A stretch of 30,282 bases of DNA, taken from Planctomicrobium piriforme (GTDB taxonomy: Bacteria; Planctomycetota; Planctomycetia; Pirellulales; UBA1268). Shown here one piece after another: positions 1 through 30,282 of the stretch. Position 1 is the stretch's first letter, and every line of letters starts with the position of its first letter. A model generated the notes under the pieces. The model had not been told where the DNA came from and did not search any database. It saw only the letters and a program-made list of their open reading frames with translations. A program made the position numbers and the translations under genes. Where the stretch lies: assembly GCA_945861585.1 (NCBI GenBank), contig CAMAVC010000038.1:1-30282 (forward strand). The letters run 5' to 3'.

Positions 1-13
1 ATCGGCAGCGGGC

Positions 14-1039
14 TCATGGCTGCGGCCTCCGGGCGGAAGGCTGGGGCGGCTGCGGCACGCTGGCCGGCAGGTTCATGAGCGGCAGAAACTGCTTCGCGTC
101 GGCGTCGAGGATCACCTTGCCGCCGAGCTGCGGGAGCACCTGGCCGATCGTCTCGAGGTACAGCCGCTGCCGCGTCACCGCAGGAGCCTTTTCATACTGT
201 TCGAGGAGCGCTCGAAACCGGGCCACGTCGCCCTCGGCCTCGTTGACCCGCTTCGTGGCGTAGCCCTCGGCCTCGCTGAGCTGCTTCTGCGCCTCGCCAC
301 TGGCCCGGGGCACGACCTTGTTGTATTCGCCGTTGGCCTGGTTGATCATCTGCTCGCGCTCCTGCTGGGCGCGGTTCACCTCTTCGAAGGCCTGCTGCAC
401 GGCCGTCGGCGGATGCACGTTCTTGAGCTGCACCTGCTGCACCCGCAGCCCCATGTGGAGGGTTTCGGCGAGGGCGGAGAGCTTGGCGATCGCCTCGTTC
501 TCGATCCCCTGCCGGCCGATCGTGAGCACTTCGTCGACGGTGCGGTCGCCCACGACCTCGCGCATCACGCTCTCGGAGAGGTCGCGGAGCGTGGGGCCGG
601 GCTCGCGGTGGTTGAAGAGATACTGCTCGGGGTCGGCGATCTCGTATTGCACGACCCACTCGACATGCGCGGCGTTGAGGTCGCCCGTCACCATGTCGCG
701 CTCCCGCTCCTGCTCGTTCGAAACCTGGTCGGGGTTCGTCGTGTGCCCGGAGCCGAAGCCAAACTCCATCTTCAGCTGACGCTTCACCGGGAGGATCGTG
801 ACGGTGTCGATCCCGAAGGGCAGCTTGAACCGCAACCCAGGCCCCGACGTGCCGATGAACCGGCCGAACCGCTGCACCACACCCACGCTCTCGGGGCCGA
901 CGGTGTAGACGCCGCGGGCGAGGCCCGCGACGAGCAAGAGCGCGAGCGCCGCCGTGAGGAGCGCCGGCAGGGGCAGCCCGCCCCCGGTGGGGAGCCGGGG
1001 AAACTGCGACTGGTTCGGAAATCGTGGAAAGTCAGCCAT
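14..1039 (-). CDS. hflK: HflK-like SPFH/band-7 membrane protein (modulator of FtsH protease)
   Basis: From the in-frame ATG (MADFPRF...) the protein has an N-terminal TM segment followed by an SPFH domain (VYTVGPESVGVVQRFGRF..GPGLRFKLPFGIDTV), which is colinear with HflK. The track ORF 14..1531 is over-extended from a GTG. The TGA stop at 14-16 overlaps an ATG at 15-17 on the same strand (ATGA), so the next gene, probably hflC, starts there and runs off the window. Confidence 0.8.
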   Translation of the reverse strand: MADFPRFPNQSQFPRLPTGGGLPLPALLTAALALLLVAGLARGVYTVGPESVGVVQRFGRFIGTSGPGLRFKLPFGIDTVTILPVKRQLKMEFGFGSGHTTNPDQVSNEQERERDMVTGDLNAAHVEWVVQYEIADPEQYLFNHREPGPTLRDLSESVMREVVGDRTVDEVLTIGRQGIENEAIAKLSALAETLHMGLRVQQVQLKNVHPPTAVQQAFEEVNRAQQEREQMINQANGEYNKVVPRASGEAQKQLSEAEGYATKRVNEAEGDVARFRALLEQYEKAPAVTRQRLYLETIGQVLPQLGGKVILDADAKQFLPLMNLPASVPQPPQPSARRPQP

Positions 1040-1169
1040 GCGTCTCAAAAGACAATACCCTCGCGAAGAGGCGCGTGCCACCTGACAGAAACCGTTCGCC
1101 GAGGTGACGGCAGCCGCCAATGAAAACCGGTGTTTTTTTCGATCCGCCCGCGCGACTATCGTGCCGGGC

Positions 1170-2219
1170 ATGACGCACCACTCCGACATCGAACGCCAGA
1201 TCGAATTCGACTTTTTGCGGGCGACGGAGATCGCCGCGCTCAACACGCTCCAGTGGCTCGGCAAGGGGCAGAAGGAGCTCGCCGACGCGGCCGCCTGCGA
1301 CGCGATCCGCGGGATGTTCGATCTCGTAGAGATGTGCGGCGAGATCGCGATCGGGGAGGGGATCAAGGACGAGGCCCCGGGGCTCTTCAAGGGGGAGAAG
1401 GTGGGCACGTGGCGGGCAGGCGCACCGCGGTTTGAGATCGCGCTCGATCCGATCGACGGCACGACGAACGTGGCCAAGGGCATGCCGAACTCGCTCTCCT
1501 GCATCGCCGCCGGCCTCGTGACCGACGGCACGCCCTGCCTCCTCGACGTCCCCGCCTTCTACATGCAGAAGCTCGCCTACCCGCTCGAGGTGCGGAAGGC
1601 GTGGGTGGCCGACCCGACGCTACCGATCGACATCGACGCGCCGGTGGGCGAGGTGATCGACGTCACGGCCAAGATCCTCGGCAAGGAGGTGCGCGACGTG
1701 GTCGTCTCGATCCTCGACCGGCCGCGGAACGAGTCCTTCATCGACGAGGTGCGGCGGAAGGGGGCGGCGCTGCGGCTCATCCAGGATGGCGACATCGCCG
1801 CGGCGCTCGCGCCGGCGATGCGTACGAGCTCGATCGATCTCTACGTGGGCATCGGGGGCGCGCCCGAGGCCGTGCTCTCGGCGGCCGCCCTCCGCTGCCT
1901 CGGTGGTGGAATGCGGGCCAAGATCTGGCCGCGCGACGAGGCGGAGCGAAAGCATCTCGAGGCGATCGGCTGGGGCGACCGGCTGGGCACACAGTTTATG
2001 TCGCGGGATCTCGCCCGCGGCGACCACATCGTGTTCGCGGCCACCGGTATCAGCACCGGGCCGCTGCTCGAGGGTGTCGACGTGCGCGGCACGATCGCCA
2101 CCACGCATTCACTGATCTTGCGGGCCAAGAGCGGCACGGTGCGATTCGTGGAAGCCCACCACGATCTCGACCGCAAGACGATCCACCTGCGGAGCACGCA
2201 GGCCGAACGGCGGGTGTGA
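1170..2219 (+). CDS. glpX: Fructose-1,6-bisphosphatase class II (GlpX)
   Basis: Colinear with GlpX over its full length: ATEIAAL..WLGKGQK..AD.AA..A, IGEGE.DEAP...GEKVG, DPIDGT, and further. The ATG at 1170 matches the GlpX N-terminus. The track start at 1104 is a GTG extension. Confidence 0.85.
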   Translation: MTHHSDIERQIEFDFLRATEIAALNTLQWLGKGQKELADAAACDAIRGMFDLVEMCGEIAIGEGIKDEAPGLFKGEKVGTWRAGAPRFEIALDPIDGTTNVAKGMPNSLSCIAAGLVTDGTPCLLDVPAFYMQKLAYPLEVRKAWVADPTLPIDIDAPVGEVIDVTAKILGKEVRDVVVSILDRPRNESFIDEVRRKGAALRLIQDGDIAAALAPAMRTSSIDLYVGIGGAPEAVLSAAALRCLGGGMRAKIWPRDEAERKHLEAIGWGDRLGTQFMSRDLARGDHIVFAATGISTGPLLEGVDVRGTIATTHSLILRAKSGTVRFVEAHHDLDRKTIHLRSTQAERRV

Positions 2220-2226
2220 TGCGGCA

Positions 2227-3055
2227 TCACGTCGGGAGCACCCGCGCGCCTGCGGCGGCCCGTGTCGCGAACATCTCGGCATCGATGCCGGTGGCCAACA
2301 AGTAGTCGCGGTGCACTGCCGCCGCCACGGCGTCGGCCGCTGCCGCGGTCACGAGCGCGATCGCGCAGCCCCCGAATCCCCCGCCGGTCATCCGGCAGCC
2401 AAACACTCCAGTCTGGCGGATGGCAATCTCGCACAGCGTGTCGAGTTCGCGACAGGAGACCTCGTAGAGGTCGCGGAGCGACGCATGGCTTTCGTGCATG
2501 AGCCGCCCCGCGGTGGGCCAGTCGCGCTGCTCGATCGCAGCAACGAATGCGAGCGTCCGGTCATTCTCCGCGAGAACGTGCCCGGCCCGGCGTCGCTCGA
2601 GATCGGAGAGCGCGTGGTGCCTGGCCACAGAGCATCTCGATGACGGTGGCCGTGGCCACCTCGAGCGCGGCGCTGCTGCTCAAGCCGCCGCCGGCAGGCA
2701 GGTCGGCGGTGATCACCGCGTCGAATCCCGGGATCTCCCAGCCCAGCTGTTGGTAGCCGGCGAGCACGCCCGCGGGATAGCGAGCCCAGTCGCTGCGGCC
2801 GGGCTCGAGCGCCGCCCGCAGGTCGAGCAGTGCCGCGCCCGCTTCGCGCTCGGAACGGAAGGCAGCCATGCGATCCCGACGGCGCGTGACAGTGATCGTG
2901 ACACCCCGTTCGATCGCCATCGGCACGACGAAGCCTTCGTTGTAGTCCGTGTGCTCACCGATCAGGTTCACGCGCCCGGGAGCGTGAACGACGAAGGCCT
3001 CGAGGGCCGAGGAGCTCGGGCGATTCATGGCGGCTCGATGGAAGATTTCGCGCAT
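2227..3055 (-). pseudogene. GHMP-kinase (galactokinase-like) gene disrupted by internal deletion plus frameshift
   Basis: The N-terminal fragment (track ORF 2561..3055) carries the galactokinase signature APGRVNLIGEHTDYNEGFVVPMAI and the GHMP motif PAGGGLSSSAALEVA. The C-terminal fragment (2227..2628, other frame) carries HVLAENDRTL..MHESHASLRDLYEVS and TGGGFGGC. The frames switch right after ..VIEMLCGQ near 2617-2632. About 85-90 residues between the two motif blocks, including the GIMDQ region, are missing relative to canonical GalK. Confidence 0.5.
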
Positions 3056-3186
3056 GACGACGGACAGGAAACCGGCGTCAGTCTAGTGCCTCGTGGTGGC
3101 TCACCATCGCAGAGGCTGGTACGCTCATGACTCGAGTCGGTCGCAGTGATGTGAATCCCGTTCGTGTGATTCCAGGAGGCGGTTCC

Positions 3187-4473
3187 ATGCAGGCTTCGCG
3201 CAGGACAGTGTCCCGGCGGCGTGCCCTTCAGGCGGGGTTGTCCGCCGGGGCTGCCATCGCCGTGCCCACGATCATTCCCTCGTCGGCCCTCGGCCTCGAC
3301 GGAGCGGTGCCGCCGAGCGAGCGGATCATCGTCGGCGGCATCGGCATCGGTCGCCGCGGCGAATACGATCTCGGCTGCTTTCTCGAGCAGTCAGACGTGA
3401 CGTTCGCCGCCATCGCCGATGTGAAGGAGGGTCGTCGCCAGGCCGTCAAGAAGATCGCCGACACGAAGTACGGCACCGAGAACTGCACGATGCACCGCGA
3501 CTTTCGCGAGGTGCTCGACCGCAAGGACATCGACGCGGTGCTGATCGCCACCGGTCCCAACTGGCACGGCCTGATGGCGATGCTCGCCGCCAAGGCGGGC
3601 AAGGACATCTACTGCGAAAAACCCTGCACGAAGAACATCGCCGAGACGCTCATCCACCGCGACACGATGCGGCGGTGTGGCACGGTGTTCCAGGCGGGCA
3701 CGCAGCGGCGCAACCTGCCGCACTTCGCTTTCGCCTGTGAGCTCGCCCGCACCGGCCGGCTGGGGAAGATCAAGAAGGTCTACGCCCATCCGAATGGCCT
3801 GAGGGCGACGATGAGCGGCTGGCTTCCGGCGGAGCCCGATCCCGATCCGAAGGTGGACGACTGGGACATGTACTTGGGCCCGGCAGCCTGGCGGCCGTTC
3901 AATGCCAACACGCTCAAGGACGGATTCAACTTCGAGAAGGGGGGCGGGCTCGTGGGCGGCGGCGTCCTCGAATGGGGCTCGCACTGCGTCGATCTCTGTC
4001 AGTGGGCCGTGAACGACTGTCTGCCACCCGTGGAGTATCAGCCGCCCGCGAACGACCAGCTCGTGTGTCGGTATGCCGACGGCGCCGAGCTCATCTTCCG
4101 CGAGAAAGGCTGGATCCCGCTCGGCTCGTGCCCCGTGCGGTTCGAGGGCGAAACGGGCTGGGTGGAGGCCGGCGATTCGGGGAAGCTCGTGCTCAGCTCA
4201 CCGGCGCTCCTGGCCGGTCGCAAGATCGAAGAGATCGGCGGCTATCCAGCGACGGTCCACGTCCGCGACTTCCTCGACTGCGTGAAGACCCGCGGCAAGC
4301 CGAAGGGCAATGCCGACGCGGCCTGCAATGCCCACATCGCCTGCCACGCCGCGAACATCGCGATCGCCCTTGGCCGGACGGTGAAGTTCGACAACGCCAC
4401 GAACATGTTCGTCGGCGACGACGAGGCCAACCGGCTGCGGTCGGAAGCCCTGCGGGAGCCATGGCGAGTATGA
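3187..4473 (+). CDS. Gfo/Idh/MocA-family NAD(P)-dependent oxidoreductase with twin-arginine (Tat) signal peptide
   Basis: AGGAGG sits 8 nt upstream of the ATG at 3187. The N-terminus MQASRRTVSRRRALQAGLSAGAAIAVP is a Tat motif. A Rossmann motif IIVGGIGIGRRG follows. The length and overall layout are typical of the family. Confidence 0.7.
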   Translation: MQASRRTVSRRRALQAGLSAGAAIAVPTIIPSSALGLDGAVPPSERIIVGGIGIGRRGEYDLGCFLEQSDVTFAAIADVKEGRRQAVKKIADTKYGTENCTMHRDFREVLDRKDIDAVLIATGPNWHGLMAMLAAKAGKDIYCEKPCTKNIAETLIHRDTMRRCGTVFQAGTQRRNLPHFAFACELARTGRLGKIKKVYAHPNGLRATMSGWLPAEPDPDPKVDDWDMYLGPAAWRPFNANTLKDGFNFEKGGGLVGGGVLEWGSHCVDLCQWAVNDCLPPVEYQPPANDQLVCRYADGAELIFREKGWIPLGSCPVRFEGETGWVEAGDSGKLVLSSPALLAGRKIEEIGGYPATVHVRDFLDCVKTRGKPKGNADAACNAHIACHAANIAIALGRTVKFDNATNMFVGDDEANRLRSEALREPWRV

Positions 4474-6359
4474 ACGGAGCCTCTACGATGCCCTTGAAGA
4501 ACCCGAAGACTCTGTTGCTGACCATCGTCGTGGCTGCCGCCTGTTCGGTGCCCGCTGGCCTCGCCGTGTGCGCGGCGGAAGCGTTGCCGGCCGAAGCCGA
4601 GCTGATCGCCGTGCTCCGCTCCGACGCAAGCGAGGCCGACAAGGCGCTCGTCTGCAAGAAGCTCGCGATCAAGGGCTCGGCTGCCGCGGTCGGCGACCTC
4701 GCGAAGCTGCTCGCGAACGAGCGGCTCGCATCGTGGGCACGGATTCCACTCGAGGCGATTCCGGGCCCCGAGGCCGACGCCGCGCTGCGCGCGGCCGCCG
4801 GGTCGCTCTCCGGCCGGCTCCTCGTGGGCGTGATCAACTCGATCGGCGTGCGGCGCGATGCTGCGGCCACGAGCCTGCTCGAAGGTCGGCTCGGCGACGC
4901 CGACGCCGAGGTTGCGGCCGCAGCAGCGGCCGCGCTCGGCAAGATCGGCACGCCTGCCGCGGCGGCGATCCTCGCGAAGCAGTTGACTGCCGCAGAGCCA
5001 CGGCTCGACCACATGGCCCAGGCGGCCATCGTCTGTGCCGAGCGGCTGCTTGCCGCCGGCCAGGCCGGCGAGGCTGGGAAAGTCTACGGCGCCATCCGCA
5101 CGGCCAAGGTGTCGGAGCAGCGGCAGGCCGAGGCCACCCGCGGCCTGATTCTGGCTCGTGGCAAGGACGGCATTCCGCTCCTCATCGAGACGCTCCGGTC
5201 GCCCTCGCGGCGGATGGCGAACATCGGCCTGTTCACGGCTCGCGAACTGCTCGATGGGCCCGCGGCCGGCGACGTCGATGTGGCGCTCGTGGACGAGATC
5301 ACGCGCATGGCCGGCGGTGGCAGTGCCGACAAGGCGGCGCTGCTCGTGAAGGTGCTGGCCGACCGCAACGCCGACGGCGGCGTTCCCCCGGGCCTGCAGG
5401 CGACAGTGCTCCGCTGGGCGGCGAGCAGCCCGCAGGCGGTGCGCCTGGCGGCGCTCGAGGCGATCGGCCGGATCGGTGACGCATCGGCCGTCGATCCGCT
5501 CGTGTCGCTCGCGGCTGATCCGGCCGTGGCGGATGCCGCGCGGATGGCGCTGGTGGCGTTGCCTGGCGAGGCCGTGAACCGGGTCGTGATCGGCCGGCTG
5601 TCAGGTGCCGATGCAAAGTTGCAGCCGATTCTTGCCCAGGTGATCGGCGCGCGGCGGATTCCTGCGGTCGCGCAGCTGCAGCCGCTCGTGGCAAGCGCCG
5701 ATCCCGTGGTGCGCGGCGCTGCGTTCGAAGCCCTGGGCAACATCGTCGATCTTGCGAACCTCGGGCTGCTCGTTGATGCCGTCGTCAAGCCGCGCGATGC
5801 GGCCGAAGGCGAGGCGGCGCACAAGTCGCTCCTCACAGCGTGCGTGCGGATGCCCGATCGTGACGCCTGTGCCGAGAAGCTCGCGACGGCGGTGGCCGCG
5901 GCCTCGGGCGAGACCAAGACCAAGATCCTCGACATCGTGGGCGAGGTCGGCGGCACGAAGGCCCTCGCCACTGTGAAGGCCGCGGCGATGTCGGGCGAGG
6001 AATCGCTCGCCGACGCCGCCACGCGACTGCTCGGCAAGTGGATGACGGCCGATGCGGCGCCCGTGCTGCTCGACCTCGCGGCCGCGCCGATCGGCGAGAA
6101 GTATCAAACCCGGGCGATCCGCGGCTACATCCGGATCGCGAGGCAGTTCGCGCTCGCCGATGCGGAGCGGGCGGAGATGTGCACGAAGGCCCTCGCCGCG
6201 GCGAAGGATGCGGCGGATCGCAAGAGCGTGCTCGAGATCCTGCCCCGGTATCCGAGCCCGGCCATGCTCGCGGTCGCCGAGCAGGCGTCGAAGCTGCCCG
6301 GCCTCGAAGCCGAGGCGAAGGCCGCCGCCGATGCGATCCGGGCCAAACTTCCCAAGTAG
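4470..6359 (+). CDS. Secreted HEAT-repeat (PBS-lyase HEAT-like) protein
   Basis: The ATG at 4470 overlaps the upstream TGA stop (ATGA), indicating translational coupling. The N-terminus MNGASTMPLKNPKTLLLTIVVAAACSVPAGLAVCAAEA is a signal peptide. It contains repeated A.R.AA..ALG.IGD..AV.PL...L.D units. The track ORF start at 3972 is a spurious upstream extension into the previous gene. Confidence 0.6.
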   Translation: MNGASTMPLKNPKTLLLTIVVAAACSVPAGLAVCAAEALPAEAELIAVLRSDASEADKALVCKKLAIKGSAAAVGDLAKLLANERLASWARIPLEAIPGPEADAALRAAAGSLSGRLLVGVINSIGVRRDAAATSLLEGRLGDADAEVAAAAAAALGKIGTPAAAAILAKQLTAAEPRLDHMAQAAIVCAERLLAAGQAGEAGKVYGAIRTAKVSEQRQAEATRGLILARGKDGIPLLIETLRSPSRRMANIGLFTARELLDGPAAGDVDVALVDEITRMAGGGSADKAALLVKVLADRNADGGVPPGLQATVLRWAASSPQAVRLAALEAIGRIGDASAVDPLVSLAADPAVADAARMALVALPGEAVNRVVIGRLSGADAKLQPILAQVIGARRIPAVAQLQPLVASADPVVRGAAFEALGNIVDLANLGLLVDAVVKPRDAAEGEAAHKSLLTACVRMPDRDACAEKLATAVAAASGETKTKILDIVGEVGGTKALATVKAAAMSGEESLADAATRLLGKWMTADAAPVLLDLAAAPIGEKYQTRAIRGYIRIARQFALADAERAEMCTKALAAAKDAADRKSVLEILPRYPSPAMLAVAEQASKLPGLEAEAKAAADAIRAKLPK

Positions 6360-6377
6360 GACAGGCTTCAGCCTGTC
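6356..6377 (+). repeat. REP-like palindromic element copy 1 (GTAGGACAGGCTTCAGCCTGTC)
   Basis: Exact 22-mer. Its TAG at 6357-6359 is the stop codon of the HEAT-repeat gene. Confidence 0.9.
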
Positions 6378-6393
6378 GCCCTCGAGGGCCGTC

Positions 6394-7641
6394 ATGAGGA
6401 ACTCGATGTCTCGTCTTGCAGCGGTCTTTTGCATGACACTGCTCGTCGCCGTGCCGGCCCTGGCCGACGTGACGTTTAAGAAGCAGACCCTCAGCGAACG
6501 CTTCGTCGCCGAGGGCTGCGACATGGCCGACTTCGACAAGGACGGCCACGTCGACATCACGGCTGGCAACACGATCTGGCATGGGCCCGATTTTTCGCGG
6601 CAGACCGAGTTCACGCCTCCAGCCGACAATCCGAGCGGCCCGACGAAGACACCCTACGATCCCACGAAGGGGTATTCGGACTACTTTCTGGCGTACGCGC
6701 ACGATTTCACCGGCGACTCGTGGCCCGACATTCTCGTGTATGGTCTGCCGGGCGAAGCGGCCCATGTGTTCGTGAACCCGCAGGGGAAGCCTGGCCACTG
6801 GGAGAGGCACGCGATCTTCGACGTGGCCGACGGCGAGTCGCCCGACCTCGCGGACATGAATGGCGACGGACGGCCCGAGCTCCTCGTGCACTCACGCGGT
6901 CAGCTGGGATTTGCCGAGATCGATTGGAAACAGCCGCTGGCGAAGGCGCGGTTTCGCCCCGTCACGCCGAAGTCGCCCGAGAACGACAAGAAGTATTTTC
7001 GCTATACGCACGGCTACGGCGCGGGTGACGTGAACGGCGACGGCCGCCCAGACCTGCTCACGAAGGACGGCTGGTTCGAGCAGCCGGTCGATATCTCCAA
7101 GGACACGATCTGGCCGTTCCATCCGGGTCCGTTCGGACCGCCCGACGCGCCTCGCGGCGGCGCCCACATGGAAGCGTACGACGTCAATGGTGACGGCCGC
7201 ACCGACGTGGTCACGAGCTACGACGGCCATGGCTACGGGCTCGGCTGGTTCGAGCAGAACGCCGACGGCACGTTTACCGAGCGCCGGATCATGGGCTCAA
7301 AGCCCGAGGACCACCCCCAGGGGGTCGCGTTCAGCCAGCTGCATGCACTGCGGCTCGTGGACATGAATGGCGACGGCCTCCGCGACATCGTCACGGGTAA
7401 ACGCCGCTGGGCGCACGGGATCAATGGCGATGTGGAGCCGAATGCGCCGCCCGTGCTTTATTGGTTCGAACTCGTGCGCGACGGGAAGGGCGGAGCCACC
7501 TTCGTGGCGCATAAGATCGACGACGACAGCGGCGTGGGCACGCAGGTGACCGTGGGACACCTCGACGCGGACGGCAAGCCCGACGTGATCGTGGCCAACA
7601 AACGTGGCGTGTTCGCGTTTTTTCAGCAGGCTGGACGATAG
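6394..7641 (+). CDS. Secreted FG-GAP/VCBS-repeat beta-propeller protein
   Basis: The N-terminus MRNSMSRLAAVFCMTLLVAVPALA is a signal peptide. The body contains repeated FG-GAP-type D.NGDG..D motifs (DFDKDGHVDI, DMNGDGRPELL, DVNGDGRPDLL, DVNGDGRTDVV, DMNGDGLRDIV, DADGKPDVIV). Confidence 0.6.
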   Translation: MRNSMSRLAAVFCMTLLVAVPALADVTFKKQTLSERFVAEGCDMADFDKDGHVDITAGNTIWHGPDFSRQTEFTPPADNPSGPTKTPYDPTKGYSDYFLAYAHDFTGDSWPDILVYGLPGEAAHVFVNPQGKPGHWERHAIFDVADGESPDLADMNGDGRPELLVHSRGQLGFAEIDWKQPLAKARFRPVTPKSPENDKKYFRYTHGYGAGDVNGDGRPDLLTKDGWFEQPVDISKDTIWPFHPGPFGPPDAPRGGAHMEAYDVNGDGRTDVVTSYDGHGYGLGWFEQNADGTFTERRIMGSKPEDHPQGVAFSQLHALRLVDMNGDGLRDIVTGKRRWAHGINGDVEPNAPPVLYWFELVRDGKGGATFVAHKIDDDSGVGTQVTVGHLDADGKPDVIVANKRGVFAFFQQAGR

Positions 7642-7653
7642 AATGCGTCTCGT

Positions 7654-7675
7654 GACAGGCTGAAGCCTGTCCTAC
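7654..7675 (-). repeat. REP-like element copy 2 (reverse orientation GACAGGCTGAAGCCTGTCCTAC)
   Basis: Exact reverse complement of the unit. It lies 13 nt after the FG-GAP gene stop and is followed by TTTTTT. Confidence 0.9.
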
Positions 7676-7681
7676 TTTTTT
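7654..7681 (+). terminator. Intrinsic terminator formed by REP copy 2 hairpin plus T6 tract
   Basis: GACAGGC-TGAA-GCCTGTC is a 7-bp GC-rich stem. CCTAC and TTTTTT (7676-7681) follow, just downstream of the FG-GAP gene. Confidence 0.5.
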
Positions 7682-7692
7682 GGAGGTCATGC

Positions 7693-8700
7693 ATGCGGTT
7701 CATTGCTCTGATCGTGGCGTTCGTTTCGTCCGCTGCCGTGGCCGCCGACCCCTGGCTCGTGATCGAAGGGGGCGAGGGGCCCGGAAAGGGCAAGCATGTC
7801 GTGCTCGTGAGCGGTGATGAGGAATACCGCAGCGAGGAGGGGCTCACGCAGCTGGCGAAGATCCTCGCCAAGCATCATGGGTTCACCTGCACCGTGCTCT
7901 ATGCGATCGATCCCGAAACGGGCGAGATCAACCCCATGAACCAGAAAAACGTCCCGGGGCTCGAGGCCCTGCGGAAGGCGGACCTGATGGTGATCGCCAC
8001 GCGGTTTCGCAACCTGCCCGACGAGCAGATGCAGGAGATCGATGCGTATCTGAAAGCCGGCAAGCCGGTGATCGGGCTGCGAACCGCGACGCATGCGTTC
8101 GCGCTGCCGAAGGAGTCGCGATTCGCCCGCTACAGTTGGAACAACAAGACCGACATGTTCACCGAGGGCTTCGGCCGCCAGGTGCTGGGCGAGACGTGGA
8201 TCAGCCACCACGGCCATCACGGCCACGAGAGCACGCGCGGCCTCCTCGTGCCCGAGGCGAAGGAAAATCCGATCGTCCGGGGCATCAAGGACGGCGACAT
8301 CTGGGGCCCCACCGACGTGTACGGCGTGCGGCTGCCCTTGCCCGGCGACTCCAAGCCGCTCGTGCTCGGGCAGGTGCTCGAGGGGATGACGCCCGATGCA
8401 CCCGTCGTCACAGGCGCCGACGCCAAGAAGAACGAGCCGATGATGCCAATCGCATGGACCAAGACGTATGCCGTGGAAGGCGGGCCGACCGGCCGCGTGT
8501 TCACGACCACGATGGGCTCGTCGACCGACCTGGCATCGGCCGGCCTGCGGCGGCTGCTCGTGAACGCGGCCTACTGGGCGGTGGGGCTCGAGGACAAGAT
8601 TCCCACGGCCGCGGACGTGGAAGTCGTGGGCACGTATGAGCCGACGCCGTTCAAGGCCGGTGGCCACAAGAAGGGCGTGAAGCCACTCGATCTGCGGTAA
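7693..8700 (+). CDS. Secreted hypothetical protein, tentatively ThuA/class-I glutamine-amidotransferase-like
   Basis: GGAGG sits 6 nt upstream of the ATG. The N-terminus MRFIALIVAFVSSAAVAA is a signal peptide. The body, starting KHVVLVSGDEEYRSEEGL, resembles ThuA-domain proteins. The family assignment is from memory only. Confidence 0.4.
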   Translation: MRFIALIVAFVSSAAVAADPWLVIEGGEGPGKGKHVVLVSGDEEYRSEEGLTQLAKILAKHHGFTCTVLYAIDPETGEINPMNQKNVPGLEALRKADLMVIATRFRNLPDEQMQEIDAYLKAGKPVIGLRTATHAFALPKESRFARYSWNNKTDMFTEGFGRQVLGETWISHHGHHGHESTRGLLVPEAKENPIVRGIKDGDIWGPTDVYGVRLPLPGDSKPLVLGQVLEGMTPDAPVVTGADAKKNEPMMPIAWTKTYAVEGGPTGRVFTTTMGSSTDLASAGLRRLLVNAAYWAVGLEDKIPTAADVEVVGTYEPTPFKAGGHKKGVKPLDLR

Positions 8701-8722
8701 GTAGGACAGGCTTCAGCCTGTC
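8701..8722 (+). repeat. REP-like element copy 3
   Basis: Exact 22-mer. It starts immediately after the TAA stop of the ThuA-like gene at 8698-8700. Confidence 0.9.
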
Positions 8723-8731
8723 AGGAATACC

Positions 8732-8753
8732 GACAGGCTAAAGCCTGTCCTAC
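8732..8753 (-). repeat. REP-like element copy 4 (loop variant TAAA)
   Basis: GACAGGCTAAAGCCTGTCCTAC: reverse orientation with one loop substitution. It lies 9 nt from copy 3. Confidence 0.9.
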
Positions 8754-8761
8754 GACGTCAC

Positions 8762-8783
8762 GACAGGCTAAAGCCTGTCCTAC
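8762..8783 (-). repeat. REP-like element copy 5 (loop variant TAAA)
   Basis: Identical to copy 4, 8 nt away from it. Its CTA at 8780-8782 is the TAG stop of the minus-strand binding-protein gene. Confidence 0.9.
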
Positions 8784-9778
8784 ATCTGCCGGGCAAACCG
8801 CTTCGTTGCCGGGAATGAAAAGATCCCCGGATGCAGGAGGTCCGCGAGCACCTCGAGCGAGTCGACGAGCCGCGGGCCGGGGCGGTTGAAGAGATGGTGG
8901 CCGTCCACCGCGTAGATGCGTCTGGTGCGAAAGGCCCGGAGCATCTTGAGCCGATTGCGAATCGCAGGCGACTCGGCTTCGGCGACGACGCGGTTGAGCG
9001 TGAACCCACACGGCACGAGGATCACGATGTCGGGGTCGGCGGCGATCACGTCGTCCCAGGTGATCCAGTGGGAGTGACTGCCCGACTTGCCGAGCACGTC
9101 GCGACCGCCGGCGAGCGATACGAGTTCCGGCACCCAGTTGCCCGCCGCCATCGGCGGGGCGAGCCATTCGATGATGCTCACCGTAGGACAGGCTTCAGCC
9201 TGTCGTGCGTCGGCCCGCACCCGGCACGCCACGCTGGCAACGCGTGCCCGCAACCGGGCCACGACCTCACGCGCCTTTGCAAGCGTCCTCGTGGCTGCCC
9301 CCACGGCGAGGATGTCGGCATAGACGTCGGCGAGCATTGCCGGGGAGAGCTCGAGCACGCGGGCGGGAAAGCTCATGCGGCACACCGCCGCCCGTACGTC
9401 GGCCGTCGCGACCGCGCACACATCGCAGGCCGCCTGCGTGAGGATGAGGTCGGGCTCGAGGGCGGCGAGGCGTGCCGTGTCGAGCGTGTAGAGGGCATTC
9501 GTCGTCGCTGGCCCGTCGGCCGCATCGGCGAGCGCCCTGCCGACGGCGTCGTGGATCTGCCGGCTCGTGCCGGCCGGATCGATCCGCGGGGCGGTGAGTG
9601 CGGGCAGTGTCGCCACGCTCGCCGGCTCGTCGCACTCGTGCGACCGGCCCACGAGCCGGTCGGCGAGCCCGAGGGCGGCCACGATTTCGGTCGCGGCCGG
9701 AAGGAGCGAGACGATTCTGAGCGCGGGCCTGGCTTCTGGAGCGGCGGGTTCCATCATGATTCCGGTAGGATTGAGCAT
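8780..9778 (-). CDS. BtuF/FecB-like (class III, helical-backbone) ABC-transporter substrate-binding protein homolog without signal peptide; carries an in-frame REP insertion
   Basis: RIVSLLPAATEIVAALGLADRLVGRSHECD and ..WVPELVSLAGGRDVLG are colinear with BtuF-like periplasmic binding proteins. There is no N-terminal signal peptide. AAGGA lies upstream of the ATG at 9778. The stop TAG at 8780-8782 lies inside REP copy 5. The residues RQAEACPT are encoded by REP copy 6 at 9183-9204. Confidence 0.6.
   Translation of the reverse strand: MLNPTGIMMEPAAPEARPALRIVSLLPAATEIVAALGLADRLVGRSHECDEPASVATLPALTAPRIDPAGTSRQIHDAVGRALADAADGPATTNALYTLDTARLAALEPDLILTQAACDVCAVATADVRAAVCRMSFPARVLELSPAMLADVYADILAVGAATRTLAKAREVVARLRARVASVACRVRADARQAEACPTVSIIEWLAPPMAAGNWVPELVSLAGGRDVLGKSGSHSHWITWDDVIAADPDIVILVPCGFTLNRVVAEAESPAIRNRLKMLRAFRTRRIYAVDGHHLFNRPGPRLVDSLEVLADLLHPGIFSFPATKRFARQM
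9183..9204 (+). repeat. REP-like element copy 6, located inside a CDS in-frame
   Basis: Exact 22-mer inside the 8780..9778 minus-strand CDS. On that strand it is read cga cag gct gaa gcc tgt cct acg, giving RQAEACPT. Confidence 0.9.
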
Positions 9779-9792
9779 CTGGAGGTCCTTCC

Positions 9793-10788
9793 ATGTTACA
9801 GCCGGCCCACGATCACACGCCCGCCGAGCGGCTCACCGAGGCCGCCCGGCTGCACGACTACCGCTACGCCTCGAACCCGCTCGCCGACGGCACGCTCGGG
9901 GCGATCCCGGGGGCGCGGTTTCCGGCGGAACTCCACGAGCGCGGGATCACCCGCACCGTACCGCTCGACACGAGCATGGCCCTCGGCTGCCCGGGCCCGG
10001 CCACGACGCCGGGATTGTGTGCCAACTTCGTGCACCTGCGGCCTGGCGACGCCCACGTGACCGACGCCAACGCCACGAGCCAACTGTTCTTCGTGATGCG
10101 GGGGAGCGGCTGCTCACATGTCGGCGAAGGCGGTCCCGGCGACCACGAGATTCCGTGGCGGGCGGGTGATCTCTTCACGCTGCCAGCCAAGAGCCGCGCC
10201 GAGCACATCGCGGCCGACGACGCGGCGCTCTACTGGGTGCACGACGAGCCGCTGTTGCGCTATCTCGGCGTCGAGGCCACGCGGCGGCACTTTGCTCCCA
10301 CGCTCTACACCCACGCGGCGATCATGGAAGCGCTTCAGGCCGTGATGCGCGATCCGGCGAGCGCGAAGGCGAGCCGGGTGAGCGTGCTCCTCGGGCACCG
10401 TTCGTTTCCGCAGACGATGACGATCACGCACGTGCTGTGGGCGATGTTCGGCGTCCTCCCGGTGAACGCGGTGCAGGCGCCGCACCGGCATCAGTCGGTG
10501 GCGGTGGATCTCGTTGTCGATGCCAAGCCGGGCTGCTACACGATGGTCGGCCGCACGCTCGACAAGGACGGCATGATCCAGGACGGCGAGCGGTTCGACT
10601 GGAAGCCACATTCGGTGTTCGTGACCCCGCCGGGCCTCTGGCACTCGCACCACAACGAGTCGGGCCATCCCGCCCACATCCTCCCGATCCAGGACGCGGG
10701 GTTGCACACCCACCTCCGCACGCTCGATATCCGCTTCACCCGGCAACTCACGGGCGGCGGGTGCGAGGTGGTGGAGAATGCCGGCTAG
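9793..10788 (+). CDS. Bicupin protein (gentisate 1,2-dioxygenase-like cupin)
   Basis: GGAGG sits 7 nt upstream of the ATG. The sequence has cupin motifs APHRHQSVAVDLVVDAKPG and VTPPGLWHSHHNESG (P.G..H...N). The two-domain length of 331 aa fits a bicupin. Confidence 0.5.
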   Translation: MLQPAHDHTPAERLTEAARLHDYRYASNPLADGTLGAIPGARFPAELHERGITRTVPLDTSMALGCPGPATTPGLCANFVHLRPGDAHVTDANATSQLFFVMRGSGCSHVGEGGPGDHEIPWRAGDLFTLPAKSRAEHIAADDAALYWVHDEPLLRYLGVEATRRHFAPTLYTHAAIMEALQAVMRDPASAKASRVSVLLGHRSFPQTMTITHVLWAMFGVLPVNAVQAPHRHQSVAVDLVVDAKPGCYTMVGRTLDKDGMIQDGERFDWKPHSVFVTPPGLWHSHHNESGHPAHILPIQDAGLHTHLRTLDIRFTRQLTGGGCEVVENAG

Positions 10789-10944
10789 GGCGGTGTTGAG
10801 GGCTGGTTTCGTCCGTACAGGGCTCGCGAACCACCCATTTTCTCCAGGATTCCTGACCGGAATTCGTGGTACGTCGATCACGATCCGCACGACCGGACGA
10901 CGAAAGCATGGGAGAAGTTTTTTCCCTGGGAGGGTATTGAGACC

Positions 10945-12219
10945 ATGAACACGTGGCGCGGTTTTTCCGGATGTGCCGGTGTAGCGTTGTTTGCTTTCGT
11001 GCCGACTGTCGTACTGGCCTCGAGCTTCGAGGACGGTTTGCAGGTCAGTGATCGGTCCGAACTGTTCTCGCCCGTGGCCGAATCCGTCCTCGTGGACATG
11101 GGAAACGATTCGGTGTCGCTCGATGGCACGGTCGGACTGCCGCACCAGCGTGAGTATGTCGCAGCGGACGAACAGTCGGTTCCGTGTGCCTCATGCCCAG
11201 TGTACGAGAGCGACGATTGCCCGCAGTGCATCGGCTGCATCGACGACGGCAGTCTGTCGGTCGCATCGTGCACCGATGCAGACTCGGCGCCGCGCCGTTC
11301 GCGAGCAGGGTGGATCAATCGCATCCTCGGGCCGGCCGATCCACGCTGGGTGGTTCAGGTCGACGCGCTCATGCTCTGGCAGGGCAACATCGCGAGTCGG
11401 CCCATTCTGCTCAACGCGGCAGGTCTCACGGCACTCGACGTGAACCAGGCACAGACGCCCGTCTCCGTGGGCACCCGATACGGAGTGTTGTTCAACCTCG
11501 ACGAGTGTTTCGCCATCGAAGGCAACTATTTTCAAGCAGGGCTCTTCGACGGTCGGGCCACGCCCGTGGGTGCGGGCCCGTTTACCCCGGCGAATGTCTA
11601 CGGAGTGGGTCCGCTCCTGGGGCAGGTCGATACAGCGCAGCTGACCAGCAGCGGCTTCATCAAGAGTGCCGAGCTGAATTGGCGCCGCCGGAATCCCGGA
11701 CCGTTGACTTGGCTGGCAGGCTTCCGGTGGGTCGAGTGGAATCAGGGCCTGGGTATGAATGGCACCTATTCGACCGGTCAACTTGGGAACGGCAATCTGG
11801 CCTCCAGCACGATCACGGGCAACGATCTCTACGGTGGGCAGGTGGGCGCGGATCTCAGTCTGTGGAACAACAAGACAGGCCCGATTACCGTCAATGGAAT
11901 CGGCAAAGCCGGCATCTTCTACAACAACGCGTTCCAACACTCAGCCGTCACGACGACGGCGAGTGGCACGAACGAAGTCGGGTCGGTCGCGGATCAGACG
12001 GCCTTCTTCGGCGAGGTGGGCGCGAACGCGAATGTCCGGCTCACGAACTGGCTGTCCTGGCGGGCCGGCTACTCGGTGTTCTGGCTGAGTGGTGTCGCGA
12101 TCCCCGCCGATCAACTATCGCAGGCGAACCTGGCCGTCTCACCTCCAACGGCGCTCATCAACACCAATGGCAGCGTGCTCCTGCACGGGGTGACGACGGG
12201 TCTCGAGGCGCGGTGGTAG
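10945..12219 (+). CDS. Outer-membrane beta-barrel protein, BBP7-like (planctomycete family), with Cys-rich N-terminal module
   Basis: The N-terminus MNTWRGFSGCAGVALFAFVPTVVLASS is a signal peptide. A 7-Cys segment (CASCPVYESDDCPQCIGCID..SC) follows. The rest is rich in Gly/Asn/Ser/Thr with an alternating beta-strand pattern. The C-terminus ..GLEARW has the terminal aromatic residue typical of the OMP beta-signal. Confidence 0.5.
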   Translation: MNTWRGFSGCAGVALFAFVPTVVLASSFEDGLQVSDRSELFSPVAESVLVDMGNDSVSLDGTVGLPHQREYVAADEQSVPCASCPVYESDDCPQCIGCIDDGSLSVASCTDADSAPRRSRAGWINRILGPADPRWVVQVDALMLWQGNIASRPILLNAAGLTALDVNQAQTPVSVGTRYGVLFNLDECFAIEGNYFQAGLFDGRATPVGAGPFTPANVYGVGPLLGQVDTAQLTSSGFIKSAELNWRRRNPGPLTWLAGFRWVEWNQGLGMNGTYSTGQLGNGNLASSTITGNDLYGGQVGADLSLWNNKTGPITVNGIGKAGIFYNNAFQHSAVTTTASGTNEVGSVADQTAFFGEVGANANVRLTNWLSWRAGYSVFWLSGVAIPADQLSQANLAVSPPTALINTNGSVLLHGVTTGLEARW

Positions 12220-12244
12220 GGGTGCTGAGGCGGATCGAAGCCGT

Positions 12245-12266
12245 GACAGGCTGAAGCCTGTCCTAC
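12245..12266 (-). repeat. REP-like element copy 7
   Basis: Exact reverse-orientation 22-mer between the convergent BBP7-like gene (ends 12219) and uvrA. Its CTA at 12263-12265 is the uvrA TAG stop. Confidence 0.9.
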
Positions 12267-15200
12267 ACGAGGGCGGTGAGGGCTTCGCCGGTGTGGCTGC
12301 GGAGCGGATCGCCAGCGGTCGGGACGATCTTCGTAGACACGGATGCACGTTCCCGCTGGGCATGGATCATGATGTCTTCCGGCGGGCCCTCGGCCACGAT
12401 CCTGCCGCCGCCGTCGCCTGCCTCGGGGCCCATGTCGATCACCCAGTCGGCCGCCTCGATGACCTCGAGGTTGTGCTCCACCACGAGCACCGTGTTGCCC
12501 GTCTCCACCAGCCGCTCGAGCACGTGGAGCAGTTTCTCGATGTCGGTGAAATGCAGCCCCGTCGTCGGCTCGTCGAGAATGTAGAGCGTGTTGCCCGTGC
12601 CCGGCTTCGCCAGCTCGCGGGAGAGCTTCACCCGCTGGGCCTCGCCGCCTGAAAGCTGCGGCGCCGGCTGGCCGAGCGTGATGTAGCCGAGCCCCACGTC
12701 GACGAGCGTGCCGAGGATCCGCGCGATCTGCGGCGCGGTCTCGAAGAATTGGTGCGCGTCGGCCACGCTCATCTCGAGCACGTCGGCAATGCTCTTGCCG
12801 TGCCACTTGGCGTGGAGCGTTTCAGACGAATAGCGGCGGCCCTTGCAGGCCTCGCACTGCACCCACACGTCGGGCAGGAAGTGCATCTCCACGCGGCGTT
12901 GGCCGAGGCCCTCGCAGGCCTCGCAGCGGCCGCCATCGACGTTGAAACTGAAGGTGCGCGGCGTGAACCCACGGGTGCGCGACTCCGGCACCTTCGCGTA
13001 GAGCTGCCGGATGTGGTCGAACACGCCCGTGTAGGTGGCCGGCGTCGAGCCGGGCGTCGAGCCGATCGACTCCTGGTCGACGAGGATCACCTTGTCGATC
13101 TGGTCGAGCCCCTTCACGGCATCGTGCTGCCCGGGCTGCTCGCGGGCTGCGTGGAGCCGGCGGGCAAGCGCCCGCCAGAGCACTTCGAGCACGAGCGACG
13201 TCTTCCCGGAGCCGCTCGGGCCCGTCACGGCCGTGAGCACGCCCAGCGGAAACCGGGCGTCGAGTCCTTTCAGCGTGCGATGGCGGATGCCCTTGATCTC
13301 GAGCCACTGCCCGGGCACCCGGCGGCCTGTCTGCCGCTTCTTCTCGAGCACCGCGTCGCAGGCCCGGCGCTTCTTGAGATAGGGCCCCGTCACGCTGGCC
13401 TTCATCGTCGCGAGCTTCGTGGGCGCGGCGTGGGCCACGATCATGCCTCCCTCGCGGCCGCTGCCGGGGCCGAAGTCGAGGGCGTGGTCGGCCGCGTTCA
13501 CCACGTCGCGGTCGTGCTCCACGACGACGAGCGTGTTGCCGAGGTCGCGGAGCTTACCGAGGGCGCGGATCAGGCGATGCGTGTCGCGTGGATGGAGGCC
13601 GATCGTCGGCTCGTCGAGCACGTAGAGCACGCCCGTGAGGCCGCTGCCCACCTGGGCCGCCAGGCGAATCCGCTGGAGCTCGCCCCCCGACAGGCTCCCG
13701 GCGGGCCGGGCCATGTCGAGATACTCGAGCCCCACGTCCACGAGGAAGTTCACCCGCGAGACGAGCTCGCGGAGCAGATCGCCCGCGATCTTCTTGTCGG
13801 CGTCCGAGATCTCGATGGCCGCGAGTTCCTGCTGCAGCCGGCCGAGCGGCATCCGGCACCAGACGTCGAGCGAGCGGCCCCAGAGGGTGACGGCGCTTGC
13901 CTCCTCGGCGAGTCGGCTGCCACCGCAGTCGCTGCACGGTACCTCGCCCATCACCGCGTCGACTTTCGAGCGCAGGCCGACCACGAGCCGGGCCGCCTCC
14001 TCGCAGGCGTTTTCGAGGCCTTTGAATTGGAACGCGAACCACGGGGGGGCATCCTCTCGGCTCACGCCTCGGGCTTTCTCGGAGGAGGGCCGCGGCACCT
14101 CGATCCAGCGGTCGCCCGTGCCCTCGAACAGCACGCGCTGCTGGAGGCCCGAGAGATCGGCGAGCGGCACGTCGGCCGGGAGGCCGGTGGCCGCACACAG
14201 GGCCTCGAGCATCGCCCGGCTGGTAGCGCCGCAGTCCTTGCGGTCGAGGCTCGGCCACAGATCGAGCGCGCCCTCGGCCAGCGACTTCGTCGCGTCGCGC
14301 ACAAGCGACGCATGATCCACGCCGGTGCGCGTGCCGAGCCCATCGCACGCGGGGCACCAGCCGAGAGGGCTGTTGAATGAAAACTGCCGCGGCTCCAGCG
14401 GCTTGAACCCCCGGCCGCACGAGCGGCAGGCGAGCCGGCGGCTCATCACCTCGACCGGCCAGTCGGGCTCCGGCAGCGGCTTGCCGTCGGGCCCGTCGGC
14501 AACGCGGGCCACGAGCATCGTGCCCGCGCCGGCGTCGAAGGCCGCCTCCACGCTCTGGGCAAGCCGGCTGCGCTCGGCGGGGCTTGCCGTGACGCGGTCG
14601 ATCACGATCTCGATCCTATTTTTCCGCTTCCGGTCGAGCGACGGCTTCTCGTCCAGGTGCACCGTCTGCCCGTCGATCCGCACCCGCACGTAGCCCGCCG
14701 CCCGCAGGCTCGCGAACAAGCTCTCCGGTGTCTGCCCGACCCGGAGTTCGACTGGCGCGAGCAGGAGCATCCGCGTGCCCGACGGACATTCGAGCAGCCG
14801 CCCGACGGTTTCATCGACGCTCTGGGCTCCGACCTCGAGGCCGCAGTCAGGGCAGTGCATGGCGCCGAGCCGTGCGGCGAGCACGCGAAAATAGTCGTAC
14901 ATCTCCGTGAGCGTGCCGACCGTCGAGCGGGGCGTGCTGCCGCTCGACCGCTGCTCGATCGCCACGGCCGGCGACAGCCCCTCGATCCGCTCGAACACCG
15001 GCTTCGGCACCTGCCCCACGAACTGCCGGGCGTAGGGGGAGAGGCTCTCGACATACCGCCGCTGCCCCTCAGCGTAGAGCGTGTCGAACGCGAGCGACGT
15101 CTTCCCGCTACCACTCGGCCCGCAGCAGACCGTCATCGCGCCGCGCGGGATGTCGGCATCCACCTGTTTCAGATTGTGCTGGGCTGCGCTGCGGACCATG

Positions 15201-18200
15201 ATCGCCGGCGGGCCCGGATCGCGCGACGCTTTTTCAACCTGCGCCATGAGCGCGGCGGCATCGACGGGCTTCTTGCGGCGCACGGCGGTCTTCGCCGCCG
15301 GCTTCTTGGCTGCGGCCAGAATCGGTACGAGTGCCTTGCCGGTGCACGAGGCCTTCACCTTCGCCACCTGCTCCGGTGTGCCCTCGGCCACGATCCGTCC
15401 GCCGCCAGCGCCTCCTTCCGGCCCGAGGTCGATCACCCAGTCGGCCCGCTTCACGACGTCGAGGTTGTGCTCCACCACGAGCACCGTGTTGCCCGCCTCC
15501 ACGAGCCGTTCGAGCACCGCGAGCAGTTGCCGCACGTCGGCCATGTGCAGCCCCGTCGTCGGCTCGTCGAGAATGTAGAGCGTCTTGCCGGTCGAGCGCT
15601 TAGCCAGTTCGCGCGAGAGCTTCACCCGCTGGGCCTCGCCGCCCGAGAGCGTCGGGGACGGCTGGCCGAGATGCAGGTAGTCGAGGCCCACGTCGTGCAG
15701 CGTTTGGAGCTTGCGCGCGATGTCAGGGGCATCGGCGAACAGTTCGAGGGCGTCGCCGATCTCCATGTTCAACAGTTCGGCGACGTTCTTCCCCTTCCAG
15801 CGGACCTCGAGGGTGTCCTTCGCGAACCGGGCCCCGTCGCACACGTCGCAGGTCACCCACACGTCGGCGAGAAAATCCATGTCGAGCCGCGTTGAGCCGT
15901 TGCCTTCGCAGGCCTCGCAGCGGCCGCCCGACACGTTGAAGCTGAACCGCCCGGCCTTCCAGCCGCGCTTCTTCGCCTCGGGCAGCATCGTGAACAGCGC
16001 ACGGATGTCGTCCCAGACCTTCACGTAGGTCGCCGGATTCGACCGCGGCGTGCGGCCGATCGGCGACTGGTCGATCACGATCACCTTGTCGAGCTGGTCG
16101 GCGCCGGTGATCGCGTCGAACTCGCCCGGCACTGCGGCCTCGCTTCCGAGCAGCCGCCGCAGCTCGGGCTCGAGCACGTCGCCCACGAGCGAACTCTTGC
16201 CGCTGCCCGACACGCCGGTCACGCACACGAGAAGCCCGAGCGGGATCTCGACATCGATCCCCTTCAAGTTGTTGTGACGCACGCCGGAGAGTTTCAGCGT
16301 CTGGCCCGTGGGCTTGCGGCGTTTTTCCGGCACCTCGATCGCTTCGCGTCCGGCGAGAAACGCGCCCGTCAAGCTGCGGTCACTCGCCGCCACGTCGGCT
16401 GGCGTGCCCGCCGCCACGACTTCGCCGCCCCGCTTGCCCGGGCCTGGCCCGAAGTCCACCACCCAGTCGGCCGCGCGGATCGTGTCTTCATCGTGCTCCA
16501 CGACGACCACCGTGTTGCCCTTGTCGCGGAGCGCCTCGAGGGCGCCCAAGAGCTTGACGTTGTCTCTGGGATGCAGCCCGATCGAGGGCTCGTCGAGGAC
16601 GTAGAGCACGCCCGAGAGCCCCGAGCCGATCTGCGCGGCCAGGCGAATCCGCTGGCTCTCGCCGCCGGAAAGCGTGGGGGCTTTGCGGTCGAGCGCGAGA
16701 TAGCCGAGGCCCACCTGATCGAGAAACTCGAGCCGCGAGCGGATCTCCTTGAGGAGTTCCGTGGCGATCAAGGTCTGCGTGCCGTCGAGAACGAGGTCGG
16801 AGAGAAATTCCCGCGCGTCCGCGATCGGCAGGGCACACAGTGCGTCGAGCGAGAGCGAAGGCGGTCCCGCGCGTCGGGCCTGGCTCGTGATCCGCACGGC
16901 CCGGGCCTGCGGTGAGAGCCGTGCGCCCTGGCAGGCATGGCAGGGGGTCACCCGCATCAGCTTTTCGAGCATCCGCCGGATGATGCCGCTCTTGGCGTTC
17001 CGCCACTTGGCGGCCAGGAGTGCGAGGATGCCTTCAAACTTTGTCTTCGCGCCGCGCTCGGCCCGGCCGCGCTTCCACGCGAGCTTGATCTCCTCGACGC
17101 CCGTGCCCGAGAGCCAGATCTTCTTCTGGGCAGGGGTGAGCTTTTCCCAGGGGGTTTCGAGGAGCGTGCCGGGGGCGAGCTTCTTCTTCGCTTCGGCGTG
17201 CGCGGCCACGCCCGTGAACAGCCGCCGCATCCAGCGCGGCATGTCGCGGAACGTGCCGAGCACGCCCATGCAGCCCTTCTTGAGCGACTTCGTCGGGTCG
17301 GTGACGAGCTTCTCGGGATCGATGCCGTAGATGTCGCCAAGGCCGTCGCACACAGGGCAGGCACCGATGGGGCTATTGAAACTGAAGAGCTGCGGCTCGG
17401 GCGTCGAGTAGCTCACGCCACAGGCCACGCACGCATAGCGGCTCGAAAGCACGAGGTCGCCTCCACGATCGCTGGCACCGTCGGCACCGGGATCGATGGC
17501 CACGATCACTTGGCCACCGCCGGTGCGCAGTGCGAGGTCCACCGCCTCGGCCAGCCGGCTGCGGCCGGCGGCGTTGGCCACGATCCGGTCGATCACGACG
17601 TCGATCGAATGCTTGAACTGCTTTTCGAGTGGCGGCGGATCCTCCACCCGCACGATCCGGCCGTCGACCCGGGCCCGCGTGAAGCCCTGTCGCACGAGGT
17701 CGGTGAACAGATCGCGGTGCTCCCCCTTTTGGTCGCGCACCAGCGGCGCGAGCACGAGCACCTGCTCGTCGGCCCGCTGGGCGAGAATTCGCTCCACGAT
17801 CTGGTCGCGCGGCTGCGCCTCGAGCACGGCATCGCACTCGGGGCAGTGGGCCGTGCCGACCCGTGCGTAGAGCACGCGCAGGAAATCGTGGATCTCCGTC
17901 ATCGTGGCCACGGTCGACCGCGGGTTCGTGCCAGCCGACTTCTGGGCGATCGAGATCGAGGGCGAGAGGCCTGTGACGCTGTCGACGTCGGGCCGGGGCA
18001 ACTGCCCGAGGAACTGTCGGGCGAACGTGGAGAGGCTCTCGACGTAGCGCCTTTGCCCCTCGGCATAGAGCGTGTCGAAGGCGAGGCTCGACTTGCCCGA
18101 GCCGCTCACGCCCGACAGGCACACGAGCCGACCCCGTGGCAGGGCCACCGTGACGTCGCGCAGGTTGTGCTCGCGGGCACCTCGAACGACGATCGGCGGA

Positions 18201-18208
18201 ACGTGCAT
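12263..18208 (-). CDS. uvrA: Tandem-fused double UvrA (two complete excinuclease ABC subunit A units, four ABC ATPase modules) in one 1981-aa ORF
   Basis: Each half contains a Walker A ([28 protein letters not shown] in the first, [28 protein letters not shown] in the second), Zn-finger CxxC pairs and a UvrB-binding-like segment ([20 protein letters not shown].., [19 protein letters not shown]..). Each half also has signatures [12 protein letters not shown] / [12 protein letters not shown] and [17 protein letters not shown] (twice), plus Walker B YVLDEP / [11 protein letters not shown]. The halves are joined by a Lys/Ala-rich linker ([18 protein letters not shown]). They are clearly diverged paralogs, not identical copies. 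The stop TAG at 12263-12265 lies inside REP copy 7. Confidence 0.9.
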   Translation of the reverse strand: [1981 protein letters not shown]

Positions 18209-18228
18209 ACGCCCATTGTAGAGAGCGC

Positions 18229-18257
18229 TTTACACTGCGGGGACCGTGCCGTACGAT
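18229..18257 (+). promoter_or_regulatory. Sigma-70-like promoter candidate for tRNA-Ala (TTTACA-17-TACGAT)
   Basis: TTTACA at 18229-18234, a 17-nt spacer and TACGAT at 18252-18257 lie about 40 nt upstream of the tRNA 5' end. Assignment is by hexamer similarity only. Confidence 0.35.
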
Positions 18258-18299
18258 CAAATTCCTCGATCAGGCCGCGGAAAACCGCGGCCGGCGTTC

Positions 18300-18372
18300 G
18301 GGGCGGTAGCTCAACTGGGAGAGCGCGGCGTTCGCAATGCCGAGGTTGGGAGTTCGATCCTCCTCCGCTCCA
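18300..18372 (+). tRNA. tRNA-Ala (anticodon CGC)
   Basis: GGGGCGGTAGCTCAACTGGGAGAGCGCGGCGTTCGCAATGCCGAGGTTGGGAGTTCGATCCTCCTCCGCTCCA folds as a cloverleaf. The 7-bp acceptor stem has a G3:U70 pair, the Ala identity element. The anticodon loop is TTCGCAA with anticodon CGC. A T-loop TTCGATC and discriminator A are present. CCA is not encoded. Confidence 0.9.
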
Positions 18373-18377
18373 GTTTT

Positions 18378-18412
18378 AGGCCTGCACGGCCATCCATGGC
18401 CCGTGCAGGCCT
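18378..18412 (+). terminator. Perfect 12-bp GC-rich hairpin directly after tRNA-Ala
   Basis: AGGCCTGCACGG-(11 nt loop containing CCATGG)-CCGTGCAGGCCT lies 6 nt after the tRNA 3' end. A second imperfect 14-bp hairpin at 18415-18450 (CCCTGCGGAGGGAAA..TTTCCCTCGCAGGG) and a third 8-bp hairpin at 18478-18496 follow. There is no U tract. Confidence 0.4.
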
Positions 18413-18533
18413 TGCCCTGCGGAGGGAAAGCCGAGGTTTCCCTCGCAGGGCGGCGCTCGCACCTCCGGGCTCGCGTGGCTGCCGCGGGGCGGCAGCTTCC
18501 GCGGGGTGGCGGCTTGTGGCGGCGGGGTGCTCG

Positions 18534-19160
18534 ATGGTGAACGATTCCGCCATGACGACGAACGTCGCAGTAGATCCGTCCACCGCGCTCATGTTGCGGG
18601 TGCGCGATGGCGACGCGCTTGCGTTCGAGGAGCTCGTGGCGCTCTGGCAGGACCGGCTCGTCACGTTGTTTCGTCATCACACCGGTGACCATTCGATCGC
18701 CGAGGACTTGGCCCAGGAGGTGTTTCTGAGGGTCTATCGCGCGCGGGCCACCTATCGGCCGACCGCGAAGTTCACGACGTGGATCCACACGATCGCCAAC
18801 AACGTGTCGAGCGACCTGAGGCAGCGGGCCTACCGCCGCAAGGAGCGGGGGGTGCCGCAGAACGTGTCGGCCTCGACGAGCGCCCTCGGCCTCGAACACC
18901 TCGCCGTGGCGGCGAGCGGCCTCAGGCCCGCCCGGCAGGCCGCTCGCAGTGAACTGTGCGACGTCGTGCAGGAGGCGATCGCCTCGCTCTCCGACAACCA
19001 GCGGATGGCCGTCTTGCTCGCGAAGTTCGAGCAGTGTTCCTACGACGAGATCGCCGCGGCGATGGGGCTTACCGTGCCGGCGGTAAAGTCGCTCTTGTTT
19101 CGGGCCCGCGATCAACTGCGCGCCAAGCTCGAGCCCTACGAGCGGGAAGGCACACGATGA
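18534..19160 (+). CDS. ECF-family RNA polymerase sigma-70 factor
   Basis: Region 2 (DLAQEVFLRVYRA..FTTWIHTIANN) and region 4 HTH (SYDEIAAAMGLTVPAVKSLLFRARDQLR) are present. The upstream part of the track ORF overlaps the tRNA and is rejected. An alternative ATG lies at 18552. Confidence 0.8.
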   Translation: MVNDSAMTTNVAVDPSTALMLRVRDGDALAFEELVALWQDRLVTLFRHHTGDHSIAEDLAQEVFLRVYRARATYRPTAKFTTWIHTIANNVSSDLRQRAYRRKERGVPQNVSASTSALGLEHLAVAASGLRPARQAARSELCDVVQEAIASLSDNQRMAVLLAKFEQCSYDEIAAAMGLTVPAVKSLLFRARDQLRAKLEPYEREGTR

Positions 19161-20116
19161 GTGATCCCGTGCACGAACCGCAGGCCGACACGCCTGCCGC
19201 GGCACTCGGGCCCACGTGGGACCTGCTCGATAGCCTGCCGCGGTCGGCGGCGCCGCCGAGCATGACATCGACCACGCTCGAGATGGTCGCGGCGGCTGCC
19301 CGGCCGCGGCAGCGACGGCGGTCATGGTGGCGGGGTTGGCTCGGGCTGCTGGCCGTCGTGGTGAGCGCCTTCGCCGTGGGAACACTCGCCGGCCGGGCCA
19401 CCGTCACCGATCCGGAGAAGGCCGTGTTCGAGTATCTGCCGGTGCTCGAACACTACGATGTCTTGAAGGAAGCGGGGAGCGTGGAGTTTCTCACCGCGGT
19501 GGCCCGGCGGAACTATCCGCCACCGCGCCGACTCGCGTTTGGCCGAGGCGGCGAGGCCGTCGCGCCGGCCTTCGAGGCGATCGATGCGGCGGTGGCGACG
19601 TTTGCGTCGGCGTCGTTCGGCCCCGCTACCGGATCGACCGCGGAGCGGCGAGCGGAACTGTCCGATCGGCCCGCCGAACAGCGCCGGCAACTCGCCGATG
19701 CCGCCGTGGAATTTCAGCGGCTTTCGCCCGTCGATCGCCGCGATCTGGTGCGTCTGGCTCGCGTGTTCGGTGGCCGCGATGGCGCGGGCCCCGATCGCGA
19801 CGAACTGCTCGAAGCCGCGCGGCTGTGGCACCAGTGGCTCGCCACCCGCGACCCCGCCGAGCGCAAGGACGTGATCGAACTCGACACCGCCGAGCGGCTC
19901 GAGTGGCTCGACCACTACGCCCTCGTACGGCCCGGCTCTGGCCGCGGGCCAAACCGTGACGGCGGCTTCCGTGGCGTTCCTCCGCCGGGTGCGCTGCCGG
20001 GACCACCACCCGGCGGGCCGCGATTCAATGGACGTGTTTCCGAGGATGCTCGTCCGCCTGAGGGCCCGCGCCGTGGCCCGCCACCTCGCGAAGAAACTCC
20101 CGCACCGCCTCGTTGA
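19157..20116 (+). CDS. Putative anti-sigma factor (single-pass membrane protein, proline-rich C-terminus)
   Basis: The ATG at 19157 overlaps the sigma-gene TGA stop (ATGA coupling). One TM helix (WLGLLAVVVSAFAVGTLAG) is present. The tail is Pro/Gly-rich. The 3' end overlaps the convergent hydrolase gene by about 90 bp. Confidence 0.5.
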   Translation: MSDPVHEPQADTPAAALGPTWDLLDSLPRSAAPPSMTSTTLEMVAAAARPRQRRRSWWRGWLGLLAVVVSAFAVGTLAGRATVTDPEKAVFEYLPVLEHYDVLKEAGSVEFLTAVARRNYPPPRRLAFGRGGEAVAPAFEAIDAAVATFASASFGPATGSTAERRAELSDRPAEQRRQLADAAVEFQRLSPVDRRDLVRLARVFGGRDGAGPDRDELLEAARLWHQWLATRDPAERKDVIELDTAERLEWLDHYALVRPGSGRGPNRDGGFRGVPPPGALPGPPPGGPRFNGRVSEDARPPEGPRRGPPPREETPAPPR

Positions 20117-20879
20117 ACGTGTCGGGATCTTCGAGCGGCGCCATGTGCCCGCAGTGGGGCATGATCAAGAGCCGCGGCCGCGGGAACACCCGTTCGGCCC
20201 GCTCCATGCAGTCGGGTGGCGTGATCGTGTCTTCCGCGCCCACGACGAGCAGCACGGGCACCGTCACCGCCCGCATCGGCTCGACCATGTCGGGCCGAGC
20301 GGCGAGTGCCGCGAGCGCCGCGGTGATCGTTGCGACCGGCGTGGCGTGGATCGTGCGCCGCAGGAGTTCCTCGCCGGCAGCCCGGCCCGATCGCGCCCGG
20401 CCCGCGTCGGACCTGGCCAAGAGGTTCGGGATCATCGCCTCGGCCACCGCCTCCTGGCCGACCCGGGCGACCGTCGCGGCGAGCTTTTCCCGCGCGGCTC
20501 GTGCTTCGGGCGTGTCGGCTTCCAGCTTCGTATCGACGAGGATCAGCGCCCGCACCCGGTGCGGATGCCGCGCGGCCACGTGCTCGGCCACGTAGCCACC
20601 CATCGAGAGGCCACAGATCACCGCCGGCTCGGCCACATGGAGCGCGTCGAGCAGGGCGACGGCGTCGTCGGCGAGCTGGGCGATGCTTGCGGGCGGCGGG
20701 CCGGCGCTGCGGCCGAAGCCACGCTGATCAGGCACGATCAGCCGCACGTCGTCGGCGAGCGGATCCTGCCCGGCCCACATGGCGTGGTCGAAGGGAAACC
20801 CATGCAAGAGCAGCACTGGCAGGCCGCTGCCGCACGTGTGGACCGCCAGGGTCGTGTCGGGCAGGGGGATGGTGTGCAT
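20025..20879 (-). CDS. Alpha/beta-fold hydrolase
   Basis: HGFPFDHAMW, the nucleophile elbow GLSMGGYVA (GxSxG) and a C-terminal PHCGHMAPLEDPDTFN histidine motif are present. GGAGG lies 9 nt upstream of the ATG at 20879. The track start at 20894 is a GTG. Confidence 0.8.
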   Translation of the reverse strand: MHTIPLPDTTLAVHTCGSGLPVLLLHGFPFDHAMWAGQDPLADDVRLIVPDQRGFGRSAGPPPASIAQLADDAVALLDALHVAEPAVICGLSMGGYVAEHVAARHPHRVRALILVDTKLEADTPEARAAREKLAATVARVGQEAVAEAMIPNLLARSDAGRARSGRAAGEELLRRTIHATPVATITAALAALAARPDMVEPMRAVTVPVLLVVGAEDTITPPDCMERAERVFPRPRLLIMPHCGHMAPLEDPDTFNEAVREFLREVAGHGAGPQADEHPRKHVH

Positions 20880-20908
20880 GAGCCTGTCCTCCACCAGACG
20901 AGCCCGTC

Positions 20909-22708
20909 CTACTCGACGAGCTTCTCGAACCGCTCGAGATTGCGCTGAATCGTGCGGTTGAAGGGTTCCGCACGCTTGGCGAGCCGCTGGGCGCGGATCG
21001 CCGCGGCGGGTCGGCCGGCGGCGGCATGGCAGTGGGCGAGCGTGTCGAGGTAGCTCGCGTTGTCAAACGACTTGACGAGCGACAGCTTCGAGTAGCGGGT
21101 CGCCTTGTCGACGTCGCCCTCGGTGTTGGCGACGAGCCAGGCATACTCGTTGTAGGCCGTCGTGTCGTCGGGCACGGCCTGGATGTCTTCCTCGAGTCGC
21201 GCGAGTGCCGCCTTGATCCGCCTGACCGCATCGGCCCGCTGCTCCTCGGTGTTGTCGGGCAAGGCGTAGAGCGCGATCAGCGCGTCCACGTCCTTCGGGT
21301 AGGCGGCGAGCGCCTGTTCCACGGCTGCACGGCATCCGGCCATGTCGCCGCGCCGGGCGCGATCACAACTCTCGAAAAAGTGCATGCGCGAGCGATGCGA
21401 GCGGGGATCGCGGCCGAGCTGATCGCCGGCTCCTGGCGTGTCGTCGCCGAAGAACCGGTGCACGCACCGTGCCGCCTCGTCGTCGCGCTCGACGTCGTGG
21501 AGAAGCTCACCGAGCATCGTCGCCGTCAGCCCCCGCTCGGCGATGGCGAGATCGGTGTCGTCGAGAATGGCTTCGTACGACCGCGTGGCCCATTCGACCC
21601 GGCCCCACTTGGCGAGCATCACGGCCGCCTGCAGCCGTTCCAGGAAGCCGTCGTGCGCGAGGGCGGCGAACGCGGCCTCGAACCGTGCGTGTGCCGCGGT
21701 TCCACGGCCCCGGGCCTCCTCCGCGGAGGCGATCGCGTGAGCAACGAGGGGGCTGCGGCCGGCGAGATCGGGCACGGCGAGCACCGCTTCGACCGCCTCC
21801 GGCAGCCCGAGTTGCACGGCCCAGGCGAGCGTGTCGACGCATGCGGCCACCTGCCGGTCGGGATCGTTGAGGGCCGCCGCACGTTCGAGGAGCGCCTTGG
21901 CAAGGCTGAGCGCCGCCTCGCGCCGGCCCGCGGCGAGCAACATCTGCACGTGGCAGCGCTCGAAGATCTGCAGGGTTCGTCCGACCACCACGCGCTCGTC
22001 GCTGTCGTCGTGGTCGAGGCCGGGCGGAGTCTCGTCGGCTGCCGGCCGCTGTAGGTCGCCGAGGGCGACCGCGGCCGCCTCGAGCGCGGCGTCGTGGGCG
22101 GCGCTTGCGTCGGGATCGGTGAAGGCGACGAGCGCCGCCAGAAACCTCGCCGCCGGCCGGGTGCTCGGGCCCAGCCCCGCTTCGATCCGGCCACGCATCA
22201 CGGGCCAGGCTGGATCGTCGGGCCACCACTCCCGAGCCAGAAGCGCGGCCGCCACCCGCGAGCCTGCCGTCGACGGATCGAGCCGCGTCACGCGGGCCAG
22301 CGGCTCGATGCCGGCGTCGTCGTCGACCCGCAAGAGCCGATGCATCGCCTGCACACGCTCGTCGAATCCGCGCCGCTTGAATCGTGACAGGAGCTTCACG
22401 ACCTCCGGGGGGTCGTGCGGCATCTCGAAGGGAATCGTCTCCACGAGCCAGCGGGCCCGCAGCGCGACCTCGAGGTCGCCACTCGTCTCCGCGGCCGCGA
22501 GGAGCGCGTCGATCGCCGTCGGCCCAAGTGCCTTGAGCTCGGCCGCCGCGGCCTCGCGCCTGTGATAGTCGTCGTCGCCGAGGCCGGCGATGAGCCCGGG
22601 GAGCCGGTCTTGGCCACCGGTGTCGGCGCCCGCCGGCACTGCCAGGAGCGCGAGGCAGACGCAGGTCGCGACGGTGGCGGACGGCAGGCGGAGGAGGCCC
22701 GGGAGCAT
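20909..22708 (-). CDS. Secreted alpha-helical repeat (TPR-like) protein
   Basis: The N-terminus MLPGLLRLPSATVATCVCLALLAVPAGA is a signal peptide. The body is an Ala/Leu-rich helical repeat throughout. It lies upstream of and in the same orientation as the hydrolase, with a 30-bp gap. Confidence 0.45.
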   Translation of the reverse strand: MLPGLLRLPSATVATCVCLALLAVPAGADTGGQDRLPGLIAGLGDDDYHRREAAAAELKALGPTAIDALLAAAETSGDLEVALRARWLVETIPFEMPHDPPEVVKLLSRFKRRGFDERVQAMHRLLRVDDDAGIEPLARVTRLDPSTAGSRVAAALLAREWWPDDPAWPVMRGRIEAGLGPSTRPAARFLAALVAFTDPDASAAHDAALEAAAVALGDLQRPAADETPPGLDHDDSDERVVVGRTLQIFERCHVQMLLAAGRREAALSLAKALLERAAALNDPDRQVAACVDTLAWAVQLGLPEAVEAVLAVPDLAGRSPLVAHAIASAEEARGRGTAAHARFEAAFAALAHDGFLERLQAAVMLAKWGRVEWATRSYEAILDDTDLAIAERGLTATMLGELLHDVERDDEAARCVHRFFGDDTPGAGDQLGRDPRSHRSRMHFFESCDRARRGDMAGCRAAVEQALAAYPKDVDALIALYALPDNTEEQRADAVRRIKAALARLEEDIQAVPDDTTAYNEYAWLVANTEGDVDKATRYSKLSLVKSFDNASYLDTLAHCHAAAGRPAAAIRAQRLAKRAEPFNRTIQRNLERFEKLVE

Positions 22709-22788
22709 CGCACATCTCTCGACGGCGGGTGACGCGAGTCGTTGATCCCAGCCTACGGCCCGCGTGTTGCCCGGGGCAAGCGGGTGGA

Positions 22789-23370
22789 TCAGGCCGCGTC
22801 CGGTTCGATACCGAGATCACGGATCGTGAGGAGCGACTCGAGGCGAATTCCCCGGGCCGCGAAGGCCGCCTCGGCACCGGCGAGCCTGTCGATCACCGTG
22901 ATCACCCGGTCGACGACGAGGCCGAACTCCTGGGCCCGATCGATCGCGAGCAGCGACGAGCCGCCGGTGGTCGTGACGTCTTCGACGATCACGACCCGCT
23001 GGCCCGGCTCCACCGGACCTTCGACATAGCGCTTCGTGCCGTGATCTTTCGGTTCCTTGCGGATCATGAACCCCTTGAGCGGCCGGCCCGCGACGCCCGC
23101 CATGGTCACGACGGCACCGGTGATCGGATCGGCACCGATCGACATGCCGCCGACAGCGTCGGGGAACTGGGGCTGTGCGGCCAGCCGGGCGAGGATCGCC
23201 TGTCCCACGAGCATCGCCCCTTCGGCGTCGAGAACCACCTGCTTGGCATCGAGGTAAAAACTCGCCTGCCGGCCCGAAGCCAGCGTGAATGTGCCGCGTT
23301 TGAGCGCCTTGCGGGCGACAAGGGCGACGAGCCGGGCGGTCAGGTCGGCCGTGGAAGCATCATTATTCAT
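22789..23370 (-). CDS. pyrE: Orotate phosphoribosyltransferase
   Basis: The PRPP-binding motif VVIVEDVTTTGGS is present. The length of 193 aa and overall colinearity fit PyrE. Confidence 0.85.
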   Translation of the reverse strand: MNNDASTADLTARLVALVARKALKRGTFTLASGRQASFYLDAKQVVLDAEGAMLVGQAILARLAAQPQFPDAVGGMSIGADPITGAVVTMAGVAGRPLKGFMIRKEPKDHGTKRYVEGPVEPGQRVVIVEDVTTTGGSSLLAIDRAQEFGLVVDRVITVIDRLAGAEAAFAARGIRLESLLTIRDLGIEPDAA

Positions 23371-23400
23371 CGTGGGCGGAGTATAACAGCGGTTGGTTTT

Positions 23401-23428
23401 TTGACTCGCCGCGGCGTGGTTTTAGAAT
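23401..23428 (+). promoter_or_regulatory. Sigma-70-like promoter candidate for the nfeD-floA operon (TTGACT-16-TAGAAT)
   Basis: TTGACT at 23401-23406, a 16-nt spacer and TAGAAT at 23423-23428 lie in the pyrE/nfeD divergent intergenic region. The -10 hexamer overlaps the first ATG (23427). The second in-frame ATG (23436) lies at the expected transcription start. Confidence 0.35.
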
Positions 23429-25586
23429 GCCCGACATGCCCCGCCACCGGCTTTTTTTCGGGCTCTTGTGCGCGTTCGTCATGGCGGCGTGCGCGACCGT
23501 GCCGTGCGTGCGGACTGCCCGCGCCGAAGCCGACCGGCCCGTGCCCGCGGCCACGGTCGTGGTCAGGCTGCCGATCACCGGCACCCGCGACACGCAGGTC
23601 AAGGCGGCGATTCTGCGGCAGCTCGACGGTCTGCGGAGTCAGGGATCAAGGCGCGGCGTGCTCGTGCTCGAATTTCGTCCGACCGACGACGACGGCGCCC
23701 TCCCCACCGATTTTGGACGGGCCTTCGAACTGGCGCGATTTCTCGGCGACGGTCGGCTCGACGGCGTGAAGACGGTGGCATTCCTCCCGGAGGGAATTCG
23801 CGGCCATGCGGTGCTCGCCGCCCTGGCATGCGAGGAGATCGTGATGCCGGCCGATGCCGTGCTTGGGCCTGCGAACGCGGAGGAGCCGGCTGTCGACGAC
23901 GCGATGCGCGCGGCCTACGCCCAGGTGGCATCCCGGCGGAAGACCGTGCCGGCGGCACTCGCCCTGGCACTGCTCGATCCGGCCGCGAAGGTGGCCCGGG
24001 TGGCGACCGACGACGGCGAGCGGTTCGTCGAGGCGCGGGATCTCGACGCCGTGAAGCGCGAGGCAGCGGTGCTCTCGGTGGACGAGGTCGGGCCCGTGCC
24101 GCTCGTGCTCGCCGGACGGCGGGCCCGCGAGCTCGGGCTCGTGCGTCTCCTGGCCGGCACTCCCGCCGAGCTCGCCCGCGGTCTGGGAGTCGATGAAAAG
24201 TCGCTGGCTGTTCTCGCGGCCGGGGATGGTGGCTGGAACGCCGTGCTGGTCGGCCTCTCCGGGCCGATCACGGCCGATGCGGTCGCCCGCGCCAAGCGCG
24301 GCATCGACGAGGCGGTGACGGGTGGCGCGAACTTCGTGTGCCTGAGGATCGACGGCCCCGGCGGCGACCCCGAGCAGAGCCTCGTGCTTGCGACCTTCCT
24401 CGCCGGGCTCGATCCGGCCCGGGTGCGCACCGTGGCCTACGTGCCGCGGGAGGCACGGGCCGATGCGGCGCTCGTGGCCCTGGCCTGCGACGAGCTCGTG
24501 ATCGCGCCGACGGCCGTGCTCGGCGGCGAGGGAGCCGCCACGGTCGATCCGCGCCGCTCGGAGGCGCTGGCTGTCGCGTGGCGCGAAGGAGTGGCCAAGC
24601 GGCGCGGGCGGTCGTGGTCGCTTCCTGTGGCGCTCGTGGCACCCGGGGTCGTGGTGCATCGGGCGGTGCAGCCGGCGAGCGGGCGGACCGAGTATTTCAG
24701 CGACGACGAACTCCTGGCTCGCGACGACCGCGATTCATGGAAGCTCGGAGACGACGTGGGCGTCGGGCCGATCGAACTCTCCGGCCGGTCGGCGGAGGCG
24801 CTGGGTCTCGCGACCCACGTGGTCGACGGGTTTCCGGCGGTCGTGGCGACCTACGGCCTCCCGGCCGACATCGCGACGCAGGAGCCGGGCTGGGCCGACC
24901 GGCTGCTCGACGCGCTGGCGAGTCCGGGCATGGCGTGGCTGTTGCTCCTCATCGGTGGTGCCGGGCTGTACATCGAGATGCACACGCCCGGCATCGGCCT
25001 CGGCGGCTTCGTGGCGATGGTGGCGTTTATCGTCTACTTCTGGAGCCAATACCTGCACGGCACGAGCGGCTGGCTCGAGGTGATGTTGTTTCTCGCCGGC
25101 ATCTTCTGCCTCGCCGCGGAGATCTTCGTCCTGCCTGGCTTCGGCGTGCTGGGCCTGGGCGGCGGGCTGCTCGTGATCGCAGCGCTCGTGCTCGCGAGCC
25201 AGTCGTTCGTGCTGCCGACGAACGACTATCAGATCCGCCAGCTGCAATGGTCGCTGCTCGGAATCCTCGGCGCCGCGGTGGGCGTGGCCCTGATCGCCAC
25301 GCTCGTGCGGCGCTGGCTGCCGCGGGCGCCGGGGCTGCGGCATGTGCTGCTCGAGCCGCCGGCCGCCGAGGAGAGCCTCGACGACCCACTCATGGATCTC
25401 GTGGGCGCAGCGGGCGTCGCGACCACGCGGCTCGTGCCGGCCGGCAAGGCGCGGATCGACGGCAGGCTGGTCGACGTGACCACCGACGGCCAGCTCGTGG
25501 AGCCTGGCGAGGCGGTGCGGGTGGTCGACGTGCGTGGTCGACGGATCGTGGTGCGGCCCGCGGACGACGGGGCAGGTGCACGATGA
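23427..25586 (+). CDS. nfeD: NfeD-family membrane protein, long form: two tandem ClpP/crotonase-like domains, multi-TM region, C-terminal OB-fold
   Basis: The signal/TM region is followed by two repeated ClpP-like modules (..GHAVLAALACEEIVMPADAVLG.. and ..ADAALVALACDELVIAPTAVLG..). A hydrophobic block MAWLLLLIGGAGLYIEMHTPGIGLGG..FVLPGFGVLGLGGG follows. A C-terminal NfeD OB domain (GKARIDGRLVDVTTDGQLVEPGEAVRVVDVRG) ends the protein. An alternative ATG lies at 23436 (see promoter finding). Confidence 0.75.
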   Translation: MPDMPRHRLFFGLLCAFVMAACATVPCVRTARAEADRPVPAATVVVRLPITGTRDTQVKAAILRQLDGLRSQGSRRGVLVLEFRPTDDDGALPTDFGRAFELARFLGDGRLDGVKTVAFLPEGIRGHAVLAALACEEIVMPADAVLGPANAEEPAVDDAMRAAYAQVASRRKTVPAALALALLDPAAKVARVATDDGERFVEARDLDAVKREAAVLSVDEVGPVPLVLAGRRARELGLVRLLAGTPAELARGLGVDEKSLAVLAAGDGGWNAVLVGLSGPITADAVARAKRGIDEAVTGGANFVCLRIDGPGGDPEQSLVLATFLAGLDPARVRTVAYVPREARADAALVALACDELVIAPTAVLGGEGAATVDPRRSEALAVAWREGVAKRRGRSWSLPVALVAPGVVVHRAVQPASGRTEYFSDDELLARDDRDSWKLGDDVGVGPIELSGRSAEALGLATHVVDGFPAVVATYGLPADIATQEPGWADRLLDALASPGMAWLLLLIGGAGLYIEMHTPGIGLGGFVAMVAFIVYFWSQYLHGTSGWLEVMLFLAGIFCLAAEIFVLPGFGVLGLGGGLLVIAALVLASQSFVLPTNDYQIRQLQWSLLGILGAAVGVALIATLVRRWLPRAPGLRHVLLEPPAAEESLDDPLMDLVGAAGVATTRLVPAGKARIDGRLVDVTTDGQLVEPGEAVRVVDVRGRRIVVRPADDGAGAR

Positions 25587-26215
25587 CGGCCGTGGTGTGG
25601 GTGCTTCTGCTGCTCATCGTCGGGCTGGCCGTGATGGTGCTCGAGGTGTTTCTGCCCTCGGGCGGCATCCTGGGCTTCCTCAGCCTGACTGCGATCGTGG
25701 CGGCGATCGCCACCGCGTTCTTGGAGCTGGGCGCGACGGCCGGGTTCGTGGTGCTCGCGGTCGCGACGGTCGTCGTGCCGACGGTCTTGGCCCTCGCATT
25801 CCGCTGGTTTCCCGAGACGCCCCTCGGCCGGCGCGTGTTGCCGCCGCCTCCCGACCCTGCCGATGTCGCGCCCGCGGCGGCGCGGCGTCTTGAACTCGAG
25901 AAGCTTCTCGGCCGCAGCGGACGCGCCCTGAGCGAAATGCTTCCCTGGGGCATGGTCGAGATCGACGGCCTGCGGGTCGAGGCCCAGAGTGACGGCGGGC
26001 CGATCGAGTGCGGGGCGCCGGTGCAGGCCGTCAGCGTGCAGGGGCGGCATCTGGTGGTGGCCCCGGTTCGCCTCCGGGAGCCGGCCGGCGAGGTCGTACG
26101 ACCGGTGCAATCGGAATCACGGTCGTCGGGACCGGCGGCCTCCGCCGCGGCCGACCGGCTCTCGCCCATGCTCGAAACGTTCGACTTCGATCGGCTCGAC
26201 CCCCCGCAAACTTGA
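25583..26215 (+). CDS. NfeD-family protein, short form (membrane anchor plus OB-fold)
   Basis: The ATG at 25583 overlaps the upstream TGA (ATGA). Two or three TM helices (MTAVVWVLLLLIVGLAVMVLEVFLPSGGILGFLSLTAIVAAIA..) precede an OB-like segment GMVEIDGLRVEAQSDGGPIECGAPVQAVSVQGRHLVV. This gene corresponds only to the 3' third of the frame-artefact track ORF 24338..26215. Confidence 0.65.
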   Translation: MTAVVWVLLLLIVGLAVMVLEVFLPSGGILGFLSLTAIVAAIATAFLELGATAGFVVLAVATVVVPTVLALAFRWFPETPLGRRVLPPPPDPADVAPAAARRLELEKLLGRSGRALSEMLPWGMVEIDGLRVEAQSDGGPIECGAPVQAVSVQGRHLVVAPVRLREPAGEVVRPVQSESRSSGPAASAAADRLSPMLETFDFDRLDPPQT

Positions 26216-26282
26216 CTCGCCCCCGCCCCGGAACAAGTCTTGAGGGTTCGGAGAGCAGATTCCCGGTGAACGGAGCACACGC

Positions 26283-27296
26283 ATGCCCACGTTGATTGTC
26301 CTCGGCCTCGGCATTCTCGCCATGGTCGTCGTGTTCGGACTCCTCGCCCGCTACCTGCGGCTCTGGCTGCAGTCGTATGCGTCGAGCGCGGGGATCGGCC
26401 TCTTCGATCTCGTGGCGATGAGCTTCAAGAAGGTGAACCCCACCGTGATCGTGCGCAGCAAGATCATGGCGGTGCAGGCCGGGCTCGGAGATTCTTCTGG
26501 TCTCACCTGCCAGGCCCTCGAGGCCCACTATCTCGCCGGCGGACGCGTGCCGCTCGTCGTGCAGGCGCTGATCGCAGCCAACAAGGCGAAGATCAAGGAA
26601 CTCGACTGGAAGCTCGCCACCGCGATCGACCTGGCCGGCCGCAACGTGCGGGAGGCGGTGCAGACGAGCGTCTATCCGAAGGTGATCGACTGCCCCGGCA
26701 AGAACAGCGGCCGCGAGTCGCTCGACGCCGTCGCGAAGAACGGGATCCAGCTCAAGGTGCGGGCCCGTGTGACGGTGCGCACCAACCTCAACCAGCTGAT
26801 CGGCGGCGCCACCGAAGAAACGATCGTGGCTCGGGTCGGCGAGGGCATCGTGTCGGCGATCGGCTCGGCCGAGCGGCACACCGACGTGCTCGAAAACCCC
26901 GATGTGATCTCGAAGACGGTGCTCGCCCGCCGCCTCGACGCCAACACGGCGTTCGAGATCGTGTCGATCGACATCGCCGATATCGACGTCGGAGCCAACA
27001 TCGGCGCCCGTCTCCAGGCCGATCAGGCCGAGGCCGACACCCGCGTGGCCCGGGCCAACGCCGAGGGACGGCGGGCGATGGCGGTGGCCAAGGAGCAGGA
27101 GATGATCGCAGGCATCGAGGAGAGCCGCGCGGCGCTCGTCGAATCGGAGGCGGAGGTGCCCAAGGCGATCGCCGATTCACTGGCCACCGGCAGCCTCGGC
27201 ATCGTCGATTACTACAAGCTCCGCAATCTCCAGGCCGACACCGATATGCGGCGCACGATCGCGGGGGGCGGGACGCCGGCTCCTGTCGTGCCATGA
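26283..27296 (+). CDS. floA: Flotillin-like protein FloA (SPFH domain, YqfA/UPF0365 family)
   Basis: The N-terminal TM is followed by [32 protein letters not shown].. and a coiled C-terminal region, colinear with FloA. GGAG precedes the ATG. Confidence 0.8.
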
Positions 27297-28021
27297 TCGT
27301 TTCGCTCGCGTCCCTGCAGATGCCCGTCGTGTTCGCCGCCGGCATCGACTGGCTGGAAGCGATCCTGCCGATCCTGTTCGTCGGTTTCTGGATCCTGTCG
27401 CAGGTGTTCGCCCTGTTCCGCCGCGTGGCGGGCGGCCCGGCCCGGCCGCCGGTGGTGCGGGTTCCCGACCTTCCGCGCGACGAGGCCGCCATGCCCCGGC
27501 CGCCCGTGCGGCCCGAGGCCGATCCACGGGCCGAACTCGACAAGCAGATCGCCGACTTCTTGCGCCAGGTGACGGGAGGAGCACCGGCCGCCGAGCCCGT
27601 GCAGCCACCCACTCGGCAGCCTGCGTCACGGCCAGAGTCACCGTCGCAACCGCGCACCGCGAAGCCCGCGCTCCCGCCCCGGCCTGCTCCGACGGTTCAG
27701 CCGCCGCGGCTCGCGCCGTCATCGACGCGGCTGGCGGGAGAACGCCCGCAGCCGGGCGGCGAACGGCACGTGGGTACGCTCGACGTGCAGACCTCGGACG
27801 TGGCGCGACACGTGAAGGACGCCTTCAAGGAGCAGTTGGGGCATCTGCACTCTGGTCTCGAGCAGCCTGGCGTGGAGGCGGCCCAGACCGAAGCATCAAG
27901 GCGGGCGACACGTGGGCGAGTGTCCGCCCGCGAGCTTGTCGAGGCCGCCCGCGATCCAGCGACGATCCGGCAGGCGATCCTGCTCCGCGAGATCCTCGAG
28001 CGGCCCGTCGACCGGTGGTGA
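27293..28021 (+). CDS. Hypothetical membrane-anchored proline-rich protein, translationally coupled to floA
   Basis: The ATG at 27293 overlaps the floA TGA stop (ATGA). One N-terminal TM ([25 protein letters not shown]) is followed by a long Pro/Ala-rich linker and a C-terminal charged domain. Confidence 0.45.
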
Positions 28022-28247
28022 GACGGCCGAGCGCCAGCAGCGCCTGCATGGCATGTCCGCCGCTGTCAGCCGGGCGCAGGGTGCCACGCCGCCGCCATCG
28101 GCGTGGAAGACGCCGAAGCTGGGAACGCTGGGCGAACCCGGCAGGTTCCCCGGCGAGCGGCCTGGAGCGGGCGAAATTCGCGGCTTGAGCGGCCTGCGGA
28201 CCTGGTCTACAAGGCAGGTGCGGCCCGCTACCGGCAGGCCGTCCGCA

Positions 28248-28284
28248 GCGCGTAGACGAGGTTGCCCAAGCCTCGTCTACGCGC
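28248..28284 (+). terminator. Perfect 14-bp GC-rich hairpin in the 300-bp intergenic region after the floA operon
   Basis: GCGCGTAGACGAGG-TTGCCCAAG-CCTCGTCTACGCGC lies about 230 nt after the proline-rich gene stop and 37 nt before the SH3 gene ATG. There is no U tract. Confidence 0.3.
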
Positions 28285-28320
28285 CTTTGCGCGGCGTGTC
28301 TCCATGGATGGATTCGCCCC

Positions 28321-29805
28321 ATGACATCGATGCCACCGCCGCACCGCGTGGGTGCGATCGTCGTCACGATCGTGGTGGCATGCTTCGGGGCAGCGCGTGC
28401 CGACGATGGGCCGATGACTGCCGGCACCGCTGCGGATCGACTCCTGCCGACGACGGTGCGCGTGGCACGAGACCACACCTATCTCCGCGCCGGACCGGGC
28501 GCCGACTTCTACCCGACGGAACGGCTCGCACAGGGTGCCGAGGTCGAGGTCTGGGCGCTCGATGCCTCGGGGTACGCCGCCGTGCGGCCGGTCGCGGGCA
28601 GCTACAGTTGGATTCGTGCTGCCGACGTCGACGACGAAGCAGCGCTCGACGGCGGCGAATCATCCACGCAGATCGCCCCTGTGAGCCGAGTCGGCGTGGT
28701 CGTCGTCGACGGCGCCGTGGCGCGGATCGGATCACAAGTCAACGATCTCCGCCACGTCGCCCAGGTGCAGCTCGAGGCCGGTGAACGGGTGCGAATCATG
28801 GAAGAGGTGCGAATTCCGTCGGGCCGCCATGCGGGCCTCTGGATGCGCATCGAGCCACCGGCGGGCGAGTTTCGGTGGGCGAACCTCGCCGATCTCACCC
28901 TGCCGCCCGCGCTCGCCGCCTTCGTGCCGCGCTCGCTGCCGGCTGATGCCGACACCGGGGCCGCGCTTGCAGCGCTCAAAGATGCCGGTGCCGCCGTGGC
29001 CGCGGCAGTGGAGGAGGTGCGCGACGCGGCCGCCCCGCCGACACCGCAGCAAGCGCCTCCGCCGACACTCGCGCCGGTGCCGCTCTCGCAACGGCTCTTC
29101 GGCGGCTGGCTCCCGATGGGCAGCGGCGTGCTCGAGGCGACCGCCCAGCCCGCGGCGGTCGCGGTCACGAGCGGCGGCGGGGCTGCCGCTACCGACGAGC
29201 TTGCCGACATTGATCTGGCGCTCTCGCTCGCCGTGACCGGCCCGCCCGACCAGATGAACCTGGCCCCGATCCGTGAGCGGCTGCGGGTGGCCGCCGCCAA
29301 GACCACGTCGCAGGCCGAACGTCTGCGGGCCGAGGCGATCGACGCCCGGCTGACGCGGTTCGAGGCGATTCATGGCAAATACCAGGCCCTCGCCTCCACT
29401 GCCCCGGCCGACGCATCGCCGCTGCGGCTGGGCAGCATGTGGTCGAGCCTCTCGGCGCTCGGCACGCGGCCGGTGCGGCCGGGCGTGCTCCCCGGCGGCG
29501 GCCCCGCCGACGGTCAGCCCACGTGGACGCCCCCCTCGACACTCGAGACCACCGGGCGGCTGGCGACGGTCGTCTCGCGCCGGCCCGATGCGCCGCGCTG
29601 GGCCATCGTCGACGACCACAACACCGTGCTCGTGTTCGTCACGCCGCAGGCCGGCGTCAATCTCGCGCCGCTCGTGGGCCAGCAGGTGTCCGTCCGCGGG
29701 GCGCAGGGCTACATGCCCGAATACAAGCGGCCGTATGTCGTCGCCTCCGAAGCCCGCCCGCGGCTCGCCGCAGCGCCGCAGACCAACGGCGACCTCACGC
29801 GCTGA
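28321..29805 (+). CDS. Secreted protein with two bacterial SH3-like (SH3b) domains
   Basis: A signal peptide (VGAIVVTIVVACFGAARA) is followed by two segments with the SH3_3 pattern (VRVARDHTYLRAGPGADFYPTERLAQGAEVEVWALDASGYAAV and ARIGSQVNDLRHVAQVQLEAGERVRIMEEV..GLWMRI). The middle is Pro/Ala-rich. The C-terminus ..VVDDHNTVLVFVTPQAGV..VSVRG is beta-rich. Confidence 0.45.
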   Translation: MTSMPPPHRVGAIVVTIVVACFGAARADDGPMTAGTAADRLLPTTVRVARDHTYLRAGPGADFYPTERLAQGAEVEVWALDASGYAAVRPVAGSYSWIRAADVDDEAALDGGESSTQIAPVSRVGVVVVDGAVARIGSQVNDLRHVAQVQLEAGERVRIMEEVRIPSGRHAGLWMRIEPPAGEFRWANLADLTLPPALAAFVPRSLPADADTGAALAALKDAGAAVAAAVEEVRDAAAPPTPQQAPPPTLAPVPLSQRLFGGWLPMGSGVLEATAQPAAVAVTSGGGAAATDELADIDLALSLAVTGPPDQMNLAPIRERLRVAAAKTTSQAERLRAEAIDARLTRFEAIHGKYQALASTAPADASPLRLGSMWSSLSALGTRPVRPGVLPGGGPADGQPTWTPPSTLETTGRLATVVSRRPDAPRWAIVDDHNTVLVFVTPQAGVNLAPLVGQQVSVRGAQGYMPEYKRPYVVASEARPRLAAAPQTNGDLTR

Positions 29806-29809
29806 AAGG

Positions 29810-29952
29810 CGCCGGCTCGGGGTTACCCCGTACCGTCTCGCCGGACGCTCACTGCGCCCATCCATGGGCTCCGTTCGCTCGGACCTGCCTGCGCTGCGCC
29901 ATCCTGGCTACGCTGGTCAGCTACGCCGGCTCAACGGTAGGGGTAACCCCTC
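29810..29952. repeat. Long-range imperfect inverted repeat (16/17 nt arms about 105 bp apart) between convergent genes
   Basis: GGGGTTACCCCGTACCG (29819-29835) pairs with CGGTAGGGGTAACCCC (29934-29949). Each arm is preceded by the direct repeat GCCGGCTC (29811-29818 and 29925-29932). Confidence 0.4.
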
Positions 29953-30173
29953 GCCTCCTCAACTGGAGAGGGGAGGCGGCGGAGACGGTCGGTGCGATGC
30001 GGAAGAGCCGACGGGCAGATACGCGGCTTACACCGAACGCACCATCACAGTTGAGACGGGACTAGCGATCGCCCTCGGCGATGGAGCAGCGTACCGCCGG
30101 CTCCGACGCCGGATTGGGCGCGTCGAGATAAGTCGCACGCGTGCCCGAGGCTGGCGCTCGTGCGCAAGTCCAG

Positions 30174-30282
30174 GTCAACGCTGCAGCGTGTCGAGCTCGT
30201 CGGTCGAGAGCCAGCGGGCGGCGAGTTCCGTCTGCACCGCTTCGGGGTCGCCTGGGCGGCCCGCGTTGCGGCCGGCGGCGCG
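30174..30282 (-). CDS. Possible 3' end of a minus-strand gene running off the right edge
   Basis: An open frame ends at TGA (30174-30176) and reads ..RAAGRNAGRPGDPEAVQTELAARWLSTDELDTLQR*. No homology was recognised. It is not in the ORF track because its start lies outside the window. Confidence 0.15.

What the first reader, a model, noticed from the sequence alone, without database searches (positions are those of the whole stretch)
6356..12266. A compact family of 22-nt palindromic REP/MITE-like elements, seven copies in 6 kb
The unit GTAG+GACAGGC-TT(C/T)A-GCCTGTC is a 7-bp GC-rich hairpin with a 4-nt loop and a GTAG tail. It occurs seven times between 6356 and 12266 and nowhere else in the 30 kb. 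Three copies are in one orientation and four in the other. Two adjacent copies share a loop variant (TAAA), which suggests local duplication. Every copy sits at a gene boundary or inside a gene. Four copies abut or contain a stop codon, using the GTAG/CTAC tail as TAG. This resembles REP/BIME, Correia or Rickettsia palindromic elements. I did not recognise this specific 22-mer as a named family. The element also leaves a clear footprint in the six-frame track: RTGFSLS, VGQASAC and QAEACPT recur in unrelated ORFs.
Basis: seen in the sequence. Interest (0 to 1): 0.7.

Follow-up and report, generated by a model that had tools for sequence, protein, structure and literature searches.

The report
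GTAG-tagged REP hairpin repeat family
The seven 22-base hairpins are real copies of a known kind of bacterial repeat (a GTAG-tagged REP that elsewhere flanks its own RAYT transposase gene), so the finding is correct but largely ordinary.

Summary
Seven exact copies of GTAG+GACAGGC-TTYA-GCCTGTC lie at the stated coordinates, against about zero expected by chance. Three supply the TAG stop of a gene, one abuts a TAA, and one sits in frame inside a gene.

The element is a GTAG-tagged repetitive extragenic palindrome (REP). The TTTA variant, identical to copies 4 and 5, is already listed in Quentin et al. 2018 (Table S1) as a REP flanking a TnpA_REP gene of Ignavibacterium album.

The exact 22-mer is dispersed in many Pirellulales and Acidobacteriota MAGs. 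In soil metagenome contigs it flanks RAYT (Y1/HUH, REP-associated tyrosine transposase) genes as inverted doublets, which is the REPtron layout. RAYT clades and REP subtypes co-vary.

Close relatives of the window show filled and empty sites. The in-frame site in a periplasmic-binding-protein loop holds 0, 1, 2 or 3 copies.

No RAYT was found in the window or in any Pirellulales contig, so mobilisation in this lineage is inferred, not shown.

Verdict: a new member of a known kind, of modest interest. The cross-phylum identity of the REP is the most interesting residue.

The parts
6356..6377 (+). REP copy 1 (GTAG tag, 7-bp stem GACAGGC, TTCA loop). Its TAG (6357-6359) is the stop codon of the upstream HEAT-repeat gene. 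It lies between two co-directional genes.
   Evidence: Orthologous site: present in L204 and L207 with 1 mismatch each; only the 5' half remains in L205; empty in L206, where the gene ends in TGA.
7654..7675 (-). REP copy 2, between the FG-GAP gene (stop at 7639-7641) and the ThuA gene (start at 7693). On the + strand the hairpin is followed by CTAC and TTTTTT, so it looks like a terminator.
   Evidence: The orthologous intergenic region in L205 and L207 has unrelated sequence. In L204 the two genes are fused. This copy is therefore specific to the window.
8701..8722 (+). REP copy 3, starting directly after the TAA of the ThuA gene. With copy 4 it forms an inverted doublet with the GTAG tags on the outside (8701-8753, 9-nt spacer), like an HH dimer or a REPIN.
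   Evidence: The doublet folds at about -32 kcal/mol, z about -10. The same triple is present in L204, L206 and L207 and is replaced by other GTAG hairpins in L205.
8732..8753 (-). REP copy 4 (TTTA loop), the inverted partner of copy 3.
   Evidence: Identical to variant 7 listed for Ignavibacterium album AFH48914.1 in Quentin 2018 Table S1.
8762..8783 (-). REP copy 5 (TTTA loop), a head-to-tail duplicate of copy 4 at 30-nt spacing. Its TAG (8782-8780, minus strand) is the stop codon of the periplasmic-binding-protein gene.
   Evidence: About 30-nt head-to-tail arrays recur in Pirellulales-like loci.
9183..9204 (+). REP copy 6, inside the periplasmic-binding-protein gene 8780-9778(-). It is translated in frame as RQAEACPT, in the stretch between the conserved LRARV...CRV segment and the conserved IEWLDPP motif.
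   Evidence: More distant homologues lack the insert. Closer ones carry 1, 2 or 3 REP-derived units at the same point. At the DNA level, L208 is an empty site and L209 has three degenerate tandem copies.
12245..12266 (-). REP copy 7, between the convergent BBP7-like gene and the UvrA-like gene. Its TAG (12265-12263, minus strand) is the stop codon of the 1981-aa UvrA-like gene.
   Evidence: Filled in the window and L204. Empty in L205 and L207, where the gene call runs on and overlaps the convergent gene.
8780..9778 (-). Host gene of copy 6: a Peripla_BP_2 protein, named 'cobalamin-binding protein' by a source.
   Evidence: PF01497, E 1.4e-12. (closest named relative at 92% identity: 'MAG: cobalamin-binding protein [Pirellulales bacterium]').

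Best explanation
The seven units are copies of a GTAG-tagged repetitive extragenic palindrome (REP). This is the class of short hairpin repeats thought to be recognised, cut and spread as single-stranded DNA by a REP-associated tyrosine transposase (RAYT, also called TnpA_REP, a Y1/HUH enzyme).

Anatomy. Each unit has an unpaired 5' GTAG 'foot', a 7-bp G+C-rich stem and a TTYA loop. Units occur singly, as inverted doublets with the GTAG tags outside (like REPINs or BIMEs), and as head-to-tail arrays of about 30 nt.

Shown here:
- The same 22-mer is dispersed in many Pirellulales and Acidobacteriota genomes.
- In soil metagenome contigs the same 22-mer flanks RAYT genes on both sides, the REPtron layout.
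- RAYT clades co-vary with REP subtype.
- The stem is kept by compensatory changes between subtypes.
- Orthologous sites in close relatives of the window are filled or empty.

Inferred, not shown:
- A RAYT of this family is or was active in the window's own lineage.
- Copies insert as single-stranded hairpins at the replication fork.
- Copies persist mainly where they are tolerated: just after genes, between convergent or co-directional genes, or in frame in a variable stretch of a protein.
- Once inserted, the GTAG tag is co-opted as a TAG stop codon.
- The hairpin may also serve as a 3'-end RNA stabiliser or terminator.
For: Anatomy and non-randomness.

Dispersal. They come from several independent Pirellulales/Planctomycetia MAGs and from Acidobacteriota MAGs, including megabase contigs.

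Literature.
- Defining features of GTAG REPs, their TAG stop donation, intragenic in-frame copies and HH dimers: PMC3733652.
- The identical TTTA variant flanking TnpA_REP AFH48914.1: PMC6006769 Table S1.

REPtron evidence.
- 82 of 84 RAYT matches of this family (80 metagenome loci plus L113, L120 and L121) have GT[AG]G-tagged 7-bp hairpins within 300 bp.
- The exact window 22-mer flanks the RAYT in L147, L156, L171, L178, L182, L183, L189 and L194. In L171, L183 and L189 the REP's TAG is the RAYT's own stop codon.

RAYT identity.
- NCBIfam NF047646 REP_Tyr_transpos scores 73-86 bits against a cut-off of 80.
- Pfam Y1_Tnp scores above its cut-off.
- The best solved structure is 4ER8, TnpArep.
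- The HUH motif (NHxH), FWQDESFDHW and YIExNP are conserved.

Co-variation. The nearest RAYT neighbour has the same REP type in 60 of 73 cases. No label permutation out of 2000 reached the observed contrast.

Hairpin constraint. Stem position 1 switches between G-C and C-G, and position 6 between G-C and A-T, among abundant subtypes. L210 carries a GACAAGC/GCTTGTC version.

Site polymorphism.

Conservation. Orthologous REP copies differ at 6 of 352 compared bases. Flanking 180-nt anchors are 86-98% identical.

Stop-codon use. The TAG frame is open for at least 100 codons upstream in 31% of copies, against 8-11% for control frames, in the lower-GC loci.
Against: - No RAYT or other Y1 transposase gene was found in the 30-kb window, in the 112 REP-bearing genome loci, or in the four orthologous Pirellulales contigs.
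- Every RAYT locus recovered is 53-70% G+C and looks acidobacterial or is of unknown origin. None is demonstrably from Pirellulales.
- Head-to-tail 30-nt arrays are common in the Pirellulales-like loci and absent from the Acidobacteria-like loci. Slippage or recombination could produce them without a transposase.
- The filled/empty comparisons did not resolve exact insertion boundaries.
- Nothing here shows cleavage, binding or transcription.
- Some of the apparent phylum breadth is probably mis-binning. 'Kuenenia' contigs are 68% G+C and 'Saccharimonadales' contigs are 55% G+C.
Confidence: 0.78

Rival explanations
1. Orphan REPs. The Pirellulales lineage has no cognate RAYT, because it was lost or only the repeats were acquired. 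The copies persist and multiply by recombination, slippage and tandem duplication, and by selection for the uses the host has made of them.
For: - No RAYT was found in any Pirellulales-like sequence examined.
- Head-to-tail arrays at about 30 nt and many singletons are specific to the high-GC loci.
- Di Nocera et al. note that REPtrons can be missing from REP-bearing species, having been eliminated by deletion as in many E. coli strains.
Against: - Only about 0.5 Mb of Pirellulales-like DNA could be examined, and a genome usually has a single RAYT copy. Absence from this sample therefore says little.
- Site S7 is filled in two relatives and empty in two, and site S2 is filled only in the window. 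This implies insertions at new, unlinked sites within a group whose PBP proteins are 86-95% identical, which tandem duplication cannot produce.
Confidence: 0.15
2. The hairpins are primarily host regulatory elements, kept by selection and not mobile. Possible roles are transcription terminators, 3'-end mRNA stabilisers or protein-binding sites.
For: - Six of seven copies sit just after the stop codon of a gene, overlapping it in three cases.
- Copy 2 scores as terminator-like, a hairpin followed by a T run.
- Orthologous copies are about four to five times better conserved than the flanking coding DNA.
- Such roles are documented for E. coli REPs, as summarised in PMC3733652.
Against: - Only one of the seven copies has a T tract.
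- Both orientations occur behind genes.
- One copy is translated in frame.
- The identical sequence flanks RAYT genes and shows filled and empty sites.
- A regulatory role is compatible with the REP/RAYT explanation as a secondary, co-opted function. It does not replace that explanation.
Confidence: 0.05
3. A local duplication, a chance palindrome, or a classical MITE left by a DDE-transposase insertion sequence.
For: All seven copies lie within 6 kb of a 30-kb window.
Against: - Zero copies are expected by chance.
- The 22-mer occurs in at least 112 stretches of other genomes.
- The flanks of the copies share no similarity beyond 1-3 bases.
- At 22 nt there is no room for terminal inverted repeats around a body, and no target duplication is evident.
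Confidence: 0.02

Closest known systems
REPs flanking TnpA_REP subclass 2.7 (Quentin et al. 2018, PMC6006769, Table S1), in particular Ignavibacterium album AFH48914.1 and the genome coded EmolA01 (AFK02952.1)
   Same: - Same layout: GTAG foot, 7-bp stem beginning GACAG, TTYA loop.
- I. album variant 7, GTAGGACAGGCTTTAGCCTGTC, is identical to window copies 4 and 5.
- The RAYTs found here next to the window's 22-mer carry NH[VI]H, WQ, D-H and YIE[NR]NP. These are close to the motifs the paper gives for subclass 2.7: [ND]HVH, WQ, D in place of E100, and YI[LR][NQ]NP.
   Different: - The host is a roughly 69% G+C Pirellulales-like organism, not an Ignavibacterium.
- The dominant variant here has GGC/GCC in the stem, while I. 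album mostly has GAC, GAA or GGA.
- No RAYT is seen next to these copies.
- Assignment of the RAYTs found here to subclass 2.7 rests on motif resemblance only. I could not place them in that paper's tree.
GTAG-tagged REP superfamily (Di Nocera, De Gregorio and Rocco 2013, PMC3733652), including SMAG elements of Stenotrophomonas and the REPs of Opitutus terrae and Rhodopirellula baltica
   Same: - Short stem-loop with a terminal GTAG.
- Singletons, HH dimers and groups.
- Location after genes and between convergent or co-directional ORFs.
- GTAG supplying TAG stops.
- In-frame intragenic copies, with uvrA noted there as a frequent target.
- REPtrons.

   Different: - The stem and loop sequence match none of the REP-encoded peptides listed in that paper's table of intragenic REPs. 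Its Figure 1 consensus list could not be read.
- That paper reports HT dimers as rare. They are frequent in the Pirellulales-like loci here.
REPIN-RAYT systems (Bertels and Rainey 2011, PMC3116915)
   Same: - Inverted REP doublets that fold into one long hairpin.
- A RAYT flanked by them.
- In the Acidobacteria-like loci, 47 of 47 adjacent pairs are inverted doublets, nearly all 44-64 nt apart.
   Different: - The doublet is much shorter in the Pirellulales-like loci (28-31 nt start to start).
- Singletons and tandem arrays are common there.
- The same REP sequence occurs in different phyla, whereas REPIN-RAYT systems are described as mostly vertically inherited (abstract listed).
Rickettsia palindromic elements (RPE)
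   Same: A palindromic repeat is inserted in frame in a protein-coding gene and translated (copy 6).
   Different: From my own knowledge, RPEs are about 100-150 bp and belong to other sequence families. Di Nocera et al. place RPE-4 and RPE-6 among CGTC repeats. Here the unit is 22 nt and most copies are extragenic.

Membership tests
GTAG-tagged REP (RAYT-type REP) | Short (20-40 bp) palindrome able to form a stem-loop | tested here: met
   22 nt with a 7-bp perfect stem and a 4-nt loop. DNA fold -7 kcal/mol, z -2.7 to -4.
GTAG-tagged REP (RAYT-type REP) | Unpaired GT[AG]G tetranucleotide at the 5' foot of the hairpin | tested here: met
   GTAG is present in all seven copies. GT[AG]G is present in all related subtypes.
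GTAG-tagged REP (RAYT-type REP) | Many dispersed copies per genome | tested here: inconclusive
   Several copies on several contigs in each of a number of Pirellulales and Acidobacteriota MAGs.
GTAG-tagged REP (RAYT-type REP) | Mostly extragenic, after genes, between convergent or co-directional ORFs | tested here: met
   Six of seven copies are extragenic. No copy lies between divergent genes. The TAG frame is enriched for long upstream ORFs.
GTAG-tagged REP (RAYT-type REP) | Organised in dimers or clusters (BIME, REPIN, HH dimers) | tested here: met
   Copies 3 and 4 form an HH doublet and copy 5 is a tandem partner. There are 67 HH dimers in related loci and no TT dimers.
GTAG-tagged REP (RAYT-type REP) | A RAYT/TnpA_REP gene flanked by the same REP (REPtron) | tested here: met
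   Met for the identical 22-mer in metagenome contigs L147, L156, L171, L178, L182, L183, L189 and L194, with the RAYT identified. Not met, and not testable, for the window's own genome. No RAYT was found in any Pirellulales-like sequence held.
GTAG-tagged REP (RAYT-type REP) | Binding and cleavage of the single-stranded REP by its RAYT | not testable with these tools
   Needs biochemistry. Shown only for E. coli TnpA_REP in the literature (PMC3333891 and PMC3479197, listed).
TnpA_REP subclass 2.7 REPtron (Quentin 2018) | RAYT with [ND]HVH, WQ and YI[LR][NQ]NP motifs, no conserved C-terminal extension, flanked by long canonical GT[AG]G REPs | tested here: inconclusive
   The RAYTs next to the 22-mer have NH[VI]H, FWQDESFDHW and YIE[NR]NP and are about 181 aa. 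This is similar but not identical to the published motif line. No tree placement was possible.
MITE / Correia-type element | A body of about 100-400 bp bounded by terminal inverted repeats, with a target-site duplication | tested here: not met
   The unit is 22 nt. Flanks share nothing beyond 1-3 bases. No duplication is seen at filled versus empty sites.
Intrinsic terminator | G+C-rich hairpin immediately followed by a T/U run | tested here: not met
   Only copy 2 has a T run, and it lies after a CTAC spacer. The other six do not.
CRISPR array | Direct repeats in one orientation, separated by unique spacers of about repeat length | tested here: not met
   The triple at 8701-8783 has mixed orientation and 8-9 nt spacers.

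The most novel reading that the evidence does not exclude
One REP-RAYT system has crossed phylum boundaries. The identical 22-nt REP is amplified in Acidobacteriota, in Pirellulales (Planctomycetota) and, as a catalogued variant, in Ignavibacterium. Each lineage has its own dimer geometry: doublets of about 53-57 nt in one, doublets of about 30 nt plus head-to-tail arrays in the other. That would mean horizontal transfer of a RAYT together with seed REPs, followed by independent amplification. It runs against the picture of REPIN-RAYT systems as almost strictly vertically inherited. A variant of this reading is that the Pirellulales copies now spread or persist without any cognate RAYT.
Probability: 0.35. 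Interest if true: 0.55.

Novelty: new member of a known kind. Interest (0 to 1): 0.3.

Why it matters
For annotating this genome:
- The repeats explain three stop codons.
- They explain an eight-residue insert (RQAEACPT) in a binding protein.
- They mark points where gene ends and intergenic regions change between strains.
- Gene callers will misplace ORF ends and invent small ORFs around them.

For the REP field:
- The soil metagenome loci give a compact natural data set. It holds dozens of RAYT clades, each with its own compensated REP stem variant, which could be used to read out the RAYT-DNA recognition code.
- The same 22-mer in three phyla offers a direct test of vertical against horizontal inheritance of REP-RAYT systems.

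None of this changes what is known about the kind of element.

Tried and rejected
- Rfam at gathering thresholds found only tRNA-Ala at 18300-18372 and no RNA family at the repeats.
- A full-text search for the 18-mer and for 11-mer halves gave only unrelated primer hits.
- None of the REP-encoded peptides (GQASA, QAEAC, TGFSL, DRLKP, DRLQP) appears in the supplements of Di Nocera 2013.
- RAYT searches in the window and in the 112 genome loci found nothing real. I used a HUH...Y motif regex, tblastn with E. coli TnpA_REP, whose sequence I checked as identical to 4ER8, and a panel of 11 RAYT/TIRYT sequences from Di Nocera's Additional file 5. A weak hit in L097 was part of an unrelated 497-aa ORF.
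- P0240 was picked because its contig length equalled that of a Pirellulales contig. That was a coincidence, but the locus turned out to be a REPtron.
- A viral-contig scan for the RAYT family gave only 2 loci, so the family is not generally phage-borne.
- To find a Pirellulales RAYT I ranked family members by amino-acid composition as a G+C proxy, looked up cluster names and fetched three contigs. These were a Terriglobales MAG, a 61% G+C contig with a GACAAGC variant, a 70% G+C contig with GTGGCGCCGGCTTCAGCCGGCG REPs, and a 64% G+C contig. None carried the window's REP and none was shown to be planctomycete.
- I considered a REP-mediated clean deletion of the FG-GAP and ThuA genes in L206. 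I rejected it because short remnants of both genes remain.
- I considered that REPs insert next to a pre-existing GTAG. The evidence is mixed. The binding-protein gene ends in G-TAG in every relative, with three different hairpin bodies behind it. The empty site S1 ends in TGA.


Full report
**1. Observation**

A pattern search finds exactly seven matches to GTAGGACAGGCTTYAGCCTGTC in the window. They lie at 6356(+), 7654(-), 8701(+), 8732(-), 8762(-), 9183(+) and 12245(-). All are exact. Allowing up to three mismatches adds none elsewhere, and shuffled sequence gives none. The window is about 69% G+C.

Each unit folds as a 7-bp stem with a 4-nt loop. The inverted pair at 8701-8753 folds as one long hairpin of about -32 kcal/mol, z about -10. 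Beyond the 22 bases the copies share at most one to three flanking bases.

**2. Gene context**

- Copy 1 overlaps the stop of a HEAT-repeat gene. The TAG at 6357-6359 is the TAG of the GTAG tag.
- Copy 2 lies in the 51-nt gap between an FG-GAP gene and a ThuA gene.
- Copies 3-5 fill the 79-nt gap between the convergent ThuA and periplasmic-binding-protein (PBP, PF01497) genes. Copy 3 starts right after the ThuA TAA. The tag of copy 5 is the PBP stop codon.
- Copy 6 is inside the PBP gene, in frame, and encodes RQAEACPT.
- Copy 7 supplies the stop of a 1981-aa double UvrA-like gene, convergent with a BBP7-like gene.

The closest named relative of the PBP is annotated '[Pirellulales bacterium]' at 92% identity.

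**3. Not a local oddity**

The carriers are several independent Pirellulales/Planctomycetia MAGs and many Acidobacteriota MAGs, including megabase long-read contigs. There are single hits labelled Kapaibacterium, Anaerolineales, Heliomicrobium, Acidimicrobiales and Verrucomicrobiia.

Contigs labelled Kuenenia (68% G+C) and Saccharimonadales (55% G+C) are probably mis-binned.

Dimer geometry differs by lineage:

- In the lower-GC, Acidobacteria-like loci, 47 of 47 adjacent pairs are inverted doublets with the GTAG tags outside. Nearly all are 44-64 nt apart.
- In the high-GC, Pirellulales-like loci there are 20 such doublets, the commonest spacing being 28-31 nt. There are also 20 head-to-tail pairs at about 30 nt and 50 singletons.
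- No tail-to-tail dimers occur in either group.

**4. What is already known**

Di Nocera et al. 2013 (PMC3733652) describe the superfamily of GTAG-tagged REPs. They report it in the Planctomycetes-Verrucomicrobia-Chlamydiales (PVC) superphylum among other groups. They describe HH, TT and HT dimers and a preference for the 3' side of genes. [quoted passage not shown] They also describe in-frame intragenic copies, often in uvrA and other repair genes, and REPtrons.

Quentin et al. 2018 (PMC6006769) list in Table S1 the REPs found within 1 kb of each TnpA_REP gene. For Ignavibacterium album AFH48914.1 (subclass 2.7), the variants are GTAGGACAG-NN-TTYA-NN-CTGTC. Number 7 is GTAGGACAGGCTTTAGCCTGTC, identical to window copies 4 and 5. 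The genome coded EmolA01 (AFK02952.1) has GTAGGACAGGTT-TTC-AACCTGTC.

That paper describes subclass 2.7 as taxonomically patchy, consistent with horizontal transfer. The exact sequence does not occur in the main text of any held paper.

**5. Link to a transposase**

No Y1 transposase is encoded in the window or in the 112 genome loci.

A scan of viral contigs for the repeat brought in L113. It encodes a 181-aa Y1_Tnp protein flanked by GTGGCGCAGGCTTCCAGCCTGCG doublets. Used as a query, this protein retrieved a large family that sources annotate as 'REP-associated tyrosine transposase' or 'RayT'.

One member, P0240 on L120, is flanked on both sides by inverted doublets of GTAGGACAGGC-TTNTA-GCCTGTC. 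These have the window's tag and stem with a 5-nt loop.

A metagenome scan with an alignment of the family (A1) returned 80 RAYT loci:

- Together with L113, L120 and L121, 82 of 84 RAYT matches have GT[AG]G-tagged 7-bp hairpins within 300 bp, usually as doublets on both sides.
- The exact window 22-mer flanks the RAYT in L147, L156, L171, L178, L182, L183, L189 and L194.
- In L171, L183 and L189 the RAYT's own stop codon is the TAG of the downstream REP.

Other RAYT clades carry GTAGCACAGRC, GTGGCGCAGGC, GTGGAACAGGC, GTGGCACAGRC and further stems. REP type follows RAYT relatedness. The nearest neighbour has the same type in 60 of 73 cases, and none of 2000 label permutations reached the observed contrast.

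Among 43 sequence variants, the free stem positions are Watson-Crick paired in 140 of 172 cases. Abundant subtypes differ by two-sided changes: G-C to C-G at position 1 and G-C to A-T at position 6. L210 adds a GACAAGC/GCTTGTC version.

The proteins match as follows:

- NCBIfam REP_Tyr_transpos at 73-86 bits, against a cut-off of 80.
- Pfam Y1_Tnp above its cut-off.
- Best among solved structures: E. coli TnpArep, 4ER8.

The family has 579 half-identity cluster representatives at E <= 1e-30.

**6. Evidence of gain and loss next to the window's own genes**

Four contigs carry orthologues of the PBP at 86-93% identity, with conserved gene order (L204-L207). Site by site:

- Copy 1 is present in L204 and L207 with one substitution each. 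Only its 5' half remains in L205. It is absent in L206, where the gene ends in TGA.
- Copy 2 is present only in the window.
- The triple (copies 3-5) is present in L204, L206 and L207. In L205 it is replaced by other GTAG-tagged hairpins.
- Copy 7 is present in the window and L204. It is absent in L205 and L207, where the UvrA-like gene call runs on and overlaps the convergent gene.

Orthologous copies differ at only 6 of 352 compared bases, three of them in the loop. The flanking 180-nt anchors are 86-98% identical.

**7. The in-frame copy**

An alignment of 120 homologues shows that more distant relatives read ...RV.TF.D-RPRVAVIEWLDPP with no insert. Closer relatives have one RQAEA[CY]PT or RLEACPT unit. 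Some have two or three in tandem. Others have peptides derived from other repeats at the same point.

At the DNA level, L208 is an empty site and L209 has three decayed tandem copies. The window and L204-L207 share one intact copy, in frame.

This point in the protein is therefore a recurrent landing or expansion site where the insert is tolerated.

**8. Mechanism**

The best-supported reading is that these are REPs of a RAYT-associated family. By analogy with E. coli TnpA_REP and the IS200/IS605 family (established knowledge; PMC3333891, PMC3479197), the enzyme recognises the hairpin and the GTAG foot on single-stranded DNA and cuts and rejoins it.

What is shown here is the association, the co-variation, the structural constraint and the site polymorphism. 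What is inferred is the activity itself and its presence in the window's lineage. I could not find a RAYT in any Pirellulales sequence available to me.

Host co-option is plausible. Three genes use the tag as their stop. In a wider sample of the lower-GC loci, the TAG frame is open for at least 100 codons upstream in 31% of copies, against 8-11% for control frames. Copy 2 resembles a terminator.

**9. Verdict**

The finding is real and correctly described, and the interpretation as a REP is right. It is a further member of a described kind, and one of its two sequence variants is already catalogued. Interest is modest.

The least ordinary aspect is that the same 22-mer is amplified in different phyla with lineage-specific dimer geometry.

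Noticed in passing
window 12263-18208 (-): A 1981-aa protein made of two UvrA-like units. UvrA_inter and UvrA_DNA-bind each match twice. Internal direct repeats 12378-12677 and 15372-15671 are 83% identical. Orthologues of 1988 and 2002 aa exist in L204 and L207. Its stop codon comes from REP copy 7. Di Nocera et al. single out uvrA genes as frequent REP hosts.
   Followed up: partly
L113 64-1817; L120 9450-11573; L121 10001-12132: In three contigs the RAYT gene sits directly next to a gene resembling a terminase large subunit (PF03237/PF04466). A hairpin, GCGGCTGCGCGCGGA(A/G)AATCGCGCGC, recurs about 250 bp upstream of the RAYT in more than ten metagenome loci. This suggests a conserved neighbourhood, possibly a prophage remnant. 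The family is nevertheless rare in viral contigs (2 loci).
   Followed up: partly
L205, L208 and L209, 3' end of the PBP gene (orthologue of window 8780-8782): The PBP gene ends in G-TAG in every relative examined, but three different hairpin bodies follow the tag: GACAGGC..., GTGCAGATTG... and CGCAAGC.... In L209 a REP is translated at the C-terminus (KVGQASACLE*). This could mean that REPs insert or recombine at an existing GTAG. Evidence from other sites is mixed.
   Followed up: partly
L204 10885-13098 (orthologue of window 6394-8700): The FG-GAP and ThuA genes are called as one 737-aa fused ORF. The join is exactly where the window has its intergenic REP copy 2.
   Followed up: no
L206 reverse complement 8290-8530 (between the HEAT gene and the REP triple): The FG-GAP and ThuA genes are reduced to short recognisable remnants, about 250 bp in place of 2.3 kb. 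This is gene decay between two REP sites.
   Followed up: partly
PBP homologues P0007, P0016, P0017, P0022-P0024, P0026, P0037-P0041, P0050 and others, at the position of window 9183-9204: Other repeated peptides occupy the same stretch of the protein: GRPSRSP[MT]R, QGWKPGSAPADGGRPSDG and VGQPSRLP, the last in three tandem copies. These are probably footprints of other repeat families inserted at the same hot spot.
   Followed up: no
High-GC loci among L001-L112 and L204-L209: Further GT[AG]G-tagged hairpin families occur in Pirellulales-like contigs. Examples are GTAGACCGCTTGCTCCGCAAGCGG, GTAGCGACAGGCCTCCAGGCCTGTCG and GTGGGGCAGGCTTCCAGCCTGCC. The lineage apparently hosts several REP families.
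   Followed up: no
Proteins P0307, P0272, P0280, P0283, P0226, P0266: Called RAYT proteins carry REP-encoded peptides at their ends (RQAEACPT, SRTGFSLS). In P0307 they also lie inside the N-terminal region (GTGFSLCTRRLQPAG). So gene calls run into the flanking REPs, and at least one RAYT may have a REP doublet inserted in its own coding sequence.
   Followed up: no
L013, L025, L079, L083; L006, L011, L085: Contigs of MAGs labelled Candidatus Kuenenia are 67-69% G+C and contigs labelled Saccharimonadales are 54-55% G+C. Both seem too high for those groups (my recollection: Kuenenia is about 41% G+C), which points to mis-binned Pirellulales-like and Acidobacteria-like contigs.
   Followed up: no
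L211 (70% G+C contig, JGI 3300037420): A RAYT of the same family is flanked by GTGGCGCCGGCTTCAGCCGGCG. The 4+7+4+7 layout and the TTCA loop are the same, with an all-G+C stem. The family therefore extends into very high-GC genomes.
   Followed up: partly

Follow-up and report, generated by a model that had tools for sequence, protein, structure and literature searches.

An in-frame REP element of the GTAG type within a BtuF-fold protein gene of Planctomicrobium piriforme

REPs are palindromes of 20-40 bp, and the gene of the cognate RAYT is typically flanked by them. BIMEs (bacterial interspersed mosaic elements) are extragenic; in those of enterobacteria, REPs and other short conserved motifs reportedly make up mosaic units arranged in tandem, as Gilson et al. 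are said to have described in 1991.

The GTAG REPs are short, dispersed G+C-rich hairpins with an unpaired GTAG at one end, situated mostly at the 3' ends of genes, to which the head often donates a TAG stop codon; this is how they are presented in Di Nocera et al. (2013, PMC3733652), where single, dimeric and clustered copies are distinguished. The same paper lists GTAG REP families of Rhodopirellula baltica (GTAG-20/21) and Opitutus terrae, as well as copies lying in frame within real genes (uvrA being a frequent host), which are thought to fall into linkers or loops. Another point of comparison is provided by the Rickettsia palindromic elements (RPEs; Ogata et al. 2000, cited in PMC3733652 and PMC3184786), whose length is about 105-146 bp according to a table in PMC3184786. 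The RPE-4 and RPE-6 copies counted by Di Nocera et al. carry a CGTC tag, not GTAG, according to PMC3733652.

REP-A and its copies in the window

The repeat analysed here, REP-A, was identified in a stretch of 30,282 nt of P. piriforme DNA, referred to below as the window. It is a unit of 22 nt, composed of an unpaired GTAG head and a 7-bp G+C-rich stem (GACAGGC/GCCTGTC) with a 4-nt loop. Seven occurrences of its 18-nt core, GACAGGCTNNAGCCTGTC, were counted in the window, where 0.01 would be expected from shuffled sequences. The GTAG head is present at the 5' end of all seven copies and also starts most REP-A copies of the related loci L006, L162, L163, L165 and L172, while the flank opposite the head is not complementary to it. 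The following features were recognized:

6356-6377, plus strand: REP-A copy 1, whose GTAG gives the TAG stop (6357-6359) of a HEAT-repeat gene (3972-6359)
7654-7675, minus strand: REP-A copy 2, between an FG-GAP gene (end 7641) and a ThuA-like gene (start 7693)
8701-8722, plus strand: REP-A copy 3, whose first base follows the TAA that ends the ThuA-like gene (7693-8700), tail-to-tail with copy 4
8732-8753, minus strand: REP-A copy 4, in an intergenic cluster, loop TTTA
8762-8783, minus strand: REP-A copy 5, loop TTTA, whose GTAG gives the TAG stop (8780-8782) of the binding-protein gene
8780-9778, minus strand: host binding-protein gene, 332 aa, Peripla_BP_2, BtuF/ShuT fold (open reading frame list and Pfam)
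9183-9204, plus strand: REP-A copy 6, in frame within the binding-protein gene, loop TTCA
9182-9205, minus strand: codons R192-T199 of the host gene, repeat-encoded peptide RQAEACPT
12245-12266, minus strand: REP-A copy 7, whose GTAG gives the TAG stop (12263-12265) of a 1981-aa UvrA-like gene

Six of the seven copies are located at gene ends, and in three of them (copies 1, 5 and 7) the GTAG head provides the stop codon with which the neighbouring gene ends; copy 6 is the sole exception, in agreement with an earlier reading made from the sequence alone (the sequence-only reading). The cluster at 8701-8783 comprises three copies, arranged as one tail-to-tail and one head-to-tail pair, the latter (copies 4 and 5) being a tandem with a 30-nt period. 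Some of the copies are variable in occurrence: copy 2 is missing from the orthologous site in L162, and copy 7 is missing in L163, where the open reading frame runs on.

REP-A resembles the GTAG REPs of Di Nocera et al. in its short stem-loop with an unpaired GTAG, in its multiple, dispersed, mostly extragenic copies placed 3' of open reading frames, in the donation of TAG, in clustering and in the occurrence of in-frame copies. The definition of MITEs (70-300 bp, terminal inverted repeats, target-site duplication) does not cover it, REP-A being a single 22-nt hairpin. A literature search with the exact repeat, GTAGGACAGGCTTCAGCCTGTC, returned unrelated primer matches only, and the search of the window against Rfam revealed only a tRNA. 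A protein search for further hosts with peptides read from the REP gave a single hit, which was insignificant. The mobilizer of REP-A would presumably be a RAYT. No such protein (Y1/HUH, Pfam Y1_Tnp) was found among the 10 open reading frames of the window scanned with Pfam, nor did tblastn with an approximate consensus, a weak test, give a match in 2.1 Mb of loci.

The host gene and the peptide encoded by copy 6

The host protein matches Pfam PF01497 over its full length (48 bits; cut-off 27.5 bits) and a protein search retrieved thousands of homologs, in which the sequence is conserved both before and after the REP position, with an invariant EWLxPPMAAGNW coming right after it. The AF2 model (pLDDT 86.9) most closely matched BtuF (5ysc) and ShuT (2r7a) in Foldseek, with a TM-score of up to 0.83 on the target, and it consists of two lobes joined by one long backbone helix (residues 166-193), as in binding proteins of class III (cluster A). 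The dN/dS ratio was 0.30 and 0.29 in comparisons with the REP-bearing orthologs of L162 and L163, respectively, and 0.19-0.26 in comparisons with REP-less or decayed alleles. The host gene is intact and under purifying selection.

The term "BtuF-like" names the fold of this protein, not a demonstrated role in B12 uptake. The export signal and the adjacent ABC permease/ATPase genes of a class III binding protein were not observed: no hydrophobic N-terminal segment or signal peptide is visible by eye in the host protein, many homologs begin 1-8 residues ahead of the first strand, and in all syntenic loci the gene is flanked by a cupin/dioxygenase-like gene in divergent orientation and by a ThuA-like gene in convergent orientation. 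The protein is apparently cytoplasmic.

Positions 9183-9204 read GTAGGACAGGCTTCAGCCTGTC, a 22/22 match to the REP-A consensus. On the mRNA strand the copy appears as (C)GA CAG GCT GAA GCC TGT CCT AC(G), i.e. residues R192-T199 (RQAEACPT). In this orientation two of the three frames of REP-A are stop-free (RQAEACPT and DRLKPVL) and the third contains TGA; both orientations together offer four stop-free combinations, of which copy 6 uses one. Most of what the sequence-only reading had claimed on this point held: the copy is perfect and in frame within a BtuF-like coding sequence, the 332-codon frame (8780-9778) stays open through it, and two translated frames lack stops. Its placement of the insert about 10 residues before the conserved strand was incorrect, as T199 directly abuts VSIIEWL and is the first strand residue in the AF2 model. 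In this model R192-Q193 close the helix 166-193, A194-P198 make up the loop and T199 opens the strand 199-206. The peptide contributes the final turn of the long helix between the lobes, five loop residues and the residue that opens the first C-lobe strand. The 10-residue block over the insert has an average pLDDT of 79, compared with 91-92 in the flanking blocks. When the mRNA-sense strand was folded, the minimum-free-energy structure contained the hairpin of copy 6, the local fold being not significantly more stable than that of shuffled sequences (z = -1.6).

The connector in orthologs and close relatives

In about 150 orthologs (from Cyanobacteria, Chloroflexi, Acidobacteria and others, and from REP-free Pirellulales) the corresponding connector is short, of the form R-x5-[RK]-P-[TR]-V, and devoid of the repeat. 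In the alignment, the P-T that derives from the REP head corresponds to the conserved P-[RT] of these proteins; the net gain is therefore four to five residues (+4 relative to the repeat-free baseline RTFPERP-RV, +5 relative to P0014 and L006), and not the clean 8-residue gap that had been anticipated. At the DNA level, the window allele exceeds every REP-free allele by 12-15 nt, and not by 22 or 30 nt. The same eight residues were not encountered in repeat-free orthologs, as the sequence-only reading required of a true insertion: similar peptides from REP-poor loci (RQAAAGPT, RQAEAYPT) proved to be decayed REP copies at the DNA level. The connectors of P0014 and L006 (..IEPV-RV and ..DAEPS-RV) were considered as naive empty sites and rejected, since the same nucleotides form the end of a dispersed module, the L module. 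Scanning of metagenome contigs with the family alignment gave, among the matches listed, mostly relatives of 40-50% identity. No consistent target duplication was detected at the 24 REP flanks inspected, and a comparison of filled with empty sites, made with copies that differ in presence between the window, L162 and L163, did not delimit one, the flanks having diverged too far.

The connector was surveyed in 120 homologs of at least 63% identity. A REP-A peptide was present in 63 of them, five of which carried 2-3 tandem copies with a 30-nt period, an allele of the P0074 type having three; one REP-A at the identical junction was observed in 49/120. The remaining types included (i) connectors with the L module (13/120), (ii) connectors with REP-B/C (7/120) and (iii) connectors with a "TV" scar (3/120). 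The L module is a dispersed element of about 80 nt with three hairpins, which gave no match in Rfam. REP-B/C and the L module were also found intergenically and in arrays, and they sit, like REP-A, just downstream of the host gene as well. Connectors that are decayed, empty, tandem or occupied by a different repeat are interleaved among near-identical proteins, and the number of extra residues in relatives ranges from 5 to about 50, which suggests that the connector would tolerate almost any length. A single private insertion, as implied by the sequence-only reading, does not agree with these data: the copy is common to many lineages and the site is used by several repeat families.

In this Pirellulales subclade the connector has probably turned into an acceptor site where REP-A, REP-B/C and the L module form a BIME-like mosaic. 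The likeness to BIMEs is seen in relatives, namely in a 114-nt unit repeated 4.2 times downstream of the host gene of L169 and in the unit of REP-A and L inside the host gene of L169 and L172. The differences are that the mosaic unit is translated here, that the motifs are unrelated in sequence, and that the window carries REP-A only, with no other repeat family of the mosaic.

Two routes to the window allele were considered. According to the first, the ancestral allele would have contained an L module between two direct, in-frame REP-A copies, as in L172 and P0022, and a deletion between these copies would have left one "solo REP". The connector of L172 is organized as RVRA-A-[REP-A]-L-[REP-A]-VAML, in which the two REPs have the same direction and keep the frame; the 5' flank of the window copy (GCA|CGA CAG) matches that of the first REP of L172 and its 3' flank (ACG GTG) matches that of the second. 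Judged by this comparison of alleles, a solo REP left by REP-REP deletion is a plausible origin of the window allele, to which we give a little less than even credence. The proposed event resembles the formation of solo LTRs, in which deletion between direct repeats leaves one copy, although the repeats here are of 22 nt and not of hundreds of bases, and the event itself is deduced from allele comparison. Alternatively, in an ancestor of the window lineage, a RAYT-type transposase could have inserted one REP-A directly where the connector was still naive; the mosaics of relatives would then be later and separate events, with no REP-REP deletion involved. We regard such direct insertion as somewhat unlikely. 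It is consistent with the 49 homologs that have one REP-A at the same junction, with the 30-nt unit of L172 (T-RQAEAYP-TV), which comes after an RV resembling a duplicated target, and with the 30-nt period of REP-A arrays, which would preserve the reading frame. It does not account for a gain of only 12-15 nt, for the closest alleles without REP-A, which bear remnants of the L module and no naive site, or for the flanks of the window copy, which match the sequences on the outer sides of the REP pair in an L172-type allele.

All REP-A alleles share orientation, frame and junction, and the decayed variant GTGGGATAGGC (encoding "AYP" peptides) is common to clades A and B. The shared junction and the shared GTGGGATAGGC fit one old insertion followed by inheritance or recombination as well as they fit recurrent insertion. 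A quartet bootstrap on one versus two REP-A gains gave a weak signal, the two REP-bearing clades being split in 157/200 cases, with 43/200 against.

Maintenance of the in-gene copy

The in-gene REP-A is preserved (22/22) in the window, L162 and L163, at a dS of the gene of up to 0.24 and a third-position identity of 0.82-0.89. The nucleotide next to the REP head, which is the wobble base of the Thr codon, is variable, each of the four bases being found there. In L165, a more distant locus (73% amino acid identity, dS 0.81), the in-gene copy is perfect except for the loop TTGA, a variant shared by two of the three intergenic copies of that locus. L164 and L169 have no other REP-A at the locus, and their in-gene copy is decayed. 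When REP copies were compared with non-REP intergenic DNA, mismatches relative to L162 amounted to 2/132 versus 32/271, a significant difference by a hand Fisher estimate; for L163 the values were 2/109 and 14/281, which was not significant by the same estimate. The intergenic REP-A copies are conserved to the same degree as the in-gene copy. Since copy 6 is perfect while synonymous sites have changed, it is probably held at the DNA or RNA level like the intergenic copies, and the equal conservation of the latter indicates that the constraint belongs to the repeat family and not to the host gene. Whatever keeps copy 6 would be what maintains REPs in these genomes at large, presumably a Y1 transposase of the RAYT type, gene conversion, or selection acting on the hairpin.

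A constraint of this kind could also mean that the element has been exapted, the in-gene hairpin being kept for a role in RNA or DNA (a translational pause, mRNA stability or a site for a REP-binding protein) or its residues tuning the hinge. All 22 nt, including the 7 third-codon positions, are kept at a dS of up to 0.24, and again at 0.81 in L165 apart from its TTGA loop, next to a wobble base that varies; moreover, the site falls exactly at the boundary between the N-lobe with its backbone helix and the C-lobe, and folding of the mRNA predicts the hairpin. Exaptation is nevertheless quite improbable in our opinion, because near-identical proteins include decayed, absent, tandem and different-repeat alleles side by side, the presence of the REP makes no difference to dN/dS, the local fold does not differ significantly from shuffles (z = -1.6), and the intergenic copies are conserved equally well, so that the constraint is that of the repeat family. 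REPs are normally extragenic, and many "intragenic" REPs of the literature lie in spurious or mis-started open reading frames, according to PMC3733652; a pseudogene or a mis-called frame, which would make copy 6 effectively extragenic, is nonetheless very improbable. This reading was rejected on the basis of the 332 open codons with a full-length Pfam match, the flanks conserved in thousands of homologs on both sides of the REP, a dN/dS of 0.2-0.3 and a fold predicted with confidence. A real frameshift in this gene was seen in P0046, which the window does not resemble. As for a chance or convergent likeness of native coding sequence to the repeat, only the shortness of the element speaks for it, and its probability is negligible: the match is 22/22 including the GTAG head, 0.01 matches of the 18-nt core are expected per window, and no such sequence occurs in orthologs of other phyla, for which reasons it was rejected.

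Copy 6, which looks like a live element, is probably an in-frame REP that a working gene tolerates in one of its permissive parts, the connector, and its peptide itself would have no function. The core of this reading is supported by the 22 nt identical to the intergenic copies, the short connector of the orthologs and a dN/dS in the range of REP-less alleles. The behaviour that the sequence-only reading likened to that of RPEs is supported insofar as a selfish palindrome lies in frame in an apparently functional open reading frame, to which it contributes extra residues at a tolerated, putatively surface-exposed site. The analogy is functional only, as REP-A has 22 nt compared with about 105-146 bp and no sequence relationship to RPEs, and it comes from another phylum and lifestyle. 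The novelty implied by the comparison with RPEs could not be upheld: in-frame intragenic GTAG REPs and the donation of TAG are already known, both being described in PMC3733652, and no new kind of system is involved. The insertion site is unusually busy; one connector with several repeat families and tandem arrays across a clade was not found in the passages of PMC3733652 consulted, which list scattered intragenic copies.

A further-reaching proposal is that the connector would be a self-reinforcing integration hot spot within a coding sequence, where at least three unrelated hairpin families (REP-A, REP-B/C and the L module) insert, duplicate with a 30-nt period, recombine and get deleted, always in frame, and where the embedded copies would remain "alive", tracking the REP variant of their genome, as in the case of the TTGA loop of L165. 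We consider it unlikely at present. A second length-variable loop of the protein (residues about 85-95) contained no repeats when checked, and so tolerance alone, in this single comparison, does not obviously explain a hot spot. If the proposal is true, the connector would keep a natural record of REP/RAYT activity and be one of the few cases in which concerted evolution acts on translated sequence.

The locus documents a REP predicted to be translated as part of a working protein, in a phylum whose REP biology has been little studied. The dozens of alleles (multi-family, tandem, decayed and scarred) form a series that can be used in studies of REP spread, of maintenance at the nucleotide level and of length tolerance at the end of the backbone helix of the class III fold. 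Peptides encoded by repeats enter the annotations and alignments of these genomes and can be mistaken for conserved motifs; RQAEACPT, VGQASACL and RTGFSLS are all readings of the same 22 nt.

REP-A copies in the window

The 22-nt sequence at window positions 9183-9204, GTAGGACAGGCTTCAGCCTGTC, is copy 6 of the hairpin repeat REP-A, whose 18-nt core (GACAGGCTNNAGCCTGTC) occurs 7 times in the 30-kb window, compared with 0.01 occurrences expected from dinucleotide-preserving shuffles. All seven copies have a 7-bp stem with an unpaired GTAG, always at the same end, and a 4-nt loop that is TTCA, or TTTA in two cases. As the sequence-only reading had indicated, copy 6 is the only one situated away from gene ends, where the remaining six reside. 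The GTAG heads of several gene-end copies provide stop codons:

TAG stop codons supplied by REP-A heads in the window
6357-6359, HEAT-repeat gene (REP-A copy at 6356)
8780-8782, binding-protein gene (REP-A copy at 8762)
12263-12265, UvrA-like gene (REP-A copy at 12245)

REP-A heads likewise supply TAG stops to Band_7, peptidase and binding-protein genes in the relatives' loci L165, L166, L006 and L172. In L163, which lacks REP-A copy 7, the UvrA-like ORF reads on and overlaps the convergent gene, which indicates that copy 7 has trimmed the C-terminus of the window protein. At 7641-7693, the FG-GAP and ThuA-like genes are separate, with REP-A copy 2 between them; a single fused FG-GAP+ThuA product of 733-737 aa is called in L162 (10885-13098; REP copy absent) and L171 (11094-13295).

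According to PMC3733652, REPs with a GTAG head presumably owe their mobility to RAYT Y1 transposases. In a weak test, no RAYT gene was detected among the 10 window ORFs scanned with Pfam, nor was a match found in 2.1 Mb of relatives' loci with an approximate consensus as the query. The 24 REP flanks inspected showed neither a consistent target motif nor a consistent duplication.

The host protein and the in-frame insert

The gene carrying copy 6 (8780-9778, minus strand, 332 aa) matches Pfam Peripla_BP_2 with 48 bits (cut-off 27.5) and has thousands of homologs, the nearest of which (95% identical) originate from Pirellulales/Planctomycetia metagenome bins. The protein is conserved on both sides of the repeat, with an invariant EWLxPPMAAGNW beginning four residues past it, and dN/dS equals 0.30 and 0.29 versus the REP-bearing orthologs of L162 and L163, and 0.19-0.26 in comparisons with REP-less or decayed alleles. 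Judged by its sequence, this is a genuine, functional gene. The mRNA strand of the repeat reads (C)GA CAG GCT GAA GCC TGT CCT AC(G), i.e. R192-T199 (RQAEACPT). Two of the three frames in this orientation are open, as noted earlier (RQAEACPT and DRLKPVL; the third contains TGA), and the opposite orientation gives VGQASAC, RTGFSLS and a frame with TAG.

About 150 orthologs from Cyanobacteria, Chloroflexi, Acidobacteria, Proteobacteria and other Planctomycetota possess a short helix-to-strand connector, R-x5-[RK]-P-[TR]-V-A-x-IEW; repeat-free Pirellulales carry CRV-RTFPERP-RVAVIEWL and the window CRV-RADARQAEACP-TVSIIEWL. The alignment thus bears out an insertion, but not the clean 8-residue gap that had been anticipated: since the P-T from the REP head coincides with the conserved P-[RT], the connector gains a net +4 codons relative to the RTFPERP baseline, and +5 relative to the homolog P0014 (85% identical) and L006, from a Pirellulales MAG.

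The AlphaFold2 model (pLDDT 86.9, pTM 0.85) predicts a two-lobe class III binding-protein fold, with BtuF (5ysc) and heme-binding ShuT/PhuT (2r7a, 2r79) as top structural matches, in agreement with the sequence-level comparison. In the model, a backbone helix (166-193) is followed by a loop (194-198) and the first C-lobe strand (199-206). The proposed loop placement would hold for AEACP, but RQ is predicted to form the last helical turn and T the first strand residue; the insert therefore abuts the conserved strand at T199, instead of preceding it by about 10 residues as first described. The pLDDT block over the insert averages 79, and the flanking blocks 91-92. A second length-variable loop (residues ~85-95, about window 9494-9526) is Gly/Ala/Ser-rich with a conserved GAAC[ST]TG core, and in relatives (L165, L166, L170, L003) it has as many as about 20 additional residues; no REP-like sequence was found in it.

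No signal peptide is visible in the host protein and no ABC transporter partner genes adjoin it in the syntenic loci, so "BtuF-like" is a label for the fold only. Every syntenic locus contains a divergent cupin/dioxygenase-like neighbor and a convergent ThuA-like one; in the window the former, constantly paired with the host gene, is cupin/gentisate-dioxygenase-like (9793-10788). Residues H47-E48-C49-D50, C118, C121 and C257 are invariant across Planctomycetota, Cyanobacteria, Chloroflexi and Acidobacteria, which, together with the missing signal peptide and ABC partners, suggests that the protein binds a metal or cofactor in the cytoplasm and does not serve B12 uptake in the periplasm.

Connector states and dynamics of the embedded copy

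The survey of the connector covered the 120 homologs nearest to the window protein, all with an identity of at least 63%.

Connector states among 120 homologs
One or more REP-A-type peptides: 63
Junction with a perfect RQAEACP-T: 16 of the 63
Two or three tandem REP-A copies: 5 of the 63 (e.g. P0074, RQAEAYPTGA-RQAEAYPTAG-RQAEAYPT)
Long insert (L module): 13
HVGRPSRSP / VGQPSRLP units, then ASETLAP (REP-B/C): 7
"TV" scar only (RARR-TV): 3
None of these states: 39

At the DNA level, orientation, frame and junction (...CCN ACN|GTN) of in-connector REP-A are constant, and tandem copies follow each other every 30 nt, whether inside the gene (L167) or intergenically (window 8732/8762; L165 15771/15801). 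REP-A-encoded C-terminal tails (KVGQASACL, RTGFSLS, TEACPT) occur in 24 homologs. The HVGRPSRSP unit is a headed hairpin, GTGG-GGCGACCG-TCC-CGGTCGCC, with a variant (GGCAACCG/CGGTTGCC) displaying a compensatory stem change; ASETLAP is encoded by a third hairpin (GGCAAGC-GAGAC-GCTTGCC), and both recur in L168, L171 and L001, 3' of the gene as well as at other places. The L module is a dispersed repeat of ~80 nt with three hairpins. Just 3' of the orthologous gene in L169 (11104-11583), a 114-nt mosaic unit is repeated 4.2 times with 97% identity; it consists of a GTGG/GTAG-headed hairpin plus the L module, and its middle hairpin carries compensatory changes between copies (GCCGAC/GTCGGC vs GCGGGC/GCCCGC). 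An unlinked L-module copy lies 10 kb away, and the in-gene block of L169 and L172 equals one mosaic unit headed by REP-A. The "DAEPS-RV" connector of L006, P0014, P0031 and P0049 was considered as a naive site and rejected: the L-module end carries the same nucleotides (GAT GCC GAG CCG TCG CGT GT), which identifies this segment of seemingly REP-less clade-A alleles as an L-module remnant. No Rfam family matched the window repeats, the L module or the 114-nt unit.

The window, L162 and L163 have an identical in-gene REP-A (22/22), at a gene dS of up to 0.24 and third-position identity of 0.82-0.89. All seven third-codon positions within it are fixed, and the Thr-codon wobble base, the first beyond the REP head, shows all four bases among the alleles. 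Orthologous intergenic REP copies differ at 2/132 nt (L162) and 2/109 nt (L163), and non-REP intergenic DNA at 32/271 and 14/281, respectively. L165 (73% aa identity, dS 0.81) has an in-gene copy that departs from the repeat only by a TTGA loop, also present in two of the three intergenic copies of that locus; in L164 and L169 the in-gene copy has decayed, with no further REP-A in about 20 kb. These comparisons show in part that the embedded copy may act like a live REP. The pattern, from small samples, fits family-wide maintenance by a trans-acting system, or else re-insertion or conversion, with subsequent decay upon loss. The predicted local mRNA fold includes the hairpin; the fold does not significantly exceed shuffles in stability (z = -1.6).

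In the L172 allele (P0022), RVRA-A-[REP-A, perfect]-L-[REP-A, two mismatches]-VAML, the two REPs are direct repeats, each in frame. The window copy shares its 5' flank (GCA|CGA CAG) with the first of these REPs and its 3' flank (ACG GTG) with the second. Deletion between the two direct copies of an L172-type allele would leave a solo REP, yielding exactly the alleles of the window, P0021 and P0030; we would give this origin of the window allele slightly less than an even chance. When the connector is masked, an NJ tree intermingles REP-A, REP-A+L, L-only, REP-B/C and remnant alleles among proteins only 2-5% apart, which implies turnover or allele exchange that is fast relative to protein divergence. 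REP-A may have entered once or twice: two REP-bearing clades are split by repeat-free lineages in 157/200 quartet-bootstrap replicates, but the decayed variant GTGGGATAGGC ("AYP") is common to both.

Known GTAG-REPs and the UvrA-like gene

Di Nocera et al. 2013 (PMC3733652) describe GTAG-tagged REP families in >80 species, including Rhodopirellula baltica and Opitutus terrae, flanking ORFs that receive TAG from them, and REPs wholly inside ORFs (peptides tabulated), the inserts being argued neutral because of linker or loop placement. The basic phenomenon is therefore already established. By sequence, REP-A is a GTAG-REP in every respect tested. Its exact sequence had no match in the searchable literature. 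The 105-146-bp Rickettsia palindromic elements (RPEs), reviewed with other in-frame repeat-ORF fusions by Delihas 2011 (PMC3184786), work alike; the parallel drawn earlier is apt for an in-frame peptide insert in a conserved gene, but REP-A is not an RPE. Relative to the published picture, the apparently new aspects are several repeat families and tandem arrays crowded into one connector across a clade, an apparently translated BIME-like mosaic unit, and a hint that a translated copy is still homogenised with the REP population of the genome. The connector hot spot could serve as a useful natural series in which to study REP dynamics and loop tolerance of the class III fold.

The same source reports strikingly many REPs in repair genes such as uvrA, which is echoed in L168 and L171, where the inter-half linker of the UvrA-like gene contains an in-frame hairpin, GTGG-GGCAAGC-GTCTC-GCTTGCC (peptide GASVSLA), of one of the HVGRPSRSP/ASETLAP families. 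The window ORF (12263-18208, minus strand, 1981 aa) carries an internal duplication (12378-12677 vs 15372-15671, 83% identity; a 119-nt segment is present four times), which suggests two fused UvrA-like halves. A tRNA gene (18300-18372, plus strand; Rfam 59 bits) adjoins its start, and L164 has the same tRNA at the syntenic site. The remaining context is ordinary: an NfeD-like membrane protease gene (23427-25586) with a FloA flotillin gene (26283-27296) after it, and SPFH/Band_7 genes at the opposite window end (14-1531).

What the first reader, a model, noticed from the sequence alone, without database searches (positions are those of the whole stretch)
12263..18208. 1981-aa tandem UvrA-UvrA fusion with two complete, diverged class-I-like units
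Canonical UvrA is about 940-1000 aa. Here one ORF encodes two full units. Each unit has both ABC modules, the zinc modules, and a UvrB-binding-like segment (..[17 protein letters not shown].. and ..[15 protein letters not shown]..). The halves are clearly paralogous (for example [10 protein letters not shown] versus [10 protein letters not shown]). I did not count identity, but by eye they are neither identical nor very distant. This argues against an assembly duplication and for an old fusion. Since UvrA works as a dimer, a covalent pseudo-dimer is mechanistically plausible. From memory, fused or duplicated UvrA paralog classes have been described in a few lineages, but I cannot verify which; there, the N-terminal unit is usually said to lack the UvrB-binding domain, whereas here both keep it.
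Basis: partly seen in the sequence, partly recalled or inferred. Interest (0 to 1): 0.55.

Follow-up and report, generated by a model that had tools for sequence, protein, structure and literature searches.

The report
Planctomycete double-length (tandem) UvrA gene
This is a real 1981-residue gene that joins two complete, diverged copies of the DNA-damage sensor UvrA in one protein; the arrangement is standard in planctomycete bacteria and has already been reported, so the finding is correct but not new.

Summary
The ORF at 12263-18208 (minus strand) exists as described. It is 1981 aa with no internal stop and holds two full UvrA units joined by a linker of about 37 residues. The units are 48% identical in protein and about 68% in DNA, so this is not an assembly duplication. 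Each unit alone passes NCBI's curated UvrA cut-off. Each has both ABC ATPase modules, three zinc modules, a UvrB-binding domain and an insertion domain. The same single-ORF layout appears in 171 species genomes (mostly labelled Pirellulales or Planctomycetia) and in at least 120 protein clusters. [quoted passage not shown] Tandem UvrAs are also common elsewhere, including Chlamydiales, Chloroflexota and Heimdallarchaeota, plus a family in which both units lack the UvrB-binding domain. One added observation: the units are consistently asymmetric. The C unit has lost two near-invariant arginines of the GRTPRSN motif in 125 of 125 relatives, and the N unit has an unusually basic insertion domain (net charge about +14). 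All four ATPase sites and both UvrB-docking residue pairs are kept. The likeliest mechanism is a covalent, asymmetric N:C pseudo-dimer acting in nucleotide excision repair; this is inferred, not shown. Verdict: already known, low to moderate interest.

The parts
12263..18208 (-). Whole tandem uvrA-uvrA ORF, 1981 aa plus stop codon
   Evidence: ORF list; translation without internal stop; coding-type GC3 of 0.89; homologues of 1960-2150 aa at 77-95% identity
15314..18208 (-). N-terminal UvrA unit (aa 1-965), the more canonical copy
   Evidence: NF001503 UvrA equivalog, 1321.9 bits against a cut-off of 1147; 1074 bits to solved UvrA 9gxk over aa 6-965; 51% identity to E. coli UvrA
15203..15313 (-). 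Inter-unit linker (aa 966-1002): a basic Ala/Lys/Arg/Pro-rich stretch followed by the conserved [20 protein letters not shown] motif
   Evidence: Lies between the two UvrA matches; linker length is 35-64 aa (median 42) across 121 relatives, variable at its start and conserved at its end
12266..15202 (-). C-terminal UvrA unit (aa 1003-1981), more diverged but complete
   Evidence: NF001503, 1158 bits against a cut-off of 1147; 948 bits to 9gxk; 46% identity to E. coli UvrA; evolves slightly faster than the N unit within the family
17495..17815 (-). UvrB-binding domain of the N unit (aa 132-238)
   Evidence: Pfam PF17760, 119.7 bits, profile positions 1-107 of 109; positions equivalent to E. coli R216/E222 are R218/D224
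14504..14824 (-). UvrB-binding domain of the C unit (aa 1129-1235)
   Evidence: Pfam PF17760, 103.1 bits, profile positions 1-107 of 109; R1215/E1221 are kept in 125 of 125 relatives, but the conserved KG (E. coli K159/G160) is replaced by GQ
16961..17320 (-). Insertion domain of the N unit (aa 297-416), unusually basic
   Evidence: Pfam PF17755, profile positions 1-110 of 110; net charge +15 here and +14.1 (sd 2.2) across the family, against 0 in E. coli and -6 in the 9gxk protein
14069..14317 (-). Insertion domain of the C unit (matched part, aa 1298-1380), diverged
   Evidence: Pfam PF17755, 40.5 bits, only profile positions 1-79 of 110; net charge -4
16043..16054 (-). N unit RTPR (R719, R722) of the conserved [15 protein letters not shown] motif in signature domain II
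   Evidence: Equivalent to E. coli R695/R698; kept in 125 of 125 N units
13049..13060 (-). C unit STPG (S1717, G1720): the same motif with both arginines lost
   Evidence: Arginine at 0 of 125 C units at either position (S/T/V/N at the first, G/S/A/L at the second). R698 is otherwise near-invariant in the units of other tandem UvrA families, except the C units of the family that lacks both UvrB-binding domains

Best explanation
This is the uvrA gene of a Pirellulales-type planctomycete, in the double-length form normal for that lineage. It encodes the damage-sensing subunit of UvrABC nucleotide excision repair. Shown: one polypeptide carries two complete class-I UvrA units, each with two intact ABC ATPase sites, three zinc modules, a UvrB-binding domain and an insertion domain. 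The arrangement is old and under purifying selection. Inferred: canonical UvrA works as a head-to-head homodimer held together by its ATP-binding-I domains. Here the two units most likely fold back on each other, across the 35-64 residue linker, to form an intramolecular N:C pseudo-dimer of about 215-220 kDa. That pseudo-dimer would bind DNA, hydrolyse ATP at four sites and dock two UvrB molecules as a UvrA2 dimer does. It appears to be built asymmetrically. The C unit has lost two near-invariant arginines of the signature-II GRTPRSN motif, plus R730 in the close relatives. The N unit has gained a strongly basic insertion domain. The two halves have therefore probably divided the DNA-contact work between them. 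My confidence that this is a genuine tandem UvrA is about 0.97; my confidence in the intramolecular pseudo-dimer mechanism is about 0.6. The single confidence value given (0.65) is for the whole statement including the inferred mechanism.
For: Identity: each half passes the curated UvrA equivalog cut-offs on its own (NF001503: 1322 and 1158 bits against 1147; TIGR00630: 1284 and 1117 against 730). Each half matches solved UvrA structures end to end. Pfam finds a UvrB-binding domain and an insertion domain in each half.

The gene is real and conserved: the same single ORF occurs in 120 listed protein clusters at 77-95% identity, all 1961-2149 aa. 171 species genomes encode a relative, and the 80 loci fetched are at 75-92% identity.

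[quoted passage not shown] In Tuwongella immobilis all four UvrABCD subunits were detected by proteomics (PMC8567305).

Old duplication: the N-C distance (0.57) is about the same as the N-E. coli distance (0.51). N units and C units of the planctomycete family form separate sister clades.

All four ATPase sites are intact: 100 of 121 relatives have exactly 4 Walker A, 4 LSGGE, 4 Walker B, 4 H-loop and 12 CxxC motifs, and the rest differ by one regex match. Positions equivalent to E. coli K37, K646, D513, D857, E858 and H890 are kept in 125 of 125 copies of both units.

Pairing is plausible: the dimer-interface residues listed for the solved UvrA (R54, Y55, S58, F66, G80, L81, P83; PMC12796330) are present in both units. 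The UvrB-surface residue R216 is kept in both units. E222 is kept in all C units and is E or D in 113 of 125 N units (residue roles from PMC3025350; counts).

Fixed asymmetry: arginine at R695 and R698 is present in 125 of 125 N units and 0 of 125 C units. R730, one of four DNA-binding arginines mutated together in PMC3025350, is T in 120 of 125 C units. The N unit insertion domain has a net charge of +14, against -1 for the C unit. A fixed, complementary asymmetry of this kind is easiest to explain if N always partners C.
Against: No structure, stoichiometry or activity data exist for any tandem UvrA that I could find. I could not model the full-length protein because the prediction tool is capped at 1200 aa, and I did not measure the C-terminus to N-terminus distance in a solved dimer. 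The claim that the linker can span the gap therefore rests on rough geometry only. The role of R695/R698 in DNA binding comes from my memory of Croteau et al. 2008 (B. caldotenax K680/R691) and could not be checked in the held literature. Recent work proposes that the UvrA dimer interface must loosen or come apart for hand-off to UvrB (PMC11985968). A covalent tether would have to allow this. The neighbour-joining tree has short internal branches and only two stand-alone UvrAs as reference.
Confidence: 0.65

Rival explanations
1. Intermolecular assembly. The two units of one chain do not pair with each other. Instead, chains associate N with N and C with C, or in a domain-swapped N:C' manner. 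The result would be a complex equivalent to four or more UvrA protomers, with more UvrB docking sites and more DNA-binding surfaces.
For: Both units keep the same ATP-binding-I interface residues, so sequence alone does not exclude N:N, C:C or N:C' pairing. The T. immobilis UvrABCD subunits were found only in the SDS-soluble fraction, unlike those of E. coli, which could reflect large assemblies.
Against: A C:C pair would lack all four GRTPRSN arginines, and an N:N pair would carry two hyper-basic insertion domains. The strictly complementary asymmetry fits fixed N:C pairing better. Tethering by a 35-64 residue linker makes intramolecular pairing far more likely than intermolecular pairing at cellular concentrations (inference).
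Confidence: 0.2
2. Fusion of a canonical UvrA (N unit) with a specialised paralogue (C unit). The C unit would have a different main job, for example docking a different partner such as Mfd, recognising a different lesion class, or regulating the N unit, rather than acting as the second protomer of a normal dimer.
For: The C unit is the faster-evolving and less canonical copy. It keeps 367 of 560 canonical-invariant columns, against 411 for the N unit, and has 45 family-fixed departures against 23. These include K159G/G160Q in its UvrB-binding domain, loss of R695/R698/R730, and a diverged insertion domain. Stand-alone UvrA paralogues with functions outside NER are known, such as the class II proteins Ecm16 and DrrC.
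Against: The C unit still passes the UvrA equivalog cut-off. It keeps its UvrB-binding domain with R216/E222, all ATPase motifs, all zinc modules and the beta-hairpin Phe of the MHFLPD motif. Class II proteins lack the UvrB-binding domain; this unit does not. No stand-alone uvrA was seen within 10 kb either side in the window or in 80 related loci. The literature treats the fusion as the planctomycete UvrA.
Confidence: 0.12
3. Artefact. Two adjacent uvrA genes were merged by a sequencing or frameshift error, or a single gene was duplicated by mis-assembly.
For: None beyond the unusual length.
Against: The halves are only 48% identical in protein and about 68% in DNA. The same uninterrupted ORF is present in 171 independently assembled species genomes and in 120 or more protein clusters. 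The end of the linker is conserved in sequence. A planctomycete proteome study reports the fusion and detected all four UvrABCD subunits.
Confidence: 0.01

Closest known systems
Planctomycete fused UvrA (Tuwongella immobilis and other Planctomycetes; Front Microbiol 2021, PMC8567305, Figure 13)
   Same: A single gene encodes two uvrA copies, giving a protein twice the length of E. coli UvrA. It is a planctomycete lineage and is annotated as excinuclease ABC subunit A. The window protein's nearest relatives are Pirellulales and Planctomycetia MAGs at 75-95% identity with the same layout.
   Different: There is no difference in kind. The paper gives one sentence and a domain and phylogeny figure. 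It does not describe the N/C asymmetry, the linker or a mechanism. I could not align directly to the T. immobilis sequence because it was not identifiable among the proteins I fetched.
Canonical class I UvrA homodimer (E. coli; G. stearothermophilus 2R6F/3UWX; M. tuberculosis 3ZQJ; the 9GXK series)
   Same: Each unit has the full class I domain set and motifs and is 46-51% identical to E. coli UvrA. The expected job is the same: damage sensing and UvrB loading in NER.
   Different: There are two protomers in one chain, so the stoichiometry is fixed and the dimer cannot fully dissociate. The two 'protomers' also differ in sequence: the C unit lacks R695/R698/R730 and the N unit has a hyper-basic insertion domain. 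A homodimer is symmetric by construction.
Chlamydial long UvrA (NCBIfam NF001885 / PRK00635, 1809-position model; e.g. Chlamydiales MAG protein P0128, 1885 aa)
   Same: It is also a tandem UvrA-UvrA in one ORF with UvrB-binding domains in both units.
   Different: It is a separate family. The window protein scores 1265 bits against a cut-off of 3054. Chlamydial units fall in different clades of the tree, and their C units keep R698 in 17 of 17 cases. Whether the two fusions share an origin is unresolved.
Class II UvrA (D. radiodurans UvrA2 2VF7; Ecm16 7SH1; DrrC) and the tandem family in which both units lack the UvrB-binding domain (about 1600-1680 aa)
   Same: The ABC-ABC core and the dimeric logic are the same. 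The tandem version is also a covalent double UvrA, and its C unit also often lacks R698.
   Different: Class II proteins lack the UvrB-binding domain and act outside UvrB-dependent NER. Both units here retain that domain.

Membership tests
Class I UvrA (NCBIfam NF001503 / TIGR00630 equivalogs) | Whole-protein score above the curated equivalog cut-off | tested here: met
   N half: 1321.9 and 1284.5 bits. C half: 1158 and 1117.2 bits. Cut-offs are 1147 and 729.8.
Class I UvrA (NCBIfam NF001503 / TIGR00630 equivalogs) | Two ABC ATPase modules per unit with Walker A, Walker B, signature and H-loop | tested here: met
   Four of each motif in the ORF. Catalytic positions are kept in 125 of 125 copies of both units. 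The 4/4/4/4 pattern is present in 100 of 121 relatives.
Class I UvrA (NCBIfam NF001503 / TIGR00630 equivalogs) | UvrB-binding domain present, with the R216/E222 surface | tested here: met
   PF17760 in both halves at 119.7 and 103.1 bits. R is kept in both units; E is kept in all C units, and is E or D in 113 of 125 N units (D in the window protein). Residue roles are from PMC3025350. Actual binding to UvrB was not tested.
Class I UvrA (NCBIfam NF001503 / TIGR00630 equivalogs) | Insertion domain and three zinc modules | tested here: met
   PF17755 in both halves, although the C half matches only profile positions 1-79 of 110 at 40.5 bits. There are six CxxC pairs per unit.
Class I UvrA (NCBIfam NF001503 / TIGR00630 equivalogs) | Conserved DNA-contact arginines of signature domain II (E. 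coli R695, R698, R712, R722, R724, R730) | tested here: inconclusive
   The N unit keeps all of them, with R722 as K. The C unit keeps R712/R722/R724 but has S, G and T at positions 695, 698 and 730. The functional consequence is unknown.
Class I UvrA (NCBIfam NF001503 / TIGR00630 equivalogs) | Functions in UvrABC nucleotide excision repair as a dimer | not testable with these tools
   The only evidence is indirect: proteomic co-detection of the UvrABCD subunits in T. immobilis.
Planctomycete tandem UvrA (PMC8567305) | Two uvrA units in one ORF, in a planctomycete genome | tested here: met
   Single ORF. The nearest genomes are Pirellulales, Planctomycetia and Planctomycetaceae MAGs. N units and C units cluster with those of other family members.
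Chlamydial long UvrA (NF001885 / PRK00635) | Score above the curated cut-off of 3054 bits | tested here: not met
   1265.5 bits for the whole protein.
Class II UvrA (UvrA2 / DrrC / Ecm16) | Absence of the UvrB-binding domain | tested here: not met
   Both units contain PF17760. Matches to 2vf7 and 7sh1 are much weaker than matches to class I structures.

The most novel reading that the evidence does not exclude
The planctomycete tandem UvrA is an obligate asymmetric pseudo-heterodimer in which the two units have divided the work. The N unit, with its intact GRTPRSN arginines and an insertion domain of about +14 net charge, would act as the main DNA clamp. The C unit, with those arginines lost but its ATPase sites, zinc hairpin and UvrB-docking surface intact, would act mainly as the sensing or hand-off half. 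This would be a bacterial NER counterpart of the shift from MutS homodimers to MSH2-MSH6 heterodimers. Partial loss of the same arginines in the C units of the tandem family that lacks both UvrB-binding domains hints that such asymmetry arises repeatedly once the two protomers are tethered.
Probability: 0.35. Interest if true: 0.5.

Novelty: already known. Interest (0 to 1): 0.27.

Why it matters
As a discovery it matters little. The fusion is the normal planctomycete UvrA, it is annotated as such in public databases, and it is mentioned in print. It does have some value as a natural experiment for an open question in bacterial NER. Current structural models propose that the UvrA dimer interface loosens or separates during lesion hand-off to UvrB (PMC11985968). 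They also leave open why a symmetric dimer is used to read a lesion on one strand. A naturally tethered, sequence-asymmetric UvrA with four intact ATPase sites would let each 'protomer' be mutated on its own. That is difficult to do with a homodimer.

Tried and rejected
- Assembly duplication or a merged gene pair: rejected on the divergence of the halves and on conservation of the single ORF across genomes.
- Membership of the chlamydial long-UvrA equivalog: rejected on score.
- A class II-type unit in either position: rejected, since the UvrB-binding domain is present twice.
- Repair-related gene context: none. The neighbours are a BBP7 porin-like gene, a tRNA-Ala, an ECF sigma factor, a hydrolase and SPFH/NfeD/FloA genes.
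- A second uvrA nearby: none in the window or within 10 kb either side in 80 related loci. The rest of the genome could not be examined.
- Literature on UvrA classes and tandem forms: five searches found only the 2021 planctomycete paper. The Goosen and Moolenaar classification, Pakotiprapha 2008 and Jaciuk 2011 are not held. Two searches on residues R691/K680 gave nothing usable.
- Taxonomy of the other tandem families: cluster look-ups named only a few, namely Chlamydiales, Chloroflexota, Heimdallarchaeota and 'bacterium HR30'.
- Single or multiple origin of the tandem families: the neighbour-joining tree of 274 units is too poorly resolved at depth, and has too few stand-alone UvrAs, to decide.
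- Structure prediction: not attempted. The 1200-aa cap excludes the full chain, and each ATP-binding-I domain is split in sequence, so no sub-construct would test N:C pairing.


Full report
**Observation.** The window has about 69% GC. The mechanical ORF list gives 12263..18208 on the minus strand, 1981 aa, ATG start. The translation is uninterrupted. Codon-position GC (0.70/0.48/0.89) marks it as a real gene, unlike the many shadow ORFs that overlap it.

The protein has four Walker A motifs (aa 33, 665, 1030, 1663), four LSGGE signatures, four Walker B motifs, four H-loops and twelve CxxC pairs. The two halves align collinearly at 48.2% identity over 965 columns. Their DNA is only 67-69% identical in the alignable stretches.

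**What each half is.** Pfam finds one UvrA_inter domain (the UvrB-binding domain) and one UvrA_DNA-bind domain (the insertion domain) in each half. The C half's insertion domain is a weaker, partial match, covering profile positions 1-79 of 110.

Each half alone passes NCBI's curated UvrA equivalog cut-offs. NF001503 gives 1321.9 and 1158 bits against 1147. TIGR00630 gives 1284.5 and 1117.2 bits against 729.8. Each half matches solved class I UvrA structures end to end, at 1074 and 948 bits to 9gxk. Matches to the class II proteins 2vf7 and 7sh1 are much weaker. Identity to E. coli UvrA is 51% for the N unit and 46% for the C unit.

The 1809-position model for the long chlamydial UvrA (NF001885) is not met: 1265 bits against a cut-off of 3054.

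**Is the fusion real and conserved?** A search of the 5.8-billion-protein collection returned 7998 proteins at E <= 1e-50. The best 120 clusters are 77-95% identical, are all 1961-2149 aa long, and are named 'excinuclease ABC subunit A/UvrA' from Planctomycetia or Planctomycetes MAGs. A scan of one genome per species found 171 stretches encoding a relative. The 80 loci fetched are 75-92% identical. Most are labelled Pirellulales, Planctomycetia or Planctomycetaceae, and all have the tandem gene. The window therefore comes from a Pirellulales-type planctomycete, and the double UvrA is that lineage's normal gene.

**Prior knowledge.** A full-text search found Front Microbiol 2021 (PMC8567305). 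[quoted passage not shown] It also reports all four UvrABCD subunits in the Tuwongella immobilis proteome. The core finding is therefore already published. I found no biochemical or structural work on any tandem UvrA.

**Wider distribution.** An exhaustive HMMER search with the C half against 1.84 billion 50%-identity representatives put tandem UvrAs of about 1500-2340 aa at the top, because both units contribute to the score. I split each protein into units against E. coli UvrA and scored the presence of the two accessory domains. Among the 150 best representatives, complete two-unit proteins fell into these layouts:
- 46: class I plus class I, with a weak or absent second insertion domain.
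- 26: class I plus class I, both complete.
- 27: both units lack the UvrB-binding domain.
- A few mixed types.

Named members include Chlamydiales, Chloroflexota and Heimdallarchaeota.

**Age of the duplication.** I built a neighbour-joining tree of 274 units from 615 well-aligned columns. The planctomycete N units form one clade and the C units a sister clade. The N-C distance (0.57) is about the same as the N-E. coli or N-9gxk distance (0.51). The duplication therefore predates the diversification of this family. Deeper relationships are unresolved, including whether the planctomycete and chlamydial fusions share an origin.

**Anatomy of the junction.** The linker is 35 aa by the family-wide measure used, and aa 966-1002 in the coordinates used here. 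Across 121 relatives it is 35-64 aa long, with a median of 42. Its first part is a variable, basic stretch rich in Ala, Lys, Arg and Pro. Its end is the conserved motif [20 protein letters not shown], which runs into the first beta-strand of the C unit. The C-terminal tail keeps the canonical S-H-T-G motif ([10 protein letters not shown]) after a variable insert.

**Functional residues.** Positions equivalent to E. coli K37, K646, D513, D857/E858 and H890 are kept in 125 of 125 copies of both units. The full motif count is present in 100 of 121 relatives, and the rest differ by one regex match.

The dimer-interface and DNA-wedge residues reported for the solved UvrA are R54, Y55, S58, Q65, F66, G80, L81 and P83, with Y62 as F in the N unit (PMC12796330). 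They are present in both units. The UvrB-interaction residue R216 is kept in both units. E222 is kept in all C units and is E or D in 113 of 125 N units (residue roles from PMC3025350; counts).

**Asymmetry, the added observation.** Of the 560 columns where E. coli and the 9gxk protein agree, the N consensus keeps 411 and the C consensus keeps 367. The C unit has 45 family-fixed departures and the N unit has 23. The most striking differences are these:
- Both arginines of the [15 protein letters not shown] motif (E. coli R695 and R698) are present in 125 of 125 N units and 0 of 125 C units.
- R730 is T in 120 of 125 C units. It is one of four arginines whose joint mutation abolishes DNA binding and NER (PMC3025350; counts).
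- R698 is otherwise near-invariant in the units of other tandem families. The exception is the C units of the family that lacks both UvrB-binding domains.
- The conserved K159/G160 of the UvrB-binding domain is replaced by G/Q in the C unit.
- The N unit's insertion domain has a net charge of +14.1 (sd 2.2). The C unit has -1.1, E. coli 0 and the 9gxk protein -6.
- The C unit evolves slightly faster: 83.8% against 86.0% mean identity to the window protein, and lower than the N unit in 108 of 122 pairs.

From memory, the B. caldotenax equivalents of K684/R695 (K680/R691) were shown by Croteau et al. 2008 to mediate DNA binding. I could not check this in the held literature.

**Mechanism.** Canonical UvrA acts as a head-to-head dimer whose interface is formed by the ATP-binding-I domains. 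Each UvrB contacts the UvrB-binding domain of one protomer and the signature-II domain of the other (PMC12796330 and PMC11985968).

Four features point to an intramolecular N:C pseudo-dimer acting as the NER damage sensor, with built-in asymmetry in its DNA contacts:
- Both units are complete.
- Both keep the interface residues.
- The tether is conserved.
- The complementary asymmetry is fixed across the family.

This is an inference; I put it at about 0.6. The main rival is intermolecular pairing of tandem chains (about 0.2). It is disfavoured because C:C pairs would lack all four motif arginines. A specialised, non-canonical role for the C unit (about 0.12) is disfavoured by its retained UvrB-docking surface and ATPase sites. 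An artefact is excluded.

One open point remains. Current models have the UvrA dimer interface loosening or coming apart at hand-off, and a tether would have to permit this.

**Context.** The gene appears to be monocistronic. The downstream gene is convergent (a BBP7 porin-like ORF at 10945-12219). A tRNA-Ala(CGC) lies at 18300-18372 on the opposite strand, 91 bp upstream, followed by an ECF sigma factor gene. No repair genes are nearby. No second uvrA lies in the window or within 10 kb either side in 80 related loci. Whether the genome has another uvrA elsewhere cannot be tested here.

**Verdict.** However, the feature is the ordinary and already reported UvrA of planctomycetes, and one of many tandem UvrA families. 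The only new element is the conserved N/C asymmetry, which yields a testable hypothesis. Novelty: already known. Interest: about 0.27.

Noticed in passing
window 18300-18372 (+): A tRNA-Ala (anticodon CGC) lies 91 bp upstream of the uvrA start and is transcribed divergently. The mechanical ORF 18246-19160 overlaps it, so the ECF sigma factor encoded there (Sigma70_r2 begins at aa 130 of that ORF) must start downstream of the tRNA.
   Followed up: partly
window 18215-18220 (- strand): A TACAAT sequence resembling a -10 box ends 6 nt before the uvrA ATG, and there is no obvious Shine-Dalgarno sequence (tacaatgggcgtATG). The mRNA could be leaderless or nearly so. The consensus promoter scan found nothing on this strand.
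   Followed up: no
window 14-1531 (-), 23427-25586 (+), 26283-27296 (+): Three membrane-scaffold genes lie in one 30-kb window: an SPFH/Band_7 protein, an NfeD-family protein of 719 aa, and next to it a flotillin-like FloA (465 bits).
   Followed up: no
proteins P0124, P0134, P0128 (not in window): Tandem UvrAs with two class-I-like units and both UvrB-binding domains also occur in Chloroflexota (1915 aa), Heimdallarchaeota archaea (1916 aa) and Chlamydiales (1885 aa). Whether these fusions arose independently is unresolved.
   Followed up: partly
proteins P0177, P0178 and 25 other representatives (not in window): A separate tandem family of about 1600-1680 aa has no UvrB-binding domain in either unit. 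Its C units also frequently lack the R695/R698 arginines (R698 kept in only 5 of 36), a parallel to the planctomycete C unit.
   Followed up: partly
proteins P0121 (aa 1986-2334) and P0122 (not in window): The nearest 50%-identity representatives of the planctomycete family carry an extra C-terminal region of about 340 aa. It contains two repeats of an MPWxxxGxRWH-type motif and has no Pfam match (best E-value 0.26). The window protein lacks it.
   Followed up: partly
window 20909-22708 (-), 22729-23769 (+), 27293-28021 (+), 28321-29805 (+): Several long ORFs have no Pfam match at E <= 0.001; two of them have coding-type GC3. They were not examined further.
   Followed up: no
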